Assembly: GCF_964204645.1 (NCBI RefSeq)
Contig: NC_134028.1
Coordinates: 18,297,653-18,361,652, forward strand
Reading direction: 5' to 3'
Length of the DNA stretch: 64,000 nucleotides
Source: Tubulanus polymorphus
Taxonomy: Eukaryota; Animalia; Nemertea
Shown: positions 1 to 64,000 of the stretch, piece after piece
Layout: each line of letters opens with the position of its first letter
How positions within the stretch are numbered: position 1 is the first letter of the stretch
The notes under the pieces: model-generated
Databases searched by the model: none
Seen by the model: only the letters and a program-made list of their open reading frames with translations
Told to the model about the DNA's origin: nothing
Translations under genes and position numbers: made by a program

Positions 1-636
1 TAATATTTTACATAATATTTACGAAAAAGCCATCTTCACCCGTCAAGGGATTCGAACCCACTACGCTAAAGCTGTTCCCCGAACCCCTTGATCTCACGAG
101 TCGTTGGAGTCGTTACTAGCCGACCAGAATCCAGTCGTACCAATCACAGCGCTTGTAACAAACCGACAGTAGACTTCTGTTGGTTTTCCCGTTAAATGGA
201 CCAATCTGCGAACGTTTTACCGAAGAAGGAAGTATTTCGCAAATCGATATATGACGTCATGCGCAACAGCGCTAATGAAATCACGCTTCGTGAGGCCAGG
301 GGGCTGGTGGAAGCGAGTTCGGGAGTGATACTGGACCCCTGGCAAGCGAGGATGCGAAAAAGCCAGCATTGATGACAGGTGCCTGGATGTCCCATGTGGA
401 TGTACAGCCTTTATGGCTTTGTCCAGGTTCCTGTTATCTTCAAAACAGCATGATACCACCCCCCCCCCCTCTGTGAAATAACGTTTTTCATGACGTATAA
501 GCATAATGGATCTTTCAATTATTGGTTCAACATAGTATGAAGTCTTTGGTCTATATCCGATTCCATCCCAAATCTACCCTTAGTTATCCCTCTCCATCAC
601 GCTTTGCTTTGCTTTGAGCAATAGTGGTGCACTTAA

Positions 637-1415
637 CCCTTTCAATACCACATAGTGTCTCCGCTGCTGTACCGGAGGGAATTTAGGGGTTTATAGGGGT
701 ATATTTTGATGCTAGGGGTATATTTGAGGCTTCATACACAGAAAAATTATATAGCATGTTGTTGATAACTTTTGGGCCAACAATGTAGACATCAATAATT
801 TGGATATAAGCAAACTTGAGGTAAAGGTCACATACTCAAAGATGGCCGCCATGAAAAAAATTCAAGAAAAAGTTTCAGATAAACTGCTCTGTCTCCCAGG
901 AAAATGAACTGATCTATTCAATTTCAACTGTATGTCAAAGCAATAGAACAACAATTAATCTATTTTTCCACTCATTTACCCACTTTTCCACCGACATATC
1001 TGAAGGCCGGATGTAAGTGGTTTCATTGGGGTATAATTTCAGGCCTCAGAAAATTGTTACCTATGTATTTGACACTGATATACTATATACCATGGTGTTG
1101 ATAACCTTTGGGCTTACAAATAAGGCACATAATTTGGATATATGTGACCTTGAGGTAGACAGTTTCTGGTTCTTCATTATTGTTATTGGTGTCCGTTGCC
1201 ATGACAACTGGATCAGGGTCTAAAAAAATTGTCACTGATTGTTTTTTCCTGGCTGCTACCATCTTGGATTCTATGCAGATGGCAGCACCGGCTGATACTG
1301 ATAGGTGATAGATATGCCCTTCTAGAAGAAGGGTTAGGCGATACTATATCACATACAGTACGGGTATGCTAGCTTGCCAATTTGTACCGTATGCCATACG
1401 GTAGTGGTATAAGGG
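637..1415. mobile_element. piggyBac-like non-autonomous element
   Basis: TTAA at 633-636 and 1416-1419. Ends CCCTTTCAATACCAC / GTGGTATAAGGG form an imperfect inverted repeat. Internal duplicated block (~755-830 vs ~1090-1160); no ORF. Confidence 0.5.
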
Positions 1416-2306
1416 TTAACACCTTGATTTGACAAAGCATTTGTTTTGTGAAATTTAGAATGTGGACATAAATAATGACTAGATGACATTATCATTTAAG
1501 CAGGCAAGCAATATTATTAATTATGTGCTATTGAATTGTTTGATGCTGGGGCACAATTAACTTCCCTTTTAATTAATTTGATAAATTGGAGATAATGCGC
1601 CAGGGATTTGGCTTGATTGAGATAACAAGAATATTTCTGAAAGGTGTTGATGTTTCTAGCCCCAAAATGCATGTTTGAAAGTAACTTTCCTGTACAATGG
1701 TTCCCAGTAAGACATCTAGCTTCATTGTATGTGAATGATAGTATTCTTATTGTAGATATTGTACCACCTGAAGATTTGACACGTATAACTAAAACTGCTT
1801 CTCCGGTTGCCAGATCTGAGGATGTTCATCTACATGTCAAGTAAGCTAAACTTTATGATAAACTATGCATAAGTTGGATGTATTAGGAAGGGAAGATTTT
1901 GTCCAACTTCCATAGGATTTATAAGATTATCTGTAGTATGAATCCAAGACAATTAAGAAGTAGCATTTAACAGTCAAACTTAATTGTTATGAATTGTTGG
2001 AAACAATGCATAAAATGTTTTTCTTTATATTCTGGCCAAAATCCTATGCTTTTAACTCACATTTTATCACAGAATAATCAACAGATATACATTGATATGT
2101 CATGATTATTCTTCTATATGGGTATATCGAACCGTCATATATGAAACAACTGGAAATTGTAAAAGGAGCACAAACTTTGCCATGCACATGTACATCCCTC
2201 ATGAAACAGTTTCTTGCTTACCAGTCATTATTATCGCCAGACAAGTAGGTCAACTTTCACAGGAACAGGAGACACATTTTTCTTGCCTCATTTTTTGGCA
2301 TCGTCC

Positions 2307-3576
2307 TTTTTTAGCCCACTTCGGACTTTAGTCCCAGCGGGCTATTGCGTTCACTTTTCGTCCGTCGTCCATCCGTCCGTCCGTCCATAGACGGAATCCA
2401 GTAATTTTGGGAAGTTTTGAAGACGCTTCAAGGTAATGTCTTGATATTTGGGTTACACATGTATCTCCTCTAGACACATCTTCAGCCCAAAAACTGGCCG
2501 TGTCAGAATCAAGATGGCCAACTAGCAGCCATTGTTGTTCGCCAAAATCAGCACTTTTTACACATTTTTGAACTTTTTGAGGGAAATTTTGAAGACGCTT
2601 TGATCAATTACCTTGGTCATTCGGATATATGTGAATCCCCCCAAGGCCCATCAACATAACAAAAATTGGGTCGGTCCGACTCAAGATGGCCGTCCTATGA
2701 CCTTTTTAGTGCCCAAAAATGTTAATGTTGGCCCGAATTCAGAGTCCTGTTGCTTCCTACTGGTTTGCCATTTCTCATTGCAATTTGTGATGGGTATTCT
2801 ATGGAAAGGGATGTTTTATACCTGAGACAGGTATTTTTCATCAGCCAATTATGACGCAATTGGCGGCCATCTTTGTGTCACCAGTACTCATTCGTAAGTG
2901 GGAAAAAGTTTTTCCACATTATATTGATACCCAAGCATATTTTGCTACCACAATCAATTAGAAAGTTGTAGCTAATAACGTGTTCTATGATTGTGGTGAG
3001 TTTCAAGGTAATTGGATTTCGTATATGGCCACCAGGGGGCGTTGAATATATCTTAGAATTTCTTTATTATATTCGTACCTATGCATATTTTGTAACCACA
3101 ATCAATTTCAAAGTTGTAGCTCATGACATCATCTATGATTGTTGCGAGTTTTAAGGACATTAGTTTTTCTATATGGTCACCAGGGGCGTTGAACAGTAGA
3201 ATAACTTATTATTCCTCCTTATTATTTTGGTACCTAGGCATATTTTGTTACCATGATCAATTGCAAAGTTGTAGTTCATGACATGTTCTATGATTGTGGT
3301 GAGTTTCGAGGTCATTGGGTTTTGAATATGGTCACCAGGGGGCGTTGAATAGTAGAATGACTTAGTATTTCCATATTCAATTGGTAACGAGGCATATTTT
3401 GTTATCACAATCAATTACAAAATCGTAGCTGCTGACATGTTCTATGATTGTGGTGAGTTTCAAGGTCGTTGCTTTTTGTAAATGGTCACCAGGGGGCGTT
3501 GAATATTGAAATTGTTAGATTGTTGAGCATTTGAAACCACTTCCCAAGTGGGCATGGTGTCCCTGGACCCCTAGTT
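2307..3576 (+). mobile_element. Helentron/HINE-like non-autonomous repeat, copy 1
   Basis: T-run start, subterminal inverted pair GCCCACTT/AAGTGGGC, (GTCC)n microsatellite, ~5 tandem ~120-bp units containing TATGGTCACCAGGGGGCGTTGAA, 3' stem-loop then CTAGTT. Near-identical copy at 6919-8097. Confidence 0.65.
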
Positions 3577-6024
3577 TGTCTTGAGTTATCATTAATACCC
3601 TCTTAAAATAGTGTTTGCAGGATATTGGCTTAGTCTGTAAGGAAAGAAACCTTGTTTTCCAGCATTGAATGTCGTCTAGGAATTCGTGAAAATTGAAAAG
3701 GCCACACAAAGAAATACGCTAGTTTCTTATCAGATTTTTTTCTGGAAAGTTATGAGGGCGGGCAAATTTTAATAGGGTTTGCTGACATTTGTCGAAAAGC
3801 TTCTTGTAATTCTGCTGATTATTATTTCTTTTCCACTTTCTAGCCAGAAAAATTTCATAAAATATTTCTTCTCTCAGATGCGACTACTAATCGGCAATAG
3901 GCGCTCTAATCAATGTATTGATGTTATAGCACACTGGAAGCGTTGGCTGGAATTTTTTGAAATGTATTCGTCGAATTAATCTCACAACAAATACACAGAG
4001 ACCTTATTAGATAAAGGATCTACCATTCGTTAATTTATAATCCTTAAATTTCTAATTTTACCCGACGACCTTAAGAACGGTCTCTGTGTAAGTCAAAAAG
4101 AGGATTGCTCTGACAATAACCAAATAAGGGAAATCCAAATCAGCTCTGTTTACTTACGGCTACTGAACGCATTCAACAAAGTGAGACCATTCTCAAAACA
4201 AAGATAAGAATTCGTTGAATGCAGCGACGAAAATGCCGGTACCGACTAAAATAGATTGGTCGTCCTGCAAACTCTACCCGATAAGAGAATGAAATAACGT
4301 AAAACCGACCAGAATGCCGATTTGGATATGTCATTTAAATTCACCCTCGCAACAGTGAAAACCATCGTTTTTATGCTGATTTAAGATGGATTTCGACCAA
4401 ATCTAAGAACGATATCTGAACTTACAAGTCAGAAAACCCGTTATCGCTGCTTTGCAGCTATATTTTTTATTAGCGAACCATAGGTTTGTCTATGCAAACG
4501 GTCTGGTGAAGCAGTTTTCATTGAAAATGAATAGAGTACCGGTGTGTCAAAAAGGTACAAACATTGGCTATTGAACCAAGTGTTGAATTTTGGTGTAATG
4601 GTTTGGCTTGATGAGTTCTCGAGCCGACAAAAATTACATTGTGATCGAGTTATTTTTAGGGGACTTATTCTTGAAAAACCCTGCTTTTTTGCACTAAGTA
4701 ATGGCACGTTTTTACATATGACAAATTGCATACTTGGAATTGAAATATATAAAAGTTCAATCCATCCTGACAGTGTCTGTTTTTTGTGCGACTCATCTTG
4801 ATGTACTTTTTGACCTACAGTCCCTCACTTTATAAACCCCCTAAATTTTCTTGCATCTATTTATCTGAGTTGACCTCATAACCTGAGCTACAATCAATGT
4901 GATTGGCTGTTTGTGGGATATACCGGAAATTCCGGGAATTTCAGTGCTTCTGATGTAATTGGGATAGCCCATTGGGAAAACCCAATGTGGAACCCAGAAC
5001 AAAATGGTGAGCATTTCATTCGACTAGGTATCTTATGTTCGTAGGTAAAATTGTGAGCGGTGATAAATTAATAATGGACGAAATATAGACAGTTATTCAT
5101 CTAATCAACAGTCAGTTTTTTCAACACTGATTTAGAGGTGGGAGCTAGTCTAGACAATTAGACCCTTATACATCGCTATCGTACTACAGACATCCATGCT
5201 AACTTGTTAACAATTTACAACTCGGATTTCAGACCCAACTGGCATTACAATTGTGATAAATAGCTAATAGGAATTGATAGGATGATAGAAAATAAGGTCA
5301 ATTAAGTGGCATCAATAAAAAATTTTTGGGGTTTATACAAATATGCTTATTTTTTAAGCCAAGGGCCTGAATCATTGTCCAGGGGGGCTCAGGGGTACAA
5401 AATGAGGCCACACGAATGCACATTCAATCCATTAAGGCTTATCCTGCAGCAGAATGCATAAATTCTTTGTTCCTGCAATCATTCACACCATTTAAGACCA
5501 TGATTGTCTTACATAGGGCTATTCGGGAGATATTATCATGGATACAAGGAGCCACATTTCCACATCCAGATTGTGGAACAGTTGTCTCTCCCACATCAGT
5601 CTTATTTTGTGAAACACTGCAATGTCACACCTCGCAATTGCATTTAGAGGCCACTAATGGTACATGCACAAGGCAATTCTCATTGGATATCCAAACCCCA
5701 TGACAAGCAAAATATATCCGTTGTTATGCTAATAATTAATGCTACTCTTTCCGCAGGTGTTTAGAATTAAATGTAGAAAAAGTAGATAAGTCAAGTATTG
5801 CCTATTTTTCATTTTAGGAAAGACATTAAGCCATCAGGTTATACCACAGCCACAACTAAAATGGAGATTTCTAAGAAGAGCATCCCCAGAACAGAGTTAT
5901 GATTACTCCGTCTGGTATCGCTTACGCACCAACGTCTATTATGCCTTCCGTTCACTGACAAGTACAGACAACTATTATGGAGTACATTTTCACCTTACAT
6001 TTTATAGAATGCCTTTTACCTTTT

Positions 6025-6635
6025 TTGCGTTCACTTGAATCCAGTTATTTTTGGAAGTTTTAAAGACGCTTCAATGGATTGTCTTGTTCTTTGGTTTATA
6101 GACATTGTTATTTTTCATAAACCAGAACTTTTTACACTTTTTTTAAGTTTTGAAGGGAAATTTTAATCAATTATCTTCATTTTTACCCATGTTTGTATCC
6201 CTATGGTTCATCAGCATAACAAAAATTGGGTCAATCGGATGCAAGATGGCAAAATTACCTTTTCGTACCCAATTTGCTGATACATATGTTCTGCCCAAAA
6301 ACTGGTATCCATTGTTTTTTTCAAAAATAAGCACTTTTTACACATTTTTGAAGTTTTCAAGGGAAATTATGATCAATTATCTTCATCTTTCCCATGTTTG
6401 TATCCCTATGGTATGGTTCATCAGCATTACAAAAATTGGGTCAATCGGTTGCAAGATGGCAAAATGACCTTTTTGAACCCAAAAAGGTGACTCTTGCCCT
6501 AAATTCCTGGATGGATGGCTATTTTTCATTGAAATTCATGATGATTATGACTTTTAGAAGGACCCTTTATTATATCAGTCATATTGTTTGATCAGCCAAG
6601 TTTGACGCAATCGGGGTAGCCCAATCTTTGTGTCA
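6025..6635 (+). repeat. degenerate fragment of the same Helentron-like family
   Basis: Shares GCGTTCACTT, GACGCTTCAA, AAAAATTGGGTC..CAAGATGGC and CAGCCAA..TGACGCAAT blocks with 2307-3576. Further fragments near 14420-14530 and 37820-38070. Confidence 0.5.
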
Positions 6636-6918
6636 TTGTTTATTTGTTGATAGAAAAAGGTTTTTTTTTAGAAAAATATTGACAGTCGATATTGTATCAC
6701 TGTTGTAGTATTCATCTCCTCAGGAGGCGCTGAAAAGGTTTTATTGGGGAAAATGTAACAGTCTAATCAATTAGTCTTGACAATTGTTAGCATTGTCTTA
6801 GGACACATCTCATTTGGAATTGGGGCTACTCAGTTTAACCAATTAGCACTCAAGAATTTTACTACAGTAGACTCCTGTTGCCTCGAGCCGACCACCTCGG
6901 ATCAAAGATTACTATCCT

Positions 6919-8097
6919 ACTTTAGTCCCAGCGGGCTATTGCGTTCACTTTTCGTCCGTCCGTAGACGGAATCCAGATATTTTGGGAAGTTTTGAAGACG
7001 CTTCAAGGTTATGTCTTGATATTTGTTGTATACATTATCTGCCCTAGACACATCTTCAGCCCTAAAACTGGCCCTGTCAGAATCAAGATGGCCGACTGGC
7101 AGCCATTGTTGTTCGCCAAAATCAGCACTTTTTACACATTTTTAGGGAAATTTTGAAGATGCTTTGATCAATTACCTTGATCTTTCGTTTATATTTGACT
7201 CTACCAAAGGCCCATCAGCATAAAAAAAATTGGGTTGATCGGACTCGAGATGGCCGTCCTATGACCTTTTTAGTTCCCAGAAATGTCAATTTTGGCCGGA
7301 ATTCTGGGTCCTGTAGCTTCCTACTGGTTTGCCATTTCTCATTGCAATTCGTGATGGGTATTCTTTGGAAGGGGATGTTTTATACCTGAGACAGGTATTT
7401 TTGATAAGCCAATTATGACGCAATTGGCGGGCCGTCTTGGTGTCATCAGTACTCATTCGTAGGTGGGGAAAAATTTTTCCACATTAAGTTGATACATAAG
7501 CATATTGTGTTGATATAATCCATTGGAAAGTTGTAGCCCATAACGTGTTCTATGATTTTCATGAGTTTCAAGGTCATTGGTTTTTGTATATGGCTACCAG
7601 GTGGTGTTGAATAATACAATAACTTAGTATTTCTATGTTATATTTGTACCTATGCATATTTTGTTACCTCAATCAATTGCAAAGTTGTAGCTCATGACAT
7701 CTTCCTATATTTTTGTGAGTTTTAAGGACGTAAGTTATTCTATATGGTCACCAGGGGGCGTTGAAGAGTAGAATAACTTAGTATTTCCTTATTATATTGG
7801 TACCTAGGCATTTTTTGCTACCATGATCAATTGCAAAGTTGCAGTGAGTTTCAAGGTCATTAGGTTATGCATATGGTCACCAGAGGGCGTCGAATAGCAG
7901 ATTAACTTAGTAGTTCCATATTAAATTGGTAACGAGGCATATTTTGTTATCACAATCAATTACAAAATTGTAGCTGCTGACACGTTCCATGATTGTGGTG
8001 GGTTTCAAGGTCATTGATTTTTGTATATGGTCACCAGGGGGCGTTATATATTGAAATCCACTTCCCAAGTGGGCATGGTGTCCCTGGACCCCTAGTT
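6919..8097 (+). mobile_element. Helentron/HINE-like repeat, copy 2, nested in the Tigger 5' end
   Basis: Colinear with 2307-3576 from ACTTTAGTCCCAGCGGG to CCCAAGTGGGCATGGTGTCCCTGGACCCCTAGTT. Confidence 0.65.
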
Positions 8098-8366
8098 CTG
8101 TAACGCATTCTCAATTATAATATATATATATATATTATAATATTGGCTTGGAGCCACTCAGGTCGGATTATCGTTGAACAGAGTTTTTACTGGAACAAAC
8201 AATCTTTTTATCGCCCACCTCGGACACTGAGAGCGCTTCGTAAATTTGTTTGTTTTCTTATGGATCCTTCCATGTACATGTATTTATTTCCGACAGTAAC
8301 CTGACCTATATTCTACAGAATTATTTTCATTCATACACATAGTACTCATTCATTCATCTATTCACC

Positions 8367-10365
8367 ATGAAGCGGAAACTGAAGGCACATAGCGTTGAAA
8401 AAAAAATAGAAGTGATCGAATTCTATGAGAGGAATTTGTCCATGAAAAGGAGAGACATTGCTGCAGAATTTGATGTGAACTCTAATACTTTGTCAGATTG
8501 GATAACCAACAAAGAGAAAATAAAAAAAATGAAAGTCGGACACTAAGCACATAAAATCTAAGACACGTGAGGGAACACTGAAATTTGATGACGTTGATGC
8601 TGCGCTTTATTTTGTGGTTCAGAGAAGCTATATCAAATCCAGAAATAACTATAAATGGTGAATGCTTGAGATTAAAAGCAATTTATTTTGCGAAGGAATT
8701 TGGCTACGGGGATGAAGTAACCATCTCTGCTTCTTGGATTGAACGTTTTTCGAAAAGATACAGTATCAGTAAAGTACAAAAATGTGGCGATGCGGGTGGA
8801 GTCCGAGCGGAAATCGTCGATGAATGGTTACACGGAGGGCTGCTTGAAATTCTGGAAGACTATGCTCCTGTCATATATATAATCTACATGAGACTGGGCT
8901 GTTTTGGCAGATGCTGCCAGAACATTCATTGGGTTTTACAGTGAGTGAAGTACCATGGAGCGAAGAAACCGAAAACTAGGATTTCCCTTCTTGTCGGGAC
9001 TAATATGGACGGCACAGATAAACTTCCTGTCTTTTCAATTGGAAAATATAATAATCCAAGAGCGTTAAAAACGTTAGAAAACTGCTGCTGGAATATAAAA
9101 ACAATGAGAAAGCATGGATGACAGGTGATCTCTTTGTTGGATATATTAAGACACTAAACCGCAGGTTTCGTCGAGAAGACCGGCAAGTGGCAATAGTACT
9201 GGATAATTGTACTGGTCATCCGCCTGATCATTTGGACGAGTTTTCTAATATGCAAGTCTTTTTTACCCGCTAATACAACAACAAAGTTGCAGCCAATTGA
9301 CGCCAGCATCATAGAAAATTTAATAGTGTATTACAGGCATAGACTTTGTGAAAAAAGACTTGCTTGTTACGAAGAGAAGACAGAATTTGTGTGGAATCTA
9401 CTGGATGCAATGTATGCTGCGAAACAAGCCTGGGCCAAGGTGACACCTAAAACGATCAAAAACTGCTACGTCTCTGCAGGATTTGCTCCTTTACATGGTT
9501 TCCAAAATAAAACCAACGATGATCAACAAGCAGCAGACAGACAGTGCCGAAACCTCTGGGATGAATTTGCTGCTAGCCTGGATGAGACCGCAAACGAATC
9601 ACCTGCTGCGACCAATAATACCAGAGAGTTCCGAAATATATGGGATAGTCTTGCGCATCATGGTAATTTCCAGGTAGGACCATTTACCGTGTTATCGTAT
9701 CCAACAACCATATTCCGCTACATTTTTACAGAACTTGCATCTGACAATATACATGTAAACACCCCTATTATTTTTCGCGCCATAAAATTTGAAAAAGACT
9801 TAAAATGTACTCGTCCACGTAGAGAGTGGGTGACTTTATAATGTAAACATCGGTAGAGTAGGTGTAGCAATTCATATAAAATATAAAAACGCGCCGCTCC
9901 ACTGCATTAGTTTGACAGGGATCTGTCATTAGTTATCAGTTATACCATGGTGTCTAAAACGATTCTTCGTTTCAGAGTCCGTGGTTATAAACACATTTTC
10001 ATTACTTCTTCTGCTCTTTCTTTTCAGGATTTATCTATGGAAGATTATTTCTGTGTTGAGAGCCGGGTAGATGAAGTTGGATCTCGACGTTTGATTGACG
10101 AAAAAATAGTTAGACAGCTGATAGCCGACACAGCGTCGGTCTCAGAAGTTTGCGGCGGTGATGATAATGATGACAATGACCCAAGTCCTAAAAAATATCC
10201 AGAAGGGAGGCAATGGATGCCGTTGAGAAATTGAAGATTTTCATATCTCAAAATTCAGAGGAGGACCAACACTTCAGTTTCTAGGATAAAATTAACGATT
10301 TTATATTTTTAAAAAGTGATGCCATGAAACAATCATCTATTACATCGTTCTTTGTGAAAAACTAA
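8367..10365 (+). pseudogene. Tigger/pogo transposase (CENP-B-type HTH + DDE), frameshifted, one predicted intron 9674-10027
   Basis: MKRKLKAHSVEKKIEVI N-terminus, ASWIERFSKRY, GTNMDGTDKLP, KAWMT, LDNCTGH, QPIDASII, C-terminal PIP-box-like KQSSITSFF. Confidence 0.85.
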
Positions 10366-11651
10366 TGGCTAGATATGTGAGTTTTGTGAGAGTGTAATTT
10401 TTTTGTGAATTTTATATGGAATAAATTTTTTTTGGTAGTTATTACTTTATTGATGAACAAGTCAAACCCCCTACTAGTAAGGCTAGTGGACCAGCCCAGA
10501 CATGTGGCATAATATAGTCTGTTTTCTAGCGCTTGATACATCTATCGAATTAAATGTCCTTATCAAGAATAAGAAAAGAAATCTGTTAGTTAAAATTCCG
10601 TTCATCGACGATAAAAAAAATCCCAATAATCATTCAAACACAGGACAGGTAATTTAGTGTATTAAGCCTTTTAACACTTTTCTTTAAAATACCTTTTTTA
10701 TTATGGTGAACATCGACGTGGTCGGACATCGTTCACCTCGGATGATTTCCTACGGTCCCCAGAGATCCGAGGTAACCGGAGTCTACTGTATATAGTGTCA
10801 ATTACTCCTCAGAAAAGGGAAAATCCAACTTCATCACGATACCGAATAGCTCATTTGCCATTTATTGCCATGCATTACAAGTTTGTGTTATTTTCTAGTA
10901 AATAGTCAAGGCTTTCATATGATGTAAGATTTGATGAAGTGGGCGACCAAAATCATTTTGACCCCCAAAATTCATCCACACGTACTTGGATTTGAAGTGA
11001 AACCTCAGATCTGTCAAGTTCATACTCAAAATACTCGAGAAATTGATATAGGAGGATGTAGATTTCTGTTCGGTATTTCGAGGACTAAGGTGTCTAGTTT
11101 ATTAGGTTTCTAGCTATTGGGTTCGAATCCCACTATAACCGCTTTTGTGCAGCATGCGGAAAAATACGGGGCAGATTCGGGCGGCTTGAGTGCTAATTGG
11201 AGATATATGTGGGTACCTCAACATATTTTGTAACCACAATCACTTTCAAATTTAAGTTCATGACAAAGTTCTTTCATTGTATGTAGTTCAAATGGGCATG
11301 ATTTCCCTGAACCCCCATTAATGGTGTATATAATATATTATTTGTCCTTTTACGATAAAAAACATCCGTAGATAACCAAGATGTTTATATCATTTTGCAG
11401 TGTAGGTCTACGCTTACAACCTCGGTTAAATGAGTTAATACCATAATAACCATATTGAATCTGATGATTTTTGCTGCAGTTTGACTGGGAAATGTACTGA
11501 ATACTGAAAATCTAACCATGATACTAAAGGTGGTTACATTCGAATTCTAAAACTTGTGGAAAATAGCATATATTTTATTCCAATGCATATTTAAATGTAT
11601 ACATACGTATTTTGTTCTGTTTTACACAGAATTCTTTAGTTGTTTTTATAT

Positions 11652-11797
<146 letters not shown>

Positions 11798-13037
11798 AAT
11801 GCTTACATAGATTAAACTTCCAGATTACCGGTTGACAAAAGAGTTAATCAATTGTTTTCCATATATGTGCCTACGATTGTTATTAGTAAAACAATAAAAC
11901 TGTGATAAACTGTAGTAGTTCATCTGTTGTTGTTTTTGTTCATTTCAAGTATATTATTTTCATCAACTATTATATGGATTATGAGGAATTTTGTAGCTGA
12001 TCGGAAGTTTCACTTCACCACCTGCTTATTTACCATGTCCGCTAATGATCAAATTCGATTTTTTTAAGGCACCGTTTTGAATAGTAAGCAAGGGGCGCCC
12101 GTGGTCTGGGGGAGGGCACTATACACGCAGGGAGATAGAAGAAAGGGACACTTGCGGAAATTTTAACTGAAGGGGCACGCTGACATTGTTTCGCCTATTA
12201 TCAGAGAGTATTGGAGCACTTTTGATTTGGAATAGGACACATGACATAAAGGTGGAGACTTCTTACACTGAAGGGACACTAGCCCCATAAGATTATCGAG
12301 GCTCTTTTTCAAGATAAAGCGGTGAACTGGGAATTTTTGCAGCTTCATTTTTCATCTGCATCTCCTGAAATCTTGTCTTGGTTTTGGTTTAGTTTCAATG
12401 ATTGCTCTGTAGTCTCTAGATGACCTCTAAAAGCCATAAAATGGTAACTAATTTTCAAAAATTTATGCTCACTTAGGCTAGGATAAGCTAGGATAATGTG
12501 TAAACAGGACTCTCTCCTTCTAGAGATATATAAAAAAACCAGAGCAAAGGTCAGCATGCAGAACAACTTCCTCCACCACTATGCGACTCAGCTGCTGAAT
12601 ACGCTTGGCCAGCATAGGATTGTGGCAAGCCAAGATAGACCAAGTGCTGAACACATCATGTCGAATGATCACAGTATACATGAAGCCAACAAACATGGAC
12701 AGCCTCTATATCCTGTCAGGCATAGTATAGCACTACTAGATGTCAGGAGAGCAGAAACTAGCAAGAGTGAACGGCAATCACAAGTTACCGACGTCATCCA
12801 CTGTTTAATATGTGCGCCTGAAGTCCAGGAATAGTTTCCTCATTGAAGTTGAGTCTGCCACTGCTTGTACCAGCTCAAGATGGTAAGAGATGTGGAAAGA
12901 CCGAACCACCCTACTCACTGTAGAAATCGACATGGGCTTGTCTGTCCAGGAGAATCTCCCCTAGGTGCAAATGCATGCCGCTCTGGGTGGACATGCCTGT
13001 ACCGCCTAAGGACACGAGTTGGCAGATCCAAATACAT

Positions 13038-13841
13038 GGGGCCTCTTTCACAAAGCATAATTAACTTGAATCATAATAAGGACCTTTATTGTGATTAAAT
13101 AAATTCAATTAGTTAATTACAATTAAAATTCGGTTTTACGAAAGGGTTTAATTACAAAATTAACTAATTACATTATTAGCCAACATGATTACAATTTAAC
13201 TGTGATCAAAATGGCGGAACATTTGATAGCCATTTGCTGTTCAAGCATCAGCAACTTAAAGGAAAAGAGTAATGCACTGCTTTTGGGGTTGAGGTTTGCT
13301 CTAAAGTCTCGGGAACAATTTAGCAAGATGTTTCTAAATGAAAACTCATCCAAGTTTACAAAATGGATACTCATAAATGAGGTATATTTCCAAGCAATGA
13401 TACTTTTTAACACTATAACTCTCACAAAAAATCTATCATATCTAGCCCTATGGACAAAATCAATTATTTCAATAATTCTAAGTACAAAGTGGTCGTGTTG
13501 ACATAAACCTTGGGATGTTTAAAAAAAATCAATAAAATTTAGAATATAGACAGCCCATTCTACAAACGGCAAAAGATGAAAATTATTCAGCCAAACAATC
13601 TGAAAAACTGCATTAGTGTAGAAATTGCCTCCGTCAAACACCAAATTACATTGATAATTAACTAATCATGATTAAATGGTTTAATTATACGCTAGAGAAT
13701 TAATTAGCGTTATTAACTCAATTGTAATTAATGTTAAATACGTTTTGTGAAACAACTTACTCGATTTAATCATGATAATTTAATCATGGTTGGTGATTTA
13801 ATCATTATTAAGGGTTAATTACGCTTTGTGAAACTGGCCCC
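13038..13841. mobile_element. PIF/Harbinger-like MITE
   Basis: 28-bp TIRs GGGGCCTCTTTCACAAAGCATAATTAAC / GTTAATTACGCTTTGTGAAACTGGCCCC; AT-rich subterminal repeats; no coding content. Confidence 0.7.
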
Positions 13842-14832
13842 TGATGCTTTTGGGGCCTGGCACCAAGCAACAACTCGTTTGCCTGCAGCTCTCGACCACA
13901 AATGATGCGATATCTTCTCGGGTGCCCTCTGTTAGAAGAACCCTGTTCAAGACCTGGCAGCCTACAACACCAAAGCCAAGCTGTGCGTCCAGCAATGGAG
14001 CTGACACTGAATACACAAATTTCATATTAAATATTTATAAGGGCAAAAGGTAACTGAGCCGTTAAGACATGATAGAAGGCATTTGTCTATACGGATGGAA
14101 TGGCATGGAAATACTGTCAAAATTAAAGTAGCATTTTTGACGCGTCAAATTCACTTTATTCCAAATTTTATCTCATTTCATAATGCGAGATCTATAGAAT
14201 CCAGAGGGTTTGGGTCAAGGTTATGTTGAGGGCTATGTGTTGGTAAATCATTCCAACTGTATTTGGCTGCCTCCGTGGTCTAGCAGTGTCGAGTTAGTGC
14301 TTTCCGCCTGAGTTCGAATACTGTTCTTTTCTCTCTGCTGTATTTTCTCTACAGATTTTTTTTAGTCGTGGGATTCTAATCAGAGCAAATTATGGGCAAA
14401 ATAGTTTTAACATGAATAATGTCCCATCGGTCATGTTCCTGTACCCAAAAACTGACCTGATCAGAATCAACATTGTCGACTTGCGGCCATGATTCTTGCC
14501 GAAATCAGAACTTTTGAAGATGCTTTGATCAATCAATCACTCTTATATTACGAAATGGGAAATGTGTGTTACGAAAGGTGTGTTACCTTGTTTTTGTTCC
14601 CAAAAAGGTCGACTGATTTTGGCTTCACCTTTTGCTCTACGATCCTTATCAGACACTAAGGTTCATGGTGTAATTCATGCCTGAATTCAGAGACCTTCAT
14701 CAATCCCTTGCACGGGTTTGATTCCCTACCGCCAACTGATTCCCTACCGCCAACACAAACCCTTCAATGGTCTATTACCTAGCAATAATACATGCATGAG
14801 TTGTAACTGCTGCCGCGAAACGAAGAGCTTTC

Positions 14833-15098
14833 GGCGGATCTAGGGACAGTGGGACCCGAGAGACCACGGCCCATCCTCCTCGAAGTTCCGATCGTTTATT
14901 TCTTATTTTCCCACTGTCGTGCCCCTACTTGCGAGTTGTGGTGCAAATATCTACTCATTTCCTCTTGAATAAGTGCTGAAATGCAGGAAATTGCACAATT
15001 GTGCACATGGAATATGCTATATTCTGCTGGCGGATGACCCCCAGATCCTCCACCCTGTCTTTCGCGCCTATTACACGACAGCCCTAGATCCGCCCCTG
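14833..15098. mobile_element. short MITE-like element
   Basis: GGCGGATCTAGGG at left and CCCTAGATCCGCC(CCTG) at right. Confidence 0.45.
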
Positions 15099-15615
15099 AG
15101 ACAGGCAGAGCAATCAGAAGAGAAAAAAATCAATAGATGCTTATAAAATGTATTATGAAATAAGATAAAATTTTTGAATAAAGTGAATTTGACGCGTCGA
15201 TTGACGCATTGTTTGCCTACTTGACTGTTGACCGGTTCATTTTCAGGGCCCTCGAGATCTCTACCCTTTTTCAGCCAGAATGGCTTTTGTTTCCTGATCC
15301 GGTCCCAAGTTTCCATCCAGACATCTTGGTTACTGGGAGCCGCTGAGCACACAAAGTCCCTCCGCCATGTAGGAGCCTTTATTGCAGATCGAGGTCGGAG
15401 TCGTCCCATGGCCGGTTGTCCCTCATCTACCGATTCTCCGTCAGATTCACCGTGTTCTGAGGCGGTTTCCTCAGCGAGAGTCGGTATCTCAGCTCGAGCA
15501 GGTGTTTCGGCTTGAATCCATCCATTCCGAGGGTCCGGTTCCATCGGGATCTACTGATCCTCTTCCTCCTCCTCTGAACTCGAAGAACTATGTCCTAGTG
15601 CGACCGGGTAATACT

Positions 15616-16446
15616 TCATGGTGCCGTGCCTAGTGGAGGTAGGTTTGTTTTTGGGGGAACCTGGGGGTTTTTAACATCATCCACCCTAATTATGGCCGGT
15701 TTCATGTCGTTGAAGTGGGCAACATTGATCTTGGTCTTTCCTGACAAAGACTCCACCCGATAATTTACCTCAATCCGGCACTGTGTAACCAAAAACGGGC
15801 CATACCACTTCCCGTGGAATTTCGGGGCCTCTCCAGGCTTGACATAGTGACTGTATAGCCAGACTCTGTCTCCCACTTGATAGCCTCCACATGATGTGAA
15901 TCTGTCATAATACTGTCGCTGGCGCCTTTGGGCAACAGTCAATCTCTCCCTGACTGCATTATATGCAGATTTAATTCGGCCTGCAAAACACCGAGCGTAT
16001 TCTGCTGTGGACTGATCTTGTCGTGAATAAGATTATCAGTTATAATGTATTATATTGTTATATAAAATTGTAGAACTTCAAACAATTGTCGAACTGCGTG
16101 AACTATAAGACTGTACTGAGCCTTTAACTGTAACTGTAACTATTCAACTGTATCTGTGCATTCCTCTGTAAATACGGAATAGAATTCTATAGTATGTGTG
16201 ACATTAACAGAAAACCACGTAGTCGTTCGGTCGTTCGTTCTCTATCTCTCTCTGCTTACCGGTCGGACCTACCCCTCCTGAGGACAGATCTGGCTCCGGG
16301 CTACCCACCATCGGATCAATCTGGAGACTCATTTCACGTCCAAATGTCAAAAAGGATGGGGTTTCCTGTGTTGATGACTAGACACTCGGTCGGAATGCCA
16401 TGCTTTCTAATTCTCGTCAACTGTCACCTATCACCGTCAGCTTTAA
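15616..16446 (-). pseudogene. Gypsy LTR-retrotransposon integrase, C-terminal part (interrupted by a solo LTR)
   Basis: LTFGREMSLQIDPMVG, then after removing 16019-16286 an in-frame PEPDQSTAEYAR...AQRRQRQYYD...GDRVWL...KWYGPF (GPY/F region). Confidence 0.85.
16019..16286. mobile_element. solo LTR
   Basis: TGTCGTG...GAGGACA (TG...CA) flanked by 5-bp TSD GATCT (16014-16018, 16287-16291). Removing it restores the Gypsy reading frame. Confidence 0.8.
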
Positions 16447-16567
16447 CCCTAAGATACCATAAGTATCATATATGATACGTCCATTTTGCCAAAAAAAAAT
16501 TTTTCTTCAGCAAAATCACATATCTATGGATTATATTCAAAAAGGTGCCTCAAAGACCGGTTGTATC

Positions 16568-16975
16568 AGTAATAGGGGTAATGGGCTTTCAAGCCAAAGG
16601 TCGAACGGTCGAGCTCATTAAAAACAAATGTTAAAAGTAATTTAAAACTATAATATATTTTCATAACCGTGTGCATTTTATATTATAACTAAATATTTAT
16701 TCTAAGATATCAATAATTTAAATTTAAAAAGCATATTGTATTAAATCAATTGGTCGCTCCACTTCGCTACCGCTCCGCTCCGCGACCAATTGATTTATTT
16801 ACAATACACAAATTCATATAATCAAATATATTGTAATAATAATTATTATTCTATTATTCAACTGAAATGCACACGGTTATGAAAATATATTATAGTTTTA
16901 AATTACTTTTAATATTTGTTTTTAATGAACTCGACCATTGAACCTTTAACCTGAAAGCCCATTACCCCTATTACT
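16568..16975. repeat. E1 left terminal fold-back palindrome (TIR continues to ~17185)
   Basis: Starts AGTAATAGGGGTAATGGGC, ends GCCCATTACCCCTATTACT; central stem AATCAATTGGTCGC/GCGACCAATTGATT. Confidence 0.95.
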
Positions 16976-17207
16976 CTTAAAATAATCATATACATGAATA
17001 ACATTTAAATTGACAGATTATTCAATATAAAAGTGTGAGCTCTTATAGAATATATAGATAGATATATTTACAACATTATTTCAATATTTATATTTGTATG
17101 AGTCAGATTTTTAAACATTAAAAGTGTTAGTAAAGTGTGATTGAAATAATACATATTTAAATCATTGAACTTCTAAAATCTATTTTAATAAAAAATTTAG
17201 TATTAAA

Positions 17208-20200
17208 ATGGAAGCAAATAAGTACTACTGCCCAACATGTAATATCAATATAGATAAATCCCAAAAAGCAAGACACAATAAAACTAAAACACATTTAGAG
17301 AATAAATTGAAACTAGAATATAAAGATGATATATTAGAAACTAAATTAGATGAATTAAAGAATGAAAAAGAAACATACAAATGTGATACATGTAATCAAT
17401 CATTCAGTGATAAAAGATATTATAATGAACATTTAAAATCTAAAAGTCGTATTAGAAATAAGAATAATGATATTTTAGGTGAAGATTATTTTGATAAAGA
17501 TAATGATAAGAAACAGAAGACAATTAAAAGCATAAAAAATAAATTAAACAATAAAAGACCATACATGGAAGATGTAAGAAATTATATTAATTCATTGGAT
17601 AATAAAAAAAGATATAGAGATAACCGAAGCATTTAAAAGTGATATTGGCCCAGCAGCTATCGAGTTTAAATTTCATAAAGGTAAAACATTAGAAGAAAAT
17701 AAAAAACATTTAGAAAATATGAAAGAAATAATAAAAATAATAACTGATGTTGAATATCCTAAAATAAGTATATCTTCTAAAGTTAAATTCATAAAATCTG
17801 AAGATAAACCAATATATAATATAAATTCTCATTCACAACATATTATATCTAAACAACATATAGATGATAAATTAGATAAATGTTATAATGAAGTAAAAAC
17901 TAAAATAGAAGAGAAATATTTTGAAGGATCTGGTTTAATATTTGATGAGATAATATTTATGACTTTACATGTTTATAACACAAAATATAATAAGTTAACT
18001 AAATCAAAACCAATTGATGAAAATAATAATAATCATATTATAAAGAACCAGATATTGAAGCATCGAGTTATATCAAACTACCATTTAAAACTAATGCTGT
18101 AATAAATGTACAAAATGAAGATGATAAATGTTTTCTATCGGCTATAATAAGTTGTTTACACCCAGTTGAAGATTATAAACAACATAGTTTTAGATTAACT
18201 CATTATAAACCATTTGAAAATAATTATAATATAGATAAGTATCCTGTTATAATTAAAAACATCCCAAAAATAGAAAGAGATAATAATTTGAGAATAAATG
18301 TATTTGATTTAATCAAATTACCAAATACAAAAGGTAACAACATAAAATATGATACATTAGAACCTTTATACCTATCAAAAGATTATGATTCAAACGATGT
18401 TATAGATATACTATATTATGAGAATCATTATATGTGGATTAAAAAAATCGATTTATTTTTTAAATCAGAAAATGATCACCATAAAATATATCTTTGTAGA
18501 AAATGTTTACATAGATTCAGTAATGAAAGTACATTATTAAATCATAAACAATTATGTGAAAATCACGATTATTGTAAATTAGTTTTACCAAATGAAAAGG
18601 ATAAAATATTAGAATTCAAAAAATATGATTACAAAAATAAAGTACCATTTGTAATATATGGAGATTTTGAATCATTAAATAAAGAACTAACTGATCAAGA
18701 TAGAAAAGAAATATATTATAAGAGAAAGAAATTAAATTCTAATGAAAATGATTATTCTGAAGAACCACCAAAAACAAATACTATTAAAAAGATTCATCAA
18801 TCAGCTGCTGCTTTCGGGTTATATATTAAATCTGATTATCCAGAACTAATTGAGAGTGAATATTATCATTATAGAAATGAAAATGTTATCAATCATTTTT
18901 GTGACTTATTAATTGAATATGAAATAAAATTTAATGAAAAGTTAAATAAAAATATAGAAATTATAATGACAGAAGAAGATAAAGAAGAATTTGCGTTTGC
19001 AGATAAATGTTATTATTGTGAAAAGATATTTAATTATAAAGATAAAAAAGTAAGAGACCATGATCATTTGAACGGAAAGTTTAGAGGCGCTGCACATGAG
19101 AATTGAAACTTACAAGCTAAGAAAATTAACTTTGTACCAGTTATATTTCATAATCTATCAGGATACGATGCTCATTTATTCATCAAACAGTTATGTTATA
19201 AAATAGAAGAAATTAATAATGAAATAGAAAGATTAAATTCAAATAGATCAAAAGATAAAATACCAACTTATAAATTTAGAATGTTAGCTAAAACATCTGA
19301 GAATTATATATCATTCCAATTTGGTTGCCTAAGATTTATAGATTCATATAGATTTTTAAATAGTTCATTAGATAACTTATCAAAATCATTAGTTGATGAT
19401 GAATTAAAAATATTAAAGCAACACTACCCAAATAATGATGATTTTCAATTAATGAGATATAAAGGAGCAATTCCATATTCATTTTATAAATCACATAATG
19501 ATTTTAACATTACTGAATTATTGAAAGAACAATTCTATGATGAATTAAAAAATGAATATGTTAAAGATGAAGTCTATAATAGAAAATTGAATATTTGGAA
19601 TCATTTCAAAATAGAAAATCATGGACAATTAGTAGATTTATATCTAAAATCAGATGTATTATTATTAACCGATATATTCGAAAGGTTTAGAGATTTAAAC
19701 CTAAAATATTTTAACATTGATCCTTGTCATTGTTATTCTAGTCCAGGTTTAACATGGGATTGTGGATTAAAATTTACGGATATAAAAATGGATTTGTTAA
19801 CAAATATAGATCAATTACTATTATTTGAAAAATCTATAAGAGGAGGAGTTTCAGGTGTATTAGGTGATAGATATTTCAATGTAAATGATAACCCTGGATA
19901 TAAGTTATTATATATAGATGCAAATAATCTAGATATTGCAGATGATTCAGATACTGGTTACTTTTTTGTTGTAGATTTAGAATATCCTGAACATATTAAA
20001 TTTAAATCTAGAAATCTAGCTTACTGTCCCAAACATAAAACCGTAACTCATGAAGAATTATCAAATTATCAAAAAAGAATTAAACCCGAAAATAACATTC
20101 ATACAGAAAAGTTAATGGTAACTCAAGAAGATAAATATAATTATGTAGTACATTATAGAATGTTAAAGTTTTATCTAAAACAAGGAATGATCTTAAAAAA

Positions 20201-20554
20201 AGAACATAGATATATTTCATTTAGCCAATCTAAGTGGTTAGAAAAATATATAGATTTTAACACCAAACAGAGAACTAAAGCTAAAACTTGATTTCGAGAA
20301 AGATTTCTTCAAGTTAATGAATAATGCATTCTATGGCAAGACTTGTGAAATTAATAAAAATAGAAATGATATTGAGTTAGTTAGTAATGGTAAAAGGATA
20401 AGGCATTTACAATCATATCCTAAATTTATAGGTAACAGAATATTTGATGAAAATTTAGCCGCCGTTAAGATGAGAAGAACATCAATGAAATTTAATAAAC
20501 CAATCTATGTTGGCGCTTCAGTTTTAGAATTATCAAAATTACTAATGTATGAAT
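17208..20554 (+). pseudogene. protein-primed family B DNA polymerase (pPolB), E1, disrupted and 3'-truncated
   Basis: ORF pieces 17208, 17719, 18288, 19281, 20317; YGDFES, FHNLSGYDAH, RGGVSG, YIDANN, KLMNNAFYGK. Confidence 0.95.
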
Positions 20555-20558
20555 GTAT

Positions 20559-21313
20559 TGTGTAACAAACGTCCCATATAAATTATTCCAAACTATTTCT
20601 GAATTATCTTCTTTTCTAGCTTGTATAGGTTTCATATTTATAGAACTATGTTTAGAATTATTATAACCTTTCATTAAATCATCTAACACATCGATATATT
20701 TAGATGTTTCATTAGCAGTAAAATATTTCCACATTCTAGTTTTCAATGTTTTATTAAATCTTTCTATAATAGATGCTTTTTTATCTGAATGTGTTGAAAA
20801 ATAATCTACATCGTTATCAGATAATAGTTTTTTAAAATGTTTGTTATAGAATTCCTTACCTTCATCAAATTGTATCTTATCTGGAATAGCTTCTTTAAAT
20901 ATAGATTTAAAAGCATTTGTTACTTCTATTCCAGTTTTATTTTTGATTGGAATTGACCATGCGTATCTACTGAATATGTCTATAACATTTAATATCCAGA
21001 AATATCCTTTGTTGTATTCCTCTAAGTTCTTCATGTCAATTAAATCAGCTTGCCATTGTTGATCCATATATGAAACCATAACTTTTCTTGTTAAATAAGT
21101 TTTATCCATTTTCTTGTGGATTTGATATGTTGGTTGATTTTGTAACCATGATTTCAATTCACTATATTTTATGCCACCATGTGGGTGCCATACGGCACCA
21201 TTACCATTTTCTTTATCAGATTTAATTTTATCCCATAATTCTGAAACGTTAGAATATGATACTTCACTTTCTGGGTTGTAATATAAATCTCTTAAATATT
21301 GTTCTTTTTTCAT
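20559..21313 (-). pseudogene. retroviral-like (rve) integrase, E1, C-terminally truncated
   Basis: WQADLID, IDIFSRYAW, QFDEGKEF, IERFNKTLK. Homology to the E3 integrase stops at NLYGTFVT. Confidence 0.93.
21173..21199 (-). mobile_element. 27-bp GC-rich hairpin micro-insertion, copy A (in frame in integrase)
   Basis: GGTGCCGTATGGCACCCACATGGTGGC; absent at the orthologous E3 site (~47120). Confidence 0.8.
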
Positions 21314-21319
21314 CTTATT

Positions 21320-21688
21320 TTAATCCATTAATAATAATCTAGATTTAGTTTCAATGGTTTTATGATTTGACTTATTTTCTGGTATAATAGCTTTATTGTC
21401 ATTGGAATCATATTTATCATCAGATTTGAATTTTGATTTATATATTACACCGGATAATATAATAACTGTTACTAATCCAATTGTAATATATAATTTATAA
21501 TTACTTTCAGCATTAGAAGAATTAGATGGATTATTATTTGAATCAATATCAGATATAGTCTGTGATTCATTTATATCAGTTAATTTCTTTTTCTTAGTTT
21601 TTTTTAATTCTGAAGATCTTTTACCTAATTCTCTTGCCCATTTAATTTGTTTTTCAGATTTAGCCTTTTTCTTAACGCTATCACTCAT
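21320..21688 (-). CDS. Polinton small basic protein with one transmembrane helix (122 aa)
   Basis: Ortholog of E3 46613-47008; hydrophobic LYITIGLVTVIILSGVIY; TAAATG start. Confidence 0.8.
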   Translation of the reverse strand: MSDSVKKKAKSEKQIKWARELGKRSSELKKTKKKKLTDINESQTISDIDSNNNPSNSSNAESNYKLYITIGLVTVIILSGVIYKSKFKSDDKYDSNDNKAIIPENKSNHKTIETKSRLLLMD

Positions 21689-21697
21689 TTATTTTAG

Positions 21698-22282
21698 TTA
21701 ATTTTTGTTCTGATTCATTTTCTGTTTCGACGTTTGGTTGTAGTACATCTGTTTCGTTCTTACCTGATTATATTCCATAGGTTTGATGTTCGAAAATGTT
21801 ATGACGCCAGTAGAAATTAATGTCATAACCGATCCTAATTGAAATGAAGCATAACCAACCCATTTTTGTAATTCAGTCATAACTAAGTAGTCATTTTTCA
21901 AATCACTATATAATTTATTTTCATCATTAATTGGTATTAACTGGTTACATAATGTTGAATAACATTTGACAATACCATCTGAAATAGAATCATTTATTCT
22001 AGCTAATCTAGCTTCTTCATAAATCTTAAAATATTTTATTACTTTATCGGGTTTCATAGCATCTAATTCTTGAAAAGTAATTATTTTCCCGATAAACTGA
22101 TTACATTTCCCGCCAGCAATTAATAATTCTAGATGGTGTTTACAATATAAATAGTATTCATAATCAATATTACAATTAACTTGAGCACAATTAGTTACAA
22201 CTGTATCTTTATTATCACTTATACCCAAATCATCTAATGTCTTTTCAATATCAATAATATTCTTATTAGATTTCTTTGACAT
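21698..22282 (-). CDS. Polinton conserved hypothetical protein (194 aa)
   Basis: Ortholog of E3 46013-46620; TAAATG start; extreme C-terminus probably frameshifted relative to E3. Confidence 0.8.
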   Translation of the reverse strand: MSKKSNKNIIDIEKTLDDLGISDNKDTVVTNCAQVNCNIDYEYYLYCKHHLELLIAGGKCNQFIGKIITFQELDAMKPDKVIKYFKIYEEARLARINDSISDGIVKCYSTLCNQLIPINDENKLYSDLKNDYLVMTELQKWVGYASFQLGSVMTLISTGVITFSNIKPMEYNQVRTKQMYYNQTSKQKMNQNKN

Positions 22283-22530
22283 TTATATTAGAGAAAAAAA
22301 GCAAAAAAAAATATTATAAGTATTCTTCAAATGATACTAGCTAGTTAAGCTAAAGAATTTTAGTATTGACTACTGATACTAGCTATTTGAATTTAAAGAA
22401 TCTCTATTTGAATCTATTCAAAATATAAAGTATTCTCTTTTTGAAAAGAAAATATTAAAAATATAATAGAATTCACTAGCAGTTGAAGTTATTGTTTTTT
22501 TATTATATTTTATTTAAATTAGGATTTAAT

Positions 22531-22557
22531 ATCACCATGTGGGTGCCGTACGGCACC
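22531..22557 (-). mobile_element. 27-bp GC-rich hairpin micro-insertion, copy B (intergenic)
   Basis: GGTGCCGTACGGCACCCACATGGTGAT; absent at the orthologous E3 site (~45764). Confidence 0.8.
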
Positions 22558-22718
22558 ATCTCACTACTATTGTCTATCTATTAGGAGCAGTAATTATAAC
22601 TGTCCAGATAAGTCATTTCGGATCCTCGATAATAAATCCTTAACTGAAAATAAATTCAAAGAAACGACTGGTGGAATTACTATTTCATAAACACATATAT
22701 TTATTATGTAAATTTTAG

Positions 22719-23071
22719 CGATCAATAATAGAACAATGGGGAACAATAGAAATGCGGTCCAATCGGACCGGTTATTGCGCAATACACAGTTATATTTTTA
22801 TTCTGTAAACTACAACATTCAAACATAGAAATGTAACCAATCAATATTGAGCAGCTGTTTCCGTCAACAACGATCAATAGTAGAACAATGGAGAACAATA
22901 GAAAAGCGGTTCAATCGGACCGGTTATTGCGCAATACACTGTTAACAGTAAACAATCAATACAGAACAACCGCCGCCATTAACAACGATCAATAATAGAA
23001 CAATGGAGAACAATAGAAAAGCGGTTCAGTCGGACCGGTTATTGCGCAATACACAGTTTACAGTAAACAAT
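22719..23071. repeat. three-copy tandem array with ATTGCGCAAT and AACAAT motifs
   Basis: Unit CGATCAATAATAGAACAATGGAGAACAATAGAAAAGCGGTTCAATCGGACCGGTTATTGCGCAATACAC at ~22719, 22871, 22986. Confidence 0.9.
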
Positions 23072-23148
23072 ACAATATTAAAACAGATATATACAATCGA
23101 GATTACATTTTTTGATATCTATATTACAAAGACCTTCAGTGTTATAAT

Positions 23149-23878
23149 TTATAATTTTGTCCAGAATTCTTTAATTACTGGATTGTTTCCAATCATTTCT
23201 TCAATTTCTGGCAAATATCTGACTACTTCACTAAATGCTAATCCTAATATTTTGAATTTTTAATATTTTATTAATCTACCTACTCTTCTCAGTTTTCTTT
23301 CAAAACCGGCACTGATATCTATGTTCTTTTTAACCCACAGCCCCCAAGAAATCCCCTCAGTTTCTTTATCAAACATTGAAAACCCTATATTTAGATAACC
23401 CCCGAAAATGATGTGGTCCCATAGGTGATTTGCTTTTCTATTTAATATGGTTTTATAACTTTTTTTAAAGATATCAGTAATTTCAGCAAATGAAATAACT
23501 TCTACACTTTGTATTTCCGGAAAGTTTAAATGTTCTGTGTCAATGATTAATTTAGATTTTAAAAACTCGTTCAACTCTTCTCCACTCATTTTCTTAGTTT
23601 TCGATTCTTTAAGTCCCAACAGCAATTTAAGTCGCGTTGCTGGTAATTTTGGTAATTGTAGTTCGCGCGGTAATTGTTTATTATGTATTACATCACTCAG
23701 AATTTTCACCATTTCTTGATGATAATCCAAATGTTCTTGTAAGTTTTTGTGAAGTTTGTTCGTCAATTACGAGAGTTTCATCCTCCATTTCTATTGATTC
23801 CTGAGTTTCCCTATCCAGCAGCAATCGTTCCTCACCCGTTGGTTGGCTTAGAATTTCTGGTTGATCTCTGTATTCCAT
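23149..23878 (-). pseudogene. Polinton accessory protein (homolog of E3 43647-44396), frameshift plus stop
   Basis: YHQEM, KKMSGEELNEFLKSKL, HLWDHIIFG, ERKLRRVGRLI and C-terminal IKEFW shared with the E3 ORF. Confidence 0.8.
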
Positions 23879-24226
23879 TTTAATCTAAAAGATGTCGTGA
23901 AAATGAATTACTGTACTTAAATATGTTTAAAGGTTTCCCTACTTCATAATAACTACAAAAAACGGTACTTACATTTAGATTTAGAACTGTAAACTGTGTT
24001 TTGAGAGAGAATATCCAATACGTACTATGTATGTGAAAGTTGATTTCTAACTGCCGACGTGGCGCACGTTCGACCAAACTAATTATTTCTGCACAGATGT
24101 TCTTTATGATGAAGTTAATTAATTCTTTAGAATTGAAAACAAGATATATTTGGCAACATATGTTTTAGTAGTAAGCAAAAGCTATGTATTATAGACATAC
24201 AAAGCTCAAATAGAATTGCCAGCTTT

Positions 24227-24867
24227 CTAACCACTGATTAAAACCTCAGAATGCGGTTGATTCTGTGAAATACTATTCCATAATTCAACAAATGTCTTTG
24301 CTTTATCCAGTTGATCTAAATATAACTGTAAATCTAGTTTATTAGATTTAATTATGTTTTCCTTCTTTTCTAAAGGCCTTAAATTTTTCCAGTTCCATAT
24401 TAGCTTCTTATTATAATCATCACTCATGTCAAATTTAGAAATAGGCAACACGTGATCAATATGAAAGTATTCACCATAATTATCTATATTCATTTTATCA
24501 TCGAATTGATATATTATCCATGATTTTAAGAATTCATCTGAACAACCCAATAAATTAAATAGTGTTTCTGAATGTGTTTCTTTGTTGAATAATTGTGTTA
24601 ATCTAGTCCTTAAGCATTGTTTCGATCTAAAATTAAGATCTGTTTGATATCTTTCTCTCATATATTCTGTCATATAATCATTATAAGCTTCTCTATTATC
24701 TTCTCTGTATTGTTTGGTATATAGTTTAAAACAAGTTTTACAGCAATATTGAAAACCATCTTTGCTAATCTTACGCTTACTAAATTCTGTTAAAGCTTCT
24801 TGTGGTATATATTTATGATGCCAGTGTTATTTGTAATATTGATAATTTGCGGTTGTTCTGGTTCCAT
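24227..24867 (-). pseudogene. HNH-type endonuclease with N-terminal Cys zinc motif, E1
   Basis: KDGFQYCCKTC, FHIDHVLPISKF...NLRPLEKKENIIKSNK. TAAATG start at 24867 abuts the right TIR; small deletion/frameshift near 24800. Confidence 0.75.
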
Positions 24868-25073
24868 TTATTATACATATTTTTTTACTAAATTGATTTT
24901 AGAAGTTCAATGATTTATATCATGCATTATTTCAATCACACTTTACTAACACTTTTAATGTTTAAAAATCTAACTCACACAAATATAAATATTCAAATAA
25001 TGTTGTAAATATATACTTTTATATTGAATAATCTGTCAATTTAAATGTTATTCATGTATATGATTATTTTAAG

Positions 25074-25481
25074 AGTAATAGGGGTAATGGGCTTTCAGGT
25101 TAAAGGTTCAATGGTTGAGTTCATTAAAAACAAATATTAAAAGTAATTTAAAACTATAATATATTTTCATAACCGTGTGTATTTCAGTTGAATAATAGAA
25201 TAATAATTATTATTAAAATATATTTGATTATATGAATTTGTGTATTGTAAATAAAGCAATTGGTCGCGGAGCGGAGCGGTAGCGAAGTGGAGCGACCAAT
25301 TGATTTAATACAATATGCTTTTTAAATTTAAGTTATTGATATCTTAGAATAAATATTTAGTTATAATATAAAATGCACACGGTTATGAAAATATATTATA
25401 GTTTTAAATTACTTTTAACATTTGTTTTTAATGAGCTCGACCGTTCGACCTTTGGCTTGAAAGCCCATTACCCCTATTACT
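25074..25481. repeat. E1 right terminal fold-back palindrome (TIR from ~24893)
   Basis: Reverse complement of 16568-16975 with a few mismatches. Confidence 0.95.
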
Positions 25482-25899
25482 TGTATCATTCCTGATACAG
25501 ATAAGTGCTTCCCTCTATCTAGTCATTTGTGAACTAAATCCAAAAATGGTAACTTTCTGTCTGCTTGAATGATCATAAGAGTCATAAAGTCAAAAGTTTT
25601 AGGTCACACTACGAAACGAGGTGAGTTTACATATAAATCTAAGCATTATTTCAATCAATAAAAGTATGGAGAATACTAGGGAATGATGTATTGTATATTG
25701 CAACGATTTTACAACTGAGTACAGGTGAATCATAACATGTTGTATCAGATATGATACAGTCGGTATATCTGTCAACAATTTACAAAAAAATAAAGATTGA
25801 TTTTTGAAATGGATTGTTTATTTCAGGACATTCTACTATCGCATCTATTGTAATAAAATCAGTTTTGACGAACTTGATTCAATTTTGGACGTTCTTTCA

Positions 25900-25983
25900 T
25901 TTTCTTACGTGAAATGCTCCATATGCAAGGTCCACCTGTGCCTCAATAAGGACAGAAACTGCTTTTTAGCGTATCACAAGTGA
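25900..25983 (+). pseudogene. piggyBac transposase C-terminal cysteine-rich domain remnant
   Basis: Translates FSYVKCSICKVHLCLNKDRNCFLAYHK*. Confidence 0.8.
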
Positions 25984-26210
25984 AAATCCTGTATCCAATT
26001 AAAGTTCTTAATAAAGAAAAACTTTATTTGAATCTGAAAATTTTTATTTAATTTTGTCAAGTAAAACCGGTTGTATCAGATCTGCTACAGGACCTAATTT
26101 TGGCCCAGTCAATTTTTAAGACATTTCTCTTCAAATGACACCTTCCTGAATATAGAAATATGAGTGACATAATTTTAAGACGCTGGCTTCATAGTTTAGG
26201 CTTCTTAGGG

Positions 26211-26580
26211 TTAATCGATTTGTTGAAATGTTCAACTTGTCCATTCCCTTGAGGGTTGAAAGTAGTGGTTAAAGTTCGATGGATGCCGAGTAGCTGATTG
26301 ATCTCCTTAAACACCCTCGACGTAAAATTGGAGCCCTTATCTGAATGGAGGCTCTCCGGGCAACCATATCTGCAGATCCACTCATTGATGAGTAACCACG
26401 CCACTGTTTTAATTTCCGGTCCCGCATCGGCCAGGCTTCCGGCCACTTAGTGAAGATGTCCTGCACAACCAGTATATAATGGTTGCCTCTTCGTGTCATA
26501 GGGTTAATCGGCCCTATCACGTCGATATGCAGACGCTGGTCTTACAGCTCTGGACATACCTTTCAGCGGTTCCTGAACTT
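26211..26580 (-). pseudogene. Gypsy integrase catalytic core fragment
   Basis: HIDVIGP, GNHYILVVQDIFTKWPEAW, RYGCPESLHSDKGSNFTS, PQGNGQVEHFNKSI. Confidence 0.9.
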
Positions 26581-27423
26581 TGCTGAAAAGTCTGAAACGC
26601 GTTTCTAGTGTACTGTAAAAGCTGGGGAATAAGTTGAATTTTCAACACCCAACTTTATATCTTTAAAATATTGACCTAGACTAATGGCGAATATACTTAG
26701 TATCTACTTTGTATTTTCAGGTTACAAGAAATAGAGAAATAGTGATCAACAAAGTTTTATTACAAATTTTATAAATTGGAAAAGACAGTGCTCTTAATTC
26801 TCACTGGTATAATAGTTTAAATGATCATTCATAATAGCTAAAATGTCTATTGATATCCATTGATTACCACACAGAGACAATCGAACTGATGCATACATGA
26901 CAAGGCATATAAACAAAGTAATAAATCAAACAACACCGATACCAGTTAATAGAAGGCTTAATCATTCTTTTCAGAGTAGGGTGGATATACAATCAATTCC
27001 TGGTTGTTCGCCACTATTGACACCTTTACATTTTTGTGGCAGATAAGTGGCAACTAAGAATTGACTTTGTCAAAATCATGAATTTCGCGGAAAAAGTAAC
27101 CTCGACTTGACCAGGTAGTCATACAGGTTTTTACCGTAGATGGTACATGTATGTTTAGTGCAGTAAGGTGATTAATCCATACATTACAAATGGAGAATGA
27201 AATAGGTTTATGATATTCATTTGAAGGAACTTCTATAATGAAATCTTTAAATAGGAATTGTCTGTAAGTCTATAACATTGATAGGGTATAGGGGAACTTG
27301 AGCTGATCTTAATATCTACGTTGCAAACAAGAGAACTTTGAATAGATGTTTAATGCAAAAGTACATGTTATATGTTGATTAATGATGGTATCATCTTTGG
27401 ATCAATCTGACAACTGTACTTAC

Positions 27424-27630
27424 TGTAACAGTGGATAGTTTTGTTTCTTTAAGCACTAATTCTTTGTGAAAACTATCTTGCTTTAATGTTATAGATGTTA
27501 AGCTGATACGATCTCCTGAAGTAAATTGCTCGTTTGTCACATGCTTCTCACCAGAAGTATCGGTCAAGACTATATTTCTTACTGTAGCATTAGCTTTAGA
27601 CGGAGAAGAGACATTCTTCGGCTGTTCGTC
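27424..27630 (-). pseudogene. exon encoding an OB-fold-like (RPA-like) segment
   Basis: TTTCTTGTAG acceptor and GTAAGT donor bound 69 open codons including VRNIVLTDTSG; neighbouring exon-like pieces are degraded. Confidence 0.35.
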
Positions 27631-27966
27631 CTACAAGAAATGAAGTTCCATTCATAATCAAACCTTTTTTCAAGATTGACTATTTCATAATTGCCATCAA
27701 TTACAATTAATAGATCAAACACATAAACAACTTATTAAGCAAGTGGATCATGCCAGTAATCCAATTAACTAACCCACAAGGCATAATGGAAAACTCGCAG
27801 ATCTCATCAATGATCTAGCAGAATCAAACTGCTGCCAATAGCTACTTTCAGTGACTTAATATGAACTAAAAGAGAAATCACTCACCTGGTCCAGAAGAGC
27901 GGTCAATGATACCAGCTTAGATGACTCTCCCTGATGTTTTATGGCCTGAATGGTCATATCAACAGC

Positions 27967-28373
27967 AGTAATAGGGGTTTAGTTGTTCTATACCAAAGGT
28001 CGAACGGTCGAGCTCATTAAAAACAAAATATTAAAAGTAATTTAAAACTATAATATATTTTCATAGCCGTGTGTATTTTATATTATTACTAAATATTTAT
28101 TCTAAGATATTAATAATTTAAATTTTAAAAGCATATTGTATTAAATCAATTGGTCGCTCCGCTTCGCTAAAGCTCCGCTCCGCGACCAATTGATTTATTT
28201 ACAATACACAAATTCATATAATCAAATATATTCATAATAATAATTATTCTATTATTTAACTAAAATACACACGGTTATGAAAATATATTATAGTTTTAAA
28301 TTACTTTTAATATTTGTTTTTAATGAGCTCGACCATTCAACCTTTAGTATAGAACAACTAAACCCCTATTACT
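27967..28373. repeat. E2 terminal fold-back palindrome, variant arms
   Basis: GGGGTTTAGTTGTTCTATAC paired with GTATAGAACAACTAAACCCC. Confidence 0.95.
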
Positions 28374-28644
28374 CTTAAAATATTTATATACATGAATAAA
28401 ATATATATGAATAACATATAAATTGATAGATTATTCAATATAAAAGTGTTAGTAAAAAAGTAACGAGTAATTAACGAGCTCTTATAGAATAGATATATAG
28501 ATATATTTTAAACATATTTCAATATTTATATTTGTATGAGTTAGATTTTTAAACATTAAAAGTGTTAGTAAAGTGTGATTGAAATAATTCATATTTAAAT
28601 CATTGAACTTCTAAAATCAATTTAAAAAAAGATTTAGTAGTTAA

Positions 28645-31600
28645 ATGGAAGTACTACTGTTCAACATGTAATATCAATATAGATAAATCCCAAAAAGCAA
28701 GACACAATAAAACTAAAACACATTTAGAGAATAAATTGAAATTAGAATATGAAGATGATATATTAGAAACTAAATTAGATGAATTAAAGAATGAAAAAGA
28801 AACATACAAATGTGATACATGTAATCAATCATTCAGTGATAAAAGATATTATAAAGAACATTTAAAATCTAAAAGTCATATTAGAATTAAGAATAATGAT
28901 ATTTTAGGTGAGGATGATTTTGATAATGATAACGATAAGAAACATAAGACAATTAAAACAATAAGAAATAAATTAAACAATAAAAGACCATACATGGAAG
29001 ATGTAAGAAATTATATTAATTCATTAGATAATAAAAAAGTTATAGAGATAACAGAAGCATTTAAAAGTGATATTGGTCCAGCAGCTATTGAGTTTAAATT
29101 TCATAAAGGAAAAACATTAGAAGAAAATAAAAAACATTTAGAAAATATGAAAAATATTTTAAAAATAATTACAGATGTTGAATATCCTAAAATTAGTATA
29201 TCTTCTAAAGTAAAGTTTATAAAATCTGAAGATAAACCAATATATAGTATAAATTCTCATTCACAACATATTATATCTAAACAACATATAGATGAAAAAT
29301 TAGATACATGTTATAATGAAGTAAAAACTAAAATAGAAGAGAAATATTTTGAAGGATCAGGTTAAATATTTGATGAAATAATATTTATGACTTTACATGT
29401 TTATAACACAAAATATAATAAGTTAACTAAATCAAAACCAATAGATGAAAATAATGTATCATATTATAAAGAACCAGATATTGAAGCATCGAGTTATATT
29501 AAACTACCATTTAAAACTAATGCTGTTATAAATGTACAAAATTTTGATGATAAATGTTTTCTAGGGACAATTATAAGTTGCTTACATCCAACAGAAGATA
29601 TTACACGTAGTTTTAGATTAACACATTATAAACCATTTGAAAATAATTATAAGATAGATAATTATCCTGTTAGAATTAAAATATCCCAAAAATAGAAAGA
29701 GATAATAATCTAAGAATAAATGTATTTGATTTAATCAAATTGCCAAATACAAAAGGTAACAATATAAAACATTATACATTAGAACCTTTATATTTATAAA
29801 AAGATTATGATTCAAACGATGTTATAGATATATTATATTATGAAAATCATTATATGTGGATTAAAAGAATTGATTTATTTTTCAAATCAGAAAGTGATTT
29901 TGATAATAAAATATATCTATGTAGAAAATGTTTACATAAATTCACAACTGAAAGTGCATTATTAAATCATAAACAATTATGTGAAAATCATGATTATTGT
30001 AAATTAGTTTTACCAAATGAAAATGATAAAATATTAGAATTCAAAAAATATGATTACAAAAATAAAGTACCATTTGTTATATATGGAGATTTTGAAACAT
30101 TAAATAAAGAATTAACTGATCAAGATAGAAAAGAAATATATTACAAAAAAAAGAAATTAAATTCAAATGAAAATAATATAATTGATTATTCAGATCCCCC
30201 AAAAACAAATACTATTAAAAAGATTCATCAATCAGCTGCAGCTTTTGGATTATATATTAAATCTGATTATCCAGAACTAATTAAAAGTGAATATTATCAT
30301 TATAGAAATGAAAATGTTATCAATCATTTTTGTGACTTATTAATTGAATATGAAATAAAATTTAATGGAAAGTTAAATAAAAATATAGAAATAATTATGA
30401 CAGAAGAAAATAAAGAAGAATTTGAGTTTGCTGATTATTGTATTATTGTGAAAAGATATTTAATTATAAAGATCAAAAAGTGAGAGACCATGATCATTTG
30501 AATGGAAAGTTTAGAGGCGCAGCGCATGAGAATTGTAACTTACAAGCTAAGAAAATCAATTTTGTTCCAGTAATATTTCATAATTTATCAGGATATGACG
30601 CACATTTATTTATCAAACAGTTATGCCATAAGATAGAAGAAATCAATAATGAAATAGAAAGATTAAATTCAAATAGATCAAAAGATAAAATACCAACTTA
30701 TAAATTTAAAATGTTAGCTAAAACATCTGAGAATTATATATCATTCCAATTTGGGTGTCTAAGATTTATAGATTCATATAGATTTTTAAGCAGTTCATTA
30801 GATGATTTATCAAAATCATTAGTTGATGATGATTTCCAATTAATGAGATATACAGGTGCAATTCCATATTCTTTCTATAAAAATCATAATGATTTTAACA
30901 TAACTGAATTATTGAAAGAACAATTCTATGATGAATTAAAAAATGAATATGTTAAAGATGAAGTATATAATAGAACATTGAATATTAGGAATCATTTCAA
31001 AATAGAAAATCATGGACAATTAGTAGATTTATATTTGAAATCAGATGTATTATTATTATCGGATATATTTGAAAGGTTTGGAGATGTAAACCTAAAATAT
31101 TTTAACATTGATCCTTGTCATTGTTATTCTAGTCCAGGTTTAACATGGGATTGTGGTTTAAAATTTACAGATATAAAAATGGATTTGTTAACAAATATAG
31201 ATCTATTATTATTATTTGAAAAATCTATAAGAGGAGGAGTTTCAGGTGTATTAGGCGATAGATATTTCAATGTAAATGATAACCCCGGATATAAGTTATT
31301 ATATATAGATGCAAATAATTTGTATGGTTGGGCAATGATGGAACCACAACCTTATGGAGTATTTGAAATAAGTGAAGTTTTACAACATGAAAGTAATGAT
31401 AAATTTGATTGGAAGAAAAGAATCCTAGATATTGCAGATGATTCAGGTACTGGTTACTTCTTTGTTGTAGATTTAGAATATCCTGAACATATTAAATTTA
31501 AATCTAGAAATCTAGCATACTGCCCAGAACATAAAACTGTAACTCATGAAGAATTATCAAATTACCAAAAAAGAATTAAACCCGAAAATCACATTCATAC

Positions 31601-32642
31601 AGAAAAGTTAATGGTAACTCAAGAAGATAAATATAATTATGTAGTACATTATAGAATGTTAAAAGTTTTATCTAAAACAAGGATTGATCCTAAAAAAGTA
31701 CATAGATATATTTCATTTAGTCAATCTAAGTGGTTAGAAAAATATATAGATTTTAACACCAAACAGAGAACTGAAGCTAAAACTGATTTCGAGAAAGATT
31801 TCTTCAAGTTAATGAATAATGCATTCTATGGTAAGACTTGTGAAAATATTAGAAATAGAAATGATATTGAGTTAGTTAGTAATGGCAAAAGGATAAGGCA
31901 TTTACAAACATATCCTAAGTTTTTAGGTAACAGAATATTTGATGAAAATTTTGCTGCAGTTAAAATGAGAAGAACTTCTATGAAATTTAATAAATCAATC
32001 TATGTTGGTGCTTCAGTTTTAGAAATATCAAAGCTATTGATGTATGAATTCTATTATAATGTATTACAACCTCATTTTGGAGAAAAACATATAGAAATCT
32101 TATATTTTGATACTGACAGTTACATATTAAAGATAAAAACTAATAACATAACTGATGATTTAAAAACATTAAAACATCATTTTGATTTCAGTAATTATCC
32201 TAAAGATCATGAATTGTTTAGCAATGATAATAAAAAGCGACCCAGTAAATTCAAAGATGAATTAGGTGGTGAAGGAATGATTGAAATCATTGGTATTAGA
32301 TCCAAAATGTATTCATATAAAACTAAAACTCATGAATCAAAGAAATTGAAAGGAATAACCAAAAGTGTAGTAGAATAGAATATTCATTTCAAAGATTACA
32401 TCAATTGTATATTCAATGAAGAAGTTAGAAAACATAAGTTGAAATGTTTAAGATCTGAAGATCATGAAATGTTTATTGAAGAAATTGAAAAGATTAGTCT
32501 AAACCCATTTGATGATAAAAGATATACTTTAGATGATGGAATTCATACAGTTGCATATGGTTGCAATTTAGATGAATACTTAAAATTTAAAAGAGAAGAA
32601 ACAAAAGAGAACGAGATAATGAAAAGAATTCTAACGTGTTAA
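28645..32642 (+). pseudogene. pPolB, E2, full length but with stops and frameshifts
   Basis: All polymerase motifs present: YIDANNLYG, KLMNNAFYGK, YFDTDS, KGI; split over ORFs 28736, 29387, 29854, 30438, 32439. Confidence 0.96.
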
Positions 32643-32671
32643 TCAAATTTTTATAAAAATATGTATTATAA

Positions 32672-33025
32672 ATGGAGAGTAAACAAGCACACGGTGAGAA
32701 CAACAAATTAGTTCTTGATAGAATAAAAGATACTTCAAATGTCAAATCAGTAGATTATAGATTTAAGAAGTTAAAAGAATTAATAATCCATAAGAAATAT
32801 CTAATTACAAATATTGTTACAGTTACTAACAAATATGGAGATAAATTAGTTCTACACTTAGAATATGAAGGATTAAAAAGAAATACATATAAATTCAGAA
32901 CATATTTACCAGATAGATTTCATAGATTATCAAGTGAAGATTTAGAAGAATTATGTTCTGGTGATTACTATTTCGTATACAAAGGTAAGAATGAAAAATG
33001 GCACCACGAAATAGATTTCGAATAA
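32672..33025 (+). CDS. Polinton small conserved protein, possibly OB-fold ssDNA-binding (117 aa)
   Basis: Ortholog of E3 56618-56959; beta-rich pattern TNKYG..YLPDRF..VYKG; function is a guess. Confidence 0.65.
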   Translation: MESKQAHGENNKLVLDRIKDTSNVKSVDYRFKKLKELIIHKKYLITNIVTVTNKYGDKLVLHLEYEGLKRNTYKFRTYLPDRFHRLSSEDLEELCSGDYYFVYKGKNEKWHHEIDFE

Positions 33026-33042
33026 GAAAATATGTAAAATAA

Positions 33043-33796
33043 ATGGCGGAATTAAAAGAATACAGAATATTTGTTGATTCAAGAAAACTTACAAATTATA
33101 AATCTCATAATTTACCAATACAAATAGATAGAGAATTCAAGAATTGTGTTGATTTAGAATTAGTTAATATAAGTTTATGTAATTCTTTTCATAATATATC
33201 GAATAAAAGTCTTGATCATTTAGCTTTTAAAATTTATGTTAGAAATTTGAATAAATGGTTTCATCTTTATCTAAAACCAGGATTATATAATTTAGAAACA
33301 TTAGCGCAAGAAATTAATAAAAGAGCTCGTTTAAAAATGGGCTCAGCTCCTCGATTTGAAATTAAATTTATCAAAAGTGATAGTTAACTTTATTCTTACT
33401 ATTCGAACTAATGAACAACATAGATTTCTAGTAAGAAAACCTTTAGCTAAACTGTTTGGAATTCTTCCGGATAGACATTATTCAAGTATTGAAACTTATA
33501 CAAATATAATGACTTTTACACATTTTTATATTTATTGCAATTTAATTAATCCTACAAAAACATTTGAAGCAACTAAAGATACAATTTGTAATTCTAGTAT
33601 ATTAGATATTTTACCATTAAAAAATGTTAAACAATTTGGAACGCAAATAAATTATAATTTAGCTGAATGTGATTTTAAACCTTGTATTCCTCAATTTAAT
33701 AATTTTAAATTAGAAATAAGATATCATAATGGATATTTAATTGATTTCAATAACTTTCCTGTGATATATGAATTAGTTATAAGATGTAGAGAATAA
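33043..33796 (+). pseudogene. minor capsid (penton) protein, E2, frameshifted
   Basis: Two ORFs (33043, 33356) match the two halves of E3 55845-56600. Confidence 0.8.
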
Positions 33797-33872
33797 TTTT
33801 TTCACTATATAAAAGAATATAACTGTTGGGCAGAGTATATGTTTTGGGTTTGATTTTAAACGTGAGAAAGAA

Positions 33873-34172
33873 ATGAAATTTAACATTAATGATGTAATTA
33901 CACATATCAAAAATATTGTATTTTCTAATGAAACAACATTTGAGTATGAAACAACAATAGATAAAGAAACTTTAAATGTAGAAAAGATTACTAATTTAAT
34001 TAGAGAATCTTTAAGATTTTATGAATTAGATGAAGATTTTATCATCGATGATATTAAAAAAATAATAATTGAAATATATACAACTGAAACTAGTAATGAA
34101 ATACATGTTGAAATAATTATCACTAAGATAACTAAATATTTTGACGATAGTAATTTTTTGATAAATAAATGA
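33873..34172 (+). CDS. Polinton acidic hypothetical protein (99 aa)
   Basis: Near-identical to E3 55470-55766. Confidence 0.7.
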   Translation: MKFNINDVITHIKNIVFSNETTFEYETTIDKETLNVEKITNLIRESLRFYELDEDFIIDDIKKIIIEIYTTETSNEIHVEIIITKITKYFDDSNFLINK

Positions 34173-34390
34173 GTGATAATAAGTGGATAATAGGTGGATT
34201 ACATAATGGAGCATTACTATCAGTTGGAACTGTTGGTTATTCAGTGGTATTAAAAAAAGTATTTAAAATGGTAAGTGTTAATGTTGATAGATTTGATATA
34301 AATGATATTTTAAAATTAACGTTAGCAGTTACTTTATCTAATTTAACTAGTGATTATTTAGAAAAACAAAAATATATTCCTCCCATATAA
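34169..34390 (+). CDS. Polinton small hydrophobic protein (73 aa)
   Basis: Near-identical to E3 55248-55469; TAAATG start. Confidence 0.75.
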   Translation: MSDNKWIIGGLHNGALLSVGTVGYSVVLKKVFKMVSVNVDRFDINDILKLTLAVTLSNLTSDYLEKQKYIPPI

Positions 34391-35294
34391 ATGCATAATT
34401 ATTTTACTAAATAAATGGCTTCTGCAGTTATAACTATTATAGGATCGGCAATTATTACCCCCCTCCACCCCAATTTCAAATGCAAAGTTCAATGTTACCA
34501 CAGGATTGACTGGTAAGATTAAAAATGCCAGACTTAATCTCTCGATGAGATCTTCCTGACCAATTACTGATTGGGACCAGGTCAGCAGCCACTTCTTTGA
34601 AAGCATATTTCGCTTTCTTCCTTTTACTTCTCAGATTATCATGTCGGTGAGCTTCTGGGCCATTGGTCCTTTATTGTTTTCTTTTTTGGGTTTGCCAACC
34701 CATCTATGGCATCGTCGTCATGTTTGCCTGTCTGTCTGTTTGTCTGTATGTTTCGTTATGACACGATTTAAGCTGTTAGTGTGGACTGATTATTCTGTAA
34801 ATTAGCACATATATTCTGCACTCGATGTAAATGGTGCAGCTTAGTTTATATTTGATTCTGATGTTTATAAGTGCTCAAATTTGGTTATAGATTAATCAAC
34901 GTTACTCGTTAGATCAAGCCGTTGTAGGGCGTTGCCACAATACACTCGCATGTAATACGGAACACGTACATAGAGATATTGATCGTACGCGCTGATCAAG
35001 TCTAATGCCTCGCCATCAGCACCTTTAATGAGTACGGGAGCTTCAATCAAAGTCGCGAGAAATATTGGTGACGAATTCAAAGTATTATTACATATTCCAC
35101 TAAACAAACAGTTTTTTGATGAAAATATCATTTAACACCATATAATGTCAGCGCACCAGGGCCCACCAGCGTTTTTGCGGGTGAAAACCACACCCAGTAA
35201 TACAGAGATCCGTAGTCTGAGCAACGCTGAAAACGGTTCTTAAGTAATTAGATATGGTATAAAGTGTCATCAGTTTAACTCGTTTTTATGTCCT

Positions 35295-37380
35295 TATTGA
35301 TGATGATAATAATAATAATAATAATAATCGTCTCTTATATAGAGCACTATTCCAGGGACGAGGTCCATGTTCACTGCGCCGTCTCTCCATATGCCCTCAC
35401 AAATAAAAAGGACTTCAGGGAAGGTTTGAACTGATCGATATTGTCTATAAGTTTGATTTTGTGTGGTAACAGATTCCACAATTTAGCACCATACACTGTG
35501 ACAAGACATGATTTTGTCCTCCTTAAATCAACGACTAAACCAGATGACGATCTGGTGGTTCTCGCAGACTGTTTCAGAACAATGAGGTCTTTAAGGTATT
35601 TAGGAGCCGCACCATGGATACACTTAAATACTTGAAGTGCAATCTTATAGTCAATCCTTTCTCTGACTGGCAACCAGTGAAGCTCACGTAATGTTAGTGT
35701 GATGTGTTGAAACTTCTTAACCTTGCACACAACTCGTGCAGCTGAGTTTTGCACACGTTGGAGTGGAGCTAACATGTTGCTGGGAAGGCCAGCTAAGATT
35801 CCATTATTACAGTTGAGTCGCAAAGTTACAAATGCATGTATCAACTGCTCGGTACTCGACCTGTCGAGTTATTTTCTAAGGCGGCCGATACGGTACAGAT
35901 TTGCAAACGCCGATTTGCGAACAGACTTTGCATGCATGTCCATTTTCACATGTTTATCAATAATGACACCGAGATCTTTAACACCGTCTGACGTTGGTAT
36001 CCAAACACCATCAACACAGATACCAGTCACGGAACCGATTCTATGCGACGATACTAGATTAACGACATCAGTCTTCGGAGCATTTAGGGATAGTTTATTT
36101 TCGAACAGCCAACTCTTAATCTCACCGACCCAGTGTTCTACAATCGAAACCATTTCCATGGTCTCTTTCCTATCTCTGCACTTTGCAGCAGACTCAAGTT
36201 GATTGTCATCTGCATACAGTTGGTACTGGACATCCTTTTTACGCATCACATCACCTAATGGGATGGTATAAATGGTAAAAAGTATAGGTCCAATCACGGA
36301 CCCCTGCAGAACTCCGCACTCTACAGGTGTAGGACGTTAACATTCATTAGCAACCATTACAGACTGCATCCTCTCAGACAGGTTAGAGGCAATCCACCGT
36401 AGTACAGAGTCCTTCATGCCGCAGGATCTCCCGAGCCGATTTAACGATATTCTGTGATCGACCGTATCAAAAGCAGCAGACAAGTCCAATAACACCAATA
36501 GGAACTTGTTGCCTTCATCAAGAGAACACAAAATATCATTCATGACACGAAGGAGAACTGTGTCTGTGCTATGGCCTTGTCAGTAAGCCGATTGATTGGG
36601 ATCATAAAGACAATTTGAAGATAAATGCCTCGTGAGGCGAGACGCAGTAATCCGCTCGATTAATTTCGACAGGTATGTTAGATTTGAAACTGGACGATAA
36701 TTAGCGAGACCTTCCTTGTCCAATGTAGGCTTCTTTAGAAGTGGCTTCACTAAAGCAGACTTCAATGCGGTTGGCATTCGACCAGATGATAATGATGTGT
36801 TTACTATTCGCATAAGAACAGGCAACAGCAGATCAACACACTTTTTCAGTAGACTTGTGGGTAATGGGCCAAGGGAGCACCCCTTTGCCGGTAACGAGAG
36901 AATAAAAGTCCTCATTTCAGCCTCTGACGCTGGACTTAAATCGGCGGCACCTCAGCGACTGGTTCAGTCTCCACCTGTATCCCTTCATTGAAGTCTTGAC
37001 GGATCCTGCCTATCTTCTCGTTGAAGAATAGACTAAATCTTTTAGCTAACTGTTGTGGATCAGAATGATCTGGCAGCGGGGAGACAGCATTCTTGCCAAG
37101 GAGATCATTAACTATCCGAAATAAGTCTTTGCTACAACTAGACGTGATCTTGCAACTATAAAAATCAGTTTTCGCTTTCTCTACCAAATGGCAAACTATA
37201 TTCAACTGTGCCCGATAGAGATGGCGATTTATTACGATCCTTTCGCCACTTCCTCTCATTACGATGAATGGCTCTAGCTTCTCTGGTCTCAGGTGTGAAC
37301 CACGGAGCTTTATCCCTCACAACAATAGTACGAGATATTTCTGGAGCATGCTTATCTACTAAAGATCTCAGGATGTTGTC
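35295..37380 (-). mobile_element. CR1/L2-group LINE, 5'-truncated, reverse transcriptase pseudogene
   Basis: [51 protein letters not shown]; 3' (TAT)n tail at ~35295-35327. Confidence 0.92.
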
Positions 37381-40300
37381 ATTCTTCTGCTGGTGAATAT
37401 TGTTTCCTTGTTACTTGGTCAATCATTACACAAGCTATAGGCCCTCAGGGTACAGCTATCAGTTGGCCTTAAGGTTCAGTCTGTGAACAGCTTCAAAACA
37501 CTTGTGTGTTGAATCATGGATGTGAAGTTGTACCCCATGTACTGTGGCCAATTTACTTGGCCTATGTCATGCCTTCTTGGCGATTGTGCCGAGAGCAGAC
37601 TGTATCCAGTGGCCATAGTTAGTATACATACTGACGTTTTACCTTGATAGAATGGTAGTACTTGATAGTACGTGTTACCTTGATTTCATAACATAATTAA
37701 AACATGCATCGCATTACTTTCATTCACTTTTCAAGTTAAAAGCCGAAAACCATCATGGAAAGTTTGTTTCTGGTTATGAAAAGTTAAAAGGCTTGCTGTA
37801 GTGCCCTCGGGGCTCTTGTTGAAGTTTTTGATGGAAATTTTGAAGACGCTTTGGTCAATCATCTTTATCTTTTGTATCAATTTGTACCCCCAAGGGTCCA
37901 TTAGCATGAGAAAAACTGTGGTAAAAAGACTTAAGATGGCCATTCTGTGTGCCCAAAAATGTCAATTTTTTTCCCGAATTCTGAGACCTGTAGCTTCCTC
38001 TTGTTTGCCATTTGCCATTAATCACACAATTGGCGGCCGTCTTACTCATCAGTACTCGTTCGTTGGTGGAAAACGTTTTTTTTTTCAGGCAAATAACAGC
38101 AGGTTTGAACTTTGACACCACCTGCAGAGTCCTAAATACTTTTCTGTGGTGTGAACCAAAACACATTAGGTGGAAAATGTTTTTCCCTTCATACTGACTT
38201 GCACATCCATCTAAATAAATGGACACCACGTTTTTTTAGATGATCATGTACCTTTTTTGTAAACCAATCAACGGCATATTGATCATGTTTTAAGTCATGC
38301 AATAAAAGAAAATACTTTCTTCCCCAGGATCTTGGCAGTTTGGACACCTATAGATAGCGATAGTTGGATGCAGCGTTGCCTGTTTATATTGGCAATACCC
38401 CGACTGTGGTGCATCTTGGCATGTTTTCCTAAAGATCATCATTAGGGCTATCTACATGAATGTTAGATGAACTACTCAATAAGAAAATTCCCTCAGATAC
38501 ACTTGATCTTTGATCAGTCAATTGCTCCATAATCTTCTTGCCATCTGAGTGTCAACAGTCCTTGCACGTTGATAGAGAAAGCTCTTTTTAGCATTGGTTG
38601 ACGTCTATGACGTAATGCCAATGCTAGTAAAATGGATCGAAAATAGTAGTACGAAAAAATAGCACCGACTCTTCTCATTTTCATAGTAACTTCTAATTGT
38701 CACTCCATTCACGTAAAACATTAGAAAACAGCTGAAAATAATGTTTCAATTATTCCCTCCAACATAGCGTCGCCAGATTTCTAATTTAATGGTCCAATAA
38801 ATTGTTCCATGGGTATTTTCTTGTTAGTTGTTTGGTGGATGAGAGGGGGTTAAGTTATCGCATAGTGATATGTCCGCATTGACATTGGCAGTAAAGAATG
38901 GGGAATGGCCTCTTTTGAATAGAAAACCATAGATTTATGTACCCCCAGTATATAAATATCATAGTGTCACAGATATTCCTCCTGTCAGAAGCAATGAGAT
39001 TAATTGGGATTAATTTTCAGTGGCAGAATACGTATTTCTAGAGCAGTTCGACTGGTAGGAAAATAAATGAAAATGAAGACATTATGTATATTTCATTTCA
39101 TTCGGGCTTTAGGGTTGTTCACGCATCTTGTCTTTCAGCATTGTTATAAGTGAAAGTGGTGTATCTGGAAAAGTTTATGAAAATTAAATGATATTAGAGA
39201 TTAAGAAATGCTGTCGTACTTTTAAATGTTTTCATTGTGAAAGCCATAACATTTGTTCCTACGTGCTGATTATTTGGATCAAATAAGAATCTATGGTCCT
39301 GAATCGGTGCTTGTTTGGTCGTAGAATCTAATGTTTGGAACCATCTACTTAGAACTACGGCCTGCGTACCTACAGCGAACAAGCTCAACATTCAACTGAT
39401 AATATTCGTTTCTGAAGTTCGCAAAAAGTCGATTGACCTCGATAGCGGAAGTTTGCCTAGATGTTCTCTTTTTTCCCCACTTGATTCCGATTGCCGCTGC
39501 AGGTTGCAGCCTGTCAACTGTATCATGAAATAATTTCTGGTGAAATAGCCTGCAAATAAAGGGATTCAAACCTAACTCAGTGCATCGATCGGTCCGGTGC
39601 CTTGTCGGACAGAAGTGAGGATCCCCACGGGAAAACCCGGTTATTATTTATAGTGAAAATGAAGAAATTCCGTGTTTTTAGAAAATTCTGCGATTCCTTT
39701 GTTCCGCGTTATGACAACACCGCAGAAAACCCTATTGATATTCGCATGATTTATTCTTTTTTTCCCTTTTCCACTCTATTTTTGTCGAAAGTACATAGGG
39801 TTTTTTACCTAACCGCTGTTTCCGAAACAATCCAATATCCTTTAGCTCACTTTGATCTACAAAAAACAATCTGGTCCAATCATCCATCGTTTCAAGTAAG
39901 CCCAATTGACTGTGTGTGGACCTTCCTTTTATGTGTTGACCATTGAACAGGAGTCTGAATTCCCTTCATTTTCACAGCAGTGGGGCTTCGTCAGCATACA
40001 CGCATTCGTTGGTCGACTCATTAGTAAATGAACAAACCAATAGGAATAGTCTTGGGAAACCAAGATCCAAACGACGTACGTAAAGCCAAACAAACAAAAA
40101 GACAAACAAACAATCATCAGCCAACGCCGGCATCGCTCTCTGCGACGTTTTGCATGCGTACATGCATCAGAGCTTTGAGCTCTAAGATCAGAGGGTCTTG
40201 CAATTGCATTCAGAAAAATCGTTCTGTTTTTGTTTTCATTATTCAGTGGGGCCTAACAGTTCATGCGTAAAAATGGGTTTTTGTATCCAAATCTTGATTG

Positions 40301-41393
40301 ATATAAATATCTTGGCTGGGACATGATGGAAAACATCAGAATAAACTAGTTTCGTCTTTTTAACAGAATCGCATTAATGAGGTCTAACAGTACAAATAGC
40401 CTAGGCTAAATCGTTCGGCAGAAACATAAATTCATCTTCAGGAATAAAATCGTACTAGACAAATAGACCTTTAAATCTGTGGTCCTCCCAATCAACATCG
40501 TCATAGAAGATTAGCCGGCAGATGTAAAACATTATAACCACTTAATCCCACAGTATAATCTACCAATGCTTCAAGGCCCATGGGCCTCTAGTTTCATTTT
40601 ACCAGAGTTGTTTATTGGAGGAAAATATCATTGTAAAGTGTGCCGAGGACAACCATGTTGTATCATTAATCTTTTGCTTCAAGATGCCCTGCCCTGTAGC
40701 AGCCCTGTACGCACTCGGCAGATGGATTCGCTTTGTAATGTGCCCCGGGTCCCGGAAAAAATAACTTTTATTATCTTTTCCTTGCGTTGTTGAACACAAC
40801 AAGTGACAAAATTTACACATTGTTTGTCGTAAATTGCAATTTTGTGATGGTTATTTGCCGCTGCTGTAGTTTTTTGGAATTGAATTGAGCGGCCTCGGTA
40901 GCTCAGTGAGATAAGGGGTGATGCTGTTGAATTTGCTATCAGTGGTGAGTCCTGTTGGCTTCGTACAGATAAACAACCACAAATGAACAACCAATAGGGT
41001 TAGTCTTGGGAAACCAAACGACGCAAAGTCAAACAAACAAAAAAACCTGTTTCTCCGAAAAACTGTTTTGGCCGGAAAATTCTGAGCTCTTGCAAATAAA
41101 ATTGCAATGACCCTGATTGACTGGCTGTTCTTGGGATAATGGGGAGATTCTCAGAATTCCTGCGCTACTAATTACGAATGAAATGGCAAACGTTTCATTG
41201 AACCAGGTACTGTACATGTGCGAATTCCACGTGTTTTCAAGGAAAACCACTTTGCCCATGGGCGATTAATTTGTTCTAGTAGTCATCTTCTCACATAGGA
41301 AATTTTGGTTACTCAGCTTTTTGTTTGTTCTCGACACCAGGGGGAATTTCATGCATTCAACGCGCATATCACAACCGGTTCGTTAGGAATATA

Positions 41394-42133
41394 CAGTCAA
41401 CCTCACTTAATTAGTCATTGTTTAATTCGTATAGGAATGAAAGGTCCTGATTTTTTCCTTCATTATGAACTTTAATTACCATTAGATGATTCGTAATTCA
41501 TGAATTGTAGCCTTATCCACATTCCCTTTTCTTAAAAACAATTGAAAATGCGACATGTAATTCGTATCAGAAGGAATTCTTTCCATGTCAGCCCAGACAA
41601 CACTATGATACGATACATATTAAAACCTGTATGACACATTTATGCAATCTTCTCTTTGCAAGCTGGAGTGGTAGTGATCTTATCGCATACACTACACAAT
41701 GAACTATTCTAAACAGAAAATGGCGCTGCCAAACGCAAATATTACTTAGATTTAAGAACAAAAATATTCTGGTAAGTACGAAATTCCTTCTAAAAAGTTC
41801 CTTGACCAAAATTTAGGAATAAAAAAGTGTGAGTGTCCTGATTTTTTCCTTCGTTATGCACTTTAATTACCATAAGATGATTCGTAATTCGTGAATTGTA
41901 GCCTTATCCACAGTCCCTTTTCTTAAAAACAATTGAAAATGCGAAATTTATTTTGTATCAGAAGGAATTCTTTCCATGTCAGCCCAGACAACACTATAAT
42001 AGGATACATATTTAACAACTGTATGACACATTTATGCAATCTACACTTCGCAAGCTGGGAATGGTAGTGATCTTATCGCATACACTACACAAATTAATAC
42101 GGTCCCAAGAGATACGAATTAAGTGAGGTTGAC
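41394..42133. mobile_element. pogo/Tc1-like MITE with internal ~260-bp duplication
   Basis: TA|CAGTCAACCTCACTTAATT and AATTAAGTGAGGTTGAC (right end clipped); 41445-41710 repeated at 41835-42092. Confidence 0.7.
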
Positions 42134-42243
42134 CTTTTTTCGTCAAAGTGAGTTCGTTCAGGATTCTGCATTATTTGGGGGTTGAAGACATGTCAAACAC
42201 TGAGGTAGGGGGTCATGATTCACATTGATAGCTAAATAGTAGA

Positions 42244-42822
42244 AGTAATAGGGGTAATGGGCTTTCAGGCCAAAGGTCGAACGGTCGAGCCCATTAAAAA
42301 ACAAAATATTAAAAGTAATTAAAAAACTATAATATATTTTCATAACCGCGTGCATTTTATATCAAAACTAAATATTTATTCTAAGATATCAATAATATAA
42401 AAAGCATATTGTATTAAATCAATTGGTCGCTCCACTTCGCTACCGCTCCGCTCCGCGACCAATTGATTTAATTACAATACACAAATTCAAATAATCAAAT
42501 ATATTCAAATGATAATAATTATTCTATTATTCAACTGAAATGCACGCGGTTATGAAAATATATTATAGTTTTTTAATTACTTTTAATATTTTGTTTTTTA
42601 ATGAACTCGATCATTAAACCTTTAGCCTGAAAGCCCATTACCCCTATTACTCTTAAAATATTCATATATATATGAATAACATTTAAATTATTGAACTTCT
42701 AAAATCAATTTCAATAAAAAATATAGTATTAAAATGGAAGCAAATAAGTACTACTGCCCAACATGTAATATCGATATAGATAGATCCCAAAAAGCAAGAC
42801 ACAATAAAACTAGAACACATTT
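42244..42822. repeat. E3 left TIR (palindrome 42244-42651 plus promoter and first ~29 pPolB codons)
   Basis: Reverse complement of 59970-60548; only two mismatches noticed. Confidence 0.96.
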
Positions 42823-43260
42823 GTTTTTAGTCCAGTTGGTTAAAGCAAAGACATTTATCGAATTAAGGAACTCAACATATAGTGAAAAATATGTTGAATC
42901 GTTATAAACACCCGATAATACTCAGCTATATAGTTGGTTGTATTAGCTCTAGTAAACATATGTTACCAGCTTATATTTCAATTGTAAAGAGTTAATTAAT
43001 TTCATTAATCTAAATGCTTTTATTATTGATTTTTTTTCAACTTCAACGCGTTGTGTATACGGCGAACGTTAGCGAATCACAAATCTCATAATTTACAAGT
43101 CTCAACACACTTGTTCTAGATGTTTATACTAGAAAATGATTCTATTTTAACCTATATACATTCAATGTACAGAGCCATAGAATAAATCTATAAATTCACA
43201 GCTGTTACAGTTGTTACTATGACGACGAGACATTATGACACATCATAATCAGAAACGTGT

Positions 43261-43275
43261 AGAATATTCTAGAAA
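43261..43275. promoter_or_regulatory. candidate heat-shock element
   Basis: aGAAt-aTTCt-aGAAa, three alternating nGAAn units upstream of the accessory ORF. Confidence 0.4.
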
Positions 43276-43646
43276 GACGCACCGGAACTAGATGATGTAG
43301 CATAATCAACAACGTGTCATTCTAGAAATCGCCCCGGAAATGGACATACGCTGTAATATTGTGCTCAGGATATTCTATCTTTCGAAACGAAATTAGGAGT
43401 TTATAGTTTACAATTATAAATCTAAATGTAAGTACTGTTTTTTGTAGTTATTGGGGCTATTAAATATGAAACCTTTAAGTGCTTTTGACAACTACAACTT
43501 CATACAGTTAATTCTATTTTACGTTAGATAGATAATAACTTGAACTATAATAAGTTATAATAATTAGAAACGATAGACTTGAAAATATTTATATCATATA
43601 ATATCGCGGTTCCTGTTCTACCGCTGATATCTTTTAGTTGAATAAA

Positions 43647-44396
43647 ATGTCGTGTGTATCAAGAAGTACTCTTGATTCTCAGAGGACAACCGAAATGGAA
43701 GATGAACAAACCGAAATAGAAGATGAAAAAACCGAAATAGAAGATGAACAAACCGAAATGGAAGATGAAGTAAAAGAATCTTTCGATATAGAAGATGAAA
43801 CGTTAGAAGAAGTTAAAAAACATTTATATTACCATCAAGAAATGACATTAATTTTAGAAAAAATTATAGAAAACCAGCAATCAAGCGTAACATCATTACC
43901 GAAAAGACCAACAACCAATGTAGAAATATTGTTAAGACTAAAAGGAACAAAAACTAAAAAGAAAATGAGCGGAAATGAGTTAAATAAGTTTTTAAAATCA
44001 AAATTATCAAATGAAAAAGATGTAAGTTTTAAAGAAATAGAAGGTATAACATCATTTAATGAAATAACTGTTTTATTGAAAAAAAATTATAGAACCTTGT
44101 TATTCAAAAAAGCAAAGCATTTATGGGATTATATCATTTTCGGGGATTGTTTAAATAGGGGATTTTTAATGTTTAATAAACAAACTGCGGGGATTCCTTG
44201 GGCTTCTTGGGTTAAAAAATATATAGGTATCAGTGTTGGGCATGAAAGAAAATTAAGGAGCGTAGGGAGATTAATTATATATAAAAGATTCAAATTATTA
44301 AGTTTGTCATTTAGTGAAGTAATCAGAAATATGCCAGAAATTGAAAAAATGCTTGTCAATGATCCAGAAATTGAAAAGTTCTGGTTGGAATTATAA
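43647..44396 (+). CDS. Polinton accessory protein with acidic EDEQTE repeats (probable ATG 43647)
   Basis: Open frame; homolog in E1; candidate 5'UTR intron 43428-43637. Confidence 0.8.
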   Translation: MSCVSRSTLDSQRTTEMEDEQTEIEDEKTEIEDEQTEMEDEVKESFDIEDETLEEVKKHLYYHQEMTLILEKIIENQQSSVTSLPKRPTTNVEILLRLKGTKTKKKMSGNELNKFLKSKLSNEKDVSFKEIEGITSFNEITVLLKKNYRTLLFKKAKHLWDYIIFGDCLNRGFLMFNKQTAGIPWASWVKKYIGISVGHERKLRSVGRLIIYKRFKLLSLSFSEVIRNMPEIEKMLVNDPEIEKFWLEL

Positions 44397-44465
44397 ATCA
44401 AATTATGTACAACGACTGAACAACTTGTATAATGTATTGTGTAAATCTGTTTGGTGAATTTTTAT

Positions 44466-44892
44466 GTTCGGTCGTTTCTATTTCTAGAATGAATATATAA
44501 TTATGATTAGCGCATGCGCATTGATCAAAAGCGCGCACGAATGCGCGCTTTTGATTAGGTATGATTTGTGAATTTTTATGTTTAGTCGTTTCTATTATGA
44601 TTAACGCATACGCATTAAGCAAAACCGGCCATAAATGGCCGCATGTAACACATGTAACACATGTAACGCATGTGTTGTTTCTATTTTACAGAATTTCTAG
44701 AATGAATATATAATTATGATTAACGCATGCGCATTAAGCAAAAGCGCGCACGAATGCGCGGTTTTACCTAATGTGAACATGTTTTGATATTTTCTGTGTT
44801 CGGTCGTTTCTATTTTACAGAATTTCTAGAATGAATATATAATTATGATTAACGCATGCGCATTAAGCAAAAGCGCGCATGAATGCGCGGTT
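44466..44892. repeat. tandem array with CGCATGCGCA palindromes
   Basis: Unit TTCTAGAATGAATATATAATTATGATTAACGCATGCGCATTAAGCAAAAGCGCGCACGAATGCGCG, three full copies and one partial. Confidence 0.9.
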
Positions 44893-45035
44893 TTGCCCAG
44901 TGGTATTATTTAGATATCAAGGAATCGAAACAACTTATCAAAAGCAGCGAGGAATGAAAAAGGATGACGTTGATCGAAGAAATGGAAGAGGATTCTAAAA
45001 TATTAACCAATTTAGTAAAAAAATATGTATAATAA

Positions 45036-45709
45036 ATGGAACCAGAACAACCACAAACTATCAATATTACAAATAACACTGGCGTTATAAACATATATTA
45101 CAAGAAGTGTTCTAAATGTGAATTAAATAAATCATTAACAGAATTTAGTAAGCGTAAGATTAGCAAAGATGGTTTTCAATATTACTGTAAAACTTGCATT
45201 AAACTATATACCAAACAATATCGAGAAGATAATAGAGAATCTTATAATGATTATATGACAGAATATATGAGAGAAAGATATCAAACAGATCTTAATTTTA
45301 GATTGAAACAATGCTTAAGATCTAGATTAACATAATTATTCAACAAAGAAACACATTCAGAAACACTATCTAATCTATTGGGTTGTTCAGATGAATTTCT
45401 CAAATCATGGATAATATATCAATTCGATGATAAAATGAATATAGATAATTATGGGGATTATTACCATATGATCACGTGTTACCAATATCTAAATTTAACA
45501 TGAACGATGAATACAATAAAAAACTTATTTGGAATTGGAAAAATTTAAGACCTTTAGAAAAGAAAGAAAATCAAACCAAATCTAATAAACTAGATTTACA
45601 GTTATATTTAGAACAGTTAACAAAGGCAAAGAAATTTATTGATCAATGGAACAATAATCCAAATAATGAACAATACGTTGAGGAATTTGATATCAAGGAT
45701 CCGAAATGA
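45036..45709 (+). pseudogene. HNH-type endonuclease, E3 (stop at 45333, frameshift ~45468)
   Basis: CSKC..KDGFQYYCKTC, DHVLPISKF, NLRPLEKKENQTKSNK; ortholog of E1 24227-24867. Confidence 0.78.
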
Positions 45710-46012
45710 CTTATCTGGACAGTTATAACTACTGCTCCTAATAGATAAACAAAAGTAGTGATATATCAAATCCTAATTTAAATAAAAAGTATTTAAAAAA
45801 CAATAACTTCAACTAGCTATCTAATTCTATTATATTTTTAATATTTTCTTTTCAAAAAGAGAATACTTTATATTTTGAATAGATCCGAATAGAAATTCTT
45901 TAAATTCAAATAGCTAGTATCAGTAGTCAATACTAGAATTCTTTAACTTTAACTAGCTAGTATCATTTTATAATACTTATAATACTATTCTTATTAAATT
46001 TCTCTAATATAA

Positions 46013-46620
46013 ATGTCAAAGAAATCTAATAAGAATAGTATTGATATTGAAAAAACATTAGATGATTTAGGTATTAGTGATAATAAGGATACAGTTGTTT
46101 CTAATTCTATTCAAGTTAATAACAATATAGATTATGAATACTATTTATATTGTAAGCATCATCTAGAACTATTGATTGCTGGCGGGAAATCTAAGGACTT
46201 CTTAGGAAAAATAATAACTTTTCAAGAACTAGACTCTATGAAACCCGATAAAGTAATCAAATATTTTAAGATTTATGAAGAGGCAAGATTAGCTAGAATA
46301 AATGATTCTATTTCAGATGGTATTGTCAAATGTTATTCTAAGTTATGTAACCAGTTAATACCAATTGATGATGAAAATAAATTATATAATGATTTGAAAA
46401 TGACTACTTAGTTATGACTGAATTACAAAAATGGGTCGGTTATGCTTCATTTCAATTAGGATCGGTTATGACATTGATTTCTACTGGCGTCATAACATTT
46501 TCGAACATCAAACCTATGGAATATAAATCAGGTAAGAACGAAACAGATGACGCTGTACTACAACCAAACGTCGAAACAGAAAATGAATCAAAACAAAAAT
46601 TAACTAAAATAAATGAGTGA
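46013..46620 (+). pseudogene. Polinton conserved hypothetical protein, frameshift ~46400
   Basis: ORFs 46013 and 46414 together match E1 21698-22282. Confidence 0.8.
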
Positions 46621-47008
46621 TGGAGTTAAGAAAAAGCCTAGATCCGAGAAACAAATTAAATGGGCAAGAGAATTAGGTAAAAGATCATCAGAATTAAAAA
46701 AAGCTAAGAAAAAGAAATTAACTGATATAAATGAATCACAGACTTTATCTGATGGTGTCGTACGGCACCCACACGGTGGTATTGATTCAAATAATAATCC
46801 ATCTAATTCTTCTAATGCTGGAAGTAATTATAAATTATATATTACAATTGGATTAGTAACAGTTATTATATTATCCGGTGTAATATATAAATCAAAATTC
46901 AAATCTGATGATAAAGATGATTCCAATGATGATAAACCTATTATACCAGAAAATAAGTCAAATCATAAATCAAATGAAAATAAATCTAAAATATTATTAA
47001 TGGATTAA
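46613..47008 (+). CDS. Polinton small basic membrane protein (131 aa)
   Basis: Ortholog of E1 21320-21688 plus a 9-aa insert GVVRHPHGG. Confidence 0.8.
   Translation: MSDGVKKKPRSEKQIKWARELGKRSSELKKAKKKKLTDINESQTLSDGVVRHPHGGIDSNNNPSNSSNAGSNYKLYITIGLVTVIILSGVIYKSKFKSDDKDDSNDDKPIIPENKSNHKSNENKSKILLMD
46754..46780 (+). mobile_element. 27-bp GC-rich hairpin micro-insertion, copy C (in frame)
   Basis: GGTGTCGTACGGCACCCACACGGTGGT between GAT and ATT; E1 has uninterrupted GATATT. Confidence 0.8.
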
Positions 47009-47011
47009 AAT

Positions 47012-48100
47012 ATGATGAAAAAAGAACAATATTTGAGAGATTTATATTACAACCCAGAAAGTGAAGTATCATATTCTAACGTTTCAGAATTATGGGATAA
47101 AATTAAATCTGATAAAGAAAAAATAAAATATAGTGAATTAAAATCATGGTTACAAAATCAACCCACATATCAAATTCATAAAAAGATGGATAAAAAATAT
47201 TTAACAAGAAAAGTAATGGTTTCATATATTGACCAACAATGGCAAGCTGATTTAATTGACATGAAAAACTTAGAAGAATATAACAAAGGATATTTTTGGA
47301 TACTAAATGTTATAGATATATTCAGTAGATACGCATGGAGTATCCCGATTAAAAATAAAACTGGTATAGAAGTTACAAATTCTTTCAAATTAATATTTAA
47401 AGAAGCTATCCCAGATAAAATACAATTTGATGAAGGTAAAGAATTTTATAACAAACATTTCAAAAAACTATTATCTGATAACGATGTAGAATATTTTTCA
47501 ACACATTCAGATAAAAAAGCATCCGTTATAGAAAGATTTAATAAAACATTGAAAACTAGAATGTGGAAATATTTCACCGCTAATGAAACATATAAATATA
47601 TCGATGTGTTAGATGATTTAGTTAAAGGTTATAATAATTCTAAACATAGTTCTATAAATATGAAACCTATACAAGCTAGAAAAGAAGAAAATTCAGAAAT
47701 AGTTTGGAATAATTTATATGGTGCGTTTGTTACACATGATTTTGGAGAACCTAAATTTAAAATAGGACAACACGTTAGAATTTCTAAATATCGAAAAACA
47801 TTTTATAAAGGTTATACCCCTAATTTTACTGAAGAAATATTTAAAATTAAAAAGATAATATTAACTAAACCATTTGTTTATAAACTAGAAGATCTAAAAG
47901 ATGAAGAAATATTAGGTTATTTCTATGAACAAGAATTATCACTTGTACCAAATCCAGATGAAATAGAATACAAAATAGAAAAAGTATTGAAAACTAAAAC
48001 TCTTAAAGGAAAAAAGTATTCTTTGGTGAAATATAAAGGATATGATGATAAATTTAATGAATGGATTTTATCTAGTAAAATTAAAAGAATAAATGAATAA
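47012..48100 (+). CDS. retroviral-like integrase with C-terminal chromodomain (362 aa)
   Basis: DDE core (WQADLID, QFDEGKEF, IERFNKTLK); chromodomain-like YKIEKVLK...LVKYKGYDDKFNEWI; consistent with 6-bp TSDs. Confidence 0.96.
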   Translation: MMKKEQYLRDLYYNPESEVSYSNVSELWDKIKSDKEKIKYSELKSWLQNQPTYQIHKKMDKKYLTRKVMVSYIDQQWQADLIDMKNLEEYNKGYFWILNVIDIFSRYAWSIPIKNKTGIEVTNSFKLIFKEAIPDKIQFDEGKEFYNKHFKKLLSDNDVEYFSTHSDKKASVIERFNKTLKTRMWKYFTANETYKYIDVLDDLVKGYNNSKHSSINMKPIQARKEENSEIVWNNLYGAFVTHDFGEPKFKIGQHVRISKYRKTFYKGYTPNFTEEIFKIKKIILTKPFVYKLEDLKDEEILGYFYEQELSLVPNPDEIEYKIEKVLKTKTLKGKKYSLVKYKGYDDKFNEWILSSKIKRINE

Positions 48101-48707
48101 AGATTTATTTATATTTGAACCACATAATATGTTAGTTACTGGAGTTACAAATTGTGGTAAAACACACTTCATATTATATTTATTAGAAACTATTTATAAA
48201 AATCATTTTGATAATATAATATTATTCTGCCCAACTTATGAAATGAATGAAACGTATAATAGAGATATAGTTTTTAAAGATAAAAAGTTTATTATATTAA
48301 ATTCTAAAACAGTGAAAGATAATTTAGATAATTGTATAAAAATTGCAATAGATATTTATAAAGGATCTAATACATTATTTATTATTGATGATTGTGCAAA
48401 TTTACATGATTCAAAAGTTAGAGAAAGTGAGTTATGTTATTTAGCTTTCTCTGGTAGACATTTTGGGATAACAACATGGGTTTTAAATCAGAAATATAAT
48501 TCAATTGTGAAAGATTTTAGAGAGAATATAAGATTTCTAGTTTTATTCTACAACAAAGATAGAAAATCTATGCAACAATCATTGGAAGAAAATCAAATTA
48601 TACCTCCTGAATTACATGATGAATATATGAATAAATTAAAGAATAATAAAGGTTCCAAATTACTTATGAGATTACAATTTCCATATGAATATAAATTTAT
48701 AAAATAA
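48093..48707 (+). CDS. A32/FtsK-like DNA packaging ATPase (204 aa)
   Basis: Walker A GVTNCGKT, Walker B LFIIDD, SGRHFGI motif. Confidence 0.92.
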   Translation: MNKDLFIFEPHNMLVTGVTNCGKTHFILYLLETIYKNHFDNIILFCPTYEMNETYNRDIVFKDKKFIILNSKTVKDNLDNCIKIAIDIYKGSNTLFIIDDCANLHDSKVRESELCYLAFSGRHFGITTWVLNQKYNSIVKDFRENIRFLVLFYNKDRKSMQQSLEENQIIPPELHDEYMNKLKNNKGSKLLMRLQFPYEYKFIK

Positions 48708-48723
48708 AATCCTAATTCAAAAT

Positions 48724-49105
48724 ATTATAGAATTCACTGTATACTAATGGATGAGTGGATGAATTGGATGAATTGGATGAATTGGATGAGTGGATGAATG
48801 GATGAGTGTAATAATATATAATTTACATATGTTTTTTATTTTTAAAACAGTAAGAGTTTGATTTGAAGTTATTTTATCAATTTTATACCATATTTAAATA
48901 TTATTTTAATAATATATATATATATATTGTGTTAAATTTAATAAAGAATATAAATATTATATTTATACTCATACTATTCTTCCAATTTATGTGTTAAAAA
49001 GTAAAATATATATATTATTATACTCATCCACTCTTCCACTCATCCAACTCATCCAACTCTTCCAACTCATCCATTCATCCATCAATATACAGTGAATTCT
49101 ATAAT
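48724..49105. repeat. fold-back structure between convergent genes
   Basis: 20-bp perfect IR ATTATAGAATTCACTGTATA/TATACAGTGAATTCTATAAT followed inward by opposed (GGATGA[A/G]T)n arrays and an AT-rich centre. Confidence 0.88.
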
Positions 49106-49109
49106 CTTT

Positions 49110-50165
49110 TTAATTTTCATTTTCATATTTTTCTTTAAGCTTATTGTATTCTAACCATAAATTCCTTTGCATTTTCATTGGTATAGGTCCTAAATGATTC
49201 TCGAGTTTATATTTATTGAATGTTTTTCTTGAAAATATTTTTGGAATATAATTTTCGATTTCAGTTTTAGATGGATGTTTATTTAAAAATTCTCTAAAAT
49301 CATCATATTTAAGTTCAAATAAGTTCATTGCATAAGTAACATTTGGTTTAAAGTTATCTAACTTTTTCAATATGGTAACTATATCATTACTCAATAAATA
49401 ATCTATAAATGTTTTTCTATACCACCGATAATCTAATATATTCTTATTATTAAATTTTGGATTTATAACTGTTGGATTTTCTATTACATTATCTGTACCA
49501 ATATGTTTAATTGAGTATTTATGATTCAATTGTTTATCATATATTACATATTCTTTACATTTTTCACACCAAGATTTAAATACTTGTATTGCATGGGCTG
49601 AATCATTTCCACCTTTTGTTTTTAATTTATAATGTTTTGCCCAATTAGCCTTTGTTATACATTCATTACAGAAGGCACAATAATTCTGATCCTCTTTGCA
49701 TTTATCTTTATATATATTGGCATATGTTTTTACTAATTGTAAAATATGTTCATCTTTTTTGATGTGTAATAAATAATCATTATAATTATCAAAATCTTCT
49801 TCACAATACATACATCTGATGTTATCTTTTGGTTGAACATTTGATTTTTCTATTTTAGGTTCAATATTATATTCTATTTTTGTTTCAATCTTATCATCAT
49901 TCGATGTAGAAGGTATAACATTATCTTCTATTTTAGATTCAATATCATTCTTATCTTCTATTTTAGGTTCAATATTATCTTCTATTTTAGGTTCAATATT
50001 ATCTTCTATTTTTGTTTCAATATTCTTATCTATTTTACTTATTCTATATTTGAATTGATTAAAGTAATCTCCAAAATACTTACTATATTCATCATAAGGT
50101 AATATATAATATATATCTGATATCATTTCACTTGGAGATTGTATTTCATATATTCCACCTTCCAT
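49110..50165 (-). CDS. multi zinc-finger protein with KIEDNIEP repeats (351 aa)
   Basis: CMYC..H..H, CAFC..H..H, CEKC..H..H; open frame; TAAATG start. Confidence 0.8.
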   Translation of the reverse strand: MEGGIYEIQSPSEMISDIYYILPYDEYSKYFGDYFNQFKYRISKIDKNIETKIEDNIEPKIEDNIEPKIEDKNDIESKIEDNVIPSTSNDDKIETKIEYNIEPKIEKSNVQPKDNIRCMYCEEDFDNYNDYLLHIKKDEHILQLVKTYANIYKDKCKEDQNYCAFCNECITKANWAKHYKLKTKGGNDSAHAIQVFKSWCEKCKEYVIYDKQLNHKYSIKHIGTDNVIENPTVINPKFNNKNILDYRWYRKTFIDYLLSNDIVTILKKLDNFKPNVTYAMNLFELKYDDFREFLNKHPSKTEIENYIPKIFSRKTFNKYKLENHLGPIPMKMQRNLWLEYNKLKEKYENEN

Positions 50166-50197
50166 TTATTATATACATTTTTATTAAAGTTAAAATT

Positions 50198-51445
50198 CTA
50201 ATACATAACACTATCTAATTGTGAATTTACAATATTTAATTGCGCGTCAGATATAATATAAATGTGCATTTTAAAATTTTTGATTCCCTTTTTCTTTGTC
50301 ATGAATAATTGTATTCCATCTTTTGTGTTCTGTAGTTTTTTCCCAGAACCATGTAATGAATTATCTTCAGTTGTTCTAAAATCTAACCATAATGCATATT
50401 TATTACCGGTATAATAATCAATTTGATTAATGTTACAATTTTCAAATGATTTTATTTTTTCATTCATAAAATGTTTTTTAATTTCTACCCATTGATCAAT
50501 CATTCTCATTCCTTGACAAAATATTTTATTCGCTATTCCTTCGATAGTTATTTCTACTTTTGTTATTTCAGGATTATAATAATTATCAACATTTATTGCA
50601 CCATTAGTATACGTTCCAATAGTAAAAAATATTAATATACCTTTAATAGATCTTCTAGGGAAGTTAATATTCTCATTAATAATTTCATCATTTGCATTAA
50701 TAGTTACAGTTTTAAGTTTATCAATATAATCATATAATAATGAAAACCCTTGATTATATTTAGTTTGAATTATACTTGAAATATTTTCATCAGTTACTGT
50801 ATCATATTCTAAACATATATTCGATAATTTATAACTCATATCTTTAACAACGCTAGATAATACAATTTCATTTACAGGAGCAAATGTTATCTCAAATATA
50901 ATATCTTCTTGAATTGCGTATTTATATAAAGGTGCATTATTATTTATCAATTCAAAGTCTAATGGAATTTTATATTTGCTTCCATATATACTTTTTATCA
51001 ATTTATCTACATCATTTGTTAATATTGCGCTATTAGCTTCTGATCTTAATTTATTTTGGTTTTCTGATTGAATTCCTTGTAATATCATATTATTTCTATT
51101 TTCTTTAGTTAACCATAAATCTTTATAATGCATAAATAAATTATAATCATCTAATGAGAAAACTGTTTCCGGACCAATCTTTATTGTTAACTTTTTAATC
51201 AAATATCTTCCAACATTATCAACAACATAATTATTATTATTACCGGCTACTGTTATATCGGCTGATAAATAAATACTATTTGGAACGTAAAAAGTATTTT
51301 GTGTTAATCTAGGAATTCTAACGTATAAAGTTTCATCGGGATTAATATTTGAAGGGTTATGAGTAATTATATGATGTGATCTTTCTGCTTTAATAGCATT
51401 AGATATTCTATGATTCTTCGAAGGACTTATATAACTCCCACTCAT
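50198..51445 (-). CDS. major capsid protein, probable double jelly roll (415 aa)
   Basis: Size, beta-rich pattern, NPSNINPDETLYVRIP...VPNSIYLSADI N-terminus and position in the element match Polinton MCPs. Confidence 0.8.
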   Translation of the reverse strand: MSGSYISPSKNHRISNAIKAERSHHIITHNPSNINPDETLYVRIPRLTQNTFYVPNSIYLSADITVAGNNNNYVVDNVGRYLIKKLTIKIGPETVFSLDDYNLFMHYKDLWLTKENRNNMILQGIQSENQNKLRSEANSAILTNDVDKLIKSIYGSKYKIPLDFELINNNAPLYKYAIQEDIIFEITFAPVNEIVLSSVVKDMSYKLSNICLEYDTVTDENISSIIQTKYNQGFSLLYDYIDKLKTVTINANDEIINENINFPRRSIKGILIFFTIGTYTNGAINVDNYYNPEITKVEITIEGIANKIFCQGMRMIDQWVEIKKHFMNEKIKSFENCNINQIDYYTGNKYALWLDFRTTEDNSLHGSGKKLQNTKDGIQLFMTKKKGIKNFKMHIYIISDAQLNIVNSQLDSVMY

Positions 51446-51465
51446 TTATTTAACAAAAAAATTAA

Positions 51466-52924
51466 TTATTTATTTTTTATCATATTCACTAACCCAAAAA
51501 TAATAGCACTTACAACTGTAATTAAAAATAAAATAATATGTTCAGCAGCAAAGTTAATAATGTTTCCTGCAGATTTCAATATAAAACCAACAATTGAAGC
51601 AATAACTCCTGGCAATGCTGCAGCAGATTTTTTAGATAGTTCCCATAAATATTTTGCTAATTTCTTTAAACCATCTTTAACTTTATCTTGTATAGAATTA
51701 TTACCTGGAGGTTTATCTGGTTTATTGGGAGTAGGAGTAGATTTCAAAGCATTTGATATTGCTAAACCAATTGTTGTAAATAACATAGTTACAGCTGTTA
51801 GAATTGAAAGAATTGTTATTCCTTCTAATTTAAATAATAACTTTATTCTGTCTTTTAATGATATTTCAGAATTTGGTTTAATCAACAAATCTTTAAAAAT
51901 AACTTTTAATCTATTAATATTATAATCATATGATTTTAATAATAATTTAATTTCTTCTTTTTGTAATTCTATGTTATATTTTAAATCATCTTTTTCTTTT
52001 TCTAAATATGCATTTCTTTTTTTAAATTCAATTTCTTCAATAACTTTATTATCTCTATCTAATTTTAGTTGTTCTATTTCTTTATTTTTTATCAGTTAAT
52101 TCTTTTTCTAAAGTTCTAATCTTAAAATCTCTTATACTTTTATTATGCGCAATTTTATCAGATGCAAGTCTTATACTAATAATTTCTCTAATTGCTTTAT
52201 CAGAAAATATATCTAAATCTTCTAATTCTTGATCTGTTGCATCAAGTAACCCATTCGGTAAAAGTTTTTCAATTGGAACTTTATTTTATTTAAGTTTACT
52301 AGTTTTGGAAGTTATATTCTGTTCAGAAGTTGTTTCTGTTTCTAAATTATTATCGATTGTTTCAAATAATTCATTAATTCCTTGTTTAAATACTCTTTCA
52401 TTTTTAATAATTTCTTCTTGTGTTACATCTTCTGGTTCATTACTATTTCTTATTCTTTTAATTCTAGATAGGTCTAACTTAAGCAAAGTTGATTCTGCTA
52501 ATATTTTTTCTTGTTTTTTATAAGAGATATCGATATAATAATCATCTTTCAAACGATAATAATATTCACCATCTAAAAACTTTAATTCTTGTACTAAAAG
52601 TCTAGCGCCTCTGGTATTGATATTATATCCAGATTTTTCAAATATAGGTTTGAAATTATAAATATATTCATTATATTCTAAATTTTGTTTTACTAAATCT
52701 GGATTTTCATTTTCAGGATTTATTCTCGATCTAGTTCTTCTATCAAATTCATCTGTTGATTGACCTTTAGAACCACTATCTGCTAAATTAGAATTATATG
52801 CTGATTCATCATCATTATCAATATTAGTTTCATTAAAATCAGGTTGTGGTTCATCATCAATATATCCTTCATTATTATTTCCCATTTCTCCCATTTCATA
52901 ATCTTCTCCACCTTCTACATCCAT
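51466..52924 (-). pseudogene. acidic/coiled-coil protein with C-terminal hydrophobic helices (one gene; stop at 52286, frameshift ~52090)
   Basis: ORFs 52286-52924 and 51466-51888 are joined by coding-like coiled-coil sequence; single TAAATG start at 52924. Confidence 0.65.
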
Positions 52925-52940
52925 TTACATAATAAAAAAA

Positions 52941-54329
52941 TTAAAATTTAAAATATAATATTCCTCCGATTACAATTCCTATACAAGTTATAGTTAATTT
53001 AGTATTTTCATGGGATTTATTATCATCATTTAGTTTAATTATATCATGTTGAATTTTATCAGTTCTATTATTTTCTGATGTATTGTAATCTTTTATTTTA
53101 GAATCATTATTTAATTTAATATTCTTAGTTTTAGTTTCAGTTGATTGAATGTGTTTTTTATTTTTTTCACCTTCCATTAATTTTGGAGCAGTGATAATCT
53201 TTTTATTTATATCATTTAACCCAAATGAATTATTTATTGTTGCAGTTTTAATTAGATTATTATAACCAATTATATTTCCCATCTTCAATACTAAATCATT
53301 AGAAATAATTAATAGATTAGGGCCTATACAATAATTAAGTCTTACATGAGATTTATCTAAATAATTTTGATATCTTATAATGTTTTCTGGAATCGATCTA
53401 TTTTTATCATTATGAATTGAATCTTCAAATAAAACTTTAAATTGTTTTTGTGTATCGAATGATGTATTCAAATTTCCAATTATCGGTGATCTTGTTTCAA
53501 CTTGCGCACCTAAAATACATATCAAATAAATTCTAATAGATTGATTTATTCTTTGTATACCTGATTTAGTAAAACCTTCACTATTCTCTAAAATAAAATA
53601 TACCCAACCATTATTGTTTTCTTGTTTTAAATGATCATAAAATTTCGGTAATTTATTGAAATTTAATGTTTCTAAATCCTTTGTTTCTATTTTACCATAA
53701 CCTAATTTATAATTATAGATATTGTAAAAACTATTAGATGGTATGGGAAGTGCACAATATTCTGCAATCTTTTTAGGGCAAGGAAGTGATCTTATTGTTC
53801 CAGTTTTTGTTCTAAAATCAGAATTATTTATATCTATATTAAATTCATTACAAATTTTATAAAACTTAGATAAATTAATATTATTATCTAATTCTTTAAA
53901 ATATCTAGATCCTGGTAAAGCGCACTCTAATTCATTTAATATTATTCTGATTTGAAAGTATGTATGAAATCTAAATAAACTTTGAATTAATTTATATTTA
54001 GAATTATTCAAATGATCATTCAAACTAATTCCACATCCTGTTGTTGCACAATAAACAGCAAAATTTAATTGATTCTGCCAATACTTCATATTAGATTTTA
54101 ATAACCATTGTTTTTCATCTTTCAATTTTTTAAAATTAATTAAATATACATGAAATATATTTTCCATCTTTGCATTAAAATTATTAGTTTCAGTAACATA
54201 AATATATAAATCAATTAATGAATCTAAAACTTCATTTCTATATGTAATATCTTTATTAAAATCTATTGCTGGAATATTATATTTAATTGATTTATTATAT
54301 CGGAAAGCTTTTGGAAAACTATCTACCAT
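52941..54329 (-). CDS. Polinton conserved protein with C-terminal membrane anchor (462 aa)
   Basis: Open frame; WQNQLNFAVYCATTGCGIS motif; terminal LTITCIGIVIGGILYF. Confidence 0.82.
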   Translation of the reverse strand: MVDSFPKAFRYNKSIKYNIPAIDFNKDITYRNEVLDSLIDLYIYVTETNNFNAKMENIFHVYLINFKKLKDEKQWLLKSNMKYWQNQLNFAVYCATTGCGISLNDHLNNSKYKLIQSLFRFHTYFQIRIILNELECALPGSRYFKELDNNINLSKFYKICNEFNIDINNSDFRTKTGTIRSLPCPKKIAEYCALPIPSNSFYNIYNYKLGYGKIETKDLETLNFNKLPKFYDHLKQENNNGWVYFILENSEGFTKSGIQRINQSIRIYLICILGAQVETRSPIIGNLNTSFDTQKQFKVLFEDSIHNDKNRSIPENIIRYQNYLDKSHVRLNYCIGPNLLIISNDLVLKMGNIIGYNNLIKTATINNSFGLNDINKKIITAPKLMEGEKNKKHIQSTETKTKNIKLNNDSKIKDYNTSENNRTDKIQHDIIKLNDDNKSHENTKLTITCIGIVIGGILYFKF

Positions 54330-54346
54330 TTATATAATTAAAAAAA

Positions 54347-54781
54347 TTAATAATTTATTAATTCTTTTAATAATTTATCTTGTTCTTCAACTGTTATATG
54401 ACCATTTAAACTTATTATATAATCTAGTGTGTTCTTTAATTTATTAATTTCTTTTATATTAGATTTTATTTTTTCTTTATTATTTTTTATATTTAATTTT
54501 GAACTTATACCAGTTAAAACACTTGAACTTAATCCTAACACACCAATTGATATAGCTAAAGGTGTTAATGGACTGAATATTGCTAGAAATGTTATTACAG
54601 AACTAATTGTAACCGAACCACTTATAATCAAATAATATATAATTTTACTTTTTAAATATTTTTTCTTTTAAACTTTTAAGTCACTTTCAAATTCTAATAT
54701 TTGTTTTTCTAAATATGTTTTTAATTTAGTTTTATTTATATCATGAGGAATAATATCAATACTATCAACTTTATCTTCCAT
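54347..54781 (-). pseudogene. two-helix membrane protein flanked by coiled coils (in-frame stop ~54669)
   Basis: TAAATG start at 54781 (MEDKVDSID) is in frame with the 94-aa hydrophobic ORF. Confidence 0.65.
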
Positions 54782-54800
54782 TTATTTAGAATAAAAATTA

Positions 54801-55223
54801 CTAATTAGTAAACTTATAAGCAACAAATATAACAATAACAGTTCCACCTAAAATCCATATTATTTCATATTTTTGTTGTTCTTTACTTGGGGTATAATAA
54901 TCTGATAATTTAGGTTTGTATAGATGTAATTTTTCTTTATTGGTTACTGCGTTATATAAACTCATTGCATCATCAAATGATTGAAAATCTCTATGTGAAA
55001 TCTTCTGATTATATAATTCTTTATTGATGTAATCCATATAGTTTTGCCTCTTTTCTCTATATTCTTCTGCAGCTTTATTGTATTTCTCTAACGCTAAGTT
55101 ATGTCTTCTTTGTTCTCCTAATGAACTATTTTTATCAATATGTTTAAATAAATAACCACCACCAGTAAATGCTAAAGCGTTAACAATTGCCGATCCTATA
55201 ATAGTTATAATTGCAGAAGCCAT
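54801..55223 (-). CDS. membrane protein with hydrophobic N- and C-termini (140 aa)
   Basis: MASAIITIIGSAIVNALAFTGGGYLF; IIWILGGTVIVIFVAY; first codons also present in E2 at 34415. Confidence 0.82.
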   Translation of the reverse strand: MASAIITIIGSAIVNALAFTGGGYLFKHIDKNSSLGEQRRHNLALEKYNKAAEEYREKRQNYMDYINKELYNQKISHRDFQSFDDAMSLYNAVTNKEKLHLYKPKLSDYYTPSKEQQKYEIIWILGGTVIVIFVAYKFTN

Positions 55224-55247
55224 TTATTTAACAAAAAAATTATGCAT

Positions 55248-55469
55248 TTATATGGGAGGAATATATTTTTGTTTTTCCAAATAATCAATAGTTAAATTAG
55301 ATAAAGTAACTGCTAATGTTAACTTTAAAATATCATTTATATCAAATCTATCAACATTAACACTTCCCATTTTGAATACTTTTTTTAATACCATTGAATA
55401 ACCAACCGTTCCAACTGATAGTAAGGCACCATTATATAATCCAGTTATTATCCACTTATTATCACTCAT
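55248..55469 (-). CDS. small hydrophobic protein (73 aa)
   Basis: Conserved with E2 34169-34390. Confidence 0.75.
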   Translation of the reverse strand: MSDNKWIITGLYNGALLSVGTVGYSMVLKKVFKMGSVNVDRFDINDILKLTLAVTLSNLTIDYLEKQKYIPPI

Positions 55470-55766
55470 TTATTTATCAAAAAAATTACTATCTTCAAAA
55501 TATTTAGTTATCTTAGTGATGATTAATTCAACATTTATTTCATTACTAGTTTCATTTGTATATATTTCAATTATTATTTTTTTAATATCATCAATTATAA
55601 AATCTTCATCTAATTCATAAAATCTTAAAGATTCTCTAATTAAATTAGTAATCTTTTCTACATTTAAAGTTTCTTTATCTATTGTTGTTTCATACTCAAA
55701 TGTTGTTTCATTAGAAAATGTAATATTTTTGATATGTGTTATTACATCATTAATGTTAAATTTCAT
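55470..55766 (-). CDS. acidic hypothetical protein (98 aa)
   Basis: Conserved with E2 33873-34172. Confidence 0.7.
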   Translation of the reverse strand: MKFNINDVITHIKNITFSNETTFEYETTIDKETLNVEKITNLIRESLRFYELDEDFIIDDIKKIIIEIYTNETSNEINVELIITKITKYFEDSNFFDK

Positions 55767-55844
55767 TTCTTTCTCACGTTTAAAATCAAATCCAAAACAT
55801 ATACTCGGTCCAACAGTTATATATTCATTTATATATCAATAAAA

Positions 55845-56600
55845 TTACTCTTTACATCTTATAACTAATTCATAAATTACAGGAAAGTTATTTAAATCAA
55901 TTAAGTATCCATTATGATTTCTTATTTCTAATTTAAAATTATTAAATTTAGGAATGCATGGTTTAAAATCACATTCTGTTAAATTATAATTTATTTGAGT
56001 TCCAAATTGTTTAACATTTTTTAGCGGTAAAATATTTAGTATACTAGAACTACAAATTGTTTCTTTAGTTGCTTCGAAAGTTTTTGTAGGCTCAATTAAA
56101 TTGCAATAAATATAAAAGTGTGTAAAAGGTATTATATTTGAGCTGCCTTCTGCGTTTCCAGTAACTGTAAGTGGTTTAATTCCTAACATTTTAGCTAGTG
56201 GTTTGTTTACCATAAATTTATGTTGTTCATTAGATATCTTTATTCTTATTTTATTAGTACTATCAATTTTATTAAATTTAATTTCAAATACAGAAGTGCC
56301 CCCGATTTTCAACCGAGCTCTTCTATTAATTTCCTGCGCTAATGATTCTAAATTATATAATCCTGGTTTTAAAAATATATGAAACCATTTATCTTTATTT
56401 CTCATATAAATCATAAACCCTCTATGTTCAAAAGTTTTATCCGATATATTATAAAAAGAATTACATAAACTTACATTAACTAATTTTAAATCTACACAAA
56501 TCTTAAATTCTCTATCTAATTGAACTAGTAAATTATGAGATTTATAATTTGTAAGCCTTCTAGAATCTACAAATATTCTGTATTCTTTTAATTCTACCAT
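55845..56600 (-). CDS. minor capsid (penton) protein (251 aa)
   Basis: IFVDSR N-terminus, KPGLYNL, FYIYCNLI, LEIRNHNGYLIDLNNFP C-terminus: pattern typical of Polinton single jelly-roll pentons. Confidence 0.78.
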   Translation of the reverse strand: MVELKEYRIFVDSRRLTNYKSHNLLVQLDREFKICVDLKLVNVSLCNSFYNISDKTFEHRGFMIYMRNKDKWFHIFLKPGLYNLESLAQEINRRARLKIGGTSVFEIKFNKIDSTNKIRIKISNEQHKFMVNKPLAKMLGIKPLTVTGNAEGSSNIIPFTHFYIYCNLIEPTKTFEATKETICSSSILNILPLKNVKQFGTQINYNLTECDFKPCIPKFNNFKLEIRNHNGYLIDLNNFPVIYELVIRCKE

Positions 56601-56617
56601 TTATTTTACATATTTTC

Positions 56618-56959
56618 TTATTCGAAATCTATTTCATGGTGCCCTTTTTCATTCTTACCTTTATATACGAAATAGAAATCTCCAGAACATAATTCTTCTA
56701 GATCTTCACTTGATAATCTATGAAATCTATCTGGTAAATATGTTCTGAATTTATATGTATTTCCTTTTAATCCTTCATATTCTAAATGAATTACTAATTT
56801 ATCTCCATATTTATTAGTAATTGTTTCAATGTTAGTAATTAAATATTTCTTGTGAATTGTTAACTCAGTTAGTTTTTTAAATTTATAATCTACAGATTTG
56901 ACGCTTGAAGTATCTTTAATTCTATCTAAGAATTCACTGTGTACTTGTTTACTCTCCAT
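56618..56959 (-). CDS. small conserved protein, possibly OB-fold (113 aa)
   Basis: Conserved with E2 32672-33025; lies directly after pPolB. Confidence 0.65.
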   Translation of the reverse strand: MESKQVHSEFLDRIKDTSSVKSVDYKFKKLTELTIHKKYLITNIETITNKYGDKLVIHLEYEGLKGNTYKFRTYLPDRFHRLSSEDLEELCSGDFYFVYKGKNEKGHHEIDFE

Positions 56960-56987
56960 TTATTATACAAATTTTTATTGAAATTTA

Positions 56988-59900
56988 TTAACACGCTAGA
57001 ATCCTTTTCATAATCTCATTTTCTTTTGTTTCTTCTCTTTTGAATTTTATATATTCATCTAAATTGCAACCATAGGCGACTGTGTGGATTCCATCATCTA
57101 AAATATATCTTTTATCATCAAATGGGTTTAGACTTATCTTCTCTATCTCTTCAATATACATTTCATGATCTTCAGATCTTAAACATTTCATCTTATGTTT
57201 TCTAACTTCTTCATTAAATATACAATTGATGTAATCTTTAAAATGAATATTCTATATTATAATCAGTTATTTCAAACATCCCATAAGGTTGTGGTTCCAT
57301 CATTGCCCAACCATAAAGATTATTTGCATCTATAATAATAATAATTTTGTATAATGTATAATAATTTATATCCAGGATTATCATTTACATTGAAATATCT
57401 ATCACCTAATACACCTGAAACACCTCCTCTTATAGATTTTTCAAATAATAGTAATTGATCTATATTTGTTAACAAATCCATTTTTATATCTGTAAATTTT
57501 AATCCACAATCCCATGTTAATCCTGGTGATGAATAACAATGACAAGGATCAATATTGAAATATTTTAGGTTTACATCTCTAAACCTTTCGAATATATCGG
57601 TTAATAATAATACATCTGATTTTAAATATAAATCTACTAATTGCCCATGATTTTCTATTTTGAAATGATTCCAAATATTCAATGTTCTATTATATACTTC
57701 ATCTTTAACATATTCATTTTTTAATTCATCATAGAATTGTTCTTTCAATAATTCAGTTATTTTAAAATCATTATGATTTTTATAGAAAGAATATGGAATT
57801 GCTCCTTTATATCTCATTAATTGAAAATCATCATAATTTGGGTAATATTCTTTTAATATCTTTAATTCATCATCAACTAATGATTTTGATAAGTTATCTA
57901 ATGAACTACTTAAAAATCTATATGAATCTATAAATCTTAAGCATCCAAATTGGAAAGATATATAATTCTCAGATGTTTTAGCTAACATTCTAAATTTATA
58001 AGTTGGTATTTTATCTTTTGATCTATTTGAATTTAATATTTCTATTTCATTATTGATTTCTTCTATTTTATGACATAACTGTTTGATGAATAAATGTGCA
58101 TCATATCCTGATAGATTATGAAATATAACTGGTACAAAGTTAATTTTCTTAGCTTGTAAGTTACAATTCTCATGTGCAGCGCCTCTAAACTTTCCATTCA
58201 AATGATCATGGTCTCTTACTTTTTTATCTTTATAATTAAATATCTTTTCACAATAATAACATTTATCTGCAAACTCAAATTCTTCTTTATCTTCTTCTGT
58301 CATAATTATTTCTTTATTTGTATTCAATAATTTACTAAATCTTATTTCATATTCAATTAATAAGTCACAAAAATGATTGATAACATTTTCATTTCTATAA
58401 TTATAATATTCACTTTCGATTAGTTCTGGATAATTAGATTTAATATATAACCCGAAAGCTGCAGCTGATTGATGAATCTTTTTAATAGTATTTGTTATTG
58501 GTGGTTCATCTGAATAATCACTTTCATTAGAATTTAATTTCTTTCTTTTATAATATATATCTTTTCTATCTTTATCTGTTAATTCTTTATTTAATGATTC
58601 AAAATCTCCATATATTACAAATGGTACTTTATTTTTGTAATCATATTTTTTGAATTCTAATATTTTATCCTTTTCATTTGGTAAAACTAATTTACAATAA
58701 TCATGATTATCACATAGTTGTTTATGATTTAATAATGTACTTTCATTACTGAATCTATGTAAACATTTTCTACATAGATATATTTTATGGTGATCATTTT
58801 CTGATTTGAAAAATAAATCTATTTGTTTAATCCACATATAATGATTCTCATAATATAGTATATCTATAACATCGTTTGAATCATAATCTTTTGATAGGTA
58901 TAAAGGTTCTAATGTATAATGTTTAATATTATTTCCTTTTGTATTTGGTAATTTAATTAAATCAAATACATTTATTTTAAGATTATTATCTCTTTCTATT
59001 TTTGGAATATTTTTAATTCTAACAGGATACTTATCTATCTTATAATTATTTTCAAATTGTTTATAATGAGTTAATCTATAAGTATGTTTATTATAATCTT
59101 CAACTGGATGTAAACAACTTATTATAACCCATAGAAAACATTTATCATCTTCATTTTGTACATTTATTACAGCATTAGTTTTAAATGGTAGTTTAATATA
59201 ACTTGATGCTTCAATATCTGGTTCTTTATAATATGATAAATTATTTTCATCAATTGGTTTTGATTTAGTTAACTTATTATATTTTGTGTTATAAACATGT
59301 AAAGTTATAAATATTATCTCATCAAATATTAAACCAGATCCTTCAAAATATTTCTCTTCTATTTTAGTTTTTACTTCATTATAACATTTATCTAATTTAT
59401 CATCTATATGTTGTTTAGAAATAATATGTTGTGAATGAGAATTTATATTATATATTGGTTTATCTTCAGATTTTATAAACTTTACTTTAGAAGATATACT
59501 TATCTTAGGATATTCAACATCTGTAATTATTTTTATTATTTCTTTCATATTTTCTAAATGTTTTTTATTTTCTTCTATTGTTTTTCCTTTATGAAATTTA
59601 AACTCGATAGCTGCTGGACCAATATCACTTTTAAATGCTTCGGTTATTTCTATATCTTTTTTATTATCTAATGAATTAATATAATTTCTTACATCTTCCA
59701 TATATGGTCTTTTATTGTTTAATTTATTTTTTATGCTTTTAATTGTCTTCTGTTTCTTATCGTTATCATTATCAAAATAATCTTCACCTAAAATATCATT
59801 ATTCTTATTTCTAATATGACTTATAGATTTTAAATGTTCTTTATAATATCTTTTATCACTGAATGATTGATTACATGTATCACATTTGTATGTTTCTTTT

Positions 59901-60058
59901 TCATCCTTTAATTCTTCTAATTTATTTTCTAATATATCATCTTTATACTCTAGTTTCAATTTATTCTCTAAATGTGTTCTAGTTTTATTGTGTCTTGCTT
60001 TTTGGGATTTATCTATATCGATATTACATGTTGGGCAGTAGTACTTATTTGCTTCCAT
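56988..60058 (-). pseudogene. pPolB, E3: 912-aa open N-terminal part, then frameshifting insertion in motif A and ~1-kb deletion
   Basis: Frame breaks at KLLYI|DANNLYG (~57335-57355). Sequence jumps from QPYG to NIHFKDY (~57255), losing KxxxNxxYGK and DTDS. Confidence 0.96.
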
Positions 60059-60548
60059 TTTAATACTATATTTTTTATTAAAATTGATTTTAGAAGTTCA
60101 ATAATTTAAATGTTATTCATATATATATGAATATTTTAAGAGTAATAGGGGTAATGGGCTTTCAGGCTAAAGGTTTAATGATCGAGTTCATTAAAAAACA
60201 AAATATTAAAAGTAATTAAAAAACTATAATATATTTTCATAACCGCGTGCATTTCAGTTGAATAATAGAATAATTATTATCATTTGAATATATTTGATTA
60301 TTTGAATTTGTGTATTGTAATTAAATCAATTGGTCGCGGAGCGGAGCGGTAGCGAAGTGGAGCGACCAATTGATTTAATACAATATGCTTTTTATATTAT
60401 TGATATCTTAGAATAAATATTTAGTTTTGATATAAAATGCACGCGGTTATGAAAATATATTATAGTTTTTTAATTACTTTTAATATTTTGTTTTTTAATG
60501 GGCTCGACCGTTCGACCTTTGGCCTGAAAGCCCATTACCCCTATTACT
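59970..60548. repeat. E3 right TIR (palindrome 60141-60548)
   Basis: Reverse complement of 42244-42822. Confidence 0.96.
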
Positions 60549-62865
60549 AGTAGAACTTTCATTTTGGTAACAGTTATTCCACAACCTATGTTACTTGTTG
60601 TTCATTTGCATTTTTTAATTGAAGTCGATTTTGATCATAGTTGCCCCCATATGATAATTGTGTTTAATAGCTCTTATTTCTTCCCAACAGATTTGTAAGT
60701 CGAGCCACTGTTTAGTGTGGGCACAGGTGCTATTTGTATCCCTTAATTGTTCTACTGTTGGTCACCAGGATATATGTTTGTTACCTGACAGACTGATGTG
60801 TTTTTCAGAAAGGGAATTGGACTTGCGCTCAGTGTTCATTAAAGACTAATGAAAATATGAATAAAGAAATCACAGCAAAATTGGAGGTAGAGTATACTTC
60901 ATTCATCCTGTCATTCTGCCTATTGATTTTTTTCTCTTCTGATTGCTCTGCCTGCCCAACCAAAAAGCCTGGTCCAGTTATATTCTAAATAGAAATATTG
61001 CTTTAATTGCCCAGCAGTCATGGTGTTACTTCTAGTGAGACCATTGATAACACCTGATTTAGAAAATGTGTATGAATGTACGGTTTAGGTCTGGGTCATT
61101 CTAAATAAATTAGTTCATGGTGCGTGTTGAATTAGAGACTAACTTAAATGTCTGTGTGTGTTGTTAATGCTACTTGTGGGCACTAACCTAAAAAGCTGGT
61201 AGTACTTTCTGTCGTTCACTTCTCTATGTAGCTGCCAAAAACTGGTGTCGAAGCATATTAATTAACCGTCAACTTAGTTCGGAACATAAACTCAAAATAT
61301 AGCTGCAAAGCAGCGATAACGGGTTTTCTGGATGCATGTGATCGAAAGGAAAAATTAATTACCGGGTATTCGATGGACAAAAATAAAATGAGGTGATTTG
61401 GATATTATCGGAGCAATCCTCTTTTTGGTTGAATGGTCTAACCCCAGTAAAGTCCCCCGTGATTTGGAAATTCTCGGAGCCCTCCTTTATTTACTTACTA
61501 AATGACGTCACAAACTGTTATTTCGCCGGTGCTTGTTGTCTAACAATTCAATTCAATTTCGTTTCGAAGCTGTCAGTTGCCGAATCTGAATGAAGATGAA
61601 TTTTATTTGACGAAATCGGCGGAAAATACATAATAATAATAATCAACAGAATTTCAAGAGGATTTTCGACGAAAGTCAGAAAACCCTAATAAATATCCCT
61701 TGCGCTGAACTTTCCGTCGACACAACATTTTTGACATCGTGATCTTGTAGAGTCATGTCATATCTGTTATTTTTATTGGGGTCAGGACCTCTCTTCATTT
61801 TAACATGATTGGATAACCATTGGAAACCCATTTTACATTGCGCGTTGAACAGGTGCGCGTTGTTACTAGCAACTGCCTAGCGTCTTGCTACCAGGAAGAG
61901 ATTATGGGAATGCGCAAGCATAATACAATCTATTTATGTGCGTTATAGATATGCACAGTCGTCGCAATATGAAAGATGGCTTTGTGCTCGGCGTTTGAGC
62001 GAAAATTTTTCGAGGATACCACAATATTTAGCGAAACTACAGCAGATTAACTTACGGTAGCATATGATAACATTCTTTAAATATAAGGTGAATATAATGT
62101 CTAATTTCTCATAGTCACACTCTTTTCCTCCCTTTGTGAATTATACATTTAAACGAATGAAAGAGCCCATCTTCGTATCAGTCCAAATGGTTTACACGCC
62201 AAATGATGCCAAATTGTATAAAATTTCAATCAGAAAATTCATCAGTTTTGGTCAAACTACGTCCGTGTTATGGATTTTCAAAGAAAAATATAATCACCTT
62301 CTCTCAACATAATCAGTAGCCTACTCAATCAATGTTTTCTGGATCCTTTCAACTTGAAAATTCAATTCTATAATTAAGATGTAAATAACATTACATAGGC
62401 CTACATTTTTTCTAATTTCAGATTTTATGAAAAATCGTCATAATTAACCTCTAAATTGTTTCTTTTTTTCCAGACTATAGACTATATTTAAGTAACGATC
62501 GGTGGATATAGAATGTTAGGCGCAAAGCTCAATACAAATTGGTAGGTGACCTGTAAATCAGATTTTTTTTAAATTTCATTTAGGGAGCATCTCAAAATTT
62601 TAATAGTTCTGTTGATTAGAATAACTGTCTAATTGGTTTAAACCCCCCCCCACCGCCCCCCCCTTTGTTAGACCCATGCCATGTTAGACCCAAAATCAAT
62701 AGTTGGAACTATTGATTTTCTAATGAGAGACCACAGACAAAGATGAGACATTCTCACGAGTGTACTTTGGTCACAACTTTTAATTCTCTTTTTATTCTTC
62801 ATATTGTTTTTTTTTTAAACTTTTTTTAAATTTTTAATCAAACTCTAATAGACTTTATAAAAATA

Positions 62866-64000
62866 TCAAATATCTAAAGTGCCAACAGACAGTTAAATCT
62901 ACTGCTTGTAATATAAATATATTTGAAACTGCGATTCAATTCAATGTTATCTTTATTGCTCACAATAAATTGATATTTCGACAGTCGTGATGAATCCGCA
63001 GGTGGCCTTATCCCCCTTTTGAGACTCATTCTAATTGAAGTATCTCTCAAATTTTGAGATGCTCCCTTATTTGAGAGAAACATCAACAGAATCTGAGCTC
63101 CGTTTGTCGACTATGAGGGCAACACTTTAAATGTGGCCGAGGGATTGATGTGGGAGTCTGATTTGAAGGATAAGCGGGCGATGAAGTGGCACCAGTACTC
63201 ATTAAATGGCGTATTTTGCTGGCATATAAATCGTCATCTGCTAATGAACTATTGCGATCATCGCCATTACTTAACTTGCCTCATGACATTGAGGGATTAT
63301 ACTCATCTTTCGAATAGTGTGTCTGGTATCAATTTTTGCCTCATCAACCTAGTGAAGAATGAATTGAATTTTCATGATATGAAAGACTACCAAAAATTTG
63401 TGTCACCTGCCTGCGATGAAGTTAAGATCAAAGATGGTCTAGTTTACGTAGCCCAGAAACTGGCGAATTATCCAGATTTTGCGACTTGGGCAACTTGAAC
63501 AATGAACTTGTAACTTTTTCGAATAACTACAAAGAAGATGGAGGTAATAATTGTGAAGCCGTTGCAACACATGCATTCATGATTCATGGGTTGTTTAATG
63601 AAATCCATAGCGTAATCACCAATTATCCATGCGTCAGTTTTGACAGTAATCAGATATGTTGGGTGATACAAAAAGTGCTGCAAGCTGTTGAACTGTCTGG
63701 TTTTCATTTAAAATATTTTGTTCGCGATGGTGCATCACCAAACAGATGTTTTTTTTCCAAACTACACCACGACATTGTACTTGATTTATCAATCAAATAT
63801 ATCTAAAGTACCAACAGACAGTTAAATCTACTGCTTGTAATATAAATATATTTGAAACTGCAATTCAATGCAATGTTATCTTTATTGCACCACAATAAAT
63901 CGATAGTTCGACAGTCGTGATGAATCCGCAGTCAGCCTTAACCCCCTACCCCCTTTCGCGAGTTATTCTAATTGAAGTAACTCTCGAAATTTTGAGATGC
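62866..64000 (+). repeat. ~200-bp direct repeats (62866-63063 and 63791-64000) flanking the transposase fragment
   Basis: Shared CCAACAGACAGTTAAATCTACTGCTTGTAATATAAATATATTTGAAACTGC...TTTTGAGATGC. Confidence 0.8.
63280..63770 (+). pseudogene. P-element/THAP9-like transposase fragment
   Basis: ACDEVKIKDGLVY, ATHAFMIHGL, VRDGASPNRCFF; frameshifted. Confidence 0.6.

Follow-up and report, generated by a model that had tools for sequence, protein, structure and literature searches.

The five Polinton ends in the window (the whole 64-kb stretch of DNA that was analysed) each open with an imperfect palindrome of 407-408 nt, and this unit is the outer part of the Polinton terminal inverted repeat (TIR), holding a second, inward and inverted copy of the element end. 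Comparisons among the copies show that the two arms of the unit evolve in concert, either copying each other or being selected to stay paired, and the structure is both real and maintained.

A motif search of both strands places the fold-back ends exactly where the sequence-only reading had put them, and the five pairs of coordinates are all correct. In the whole window the terminal motif AGTAATAGGGG is found at these ends alone, five times per strand. Element 1 has one unit at its left end (16568..16975, + strand), defined by folding, motif search and alignment, and one at its right end (25074..25481, - strand), with five differences between them. The sole end of element 2 in the window (27967..28373, + strand) carries a block of changes at positions 13-26 that is mirrored on both arms, and the units at the left (42244..42651, + strand) and right (60141..60548, - strand) ends of element 3 are identical to each other, with mirrored indels at columns 58-60 and 78-79 and a mirrored substitution at 106. 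The anatomy proposed earlier (arms, AT-rich zone, inner stem and loop) was recovered: at the left end of element 1 the outer arm (~16568-16680) and inner arm (~16863-16975) are each ~113 nt long, an AT-rich, poorly paired zone lies next to them, and an inner stem of 7+16 pairs (16734-16757 with 16782-16806) encloses a 24-nt loop (16758-16781). Aligned from the terminus inwards, 347 of 414 columns are invariant and the five ends share a single polarity with respect to the element, in agreement with the earlier remark that only one loop polarity, and no flip/flop isomer, occurs among them. Base 1 of the element is also the first base of the palindrome, and the pairing register is exact at the terminus: the inner arm's first base is the partner of the terminal T, and element body supplies the template base that follows. 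The stem base is, to the nucleotide, the boundary of the target duplication.

The claim that each end pairs with itself holds up well on folding. The segment 16568-16975 forms one single hairpin of -120.7 kcal/mol, compared with -29.3 +/- 4.2 kcal/mol in 100 shuffles (z -21.6), none of which folds as well. When the element body was tiled in 408-nt segments as a control, 41 of 44 gave -37 kcal/mol or weaker, the remaining three corresponding to a tandem-repeat block (-63 and -52) and a second, internal palindrome (-89). The arms have 4-11 mismatches per end. Those at positions 28, 35 and 39 are common to all five ends and are G.T in the hairpin of the 3' end and C.A in that of the 5' end; the 3'-end hairpin is the more stable by 6-14 kcal/mol at every end. 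This wobble bias could stem from CpG decay at 35 and 39, and the three shared mismatches are inherited and so are not independent evidence.

Public reads of 150 nt are too short to span 408 nt, which is the one point in favour of an assembly or library artefact, an explanation to which we give almost no weight. The five ends have copy-specific yet mirrored differences, fixed mismatches and, in the two-ended elements, perfect 6-bp target duplications, and in Illumina run X6 (2026, same species label, ~12% of the run, 150-nt reads) coverage is continuous over the arms, the loop and both junctions at a depth of ~1000-3100; the concern, voiced with the original description, that the assembly had created the structure is thus not borne out. 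At the outer terminus 1382, 319 and 197 reads pass into unlike sequence with an agreement of just 0.35-0.36, as expected of many different host flanks. Depth is 14-19 in four of five bins of the element 3 flank and, if this flank is single-copy, there are ~60-100 ends of the family per genome copy.

The three elements are Polintons, as had been proposed, judged by polymerase, integrase, ATPase, TIRs and target duplication. Element 1 (16568..25481) is internally deleted, with a TIR of ~650 bp and the target duplication TGTATC at 16562-16567 and 25482-25487. Element 2 (27967..34457, + strand) is truncated, retaining the polymerase end only, with its polymerase gene in several frames and its sequence breaking off near 34457. 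Element 3 (42244..60548) is 18.3 kb long, with a 579-bp TIR (42244-42822 and 59970-60548, two mismatches) and the target duplication AGTAGA at 42238-42243 and 60549-60554. Both two-ended elements thus have perfect 6-bp duplications, and the termini are of the AGT/ACT type, the end reading AGTAAT. The three copies are 88-95% alike over their common parts and are clustered within 44 kb (16568-60548). Their TIRs reach into the 5' end of the polymerase gene, and both element ends carry the polymerase start.

Element 3 encodes an rve integrase with a chromodomain (47012..48100, + strand; PF00665, E 6.8e-9, above cut-off; Chromo, E 7.3e-5, below cut-off) and an A32-type packaging ATPase (48093..48707, + strand; PF04665, E 5.2e-12). 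Pfam matches of the capsid genes are weak and below cut-off only. A 415-aa product (50198..51445, - strand; PF16903, E 0.0064, below cut-off; 755 homologs) is the likely major capsid protein, an assignment supported by synteny, in that the gene co-occurs with ATPase, integrase and polymerase in related loci. A 251-aa product (55845..56600, - strand), with a weak DUF5901 match, is a possible minor capsid protein, assigned from size and position. No maturation protease family was found among the 28 ORFs scanned, in which small and broken ORFs are partly covered; the protease is present in most, not all, Polinton/Maverick members.

Concerted change of the arms is seen both between the assembled copies and in the reads. 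Within an element, outer and inner arm are 93-95% identical, whereas identity between the outer arms of different elements is 85-92%. Over 114 columns, differences present on both arms number 11 between elements 1 and 2, 6 between elements 1 and 3, and 15 between elements 2 and 3, and those on one arm only number 7, 6 and 7 respectively. Columns within a block are not independent, and the mirrored columns reduce to at least five events (13-26, 58-60, 78-79, 106 and 110). Element 3 has the same 408 nt at its two ends, and its mirrored changes therefore belong to the lineage rather than to one locus. In the read pool, variants at four positions occur on both arms: position 11 (552/2522 outer, 331/1431 inner; 22 and 23%), position 16 (821/2618 and 411/1390; 31 and 30%), position 76 (244/1298 and 321/1075; 19 and 30%) and position 107 (604/1408 and 762/1062; 43 and 72%). 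Misplaced outer-arm reads were ruled out as the source of the inner-arm variants at 11 and 16, which we take as genuine because the excess of inner-arm depth over body depth is <200 reads, against 331 and 411 variant reads. The other variants have no mirror partner among the 40 listed of 160 variant rows.

Homogenisation of the arms is patchy. The outer/inner mismatches at 28, 35 and 39 are retained at all five ends, and in a zone of ~55 nt (positions 114-170) the arms align yet differ, each being conserved between copies. Position 28 is leaky in the read pool, the outer letter being found in 251 of 1363 inner-arm reads. The reads also contain a second end family from the same species, which shares approximately the first 57 nt and then diverges (883 reads; breakpoints at 16624 and 16941 on the element 1 reference, and at 42300 and 42617 on that of element 3). 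It too has an inner arm (242 reads), which is mirror-like according to the loose-end summary.

The polymerase of the family belongs to the protein-primed B type, and its N-terminal 912 aa are encoded in element 3 (57320..60058, - strand). They comprise a predicted terminal-protein domain (~145-261, with Ser241), a vOTU protease (Cys307/His406) and an exonuclease with an Endonuclease VII/HNH insert (~600-635; PF02945, E 1.6e-5, above cut-off). The frame stops ahead of the polymerase motifs, ~1 kb that is found in element 2 being missing, and the longest piece in element 2 (30435-32378) matches the polymerase core (PF03175, E 6.9e-17); the gene is thus broken in both of the copies examined. An AlphaFold model of the polymerase (pLDDT 80.6) has phi29 polymerase as its best match (Z 15.0, rmsd 2.8, 178 aligned), and residues 145-261 match the little-finger/PAD domains of Y-polymerases (Z 8.3-8.8; 4ir1 at Z 8.7, rmsd 2.5, 93 aligned), the fold that Krupovic et al. 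(bioRxiv 10.1101/2024.03.18.585575), in the portion available, assign to Polinton terminal proteins. A model of the terminal-protein domain alone, built without an alignment, was poor (pLDDT 48.7) and was not used, and a Foldseek structure search gave no match at E <= 0.001. Ser241 lies in the loop where Krupovic et al. place the linking residue and is kept in 53 of 55 aligned rows, the other two having gaps; Cys307 is kept in 54 of 55 aligned proteins and His406 in 55 of 55, and the HNH residues H617, H619, C632 and N633 are invariant in all 55. As the polymerase keeps its predicted terminal-protein domain, protein priming is probably retained. The named polymerase homologs belong to corals, spiders and insects (31-35% identity), which makes an animal host probable. 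An Endonuclease VII/HNH insert in the exonuclease domain is also described for pPolB2 by Jeong et al. 2023, who, in the sections available, treat it as special to the pPolB2 of nematodes and oomycetes. By hand count PF02945 is present on ~70 of 120 listed polymerase homologs, including rows named coral and beetle.

The likeliest function of the fold-back, supported by the co-evolution of the arms, is a role in a single-stranded intermediate, as had been suggested at the outset. Specifically, the hairpin may provide such an intermediate with both a local duplex origin and a back-up template for the element end, a proposal to which we assign slightly less than even confidence. Single strands are exposed by protein-primed strand displacement and, in the accounts available, by the standard Polinton loop-out model. 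In a displaced or looped-out strand each end would fold locally within its 408 nt, and such folding would be faster than the meeting of two ends 9-18 kb apart. The 3' hairpin would then offer the terminus as duplex for terminal-protein-primed initiation, and a polymerase could restore lost terminal bases using the inner arm as template. Copying between the paired arms, by template switching or heteroduplex repair, would give rise to mirrored changes, and the few fixed outer/inner differences may prevent the inner copy from being used as a genuine end when the DNA is duplex. As precedent, Streptomyces telomeres are described as combining fold-back end repair with protein priming (PMC5449611); template switching is known to make the arms of inverted repeats alike (PMC8604942), and mismatches in the vaccinia hairpin are reported in PMC8956199 to be needed for packaging and not for replication, from which it follows that retained mismatches can be functional.

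Some observations sit less easily with this origin-and-template role. In the folding model a full panhandle between the left and right ends reaches -662 kcal/mol against -442 kcal/mol for two hairpins plus the residual stem; with so large a stability gap in favour of the panhandle, only kinetics could let the hairpins prevail. Repair running inwards from the tip cannot on its own mirror positions 58-110 yet leave 28, 35 and 39 unmatched, and patchy copying together with selection must therefore be assumed. A paired 3'-OH could, moreover, simply be extended into the element body.

Such extension is the core of a parvovirus-like alternative, in which the folded 3' end primes the second strand and the resulting hairpin or dimer product is nicked open, possibly by the HNH/Endonuclease VII insert. 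The geometry is exactly that required of a primer, with the terminal T on the first inner-arm base and the body next; the 3'-end hairpin is the more stable of the two, the four HNH residues are invariant in all 55 aligned polymerases, and the same model has been proposed for Halocafeteria elements in the text available (bioRxiv 10.64898/2026.07.28.741278). We nonetheless consider self-priming unlikely, if still a serious competitor. Symmetric resolution should yield both flip and flop ends, yet all five are of one polarity (a chance of 0.06 if the ends are independent and of 0.25 counting three insertions), and the reads suggest that flipped ends are fewer than ~1 in 7. Both the predicted terminal-protein domain and the accompanying protease are intact, Pfam revealed no HUH Rep among the 28 scanned ORFs, and the HNH motif is also found in L027, a related locus which has no fold-back.

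The read-based bound on flips comes from the loose ends. Reads running from the inner end (16975) into host DNA are absent from the best 6 of 144 loose-end rows, the smallest of which has 197 reads; set against 1382 reads at the outer end, this indicates that flipped ends or solo units likely make up less than ~1 in 7. Positions 35 and 39 are not among the 40 listed of 160 variant rows, a weak bound on flips. We set aside an 'opposite strands' joint at 16624/16917 (77 reads, with smaller ones of 11 and 5) as evidence of flipping because it lies at a private outer-arm difference of element 1; with element 3 as the reference no opposite-strand joint is present among the best 15 of 33. No solo 408-bp unit is present in the 64-kb window. 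The idea that the 408-bp unit moves alone thus found no backing, either in the window or as an inner-end host junction among those best six rows, and among integrated copies flipped ends and solo units are likely a small minority.

The same data bear on a role in excision. Here a hairpin in a lagging-strand gap, or a cruciform in supercoiled chromatin, would place a single-strand/duplex junction at the host-element boundary for cutting, and both this role and the cutters proposed for it (the integrase, the HNH insert, or host flap and junction nucleases) seem to us distinctly unlikely. The base of the stem does fall on the target-duplication boundary exactly, the polymerase has the PF02945 Endonuclease VII match (E 1.6e-5), and local hairpins would avoid the 18-kb loop-out with paired TIRs that the standard model, in the descriptions available, calls for. 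Cruciform resolution should, however, leave solo hairpin footprints, of which the window has none, and no inner-end host junction appears in the best 6 of 144 loose-end rows. Extrusion of a cruciform would be impeded by the 24-nt loop and the 55-nt mismatched zone, and PF02945 shows no tie to this type of end, since ~70 of 120 listed homologs carry it. Sequence analysis alone cannot separate self-priming, the excision mark and a neutral origin of the palindrome.

Relatives were sought among 83 capsid-linked loci, of which those of at least 3 kb were screened, and 11 polymerase-linked loci. TIRs are visible in five of these, and an inward copy of the first 30 nt is found in none of the five, where the best local score for such a copy is 8-12, compared with 24-28 at the ends in the window; the screen is weak, in that an AGTAGT-type start is present in just two of the five and contigs built from short reads often end before the termini. 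The contigs of the five closest relatives (L004-L008, 70-76% capsid identity) stop before the element ends, L007, at <3 kb, falling outside the screen. The absence of a terminal fold-back in all five related TIR contigs indicates that related polymerases work without one. In a distant relative with 35% capsid identity (L046:120-330) the TIR has subterminal hairpins, but its terminus is not repeated as a fold-back. Searches of viral contigs with integrase and capsid queries turned up no relatives, and matches there to the loop-side motif (three loci, without a hairpin) and to the terminal motif (one locus) were dismissed as chance.

Related elements without a terminal fold-back are also what would be expected if the palindrome were a neutral by-product, one old fold-back accident perfected by template switching without benefit. 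Arm homogenisation of this kind is described in PMC8604942, as far as its available text goes, and the Halocafeteria authors offer accidental annealing as an alternative in theirs (bioRxiv 10.64898/2026.07.28.741278). Under such a process all mismatches should disappear and the spacer should frequently be inverted; the loop polarity, the mismatch at position 35 and the 55-nt zone have nonetheless been kept. Hairpin deletions do occur, but seldom (joints of 4-16 reads where depth is >1000), and the architecture survives in the diverged second end family. We accordingly think a neutral origin improbable.

The internal palindrome of element 3 raises the question of a role in packaging or at the level of RNA (as a terminator, insulator or small-RNA source) rather than in DNA synthesis. 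This imperfect palindrome of ~418 nt (48706..49123, z -15.1) lies between the convergent ATPase and capsid gene blocks and is unrelated in sequence to the terminal one; in four of the close relatives (L004, L005, L006 and L008) the ATPase is closely followed by hairpins that differ in sequence, with z of -3.8 to -9.6 (12 shuffles). In mimiviruses transcription ends follow a hairpin rule, and by analogy the palindrome at 48706-49123 is possibly a transcription end signal. For the terminal units, the vaccinia mismatches, required in packaging and not in replication according to the part available of PMC8956199, offer a parallel, although a packaging or RNA-level role explains neither the start of the palindrome at base 1 nor the duplicated end motif, and no Rfam match was found in 42200-49200; we regard it as very improbable.

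Among known systems, parvoviruses have terminal hairpins that are long imperfect palindromes with the 3' end placed as a primer. The ends described here resemble those of parvoviruses and poxviruses, as portrayed in the sources available, in being long imperfect terminal palindromes with AT-rich mismatches and a 3' end positioned to prime. They differ in that flip and flop isomers are not seen (five of five ends of one polarity, in integrated copies only) and, from parvoviruses, in that no HUH Rep/NS1 nickase was found among the 28 Pfam-scanned ORFs and the element integrates by an rve integrase.

The closest relatives in gene content are the pPolB2-type Polintons (Jeong et al. 2023, Krupovic et al. 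2024), which, in the portions available, share a pPolB with terminal-protein, vOTU and HNH-type insert, and have in common with our elements the rve integrase, A32 ATPase, TIRs (579-650 bp), 6-bp target duplication and AGT...ACT ends. Here, in contrast, each TIR is self-complementary over its first 408 nt, the end is AGTAAT and not (AGT)2, and no maturation protease was found among 28 ORFs. Casposons (PMC4046053, in part) are likewise self-synthesising integrating elements, some with palindromes inside their TIRs; theirs are prokaryotic, use a Cas1 integrase, and have palindromes that are internal and not a second copy of the end. Streptomyces telomeres (Tpg/Tap) also have protein-primed linear ends at which a folded 3' end templates terminal repair, and this repair uses a short terminal hairpin rather than distant pairing; they are bacterial, with replication from an internal origin followed by end patching and palindromes of ~13 nt in the sections available (PMC5449611), and we claim no homology.

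Terminal palindromes have been reported in endogenous virophages of Halocafeteria seosinensis (subtypes 1, 2, 5 and 6) as well as in PLV subtype 4 (bioRxiv 10.64898/2026.07.28.741278). In the accessible part of that preprint the palindrome adjoins the target duplication within the TIR of elements with an rve integrase, as it does here, a hairpin-priming model is proposed, and the authors call for a wider survey. Their example is 52 nt (longer cases may exist in the supplements) compared with 408 nt here, and theirs occur preferentially with non-pPolB replicases, whereas here a pPolB with a predicted terminal-protein domain is present, together with a likely animal host and arm co-evolution. 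The possibility that such structures were already described is therefore partly realised: terminal palindromes with a hairpin-priming model were on record, in much shorter form and mostly with non-pPolB replicases in the text available. Elsewhere, neither 'hairpin' nor 'palindrom' appears in the body of the nematode, vertebrate, adintovirus, cryptophyte and 2015 PLV papers, poxvirus hairpins are the sole hairpins mentioned in the entomopoxvirus PLV paper, and a palindromic repeat is marked in a figure legend in the available part of one 2026 preprint. In a mostly non-subscription literature we came across no description of an animal pPolB Polinton whose TIR folds back, nor of co-evolving arms. 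What is new relative to published work is the larger palindrome, the protein-primed polymerase and the arm-to-arm concerted evolution, and the range of terminal palindromes extends beyond protist elements that lack pPolB.

Current ideas on how Polintons excise and start replication rest on a model of pairing between two distant TIRs; here each end has its own partner. A speculative extension, which we think doubtful, is a Polinton lineage that joins protein priming with hairpin ends, the 408-nt hairpins marking the host-element boundary for release and then serving as origin. If true, the element would need no 18-kb loop-out, the question of how integrated Polintons leave the chromosome would have an answer, and protein-primed Polinton ends would be linked to the hairpin ends of parvoviruses and poxviruses. 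The fold-back end is a short, defined DNA on which protein priming, self-priming and structure-directed excision make different predictions.

Several minor features were noted along the elements. An ESM Atlas search gave no usable match for a 462-aa ORF, and PDB sequence searches returned zinc fingers and weak unrelated matches only. Between ORFs of element 3, 44440-44900 consists of 94-129-nt tandem repeats with short self-complementary cores. A broken ORF at 45036-45709 has Cys-x-x-Cys pairs, an HNH-like motif and no convincing Pfam match. A 106-aa ORF at 54347-54667 (- strand) has a weak match to SLATT two-transmembrane effectors (E 0.002, below cut-off). In the host flank, 8582-9841 and 15616-16032 contain a Tc5/DDE_1 transposase remnant and a C-terminal fragment of a retroelement integrase.

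Follow-up and report, generated by a model that had tools for sequence, protein, structure and literature searches.

Zoned homogenisation of terminal hairpin arms and a conserved outer-arm motif in a Polinton family

To our knowledge the start of Polinton replication has never been demonstrated, and the models in use are taken from adenovirus or parvovirus. The window analysed here, a stretch of 64,000 nucleotides of eukaryotic host DNA (GC about 37%, with Tc5 and reverse-transcriptase remnants), contains three copies of an AT-rich Polinton/Maverick family, designated E1, E2 and E3, and every terminal inverted repeat (TIR) of these copies starts with a fold-back of 407–408 nt that restates the terminal sequence internally (three copies, five ends). 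A first-pass annotation of this DNA had noticed element-specific changes on both arms of the hairpins, and had proposed that one arm is copied from the other by fold-back end repair and that a 14-bp block replaced in E2 may be an origin or recognition site. The question raised by the locus is whether the arms do evolve in concert, and which mode of replication such a pattern would fit. The features are collected in Table 1. The copies are clustered, three insertions of the same family lying inside 44 kb (16568–60548).

Table 1. Features of the three Polinton copies, with coordinates in the window.
Feature	Position	Strand	Remarks
E1 Polinton copy, internally deleted, both ends	16568..25481	+	6-bp target-site duplication TGTATC
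E1 end hairpins	16568-16975 and 25074-25481		
E2 Polinton copy	27967..34457 (right limit approximate)	+	right end absent from window; polymerase gene frameshifted
E2 left terminal hairpin, 407 nt	27967..28373	+	outer arm 27967-28157, 24-nt tip loop 28158-28181, inner arm 28182-28373
Terminal zone nt 1-26, outer arm	27967..27992	+	perfectly paired with inner arm; contains E2-specific 14-bp block 27979-27992
Outer-arm motif nt 27-46, two GG-y-CGA-type repeats	27993..28012	+	candidate origin-recognition site
AT-rich distal stem, columns 49-115, second homogenised zone	28015..28079	+	partner about 28262-28325
AT-rich poorly paired zone, columns 116-173	28080..28135	+	partner about 28205-28261; arms not homogenised
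Inner-arm counterpart of motif, degenerate, copy-variable, mostly C to T	28328..28347	-	yields conserved mismatch bubble
Mirror copy of E2 block, inner arm	28348..28361	-	
E3 Polinton copy, 18.3 kb	42244..60548	.	579-nt TIRs with 2 differences; 6-bp target-site duplication AGTAGA
E3 end hairpins	42244-42651 and 60141-60548		
Retroviral-type integrase with chromodomain	47012..48100	+	PF00665 E=7e-9; PF00385
A32-like packaging ATPase	48093..48707	+	PF04665 E=5e-12
Probable major capsid protein	50198..51445	-	PF16903 E=0.006, below curated cut-off
E3 protein-primed DNA polymerase B ORF, 912 aa, C-terminal part deleted	57320..60058	-	zinc fingers
E3 polymerase domains			terminal-protein-like about aa 136-256 (Ser241); vOTU-like Cys307/His406; endonuclease VII/HNH insert aa 587-635

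The E2 end folds as a single hairpin of -126.6 kcal/mol (z = -26.8), and none of 100 shuffles folds as well. The 11-mer that opens each end occurs exactly ten times, twice per end, and the orientation of the hairpin is identical in 5/5 ends. In the fold the last base of the element pairs with the inner arm at the foot of the stem, which would give its 3′ OH the capacity to prime synthesis. The strand carrying the 3′ end folds 6–14 kcal/mol better than the strand carrying the 5′ end in all four hairpins compared, which share ancestry. By eye, the GC-rich hairpin tips (28150–28190 in the window; L004:310–335 in a relative described below) have a short CCACTTCG-type motif in common on otherwise unrelated stems. 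Both of the copies with two ends (E1 and E3) have long TIRs, AG...CT ends and a 6-bp target-site duplication, the TIR measuring about 467 nt in E1 and 579 nt in E3. The TIR boundary thus shifts between copies, and in E3 the repeat extends 171 nt past the hairpin (42652–42822 and 59970–60140) into the 5′ end of the polymerase gene. Since the hairpin measures 408 nt and the TIRs are alike to 579 nt, end-to-end annealing or recombination must also operate.

The outer arms were aligned with the reverse-complemented inner arms, and copy-specific changes were counted in columns 1–115 for the left ends of E1, E2 and E3, the right ends being excluded from the count as near-duplicates of the left ones. 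The outer arms carry 19 such changes and the inner arms 21, and 14 changes are mirrored in both place and base (0 in E1, 10 in E2 and 4 in E3), a number reached by none of 100,000 circular shifts (maximum 9). When columns 13–26 are omitted five mirrored changes are left, and again 0/100,000 shifts attain that number (maximum 4). None of the three private outer changes of E1 is mirrored. The strings cited in the first-pass annotation, including the arm pairs of E3, the left end of E1 and E2, are all present at the places it gave, and its claim that one arm is copied from the other is borne out by the mirroring of a 14-nt block with 9–10 changes and of changes in homopolymer length. Inter-arm copying is supported because such a block and such run-length changes cannot arise twice by chance, and because the pattern recurs in population reads and in the relative L004.

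The concert between arms is limited to nt 1–26 and nt 49–115, with nt 27–48 and the AT-rich middle exempt. The two arms of an element differ at 0–1 positions in nt 1–26, at 3–7 of 22 in nt 27–48, at 1–3 in nt 49–115, at 28–31 of 58 in columns 116–173, and at 1–3 in the tip stem that precedes the 24-nt loop. The earlier proposal of concerted arms accordingly holds for the two homogenised zones, where the 14 mirrored changes lie, and fails for nt 27–48 and 116–173. The clustering of outer arms with outer arms, which the annotation had named as evidence to the contrary, is indeed what the whole arm displays (18–29 differences between an outer arm and the outer arms of other copies, 36–44 between an outer arm and its own inner arm), although mirroring is above chance. 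In the stem tree the outer and inner arms of E2 are grouped at 97/95 and those of L004 at 100/100, and the arms of E1 and E3 are not resolved by element. Simple processive fold-back end repair fits the terminal zone, in which it stops at nt 26, but is insufficient for the whole because the fixed differences between outer and inner arm at columns 28, 35, and 39, which lie between the homogenised zones, would not survive it.

The E2-specific block has its exact complement on the inner arm. Over nt 13–26 the two arms of one element match at 14/14 positions in E2 and in E3 and at 13/14 in E1 and in L004; between elements (window copies against L004, and E2 against E1/E3) the match is 4–8/14. The E2 block is identical to that of E1/E3 at 4/14 positions, although the polymerase genes are 93–94% identical, and nine of 14 changes on one arm have P = 3e-8 at the background divergence of 6.4%. 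Because the more distant relative L005 shares 11/14 positions with E1/E3, the E2 block is the derived state, as the first-pass annotation had implied; and because at least nine changes in 14 nt far exceed the background, the sequences point to the block having been exchanged from a donor. An ancestral E2 block is ruled out by the same comparison, L005 matching E2 at 7/14. Matches to the block elsewhere in the window have one or two mismatches (one of them at 52065 inside E3) and are unconvincing as a local donor, and among the 98 fetched loci two-mismatch matches were found in 18, none of them convincing. E2 is the outlier in the polymerase as well as in the block (E1–E3 95.4%, E1–E2 93.6%, E2–E3 93.2%, for three copies only). 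The block ends at nt 26, exactly where the asymmetric zone starts. As a recognition site it is a poor candidate, given its divergence between E2 and E1/E3 beside an invariant outer nt 27–46; it retains length and pairing, and some constraint on its sequence may exist, in view of the positions shared by L005 and E1/E3.

Outer nt 27–46 are identical at 20/20 positions among E1–E3, and match L004 at 16/20 and L005 at 17/20, whereas the match to the element's own inner arm is 15–17/20. The motif stands in register without gaps exactly 26 nt from the terminus, also in L004 and L005. On sequence grounds this stretch, rather than the swapped block, would be the better candidate for a recognition site, and the mismatched stretch likely marks the outer arm as the start of element copying. 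The fixed spacing suggests a distance measured from the end, which argues for a function, whichever that may be. A pattern search with the end motif gave matches in 2/98 fetched loci and 0 matches in viral contigs.

The 98 loci had been fetched for their related polymerases, the seven closest being L001–L007; viral contigs scanned with the polymerase and with the integrase, each as a single protein, yielded no relative. A complete end hairpin of 257 nt is present in L004 (73% polymerase identity; -69.4 kcal/mol vs -18.2 ± 3.3 kcal/mol for 60 doublet shuffles). Its layout is that of the window hairpins: nt 1–27 are matched, a first bubble is followed by a perfectly paired AT-rich stem, and a second bubble leads to a GC-rich tip. 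The nt 27–48 asymmetry is kept in the window family and in L004 alike. The sequence of L002 (75%) starts inside a hairpin. The hairpin is not needed by all relatives, because L005 (58%) has the outer-arm start and the motif with no matching inner arm, and L082 (35%) has TIRs in which no hairpin was detected. L001, L003, and L007 have too little upstream sequence to show an end. The inverted repeat of L006 shows no recognisable element end, and it and those of L008, L013, and L023 were left uncounted for that reason. The long, near-perfect inverted repeats at L013:467–630, L023:2286–2466, and L008:189–1339 lie in or beside related polymerase genes and are possibly small fold-back inserts. In E3 an ORF of 113 aa (56618–56959) follows the polymerase gene downstream, and in L002:344–685 and L004:601–933 (64–65% identity) it is found upstream, beside the end; this difference in position implies that gene order near the end has been rearranged.

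Population data came from one raw-read run under the same species label, from another study and individual (X5), of which about 12% was read and 8,943 reads were placed. The variant table, complete at a threshold of 20%, holds 36 variants, pools copies and leaves the arms unphased. Depth is near 1,300 inside the hairpin vs 13–16 in the flank, and 1,991 reads pass from the end into heterogeneous flanks (agreement 0.34); by a rough estimate the reads come from a hundred ends or more, spread over many sites. Cross-mapping is small, since 47/8,943 reads fit two places. Stem columns at which the E3 arms agree contain 12 outer and 7 inner variants, six of them common in place and base, an outcome found in 0/200,000 random draws. 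Outer and inner frequencies match at columns 11 (24/32%), 16 (36/35%), 78 (50/58%), and 106 (71/73%), and a one-base deletion is mirrored on both arms at 42/51%; the shared variants at columns 110 (40/71%) and 27 (25/81%) are unequal. Homogenisation is incomplete in X5: six of the 12 outer variants have no inner mirror (column 25 twice, 26, 50, 52, and column 64 at 59%), and one variant (column 56) and two deletions (56% and 68%) are seen on the inner arm only. Part of this imbalance is due to other end types that align to the outer arm only and inflate the outer counts. Clipping at 42263 marks 275 reads of E2-type ends. Also abundant is a second end family, which has the first 35–56 nt of the end in common and a different hairpin interior. 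On the outer arm 572 of its reads part from the reference at 42300, and on the inner arm 465 do so at 42617; the clipped letters of these two groups correspond in register, which is another indication of mirrored change. At the A-runs in columns 53–63, both arms of E1 have the lengths that are common on inner arms, and both arms of E3 those that are apparently common on outer arms, which suggests that correction runs in both directions, with the reservation that homopolymer alignment is ambiguous.

The mirrored variants in X5 are common to many insertions and therefore predate insertion. This weighs against a highly improbable explanation in which compensatory selection alone, or gene conversion in the host chromosome after insertion, matches the arms. 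Strong folding could be selected, yet the block of 9–10 changes and the run-length changes are mirrored exactly, and of the five differences between the left and right hairpins of E1, the two in the paired stem sit on one inner arm and are unmirrored.

Flipped ends were looked for in X5 at 42271, 42278, 42282, 42613, 42617, and 42624, and no variant reaches 20% at these positions. The orientation data bear on the idea of a free genome with covalently closed, poxvirus-like hairpin ends, in which the arms would simply correspond to the strands of a single duplex, and the integrated form would be a copied concatemer junction. A nuclease domain of a junction-resolving type is present, and the AT-rich, incompletely paired zone below the short tip stem resembles poxvirus telomeres, which are AT-rich hairpins with conserved mismatches according to the accessible portion of PMC8956199. 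Poxvirus ends are closed and occur as flip and flop (same portion of that source), whereas the ends here are open, integrated, and of one orientation; the idea predicts both forms, against 5/5 ends in one orientation and flipped letters below 20% in reads, and predicts symmetric arms rather than a motif conserved on the outer arm only. A closed genome would, in addition, give one arm per end or require a precise cut at the stem base, and we regard this origin of the arms as very unlikely. No pile-up of read ends indicative of extrachromosomal molecules was found in X5, a library that protein-blocked ends might not enter.

The reading preferred here, to which we would give about even chances, is that each arm serves, in two zones, as a template for the other, and that the hairpin folds on the strand displaced in protein-primed replication, providing a local duplex origin. 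Strand displacement primed by the terminal protein would free a full-length single strand, the 3′ end of which would fold onto the inner arm within 400 nt, more quickly than the two ends could meet over 18 kb. The polymerase would then re-prime on the outer arm of the stem, reading the outer motif 26 nt in, and the degenerate inner motif would stop the inner end copy from serving as an origin or integrase end, so that orientation never inverts. The folded arms would form a heteroduplex that is corrected in patches. In such a scheme nt 1–26 would be homogenised by trimming of the 3′ end and resynthesis on the inner arm, and the E2 block is proposed to stop at nt 26 because these tracts end there; any tract extending beyond nt 27 would ruin the outer motif and hence be lost. 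Homogenisation of nt 49–115 would be episodic and in both directions, by short-patch mismatch correction or template switching, since the bubble would not outlast one continuous tract from the end, and the distal zone thus needs an internal process.

Template switching may also act generically on the arms of a hairpin that serves integrase or excision geometry, packaging, or end protection, or that is largely passive. The available text of PMC5941160 describes template switching as a driver of concerted evolution of inverted-repeat arms, that of PMC8956199 assigns the mismatched hairpin ends of vaccinia to packaging and not replication, and the patchy, apparently two-way correction at the A-runs fits as well. 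Generic switching would, however, erode the nt 27–48 asymmetry, which is kept in the window family and in L004, and the fixed 26-nt spacing of the outer motif suggests a distance measured from the end; on balance this explanation is improbable.

Whether the machinery for protein priming is present was assessed on the polymerase, although all three window genes are broken, E1 and E2 by frameshifts and E3 by its C-terminal deletion. PF03175 matches the C-terminal piece from E1 at E=2e-5, just under the cut-off, and Foldseek matches are to adintovirus and bidnavirus-like polymerases, with E down to 1e-27. In a model built from a 50-row alignment (pLDDT 80.4), aa 136–256 have the order beta-beta-alpha-beta-beta-alpha-loop-beta, and Ser241 lies between glycines in the loop before the last strand. 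This position is Ser in 44/50 rows and Thr in 3/50, and Cys307 and His406 are found in 50/50. The model matches the D1/D2 description and the PRD1-like strand-helix order of terminal proteins given in the accessible part of PMC11161782, which also reports that terminal proteins give structure matches to Y-family polymerases; the best solved-structure matches of the region here are likewise Y-family polymerases, at a weak level (111–129 columns, best E=0.009, none at or below 0.001). Protein priming looks intact in this model because the terminal-protein topology, Ser241, and Cys307/His406 are kept. The endonuclease VII domain scores 25.1 bits vs a Pfam cut-off of 23.6, with His617 and Asn633 in 48/50 rows, and the nuclease insert is present in many relatives. 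Among the 14 scanned ORFs of E3 (at least 100 aa, intact frames) none has a Pfam match to an adenovirus-type maturation protease.

The same sequence data fit hairpin self-priming too, an account that we consider possible if rather unlikely. The 3′ hairpin would prime the second strand in rolling-hairpin style, and the closed end or dimer junction would be resolved asymmetrically, possibly by the endonuclease VII/HNH insert of the polymerase, with the nt 27–48 bubble choosing the arm that is cut, as stem asymmetry does in the left-end hairpin of minute virus of mice. A 3′ OH at the stem base is a ready primer, the conserved stem asymmetry occurs together with a single orientation, the endonuclease VII domain with its conserved His617/Asn633 lies above the Pfam cut-off, and hairpin priming has been proposed for terminal palindromes of Halocafeteria elements in the available text of bioRxiv 10.64898/2026.07.28.741278. 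Against this stand the conserved terminal-protein serine and protease dyad and the occurrence of the nuclease insert in pPolB2 Polintons as well, the accessible text of whose describing paper contains the words hairpin or palindrome 0 times; that insert is interpreted as a homing endonuclease in the available sections of PMC11161782. Among the 15 of 18 joints listed for X5, moreover, no strand change recurs at a fixed place: the two found have 3 and 4 of 8,943 reads and lie away from mirror positions. A hybrid in which first-strand priming falls to the terminal protein and second-strand priming to the 3′ hairpin itself, with the endonuclease VII/HNH domain, directed by the conserved nt 27–48 bubble, resolving the junction on one arm only, is in our judgement a doubtful proposition. 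If true, this scheme would be unlike any described for DNA viruses and would give the widespread nuclease insert of Polintons a function.

Parvovirus ends (the AAV ITR and the left end of minute virus of mice) have the arrangement arm-loop-arm in their extended duplex form, and the latter combines stem asymmetry with a single 'flip' orientation, without flop. The Polinton ends resemble these in having arm-loop-arm at both ends and an asymmetry that goes with one orientation. They differ in that a Pfam scan found no HUH (Rep/NS1) initiator nickase among 25 ORFs, several E3 ORFs carrying no assignment, and in belonging to a double-stranded, integrase-inserted element with its own protein-primed polymerase; unlike in AAV, flip/flop forms were not observed (5/5 in one orientation; less than 20% in reads). 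The adenovirus ITR has protein priming at the exact end, a conserved binding motif at a fixed short distance, and left and right repeats that are homogenised. The present ends share the conserved motif with its constant spacing and the homogenised left and right repeats, with protein priming presumed. Adenovirus is not known to carry an internal copy of the end, from which the local fold-back in the present family can supply a duplex. A panhandle origin of adenovirus and internal palindromes in casposon TIRs are both mentioned in the available part of PMC4046053.

Among described elements the closest likeness, one of features rather than of placement in a tree, is to Polinton/Maverick elements with an HNH/endonuclease VII insert (pPolB2-type; Jeong et al., bioRxiv 10.1101/2023.08.22.554363; PMC11161782, both in their accessible parts). 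Shared features are a pPolB with terminal-protein, vOTU, and nuclease-insert regions, an rve integrase with chromodomain, an A32 ATPase, a probable capsid gene, a length of 18 kb, long TIRs, AG...CT ends, and a 6-bp target-site duplication; unlike the elements described there, the first 408 nt of each TIR here form a full fold-back. Virophages of Halocafeteria seosinensis (subtypes 1, 2, 5, and 6) and PLV subtype 4 have, as here, a palindrome within the TIR that abuts the target-site duplication, and in the accessible text of bioRxiv 10.64898/2026.07.28.741278 it measures 52 nt in the drawn subtype and occurs preferentially with non-pPolB replication genes. The hairpins described here measure, by comparison, 257–408 nt and go with a pPolB having protein-priming hallmarks, zoned homogenisation, and conserved asymmetry. 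The literature search, which had subscription papers, Repbase notes, bioRxiv supplements, and the original Polinton paper outside its scope, found no long end hairpin in a pPolB Polinton, no zoned homogenisation, and no conserved asymmetry, and the available text of PMC11296320, PMC12220804, bioRxiv 2022.07.28.501842, and PMC5850361 contains nothing on Polinton end hairpins. Mentions of 'hairpin' in a Bamfordvirae preprint refer to protein beta-hairpins and were set aside. Terminal palindromes (in virophages and PLVs) and concerted evolution of inverted-repeat arms are thus already known, and the zoning and the conserved asymmetry are without a precedent found in this search.

The ends of these elements record replication in their mutations, with a part that is recopied (nt 1–26 and 49–115), a part that is kept different (nt 27–48), and no flipping. 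From this zoning a 20-nt stretch with a constant spacing to the terminus emerges as candidate origin motif, and protein priming on the fold-back becomes directly testable against hairpin self-priming by biochemical means.

Two further observations concern sequences outside the end hairpins. Polinton-type polymerases were also encountered in contigs filed as bacterial and archaeal MAGs (L090–L098 and P0007), probably through eukaryotic or viral contamination of bins. E3 contains a second, unrelated imperfect palindrome of 418 nt (48706–49123; -92.8 kcal/mol), with arms of about 95 bp and GGATGA-type tandem repeats, which occupies the gap between the convergent ATPase and 351-aa ORFs. It is present as a single copy in the window, with a likeness of 24–34 nt at 22444–22477 in E1, and may serve as a terminator in both directions or as an internal origin, or may be a small insert.

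Follow-up and report, generated by a model that had tools for sequence, protein, structure and literature searches.

Mavirus and the EMALEs of Cafeteria (Virophaviricetes) are small integrating viruses with a double-jelly-roll (DJR) capsid, a protein-primed PolB (pPolB) as well as an rve integrase, and they encode no RNA polymerase; EMALE types differ in the helper promoter motif that they carry, and a reaction to CroV is confined to the type bearing the CroV motif (available part of PMC10945749). In animals, polinton-like viruses (PLVs) that co-purify with entomopoxviruses have been proposed as poxvirus hyperparasites. These PLVs are ~12 kb long, carry an adenain protease in 4/4 cases, lack an rve integrase in two and have a tyrosine recombinase or primase-helicase in two, and their description nowhere mentions a promoter, a motif or TAAA (Barth et al. 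2024, PMC11296320). Maverick-Polintons of groups 1 and 2 (Polintoviricetes) combine a pPolB-like gene with an rve integrase, a DJR capsid, an A32 ATPase, long terminal inverted repeats (TIRs) and a 6-bp target-site duplication (TSD), and most members of group 1 encode an adenain-type maturation protease. How the genes of animal polintons are expressed, and whether these elements live as transposons, autonomous viruses or satellites, are long-open questions with almost no experimental handle.

The 64,000-nt window analysed here contains E3, a full-length polinton-like provirus (42244–60548; 18,305 bp, 24% GC) in a genome that is likely that of an animal. Its 579-nt TIRs (42244–42822 on the forward strand and 59970–60548 on the reverse strand) match at 100%, and a 6-bp TSD, AGTAGA, flanks them at 42238–42243 (forward strand) and 60549–60554. 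The left repeat holds a 127-nt hairpin and, at 42734, a copy of the pPolB start that lies inside the right repeat, and an inverted repeat with 115-nt arms (48706–49123) separates two converging gene blocks. Two sibling copies occupy the same window: E1 (16568–25481), internally deleted, retains both TIRs and a TSD, TGTATC, and lacks the capsid block, and E2 (27967–34457), truncated, retains one TIR. Read depth over the element is roughly 24–41-fold that of its flanks, and many different flanks are represented.

The forward-strand genes of E3 are a 249-aa ORF (43647–44396), an HNH-type endonuclease gene in two pieces (45036–45709; its L001 homologue has a weak HNH match), a conserved ~200-aa family gene, also in two pieces (46013–46620), a 131-aa protein with a single membrane segment (46613–47008), an rve integrase with a chromodomain (47012–48100; Pfam rve, E 6.8e-9) and an A32-like packaging ATPase (48093–48707; Pox_A32, E 5e-12). 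The reverse strand carries a 351-aa variable cargo gene present in few copies (49110–50165), the DJR major capsid protein (50198–51445), a conserved membrane-protein gene broken into 212-aa and 106-aa pieces (51466–52924), a conserved 462-aa protein with a C-terminal membrane helix (52941–54329), a gene with two membrane segments and a weak SLATT-like match (54350–54781), a 140-aa membrane protein (54801–55223), a conserved 73-aa protein (55248–55469), a gene with a frame break near its 5′ end (55470–55828) whose downstream part is a 98-aa ORF, a 251-aa protein labelled a putative penton in the earlier, sequence-only reading (55845–56600), a 113-aa ORF (56618–56959) and a pPolB-like gene with a broken 3′ part (56988–60058; a 912-aa ORF plus fragments). 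At least six of these genes are broken. The two-membrane-segment gene has an in-frame stop after 37 codons and aligns loosely to a family with an iridovirus homologue. The 912-aa ORF has homologues in the E3 family and no Pfam polymerase match; from the polymerase motifs that we recognise in it, we take it to be pPolB-like.

A model of the capsid protein (pLDDT 85) matches DJR capsids in Foldseek (E 3e-16), with the mavirus capsid, at 10–11% identity, ranking below those of iridoviruses and PBCV-1; in an atlas search, a capsid homologue falls only in unnamed DJR clusters. For the 462-aa protein the fold search matched the terminal helix alone, which leaves a known fold still possible. No maturation protease, adenain-type or other, was detected among 20 E3 ORFs (Pfam, E 0.1), a few of which remain without assignment, and the Pfam profile search likewise detected no RNA polymerase among the E3 ORFs, as the sequence-only reading had held. 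E3 shares with Maverick-Polintons the rve integrase, DJR capsid, A32 ATPase, long TIRs and 6-bp TSD, along with a putative pPolB-like gene, but has several membrane proteins in place of a detectable cysteine protease or phospholipase. It resembles mavirus and the EMALEs in being an integrating DJR element in which no RNA polymerase was detected, but those have a protist host, the CroV motif, a virophage capsid, a protease and a helper dependence shown by experiment, whereas E3 has a likely animal host, no detected protease, a TAAATG fused to the start codon and a proposed dependence. Compared with the entomopoxvirus PLVs, E3 is larger (18 kb), rve-integrated and high-copy, and what ties it to poxviruses is the signature of its promoters, not joint isolation. 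The E3 family, which is absent from the IMG/VR matches to capsid, ATPase and 462-aa protein queries, may be among the animal elements falling beyond the main groups that are mentioned for octocorals, hydrozoans and bivalves in the available part of a preprint (bioRxiv 2026.06.19.733378).

The sequence-only reading had proposed that E3 genes begin at poxvirus-type TAAATG initiators. All 13 such starts that it listed among 17 are present, as are the TAAAATG starts at 43647 and 60058 and the quoted T-run and A-run contexts upstream. The integrase (47012) does lack TAAATG in E3, unlike its orthologues in related loci L001 and L067. The 98-aa ORF (55766) was also said to lack it, but residues 3–24 of the L003 orthologue align at 55820–55755, in a frame that differs from that of the ORF and right behind a TAAATG at 55828, which is therefore the homologous start of this gene and brings the count to 14/17. 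The pPolB-like gene has the A-run attributed to it, but its start in E3 is TAAAATG, not TAAATG. The motif marks 13/17 listed starts; among all other ATGs of E3 the figure is 46/709 (Fisher p 3.4e-12), and among other first-ATG-after-stop sites it is 46/497 (p 2.8e-10), a comparison that controls for the bias by which a TAA before an ATG makes that ATG the first. It is kept in 7/7 alignable E1 and E2 orthologues of TAAATG genes, and the E2 pPolB gene starts with TAAATG; by itself this retention is weak evidence, because the copies are 72–95% identical to E3.

Scored at core-gene starts across 80 related loci, TAAATG heads 77 of 87 core genes (89%) in two capsid clades (A, 38/45; B, 39/42) compared with 2/276 in 52 other loci. 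The signal persists at 44% GC (L008), at 32–37% capsid identity and across clades too diverged for their intergenic DNA to be aligned, and sister clades with the same gene set are without it. On a capsid tree of 69 rows, a quick tree with weak deep support, the motif changes three times, and 0/500 shuffles gave a number that low; because TAAATG arose only once or twice on this tree, the independent cases are few. A T lies nine bases upstream of TAAATG gene starts in 38/40 cases in subclade A1, 21/25 in A2 and 33/45 in clade B, compared with 39/94, 6/30 and 17/56 non-gene TAAATG sites (p 2e-9, 2e-6 and 2e-5), and at −10 the counts are 28/40, 20/25 and 33/45. The conserved upstream T sits at −9 in clade A and at −9 to −11 in clade B; vaccinia late promoters have theirs at the tenth base upstream, with further Ts nearby (available part of PMC11980589). 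Divergent starts carry TAAATG in 33/34 cases, and the opposed start codons of head-to-head pairs are 8–31 nt apart, with the signal on both sides. The T-tract and TAAATG layout is close to the vaccinia late promoter as that review words it (PMC11980589), and vaccinia late and intermediate promoters likewise set TAAAT(G) over the start codon and serve opposed genes from a short common spacer. No report of a TAAATG start signal in polintons was found in the literature searched, which excluded "adintovirus" and subscription journals.

Because nearly every E3 gene starts at a signal of poxvirus-late type, coinfection with a large DNA virus is likely what activates the element. We propose that E3 is an endogenous, virophage-like satellite whose genes are transcribed by such a virus's cytoplasmic RNA polymerase, one of poxvirus-late-type specificity, and we give this reading a probability of about 0.45. 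The T 9–11 bases upstream, together with the TAAATG that holds the start codon, would form a likely promoter, one per gene, for the helper's polymerase. By analogy with vaccinia, initiation would occur in the AAA of TAAATG, the slipping polymerase would give transcripts a 5′ poly(A) leader, which would also provide the purine that the DNA does not have at −3, and expression would follow replication of the helper's DNA. If E3 behaves like mavirus and the EMALEs, integrated copies would stay silent until a matching helper infects the cell; they would then be cut out or copied, pPolB would replicate them, and packaging would take place next to the factory of the helper. A poxvirus proper, or some relative that awaits characterisation, could be that helper; no helper genome was found, and we know of no poxvirus from non-arthropod invertebrates.

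What the sequence-only reading held about a poxvirus-like helper stands insofar as the signal is enriched, clade-specific and independent of AT content, has a T near −10 and belongs to an element in which no RNA polymerase was detected. TAAATG alone does not diagnose a poxvirus, because records of invertebrate iridoviruses and of other non-pox large viruses use it too (5/10 and 3/10 ORFs in two other loci, picked by the pattern itself). No poxvirus was recognised among 27 matches to the T-class pattern or among the 80 examined of at least 120 head-to-head matches, most of which are chance matches from a collection that may hold none. Likewise, none of 38 matches to the L003 nucleoside kinase is named as a poxvirus relative, and the L008 HNH-cluster protein matched only itself, with no named poxvirus relative.

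The same satellite mechanism could instead depend on an invertebrate iridovirus or other Pimascovirales-like virus with late cytoplasmic transcription from an AATAAA(TG) signal, a reading that we consider rather improbable. TAAATG heads 9/18 ORFs in a putative IIV-9 record (background 27/614) and 11/21 in a putative IIV-30 record (33/681), and across nine invertebrate-iridovirus loci it marks 47/116 unique starts, 43 of the 47 as AATAAATG, a form also taken by 10/13 listed E3 starts; no report of the AATAAATG start in iridoviruses was found in the literature searched, subscription journals excluded. There are reports of iridovirus-like particles in marine invertebrates (available part of PMC5923455), and the sole virus homologue found for E3-family genes, a relative of the two-membrane-segment family (33%, E 3e-16), is in the putative IIV-30 record, although the family members nearest to it come from clades without TAAATG. 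The iridovirus starts also lack the upstream T-tract (a T in 18/47, against the element counts above; p 2e-8 to 9e-4), AATAAATG falls from 23/40 starts in A1 to 9/25 in A2 and 7/45 in B, where AA before TAAATG is rare, and the 3′ hairpin motif with TAATG/CATTA arms that IIV transcripts have lies near the stop of 11/38 iridovirus genes compared with 1/99 element genes. An autonomous, nuclear E3 seems to us unlikely, if somewhat less so than an iridovirus helper; here the T-tract and TAAATG would serve host Pol II, aided by a factor of host or element origin, as an initiator or translation signal particular to the clade, and the likeness to poxviruses would be convergent. E3 does integrate in host chromosomes and encodes several proteins without assigned function, its sister clades manage the same gene set without TAAATG, and TsV is a nuclear, lytic PLV (available part of bioRxiv 2026.06.19.733378). 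On the other hand, the 8–31 nt between opposed start codons leave no room for leaders, the start region has no AG and therefore no splice or trans-splice acceptor, and AATAAA is frequent inside element genes; since it is not depleted in A1 coding strands (127 in 26.6 kb vs 135 expected), nuclear processing fits poorly, with the qualification that undepleted AATAAA and close head-to-head starts are common to non-TAAATG clades too. With a TATA-like word at the ATG, moreover, the Pol II start would fall within the gene, and T is the poorest Kozak base at −3, where TAAATG clades have it and 212/276 sister-clade starts have a purine.

Less probable again is a start signal that survives as a relic of past helper-dependent life, inherited by copies that now either transpose or have ceased to spread. 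The broken genes of E3 and the deletion or truncation of E1 and E2 suit such a history, but the perfect TIRs, intact TSDs, read depth relative to the flanks and many different flanks indicate recent spread, and the motif has outlasted alignable intergenic DNA between clades. Two contig sets from the same species yielded no more than four weak pieces each, which speaks neither for nor against expression. A trivial cause is very improbable. E3 is 76% AT, AATAAA overlaps 10/13 of its listed starts and, in subclade A1, is found close to 18/31 stops, but 11 other low-GC relatives (<37% GC) have TAAATG at 0/33 starts and AAAATG at 20/33, TAAATG is kept at 33/34 divergent starts, where no gene lies upstream on the same strand, and clade B is mostly without AATAAA. 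We ruled out AT bias, A-rich or Kozak start context, stop-start coupling, an overlapping poly(A) signal of the gene upstream and splice acceptors as readings of TAAATG.

The clade-specific, start-fused signal itself offers an experimental handle on the expression of animal polintons. If the helper is poxvirus-like, poxvirus relatives yet undiscovered in invertebrates are predicted, and the endogenous-virophage defence model would reach beyond protists into animals; with an iridovirus as helper, E3 would be a virophage of iridoviruses, of which no report was found in the literature searched. More speculatively, two protease-less polinton lineages may have placed all their genes under poxvirus late transcription and may persist in invertebrate germlines, here at a copy number in the tens, as satellites that can be induced by poxvirus-like viruses still undiscovered in those hosts. 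If the start signal of each polinton clade identifies its helper, helper switches would be mappable from genomes alone.

The division of starts into A and T classes with a staged programme, also proposed in the sequence-only reading, fared less evenly. In E3, the T class comprises the capsid gene, the broken membrane-protein gene, the 462-aa, two-membrane-segment and 140-aa genes and the 73-aa gene, and the A class includes the HNH, cargo, putative penton and 113-aa genes. Near E3 the split is bimodal: among 40 starts in subclade A1, nine have no upstream T and 18 have four. The classes are not conserved per gene, so that the case for staging is weak; orthologues switch class (the 113-aa ORF is T class in L003), and only 3/46 clade B starts are A class. 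Depletion of the pox early terminator TTTTTNT on clade A coding strands (14 vs 39 expected) was set aside, T5/A5 runs being depleted generally. The A-class pattern had 0 matches in IMG/VR, and the A-run of the E3 clades sits at −10 to −17, compared with −15 to −19 in vaccinia intermediate promoters.

TAAATG heads most genes of E3, the full-length member of the three copies of one polinton-like element in the window. The 13 TAAATG starts listed by the sequence-only reading were all confirmed, and they occupy 13 of the 17 E3 gene starts, compared with 46 of 709 other ATGs in the element (p = 3.4e-12) and 46 of 497 other sites at which an ATG is the first after a stop (p = 2.8e-10). A 98-aa ORF that had been regarded as an exception proves to be the 3′ portion of a longer gene, and the homologous start of this gene is TAAATG at 55828; when this start is counted, the motif heads 14/17 genes.

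A capsid search for relatives returned 755 proteins and, from 257 metagenome loci, 80 relatives that all have a common core gene set. These loci were at first grouped after the motif had been seen, and the grouping was then checked on a 69-row capsid tree, built by a quick method from ORFs at least 300 aa long. The 24 TAAATG rows on this tree make up clade A (14 of its 15 rows; E3 and L001-L014) and clade B (10/10), with three changes of the motif, a number as low as which was reached in 0 of 500 shuffles; one origin and two are both possible, the deep branches being weak. TAAATG is present at 77 of 87 core genes of the two clades, a count from which three near-duplicates were removed and whose exceptions are in part fragments from inside broken genes, versus 2 of 276 in 52 other loci. 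Six further loci from genome contigs lie outside both clades and mostly lack the motif. Trivial causes of the pattern are very improbable, since 11 other loci below 37% GC have TAAATG at 0/33 starts (AAAATG at 20/33) and the clade A locus L008 keeps it at 44% GC.

GC-rich clades without TAAATG (the L017-L063 and L021-L072 groups) are enriched upstream for other words (TTGAA and TGAAC; TATAG in the L039 group) at spacings that are not fixed, and AATAAA occurs near only 1/102 and 2/77 of their stops. These clades may use other helpers. Some capsid homologues are listed as belonging to Bartonella assemblies or bacterial MAGs (P0045, P0121-P0128, L081-L086); most likely these are stretches of host DNA that entered the assemblies. 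L003 carries a deoxynucleoside kinase cargo gene (10343-10981, minus strand) with a T-run before its TAAATG start, and none of three close homologues of this kinase is named as viral.

The layout around the motif was compared with that of TAAATG sites which lie in these loci but do not start a gene. The ninth base upstream is T at 38/40 gene starts versus 39/94 non-gene sites in subclade A1, at 21/25 versus 6/30 in subclade A2, and at 33/45 versus 17/56 in clade B, in which the strongest T position is -11 (37/45). In a review of vaccinia genes, late promoters are described as TAAAT(G) preceded, at the tenth base upstream, by a conserved T among further Ts; intermediate promoters are described as having TAAA, no such T, and AT-rich sequence at 15-19 bases upstream (PMC11980589). 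Where two genes lie head to head, both starts retain the motif at a distance of 8-31 nt, so that neither stop-start coupling nor an upstream poly(A) signal can be its cause; TAAATG stands at 33/34 divergent and 38/49 tandem starts. AATAAA is not depleted in A1 coding strands (127 versus 135 expected), and this is equally so in clades without the motif.

Autonomous use of the signal in the nucleus, against which the Kozak rules and the geometry of Pol II promoters speak, is a reading that we regard as rather unlikely. The -3 base is T in the TAAATG clades versus a purine in 212/276 starts of sister clades. Under the helper reading, an A leader arising by slippage would repair this context, by analogy with vaccinia and with the virus-like elements of yeast (PMC6831550, PMC7163114).

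The sequence-only reading had taken TAAATG as a poxvirus-type start signal and a poxvirus-like virus as the candidate helper. Pattern scans of IMG/VR gave mostly chance matches, plus some large viruses, other than poxviruses, that use TAAATG starts: L106 (3/10), L118 (5/10, with PCNA) and L130 (4/6, with MSV199-domain genes), all picked by the pattern itself. L106 and L118, uncultured large-virus records with a T-run and TAAATG, are candidate examples of the helper type in question. In a sample unselected for the pattern, 16 loci around MSV199 genes, TAAATG heads 9/18 ORFs of L234 (putatively IIV-9; background 27/614) and 11/21 of L235 (putatively IIV-30; background 33/681), and, pooled over nine of the 16, 47/116 unique starts, 43 of these 47 as AATAAATG. 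L234, L235 and seven related iridovirus loci have AATAAATG at about 40-50% of ORF starts, and in many of their other ORFs AATAAA precedes the ATG by 7-8 nt; the consulted portion of a review (PMC5923455) does not describe AATAAATG as an iridovirus promoter motif. Thus TAAATG is not diagnostic of a poxvirus.

An iridovirus-type helper would account for the same motif. Moreover, a two-membrane-segment family present in 15 element loci (for example L009 2348, L012 238 and L058 4129), with which the window gene at 54350-54781 aligns loosely, matches an ORF of L235 (6961-7593, minus strand; 33%, E 3e-16), the best match coming from a non-TAAATG clade; this suggests that genes have been exchanged with iridoviruses. 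The finer layout nevertheless appears closer to the poxvirus late type, known here from published descriptions, because T is at -9 in only 18/47 iridovirus TAAATG starts, the AA that precedes TAAATG in iridoviruses is found at only 7/45 starts in clade B, and a 3′ hairpin with TAATG/CATTA arms, as is known from published work on IIV transcripts, lies near the stop in 11/38 iridovirus genes versus 1/99 element genes. We regard an iridovirus-type helper as unlikely. In salmon gill poxvirus and in an entomopoxvirus, TAAATG has been described at late genes. ASFV-type and CroV-type helpers do not fit, since the late initiator of the former is described as TATA and the motif of the latter as TCTA. 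We tentatively favour a helper of the poxvirus late type, with a probability of roughly 0.45.

The proposed division into T-run and A-run starts holds in part. Bases -13 to -10 are bimodal in A1 (no T in 9/40 starts, four in 18/40), where MCP is of the T class in 5/5 and penton of the A class in 2/2, and T at -9 is common to both classes. Class is not constant for a gene, however: the 113-aa and HNH genes switch between E3 and L003/L001, MCP is of the A class in 2/7 A2 loci, and clade B has only 3/46 A-class starts. In opposed gene pairs, what reads as an A-run for one gene is the T-run of the other, on the complementary strand. A staged programme, as once proposed, is possible but weakly supported.

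Integration, high copy number, a start-fused signal at fixed spacing and its clade restriction are directly established. Under the poxvirus-late reading, the helper's cytoplasmic polymerase would read the signal once helper DNA has replicated, slippage would produce the mRNA leaders, and the provirus would otherwise be silent, as in EMALEs, whose types are described as having distinct motifs, with reaction only in the CroV-matched type (PMC10945749). Helper-matched promoters are already known in protist virophages; in the literature searched we found no report of a TAAATG start signal in polintons. PLVs have been found with entomopoxvirus occlusion bodies, and differ from the E3 family in having proteases and other capsids; the consulted part of that account contains no promoter analysis (PMC11296320).

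E3 (42244-60548; 18,305 bp, 24% GC) is bounded by perfectly matching 579-nt TIRs and flanked by a target duplication of 6 bp. In E1 (16568-25481), which has a target duplication of its own, both TIRs are present but the capsid block is missing; E2 (27967-34457) is truncated. E3 encodes an rve integrase with a chromodomain, an A32-like ATPase, several membrane proteins, a capsid protein with a predicted double-jelly-roll fold (model pLDDT 85; Foldseek E 3e-16) and what we take, from its polymerase motifs, to be a PolB-like protein; the penton label is kept as putative only. Among 20 E3 ORFs no protease family was matched, one reason why E3 is assigned neither to virophages nor to group 1 Maverick; no RNA polymerase family was matched either, in agreement with the earlier view that the element has none of its own. 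Breaks affect at least six of the genes: HNH, ~200-aa, 212+106, those at 54781 and 55828, and PolB. That the signal is a relic we consider improbable.

In a same-species raw DNA run, median depth over E3 is ~470 (28 element bins) versus 19.5 and 11.5 in two flank bins, an excess of roughly 24-41-fold. Reads running out of the element ends enter many different flanks. Contig pieces from a run labelled marine metagenome, some 96-98% identical, fall in 30/30 bins, which hints weakly at a marine setting. The host flanks of the elements, at 8582-9841, 15071-16032 and 35371-37316 of the window, presumably hold Tigger-type, Gypsy-type and non-LTR retrotransposon-like ORF fragments, as would suit an animal genome.

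Each TIR (42244-42822, 59970-60548) contains a 127-nt internal hairpin and the PolB start, which therefore occurs again at 42734 in the left TIR; the HNH start region is similar to it. Four tandem non-coding repeats of ~100-129 nt with palindromic GCGCGC cores (44461-44902) are a possible origin or regulatory region. An inverted repeat with 115-nt arms and GGATGAAT-like units (48706-49123) lies exactly between two converging gene blocks and is a possible terminator or dsRNA source. Over the 351-aa gene read depth drops about tenfold (window 48604-49931 for the drop), and the slot beside MCP holds A-class cargo genes that differ by copy and relative (L001 2461, L005 2287).
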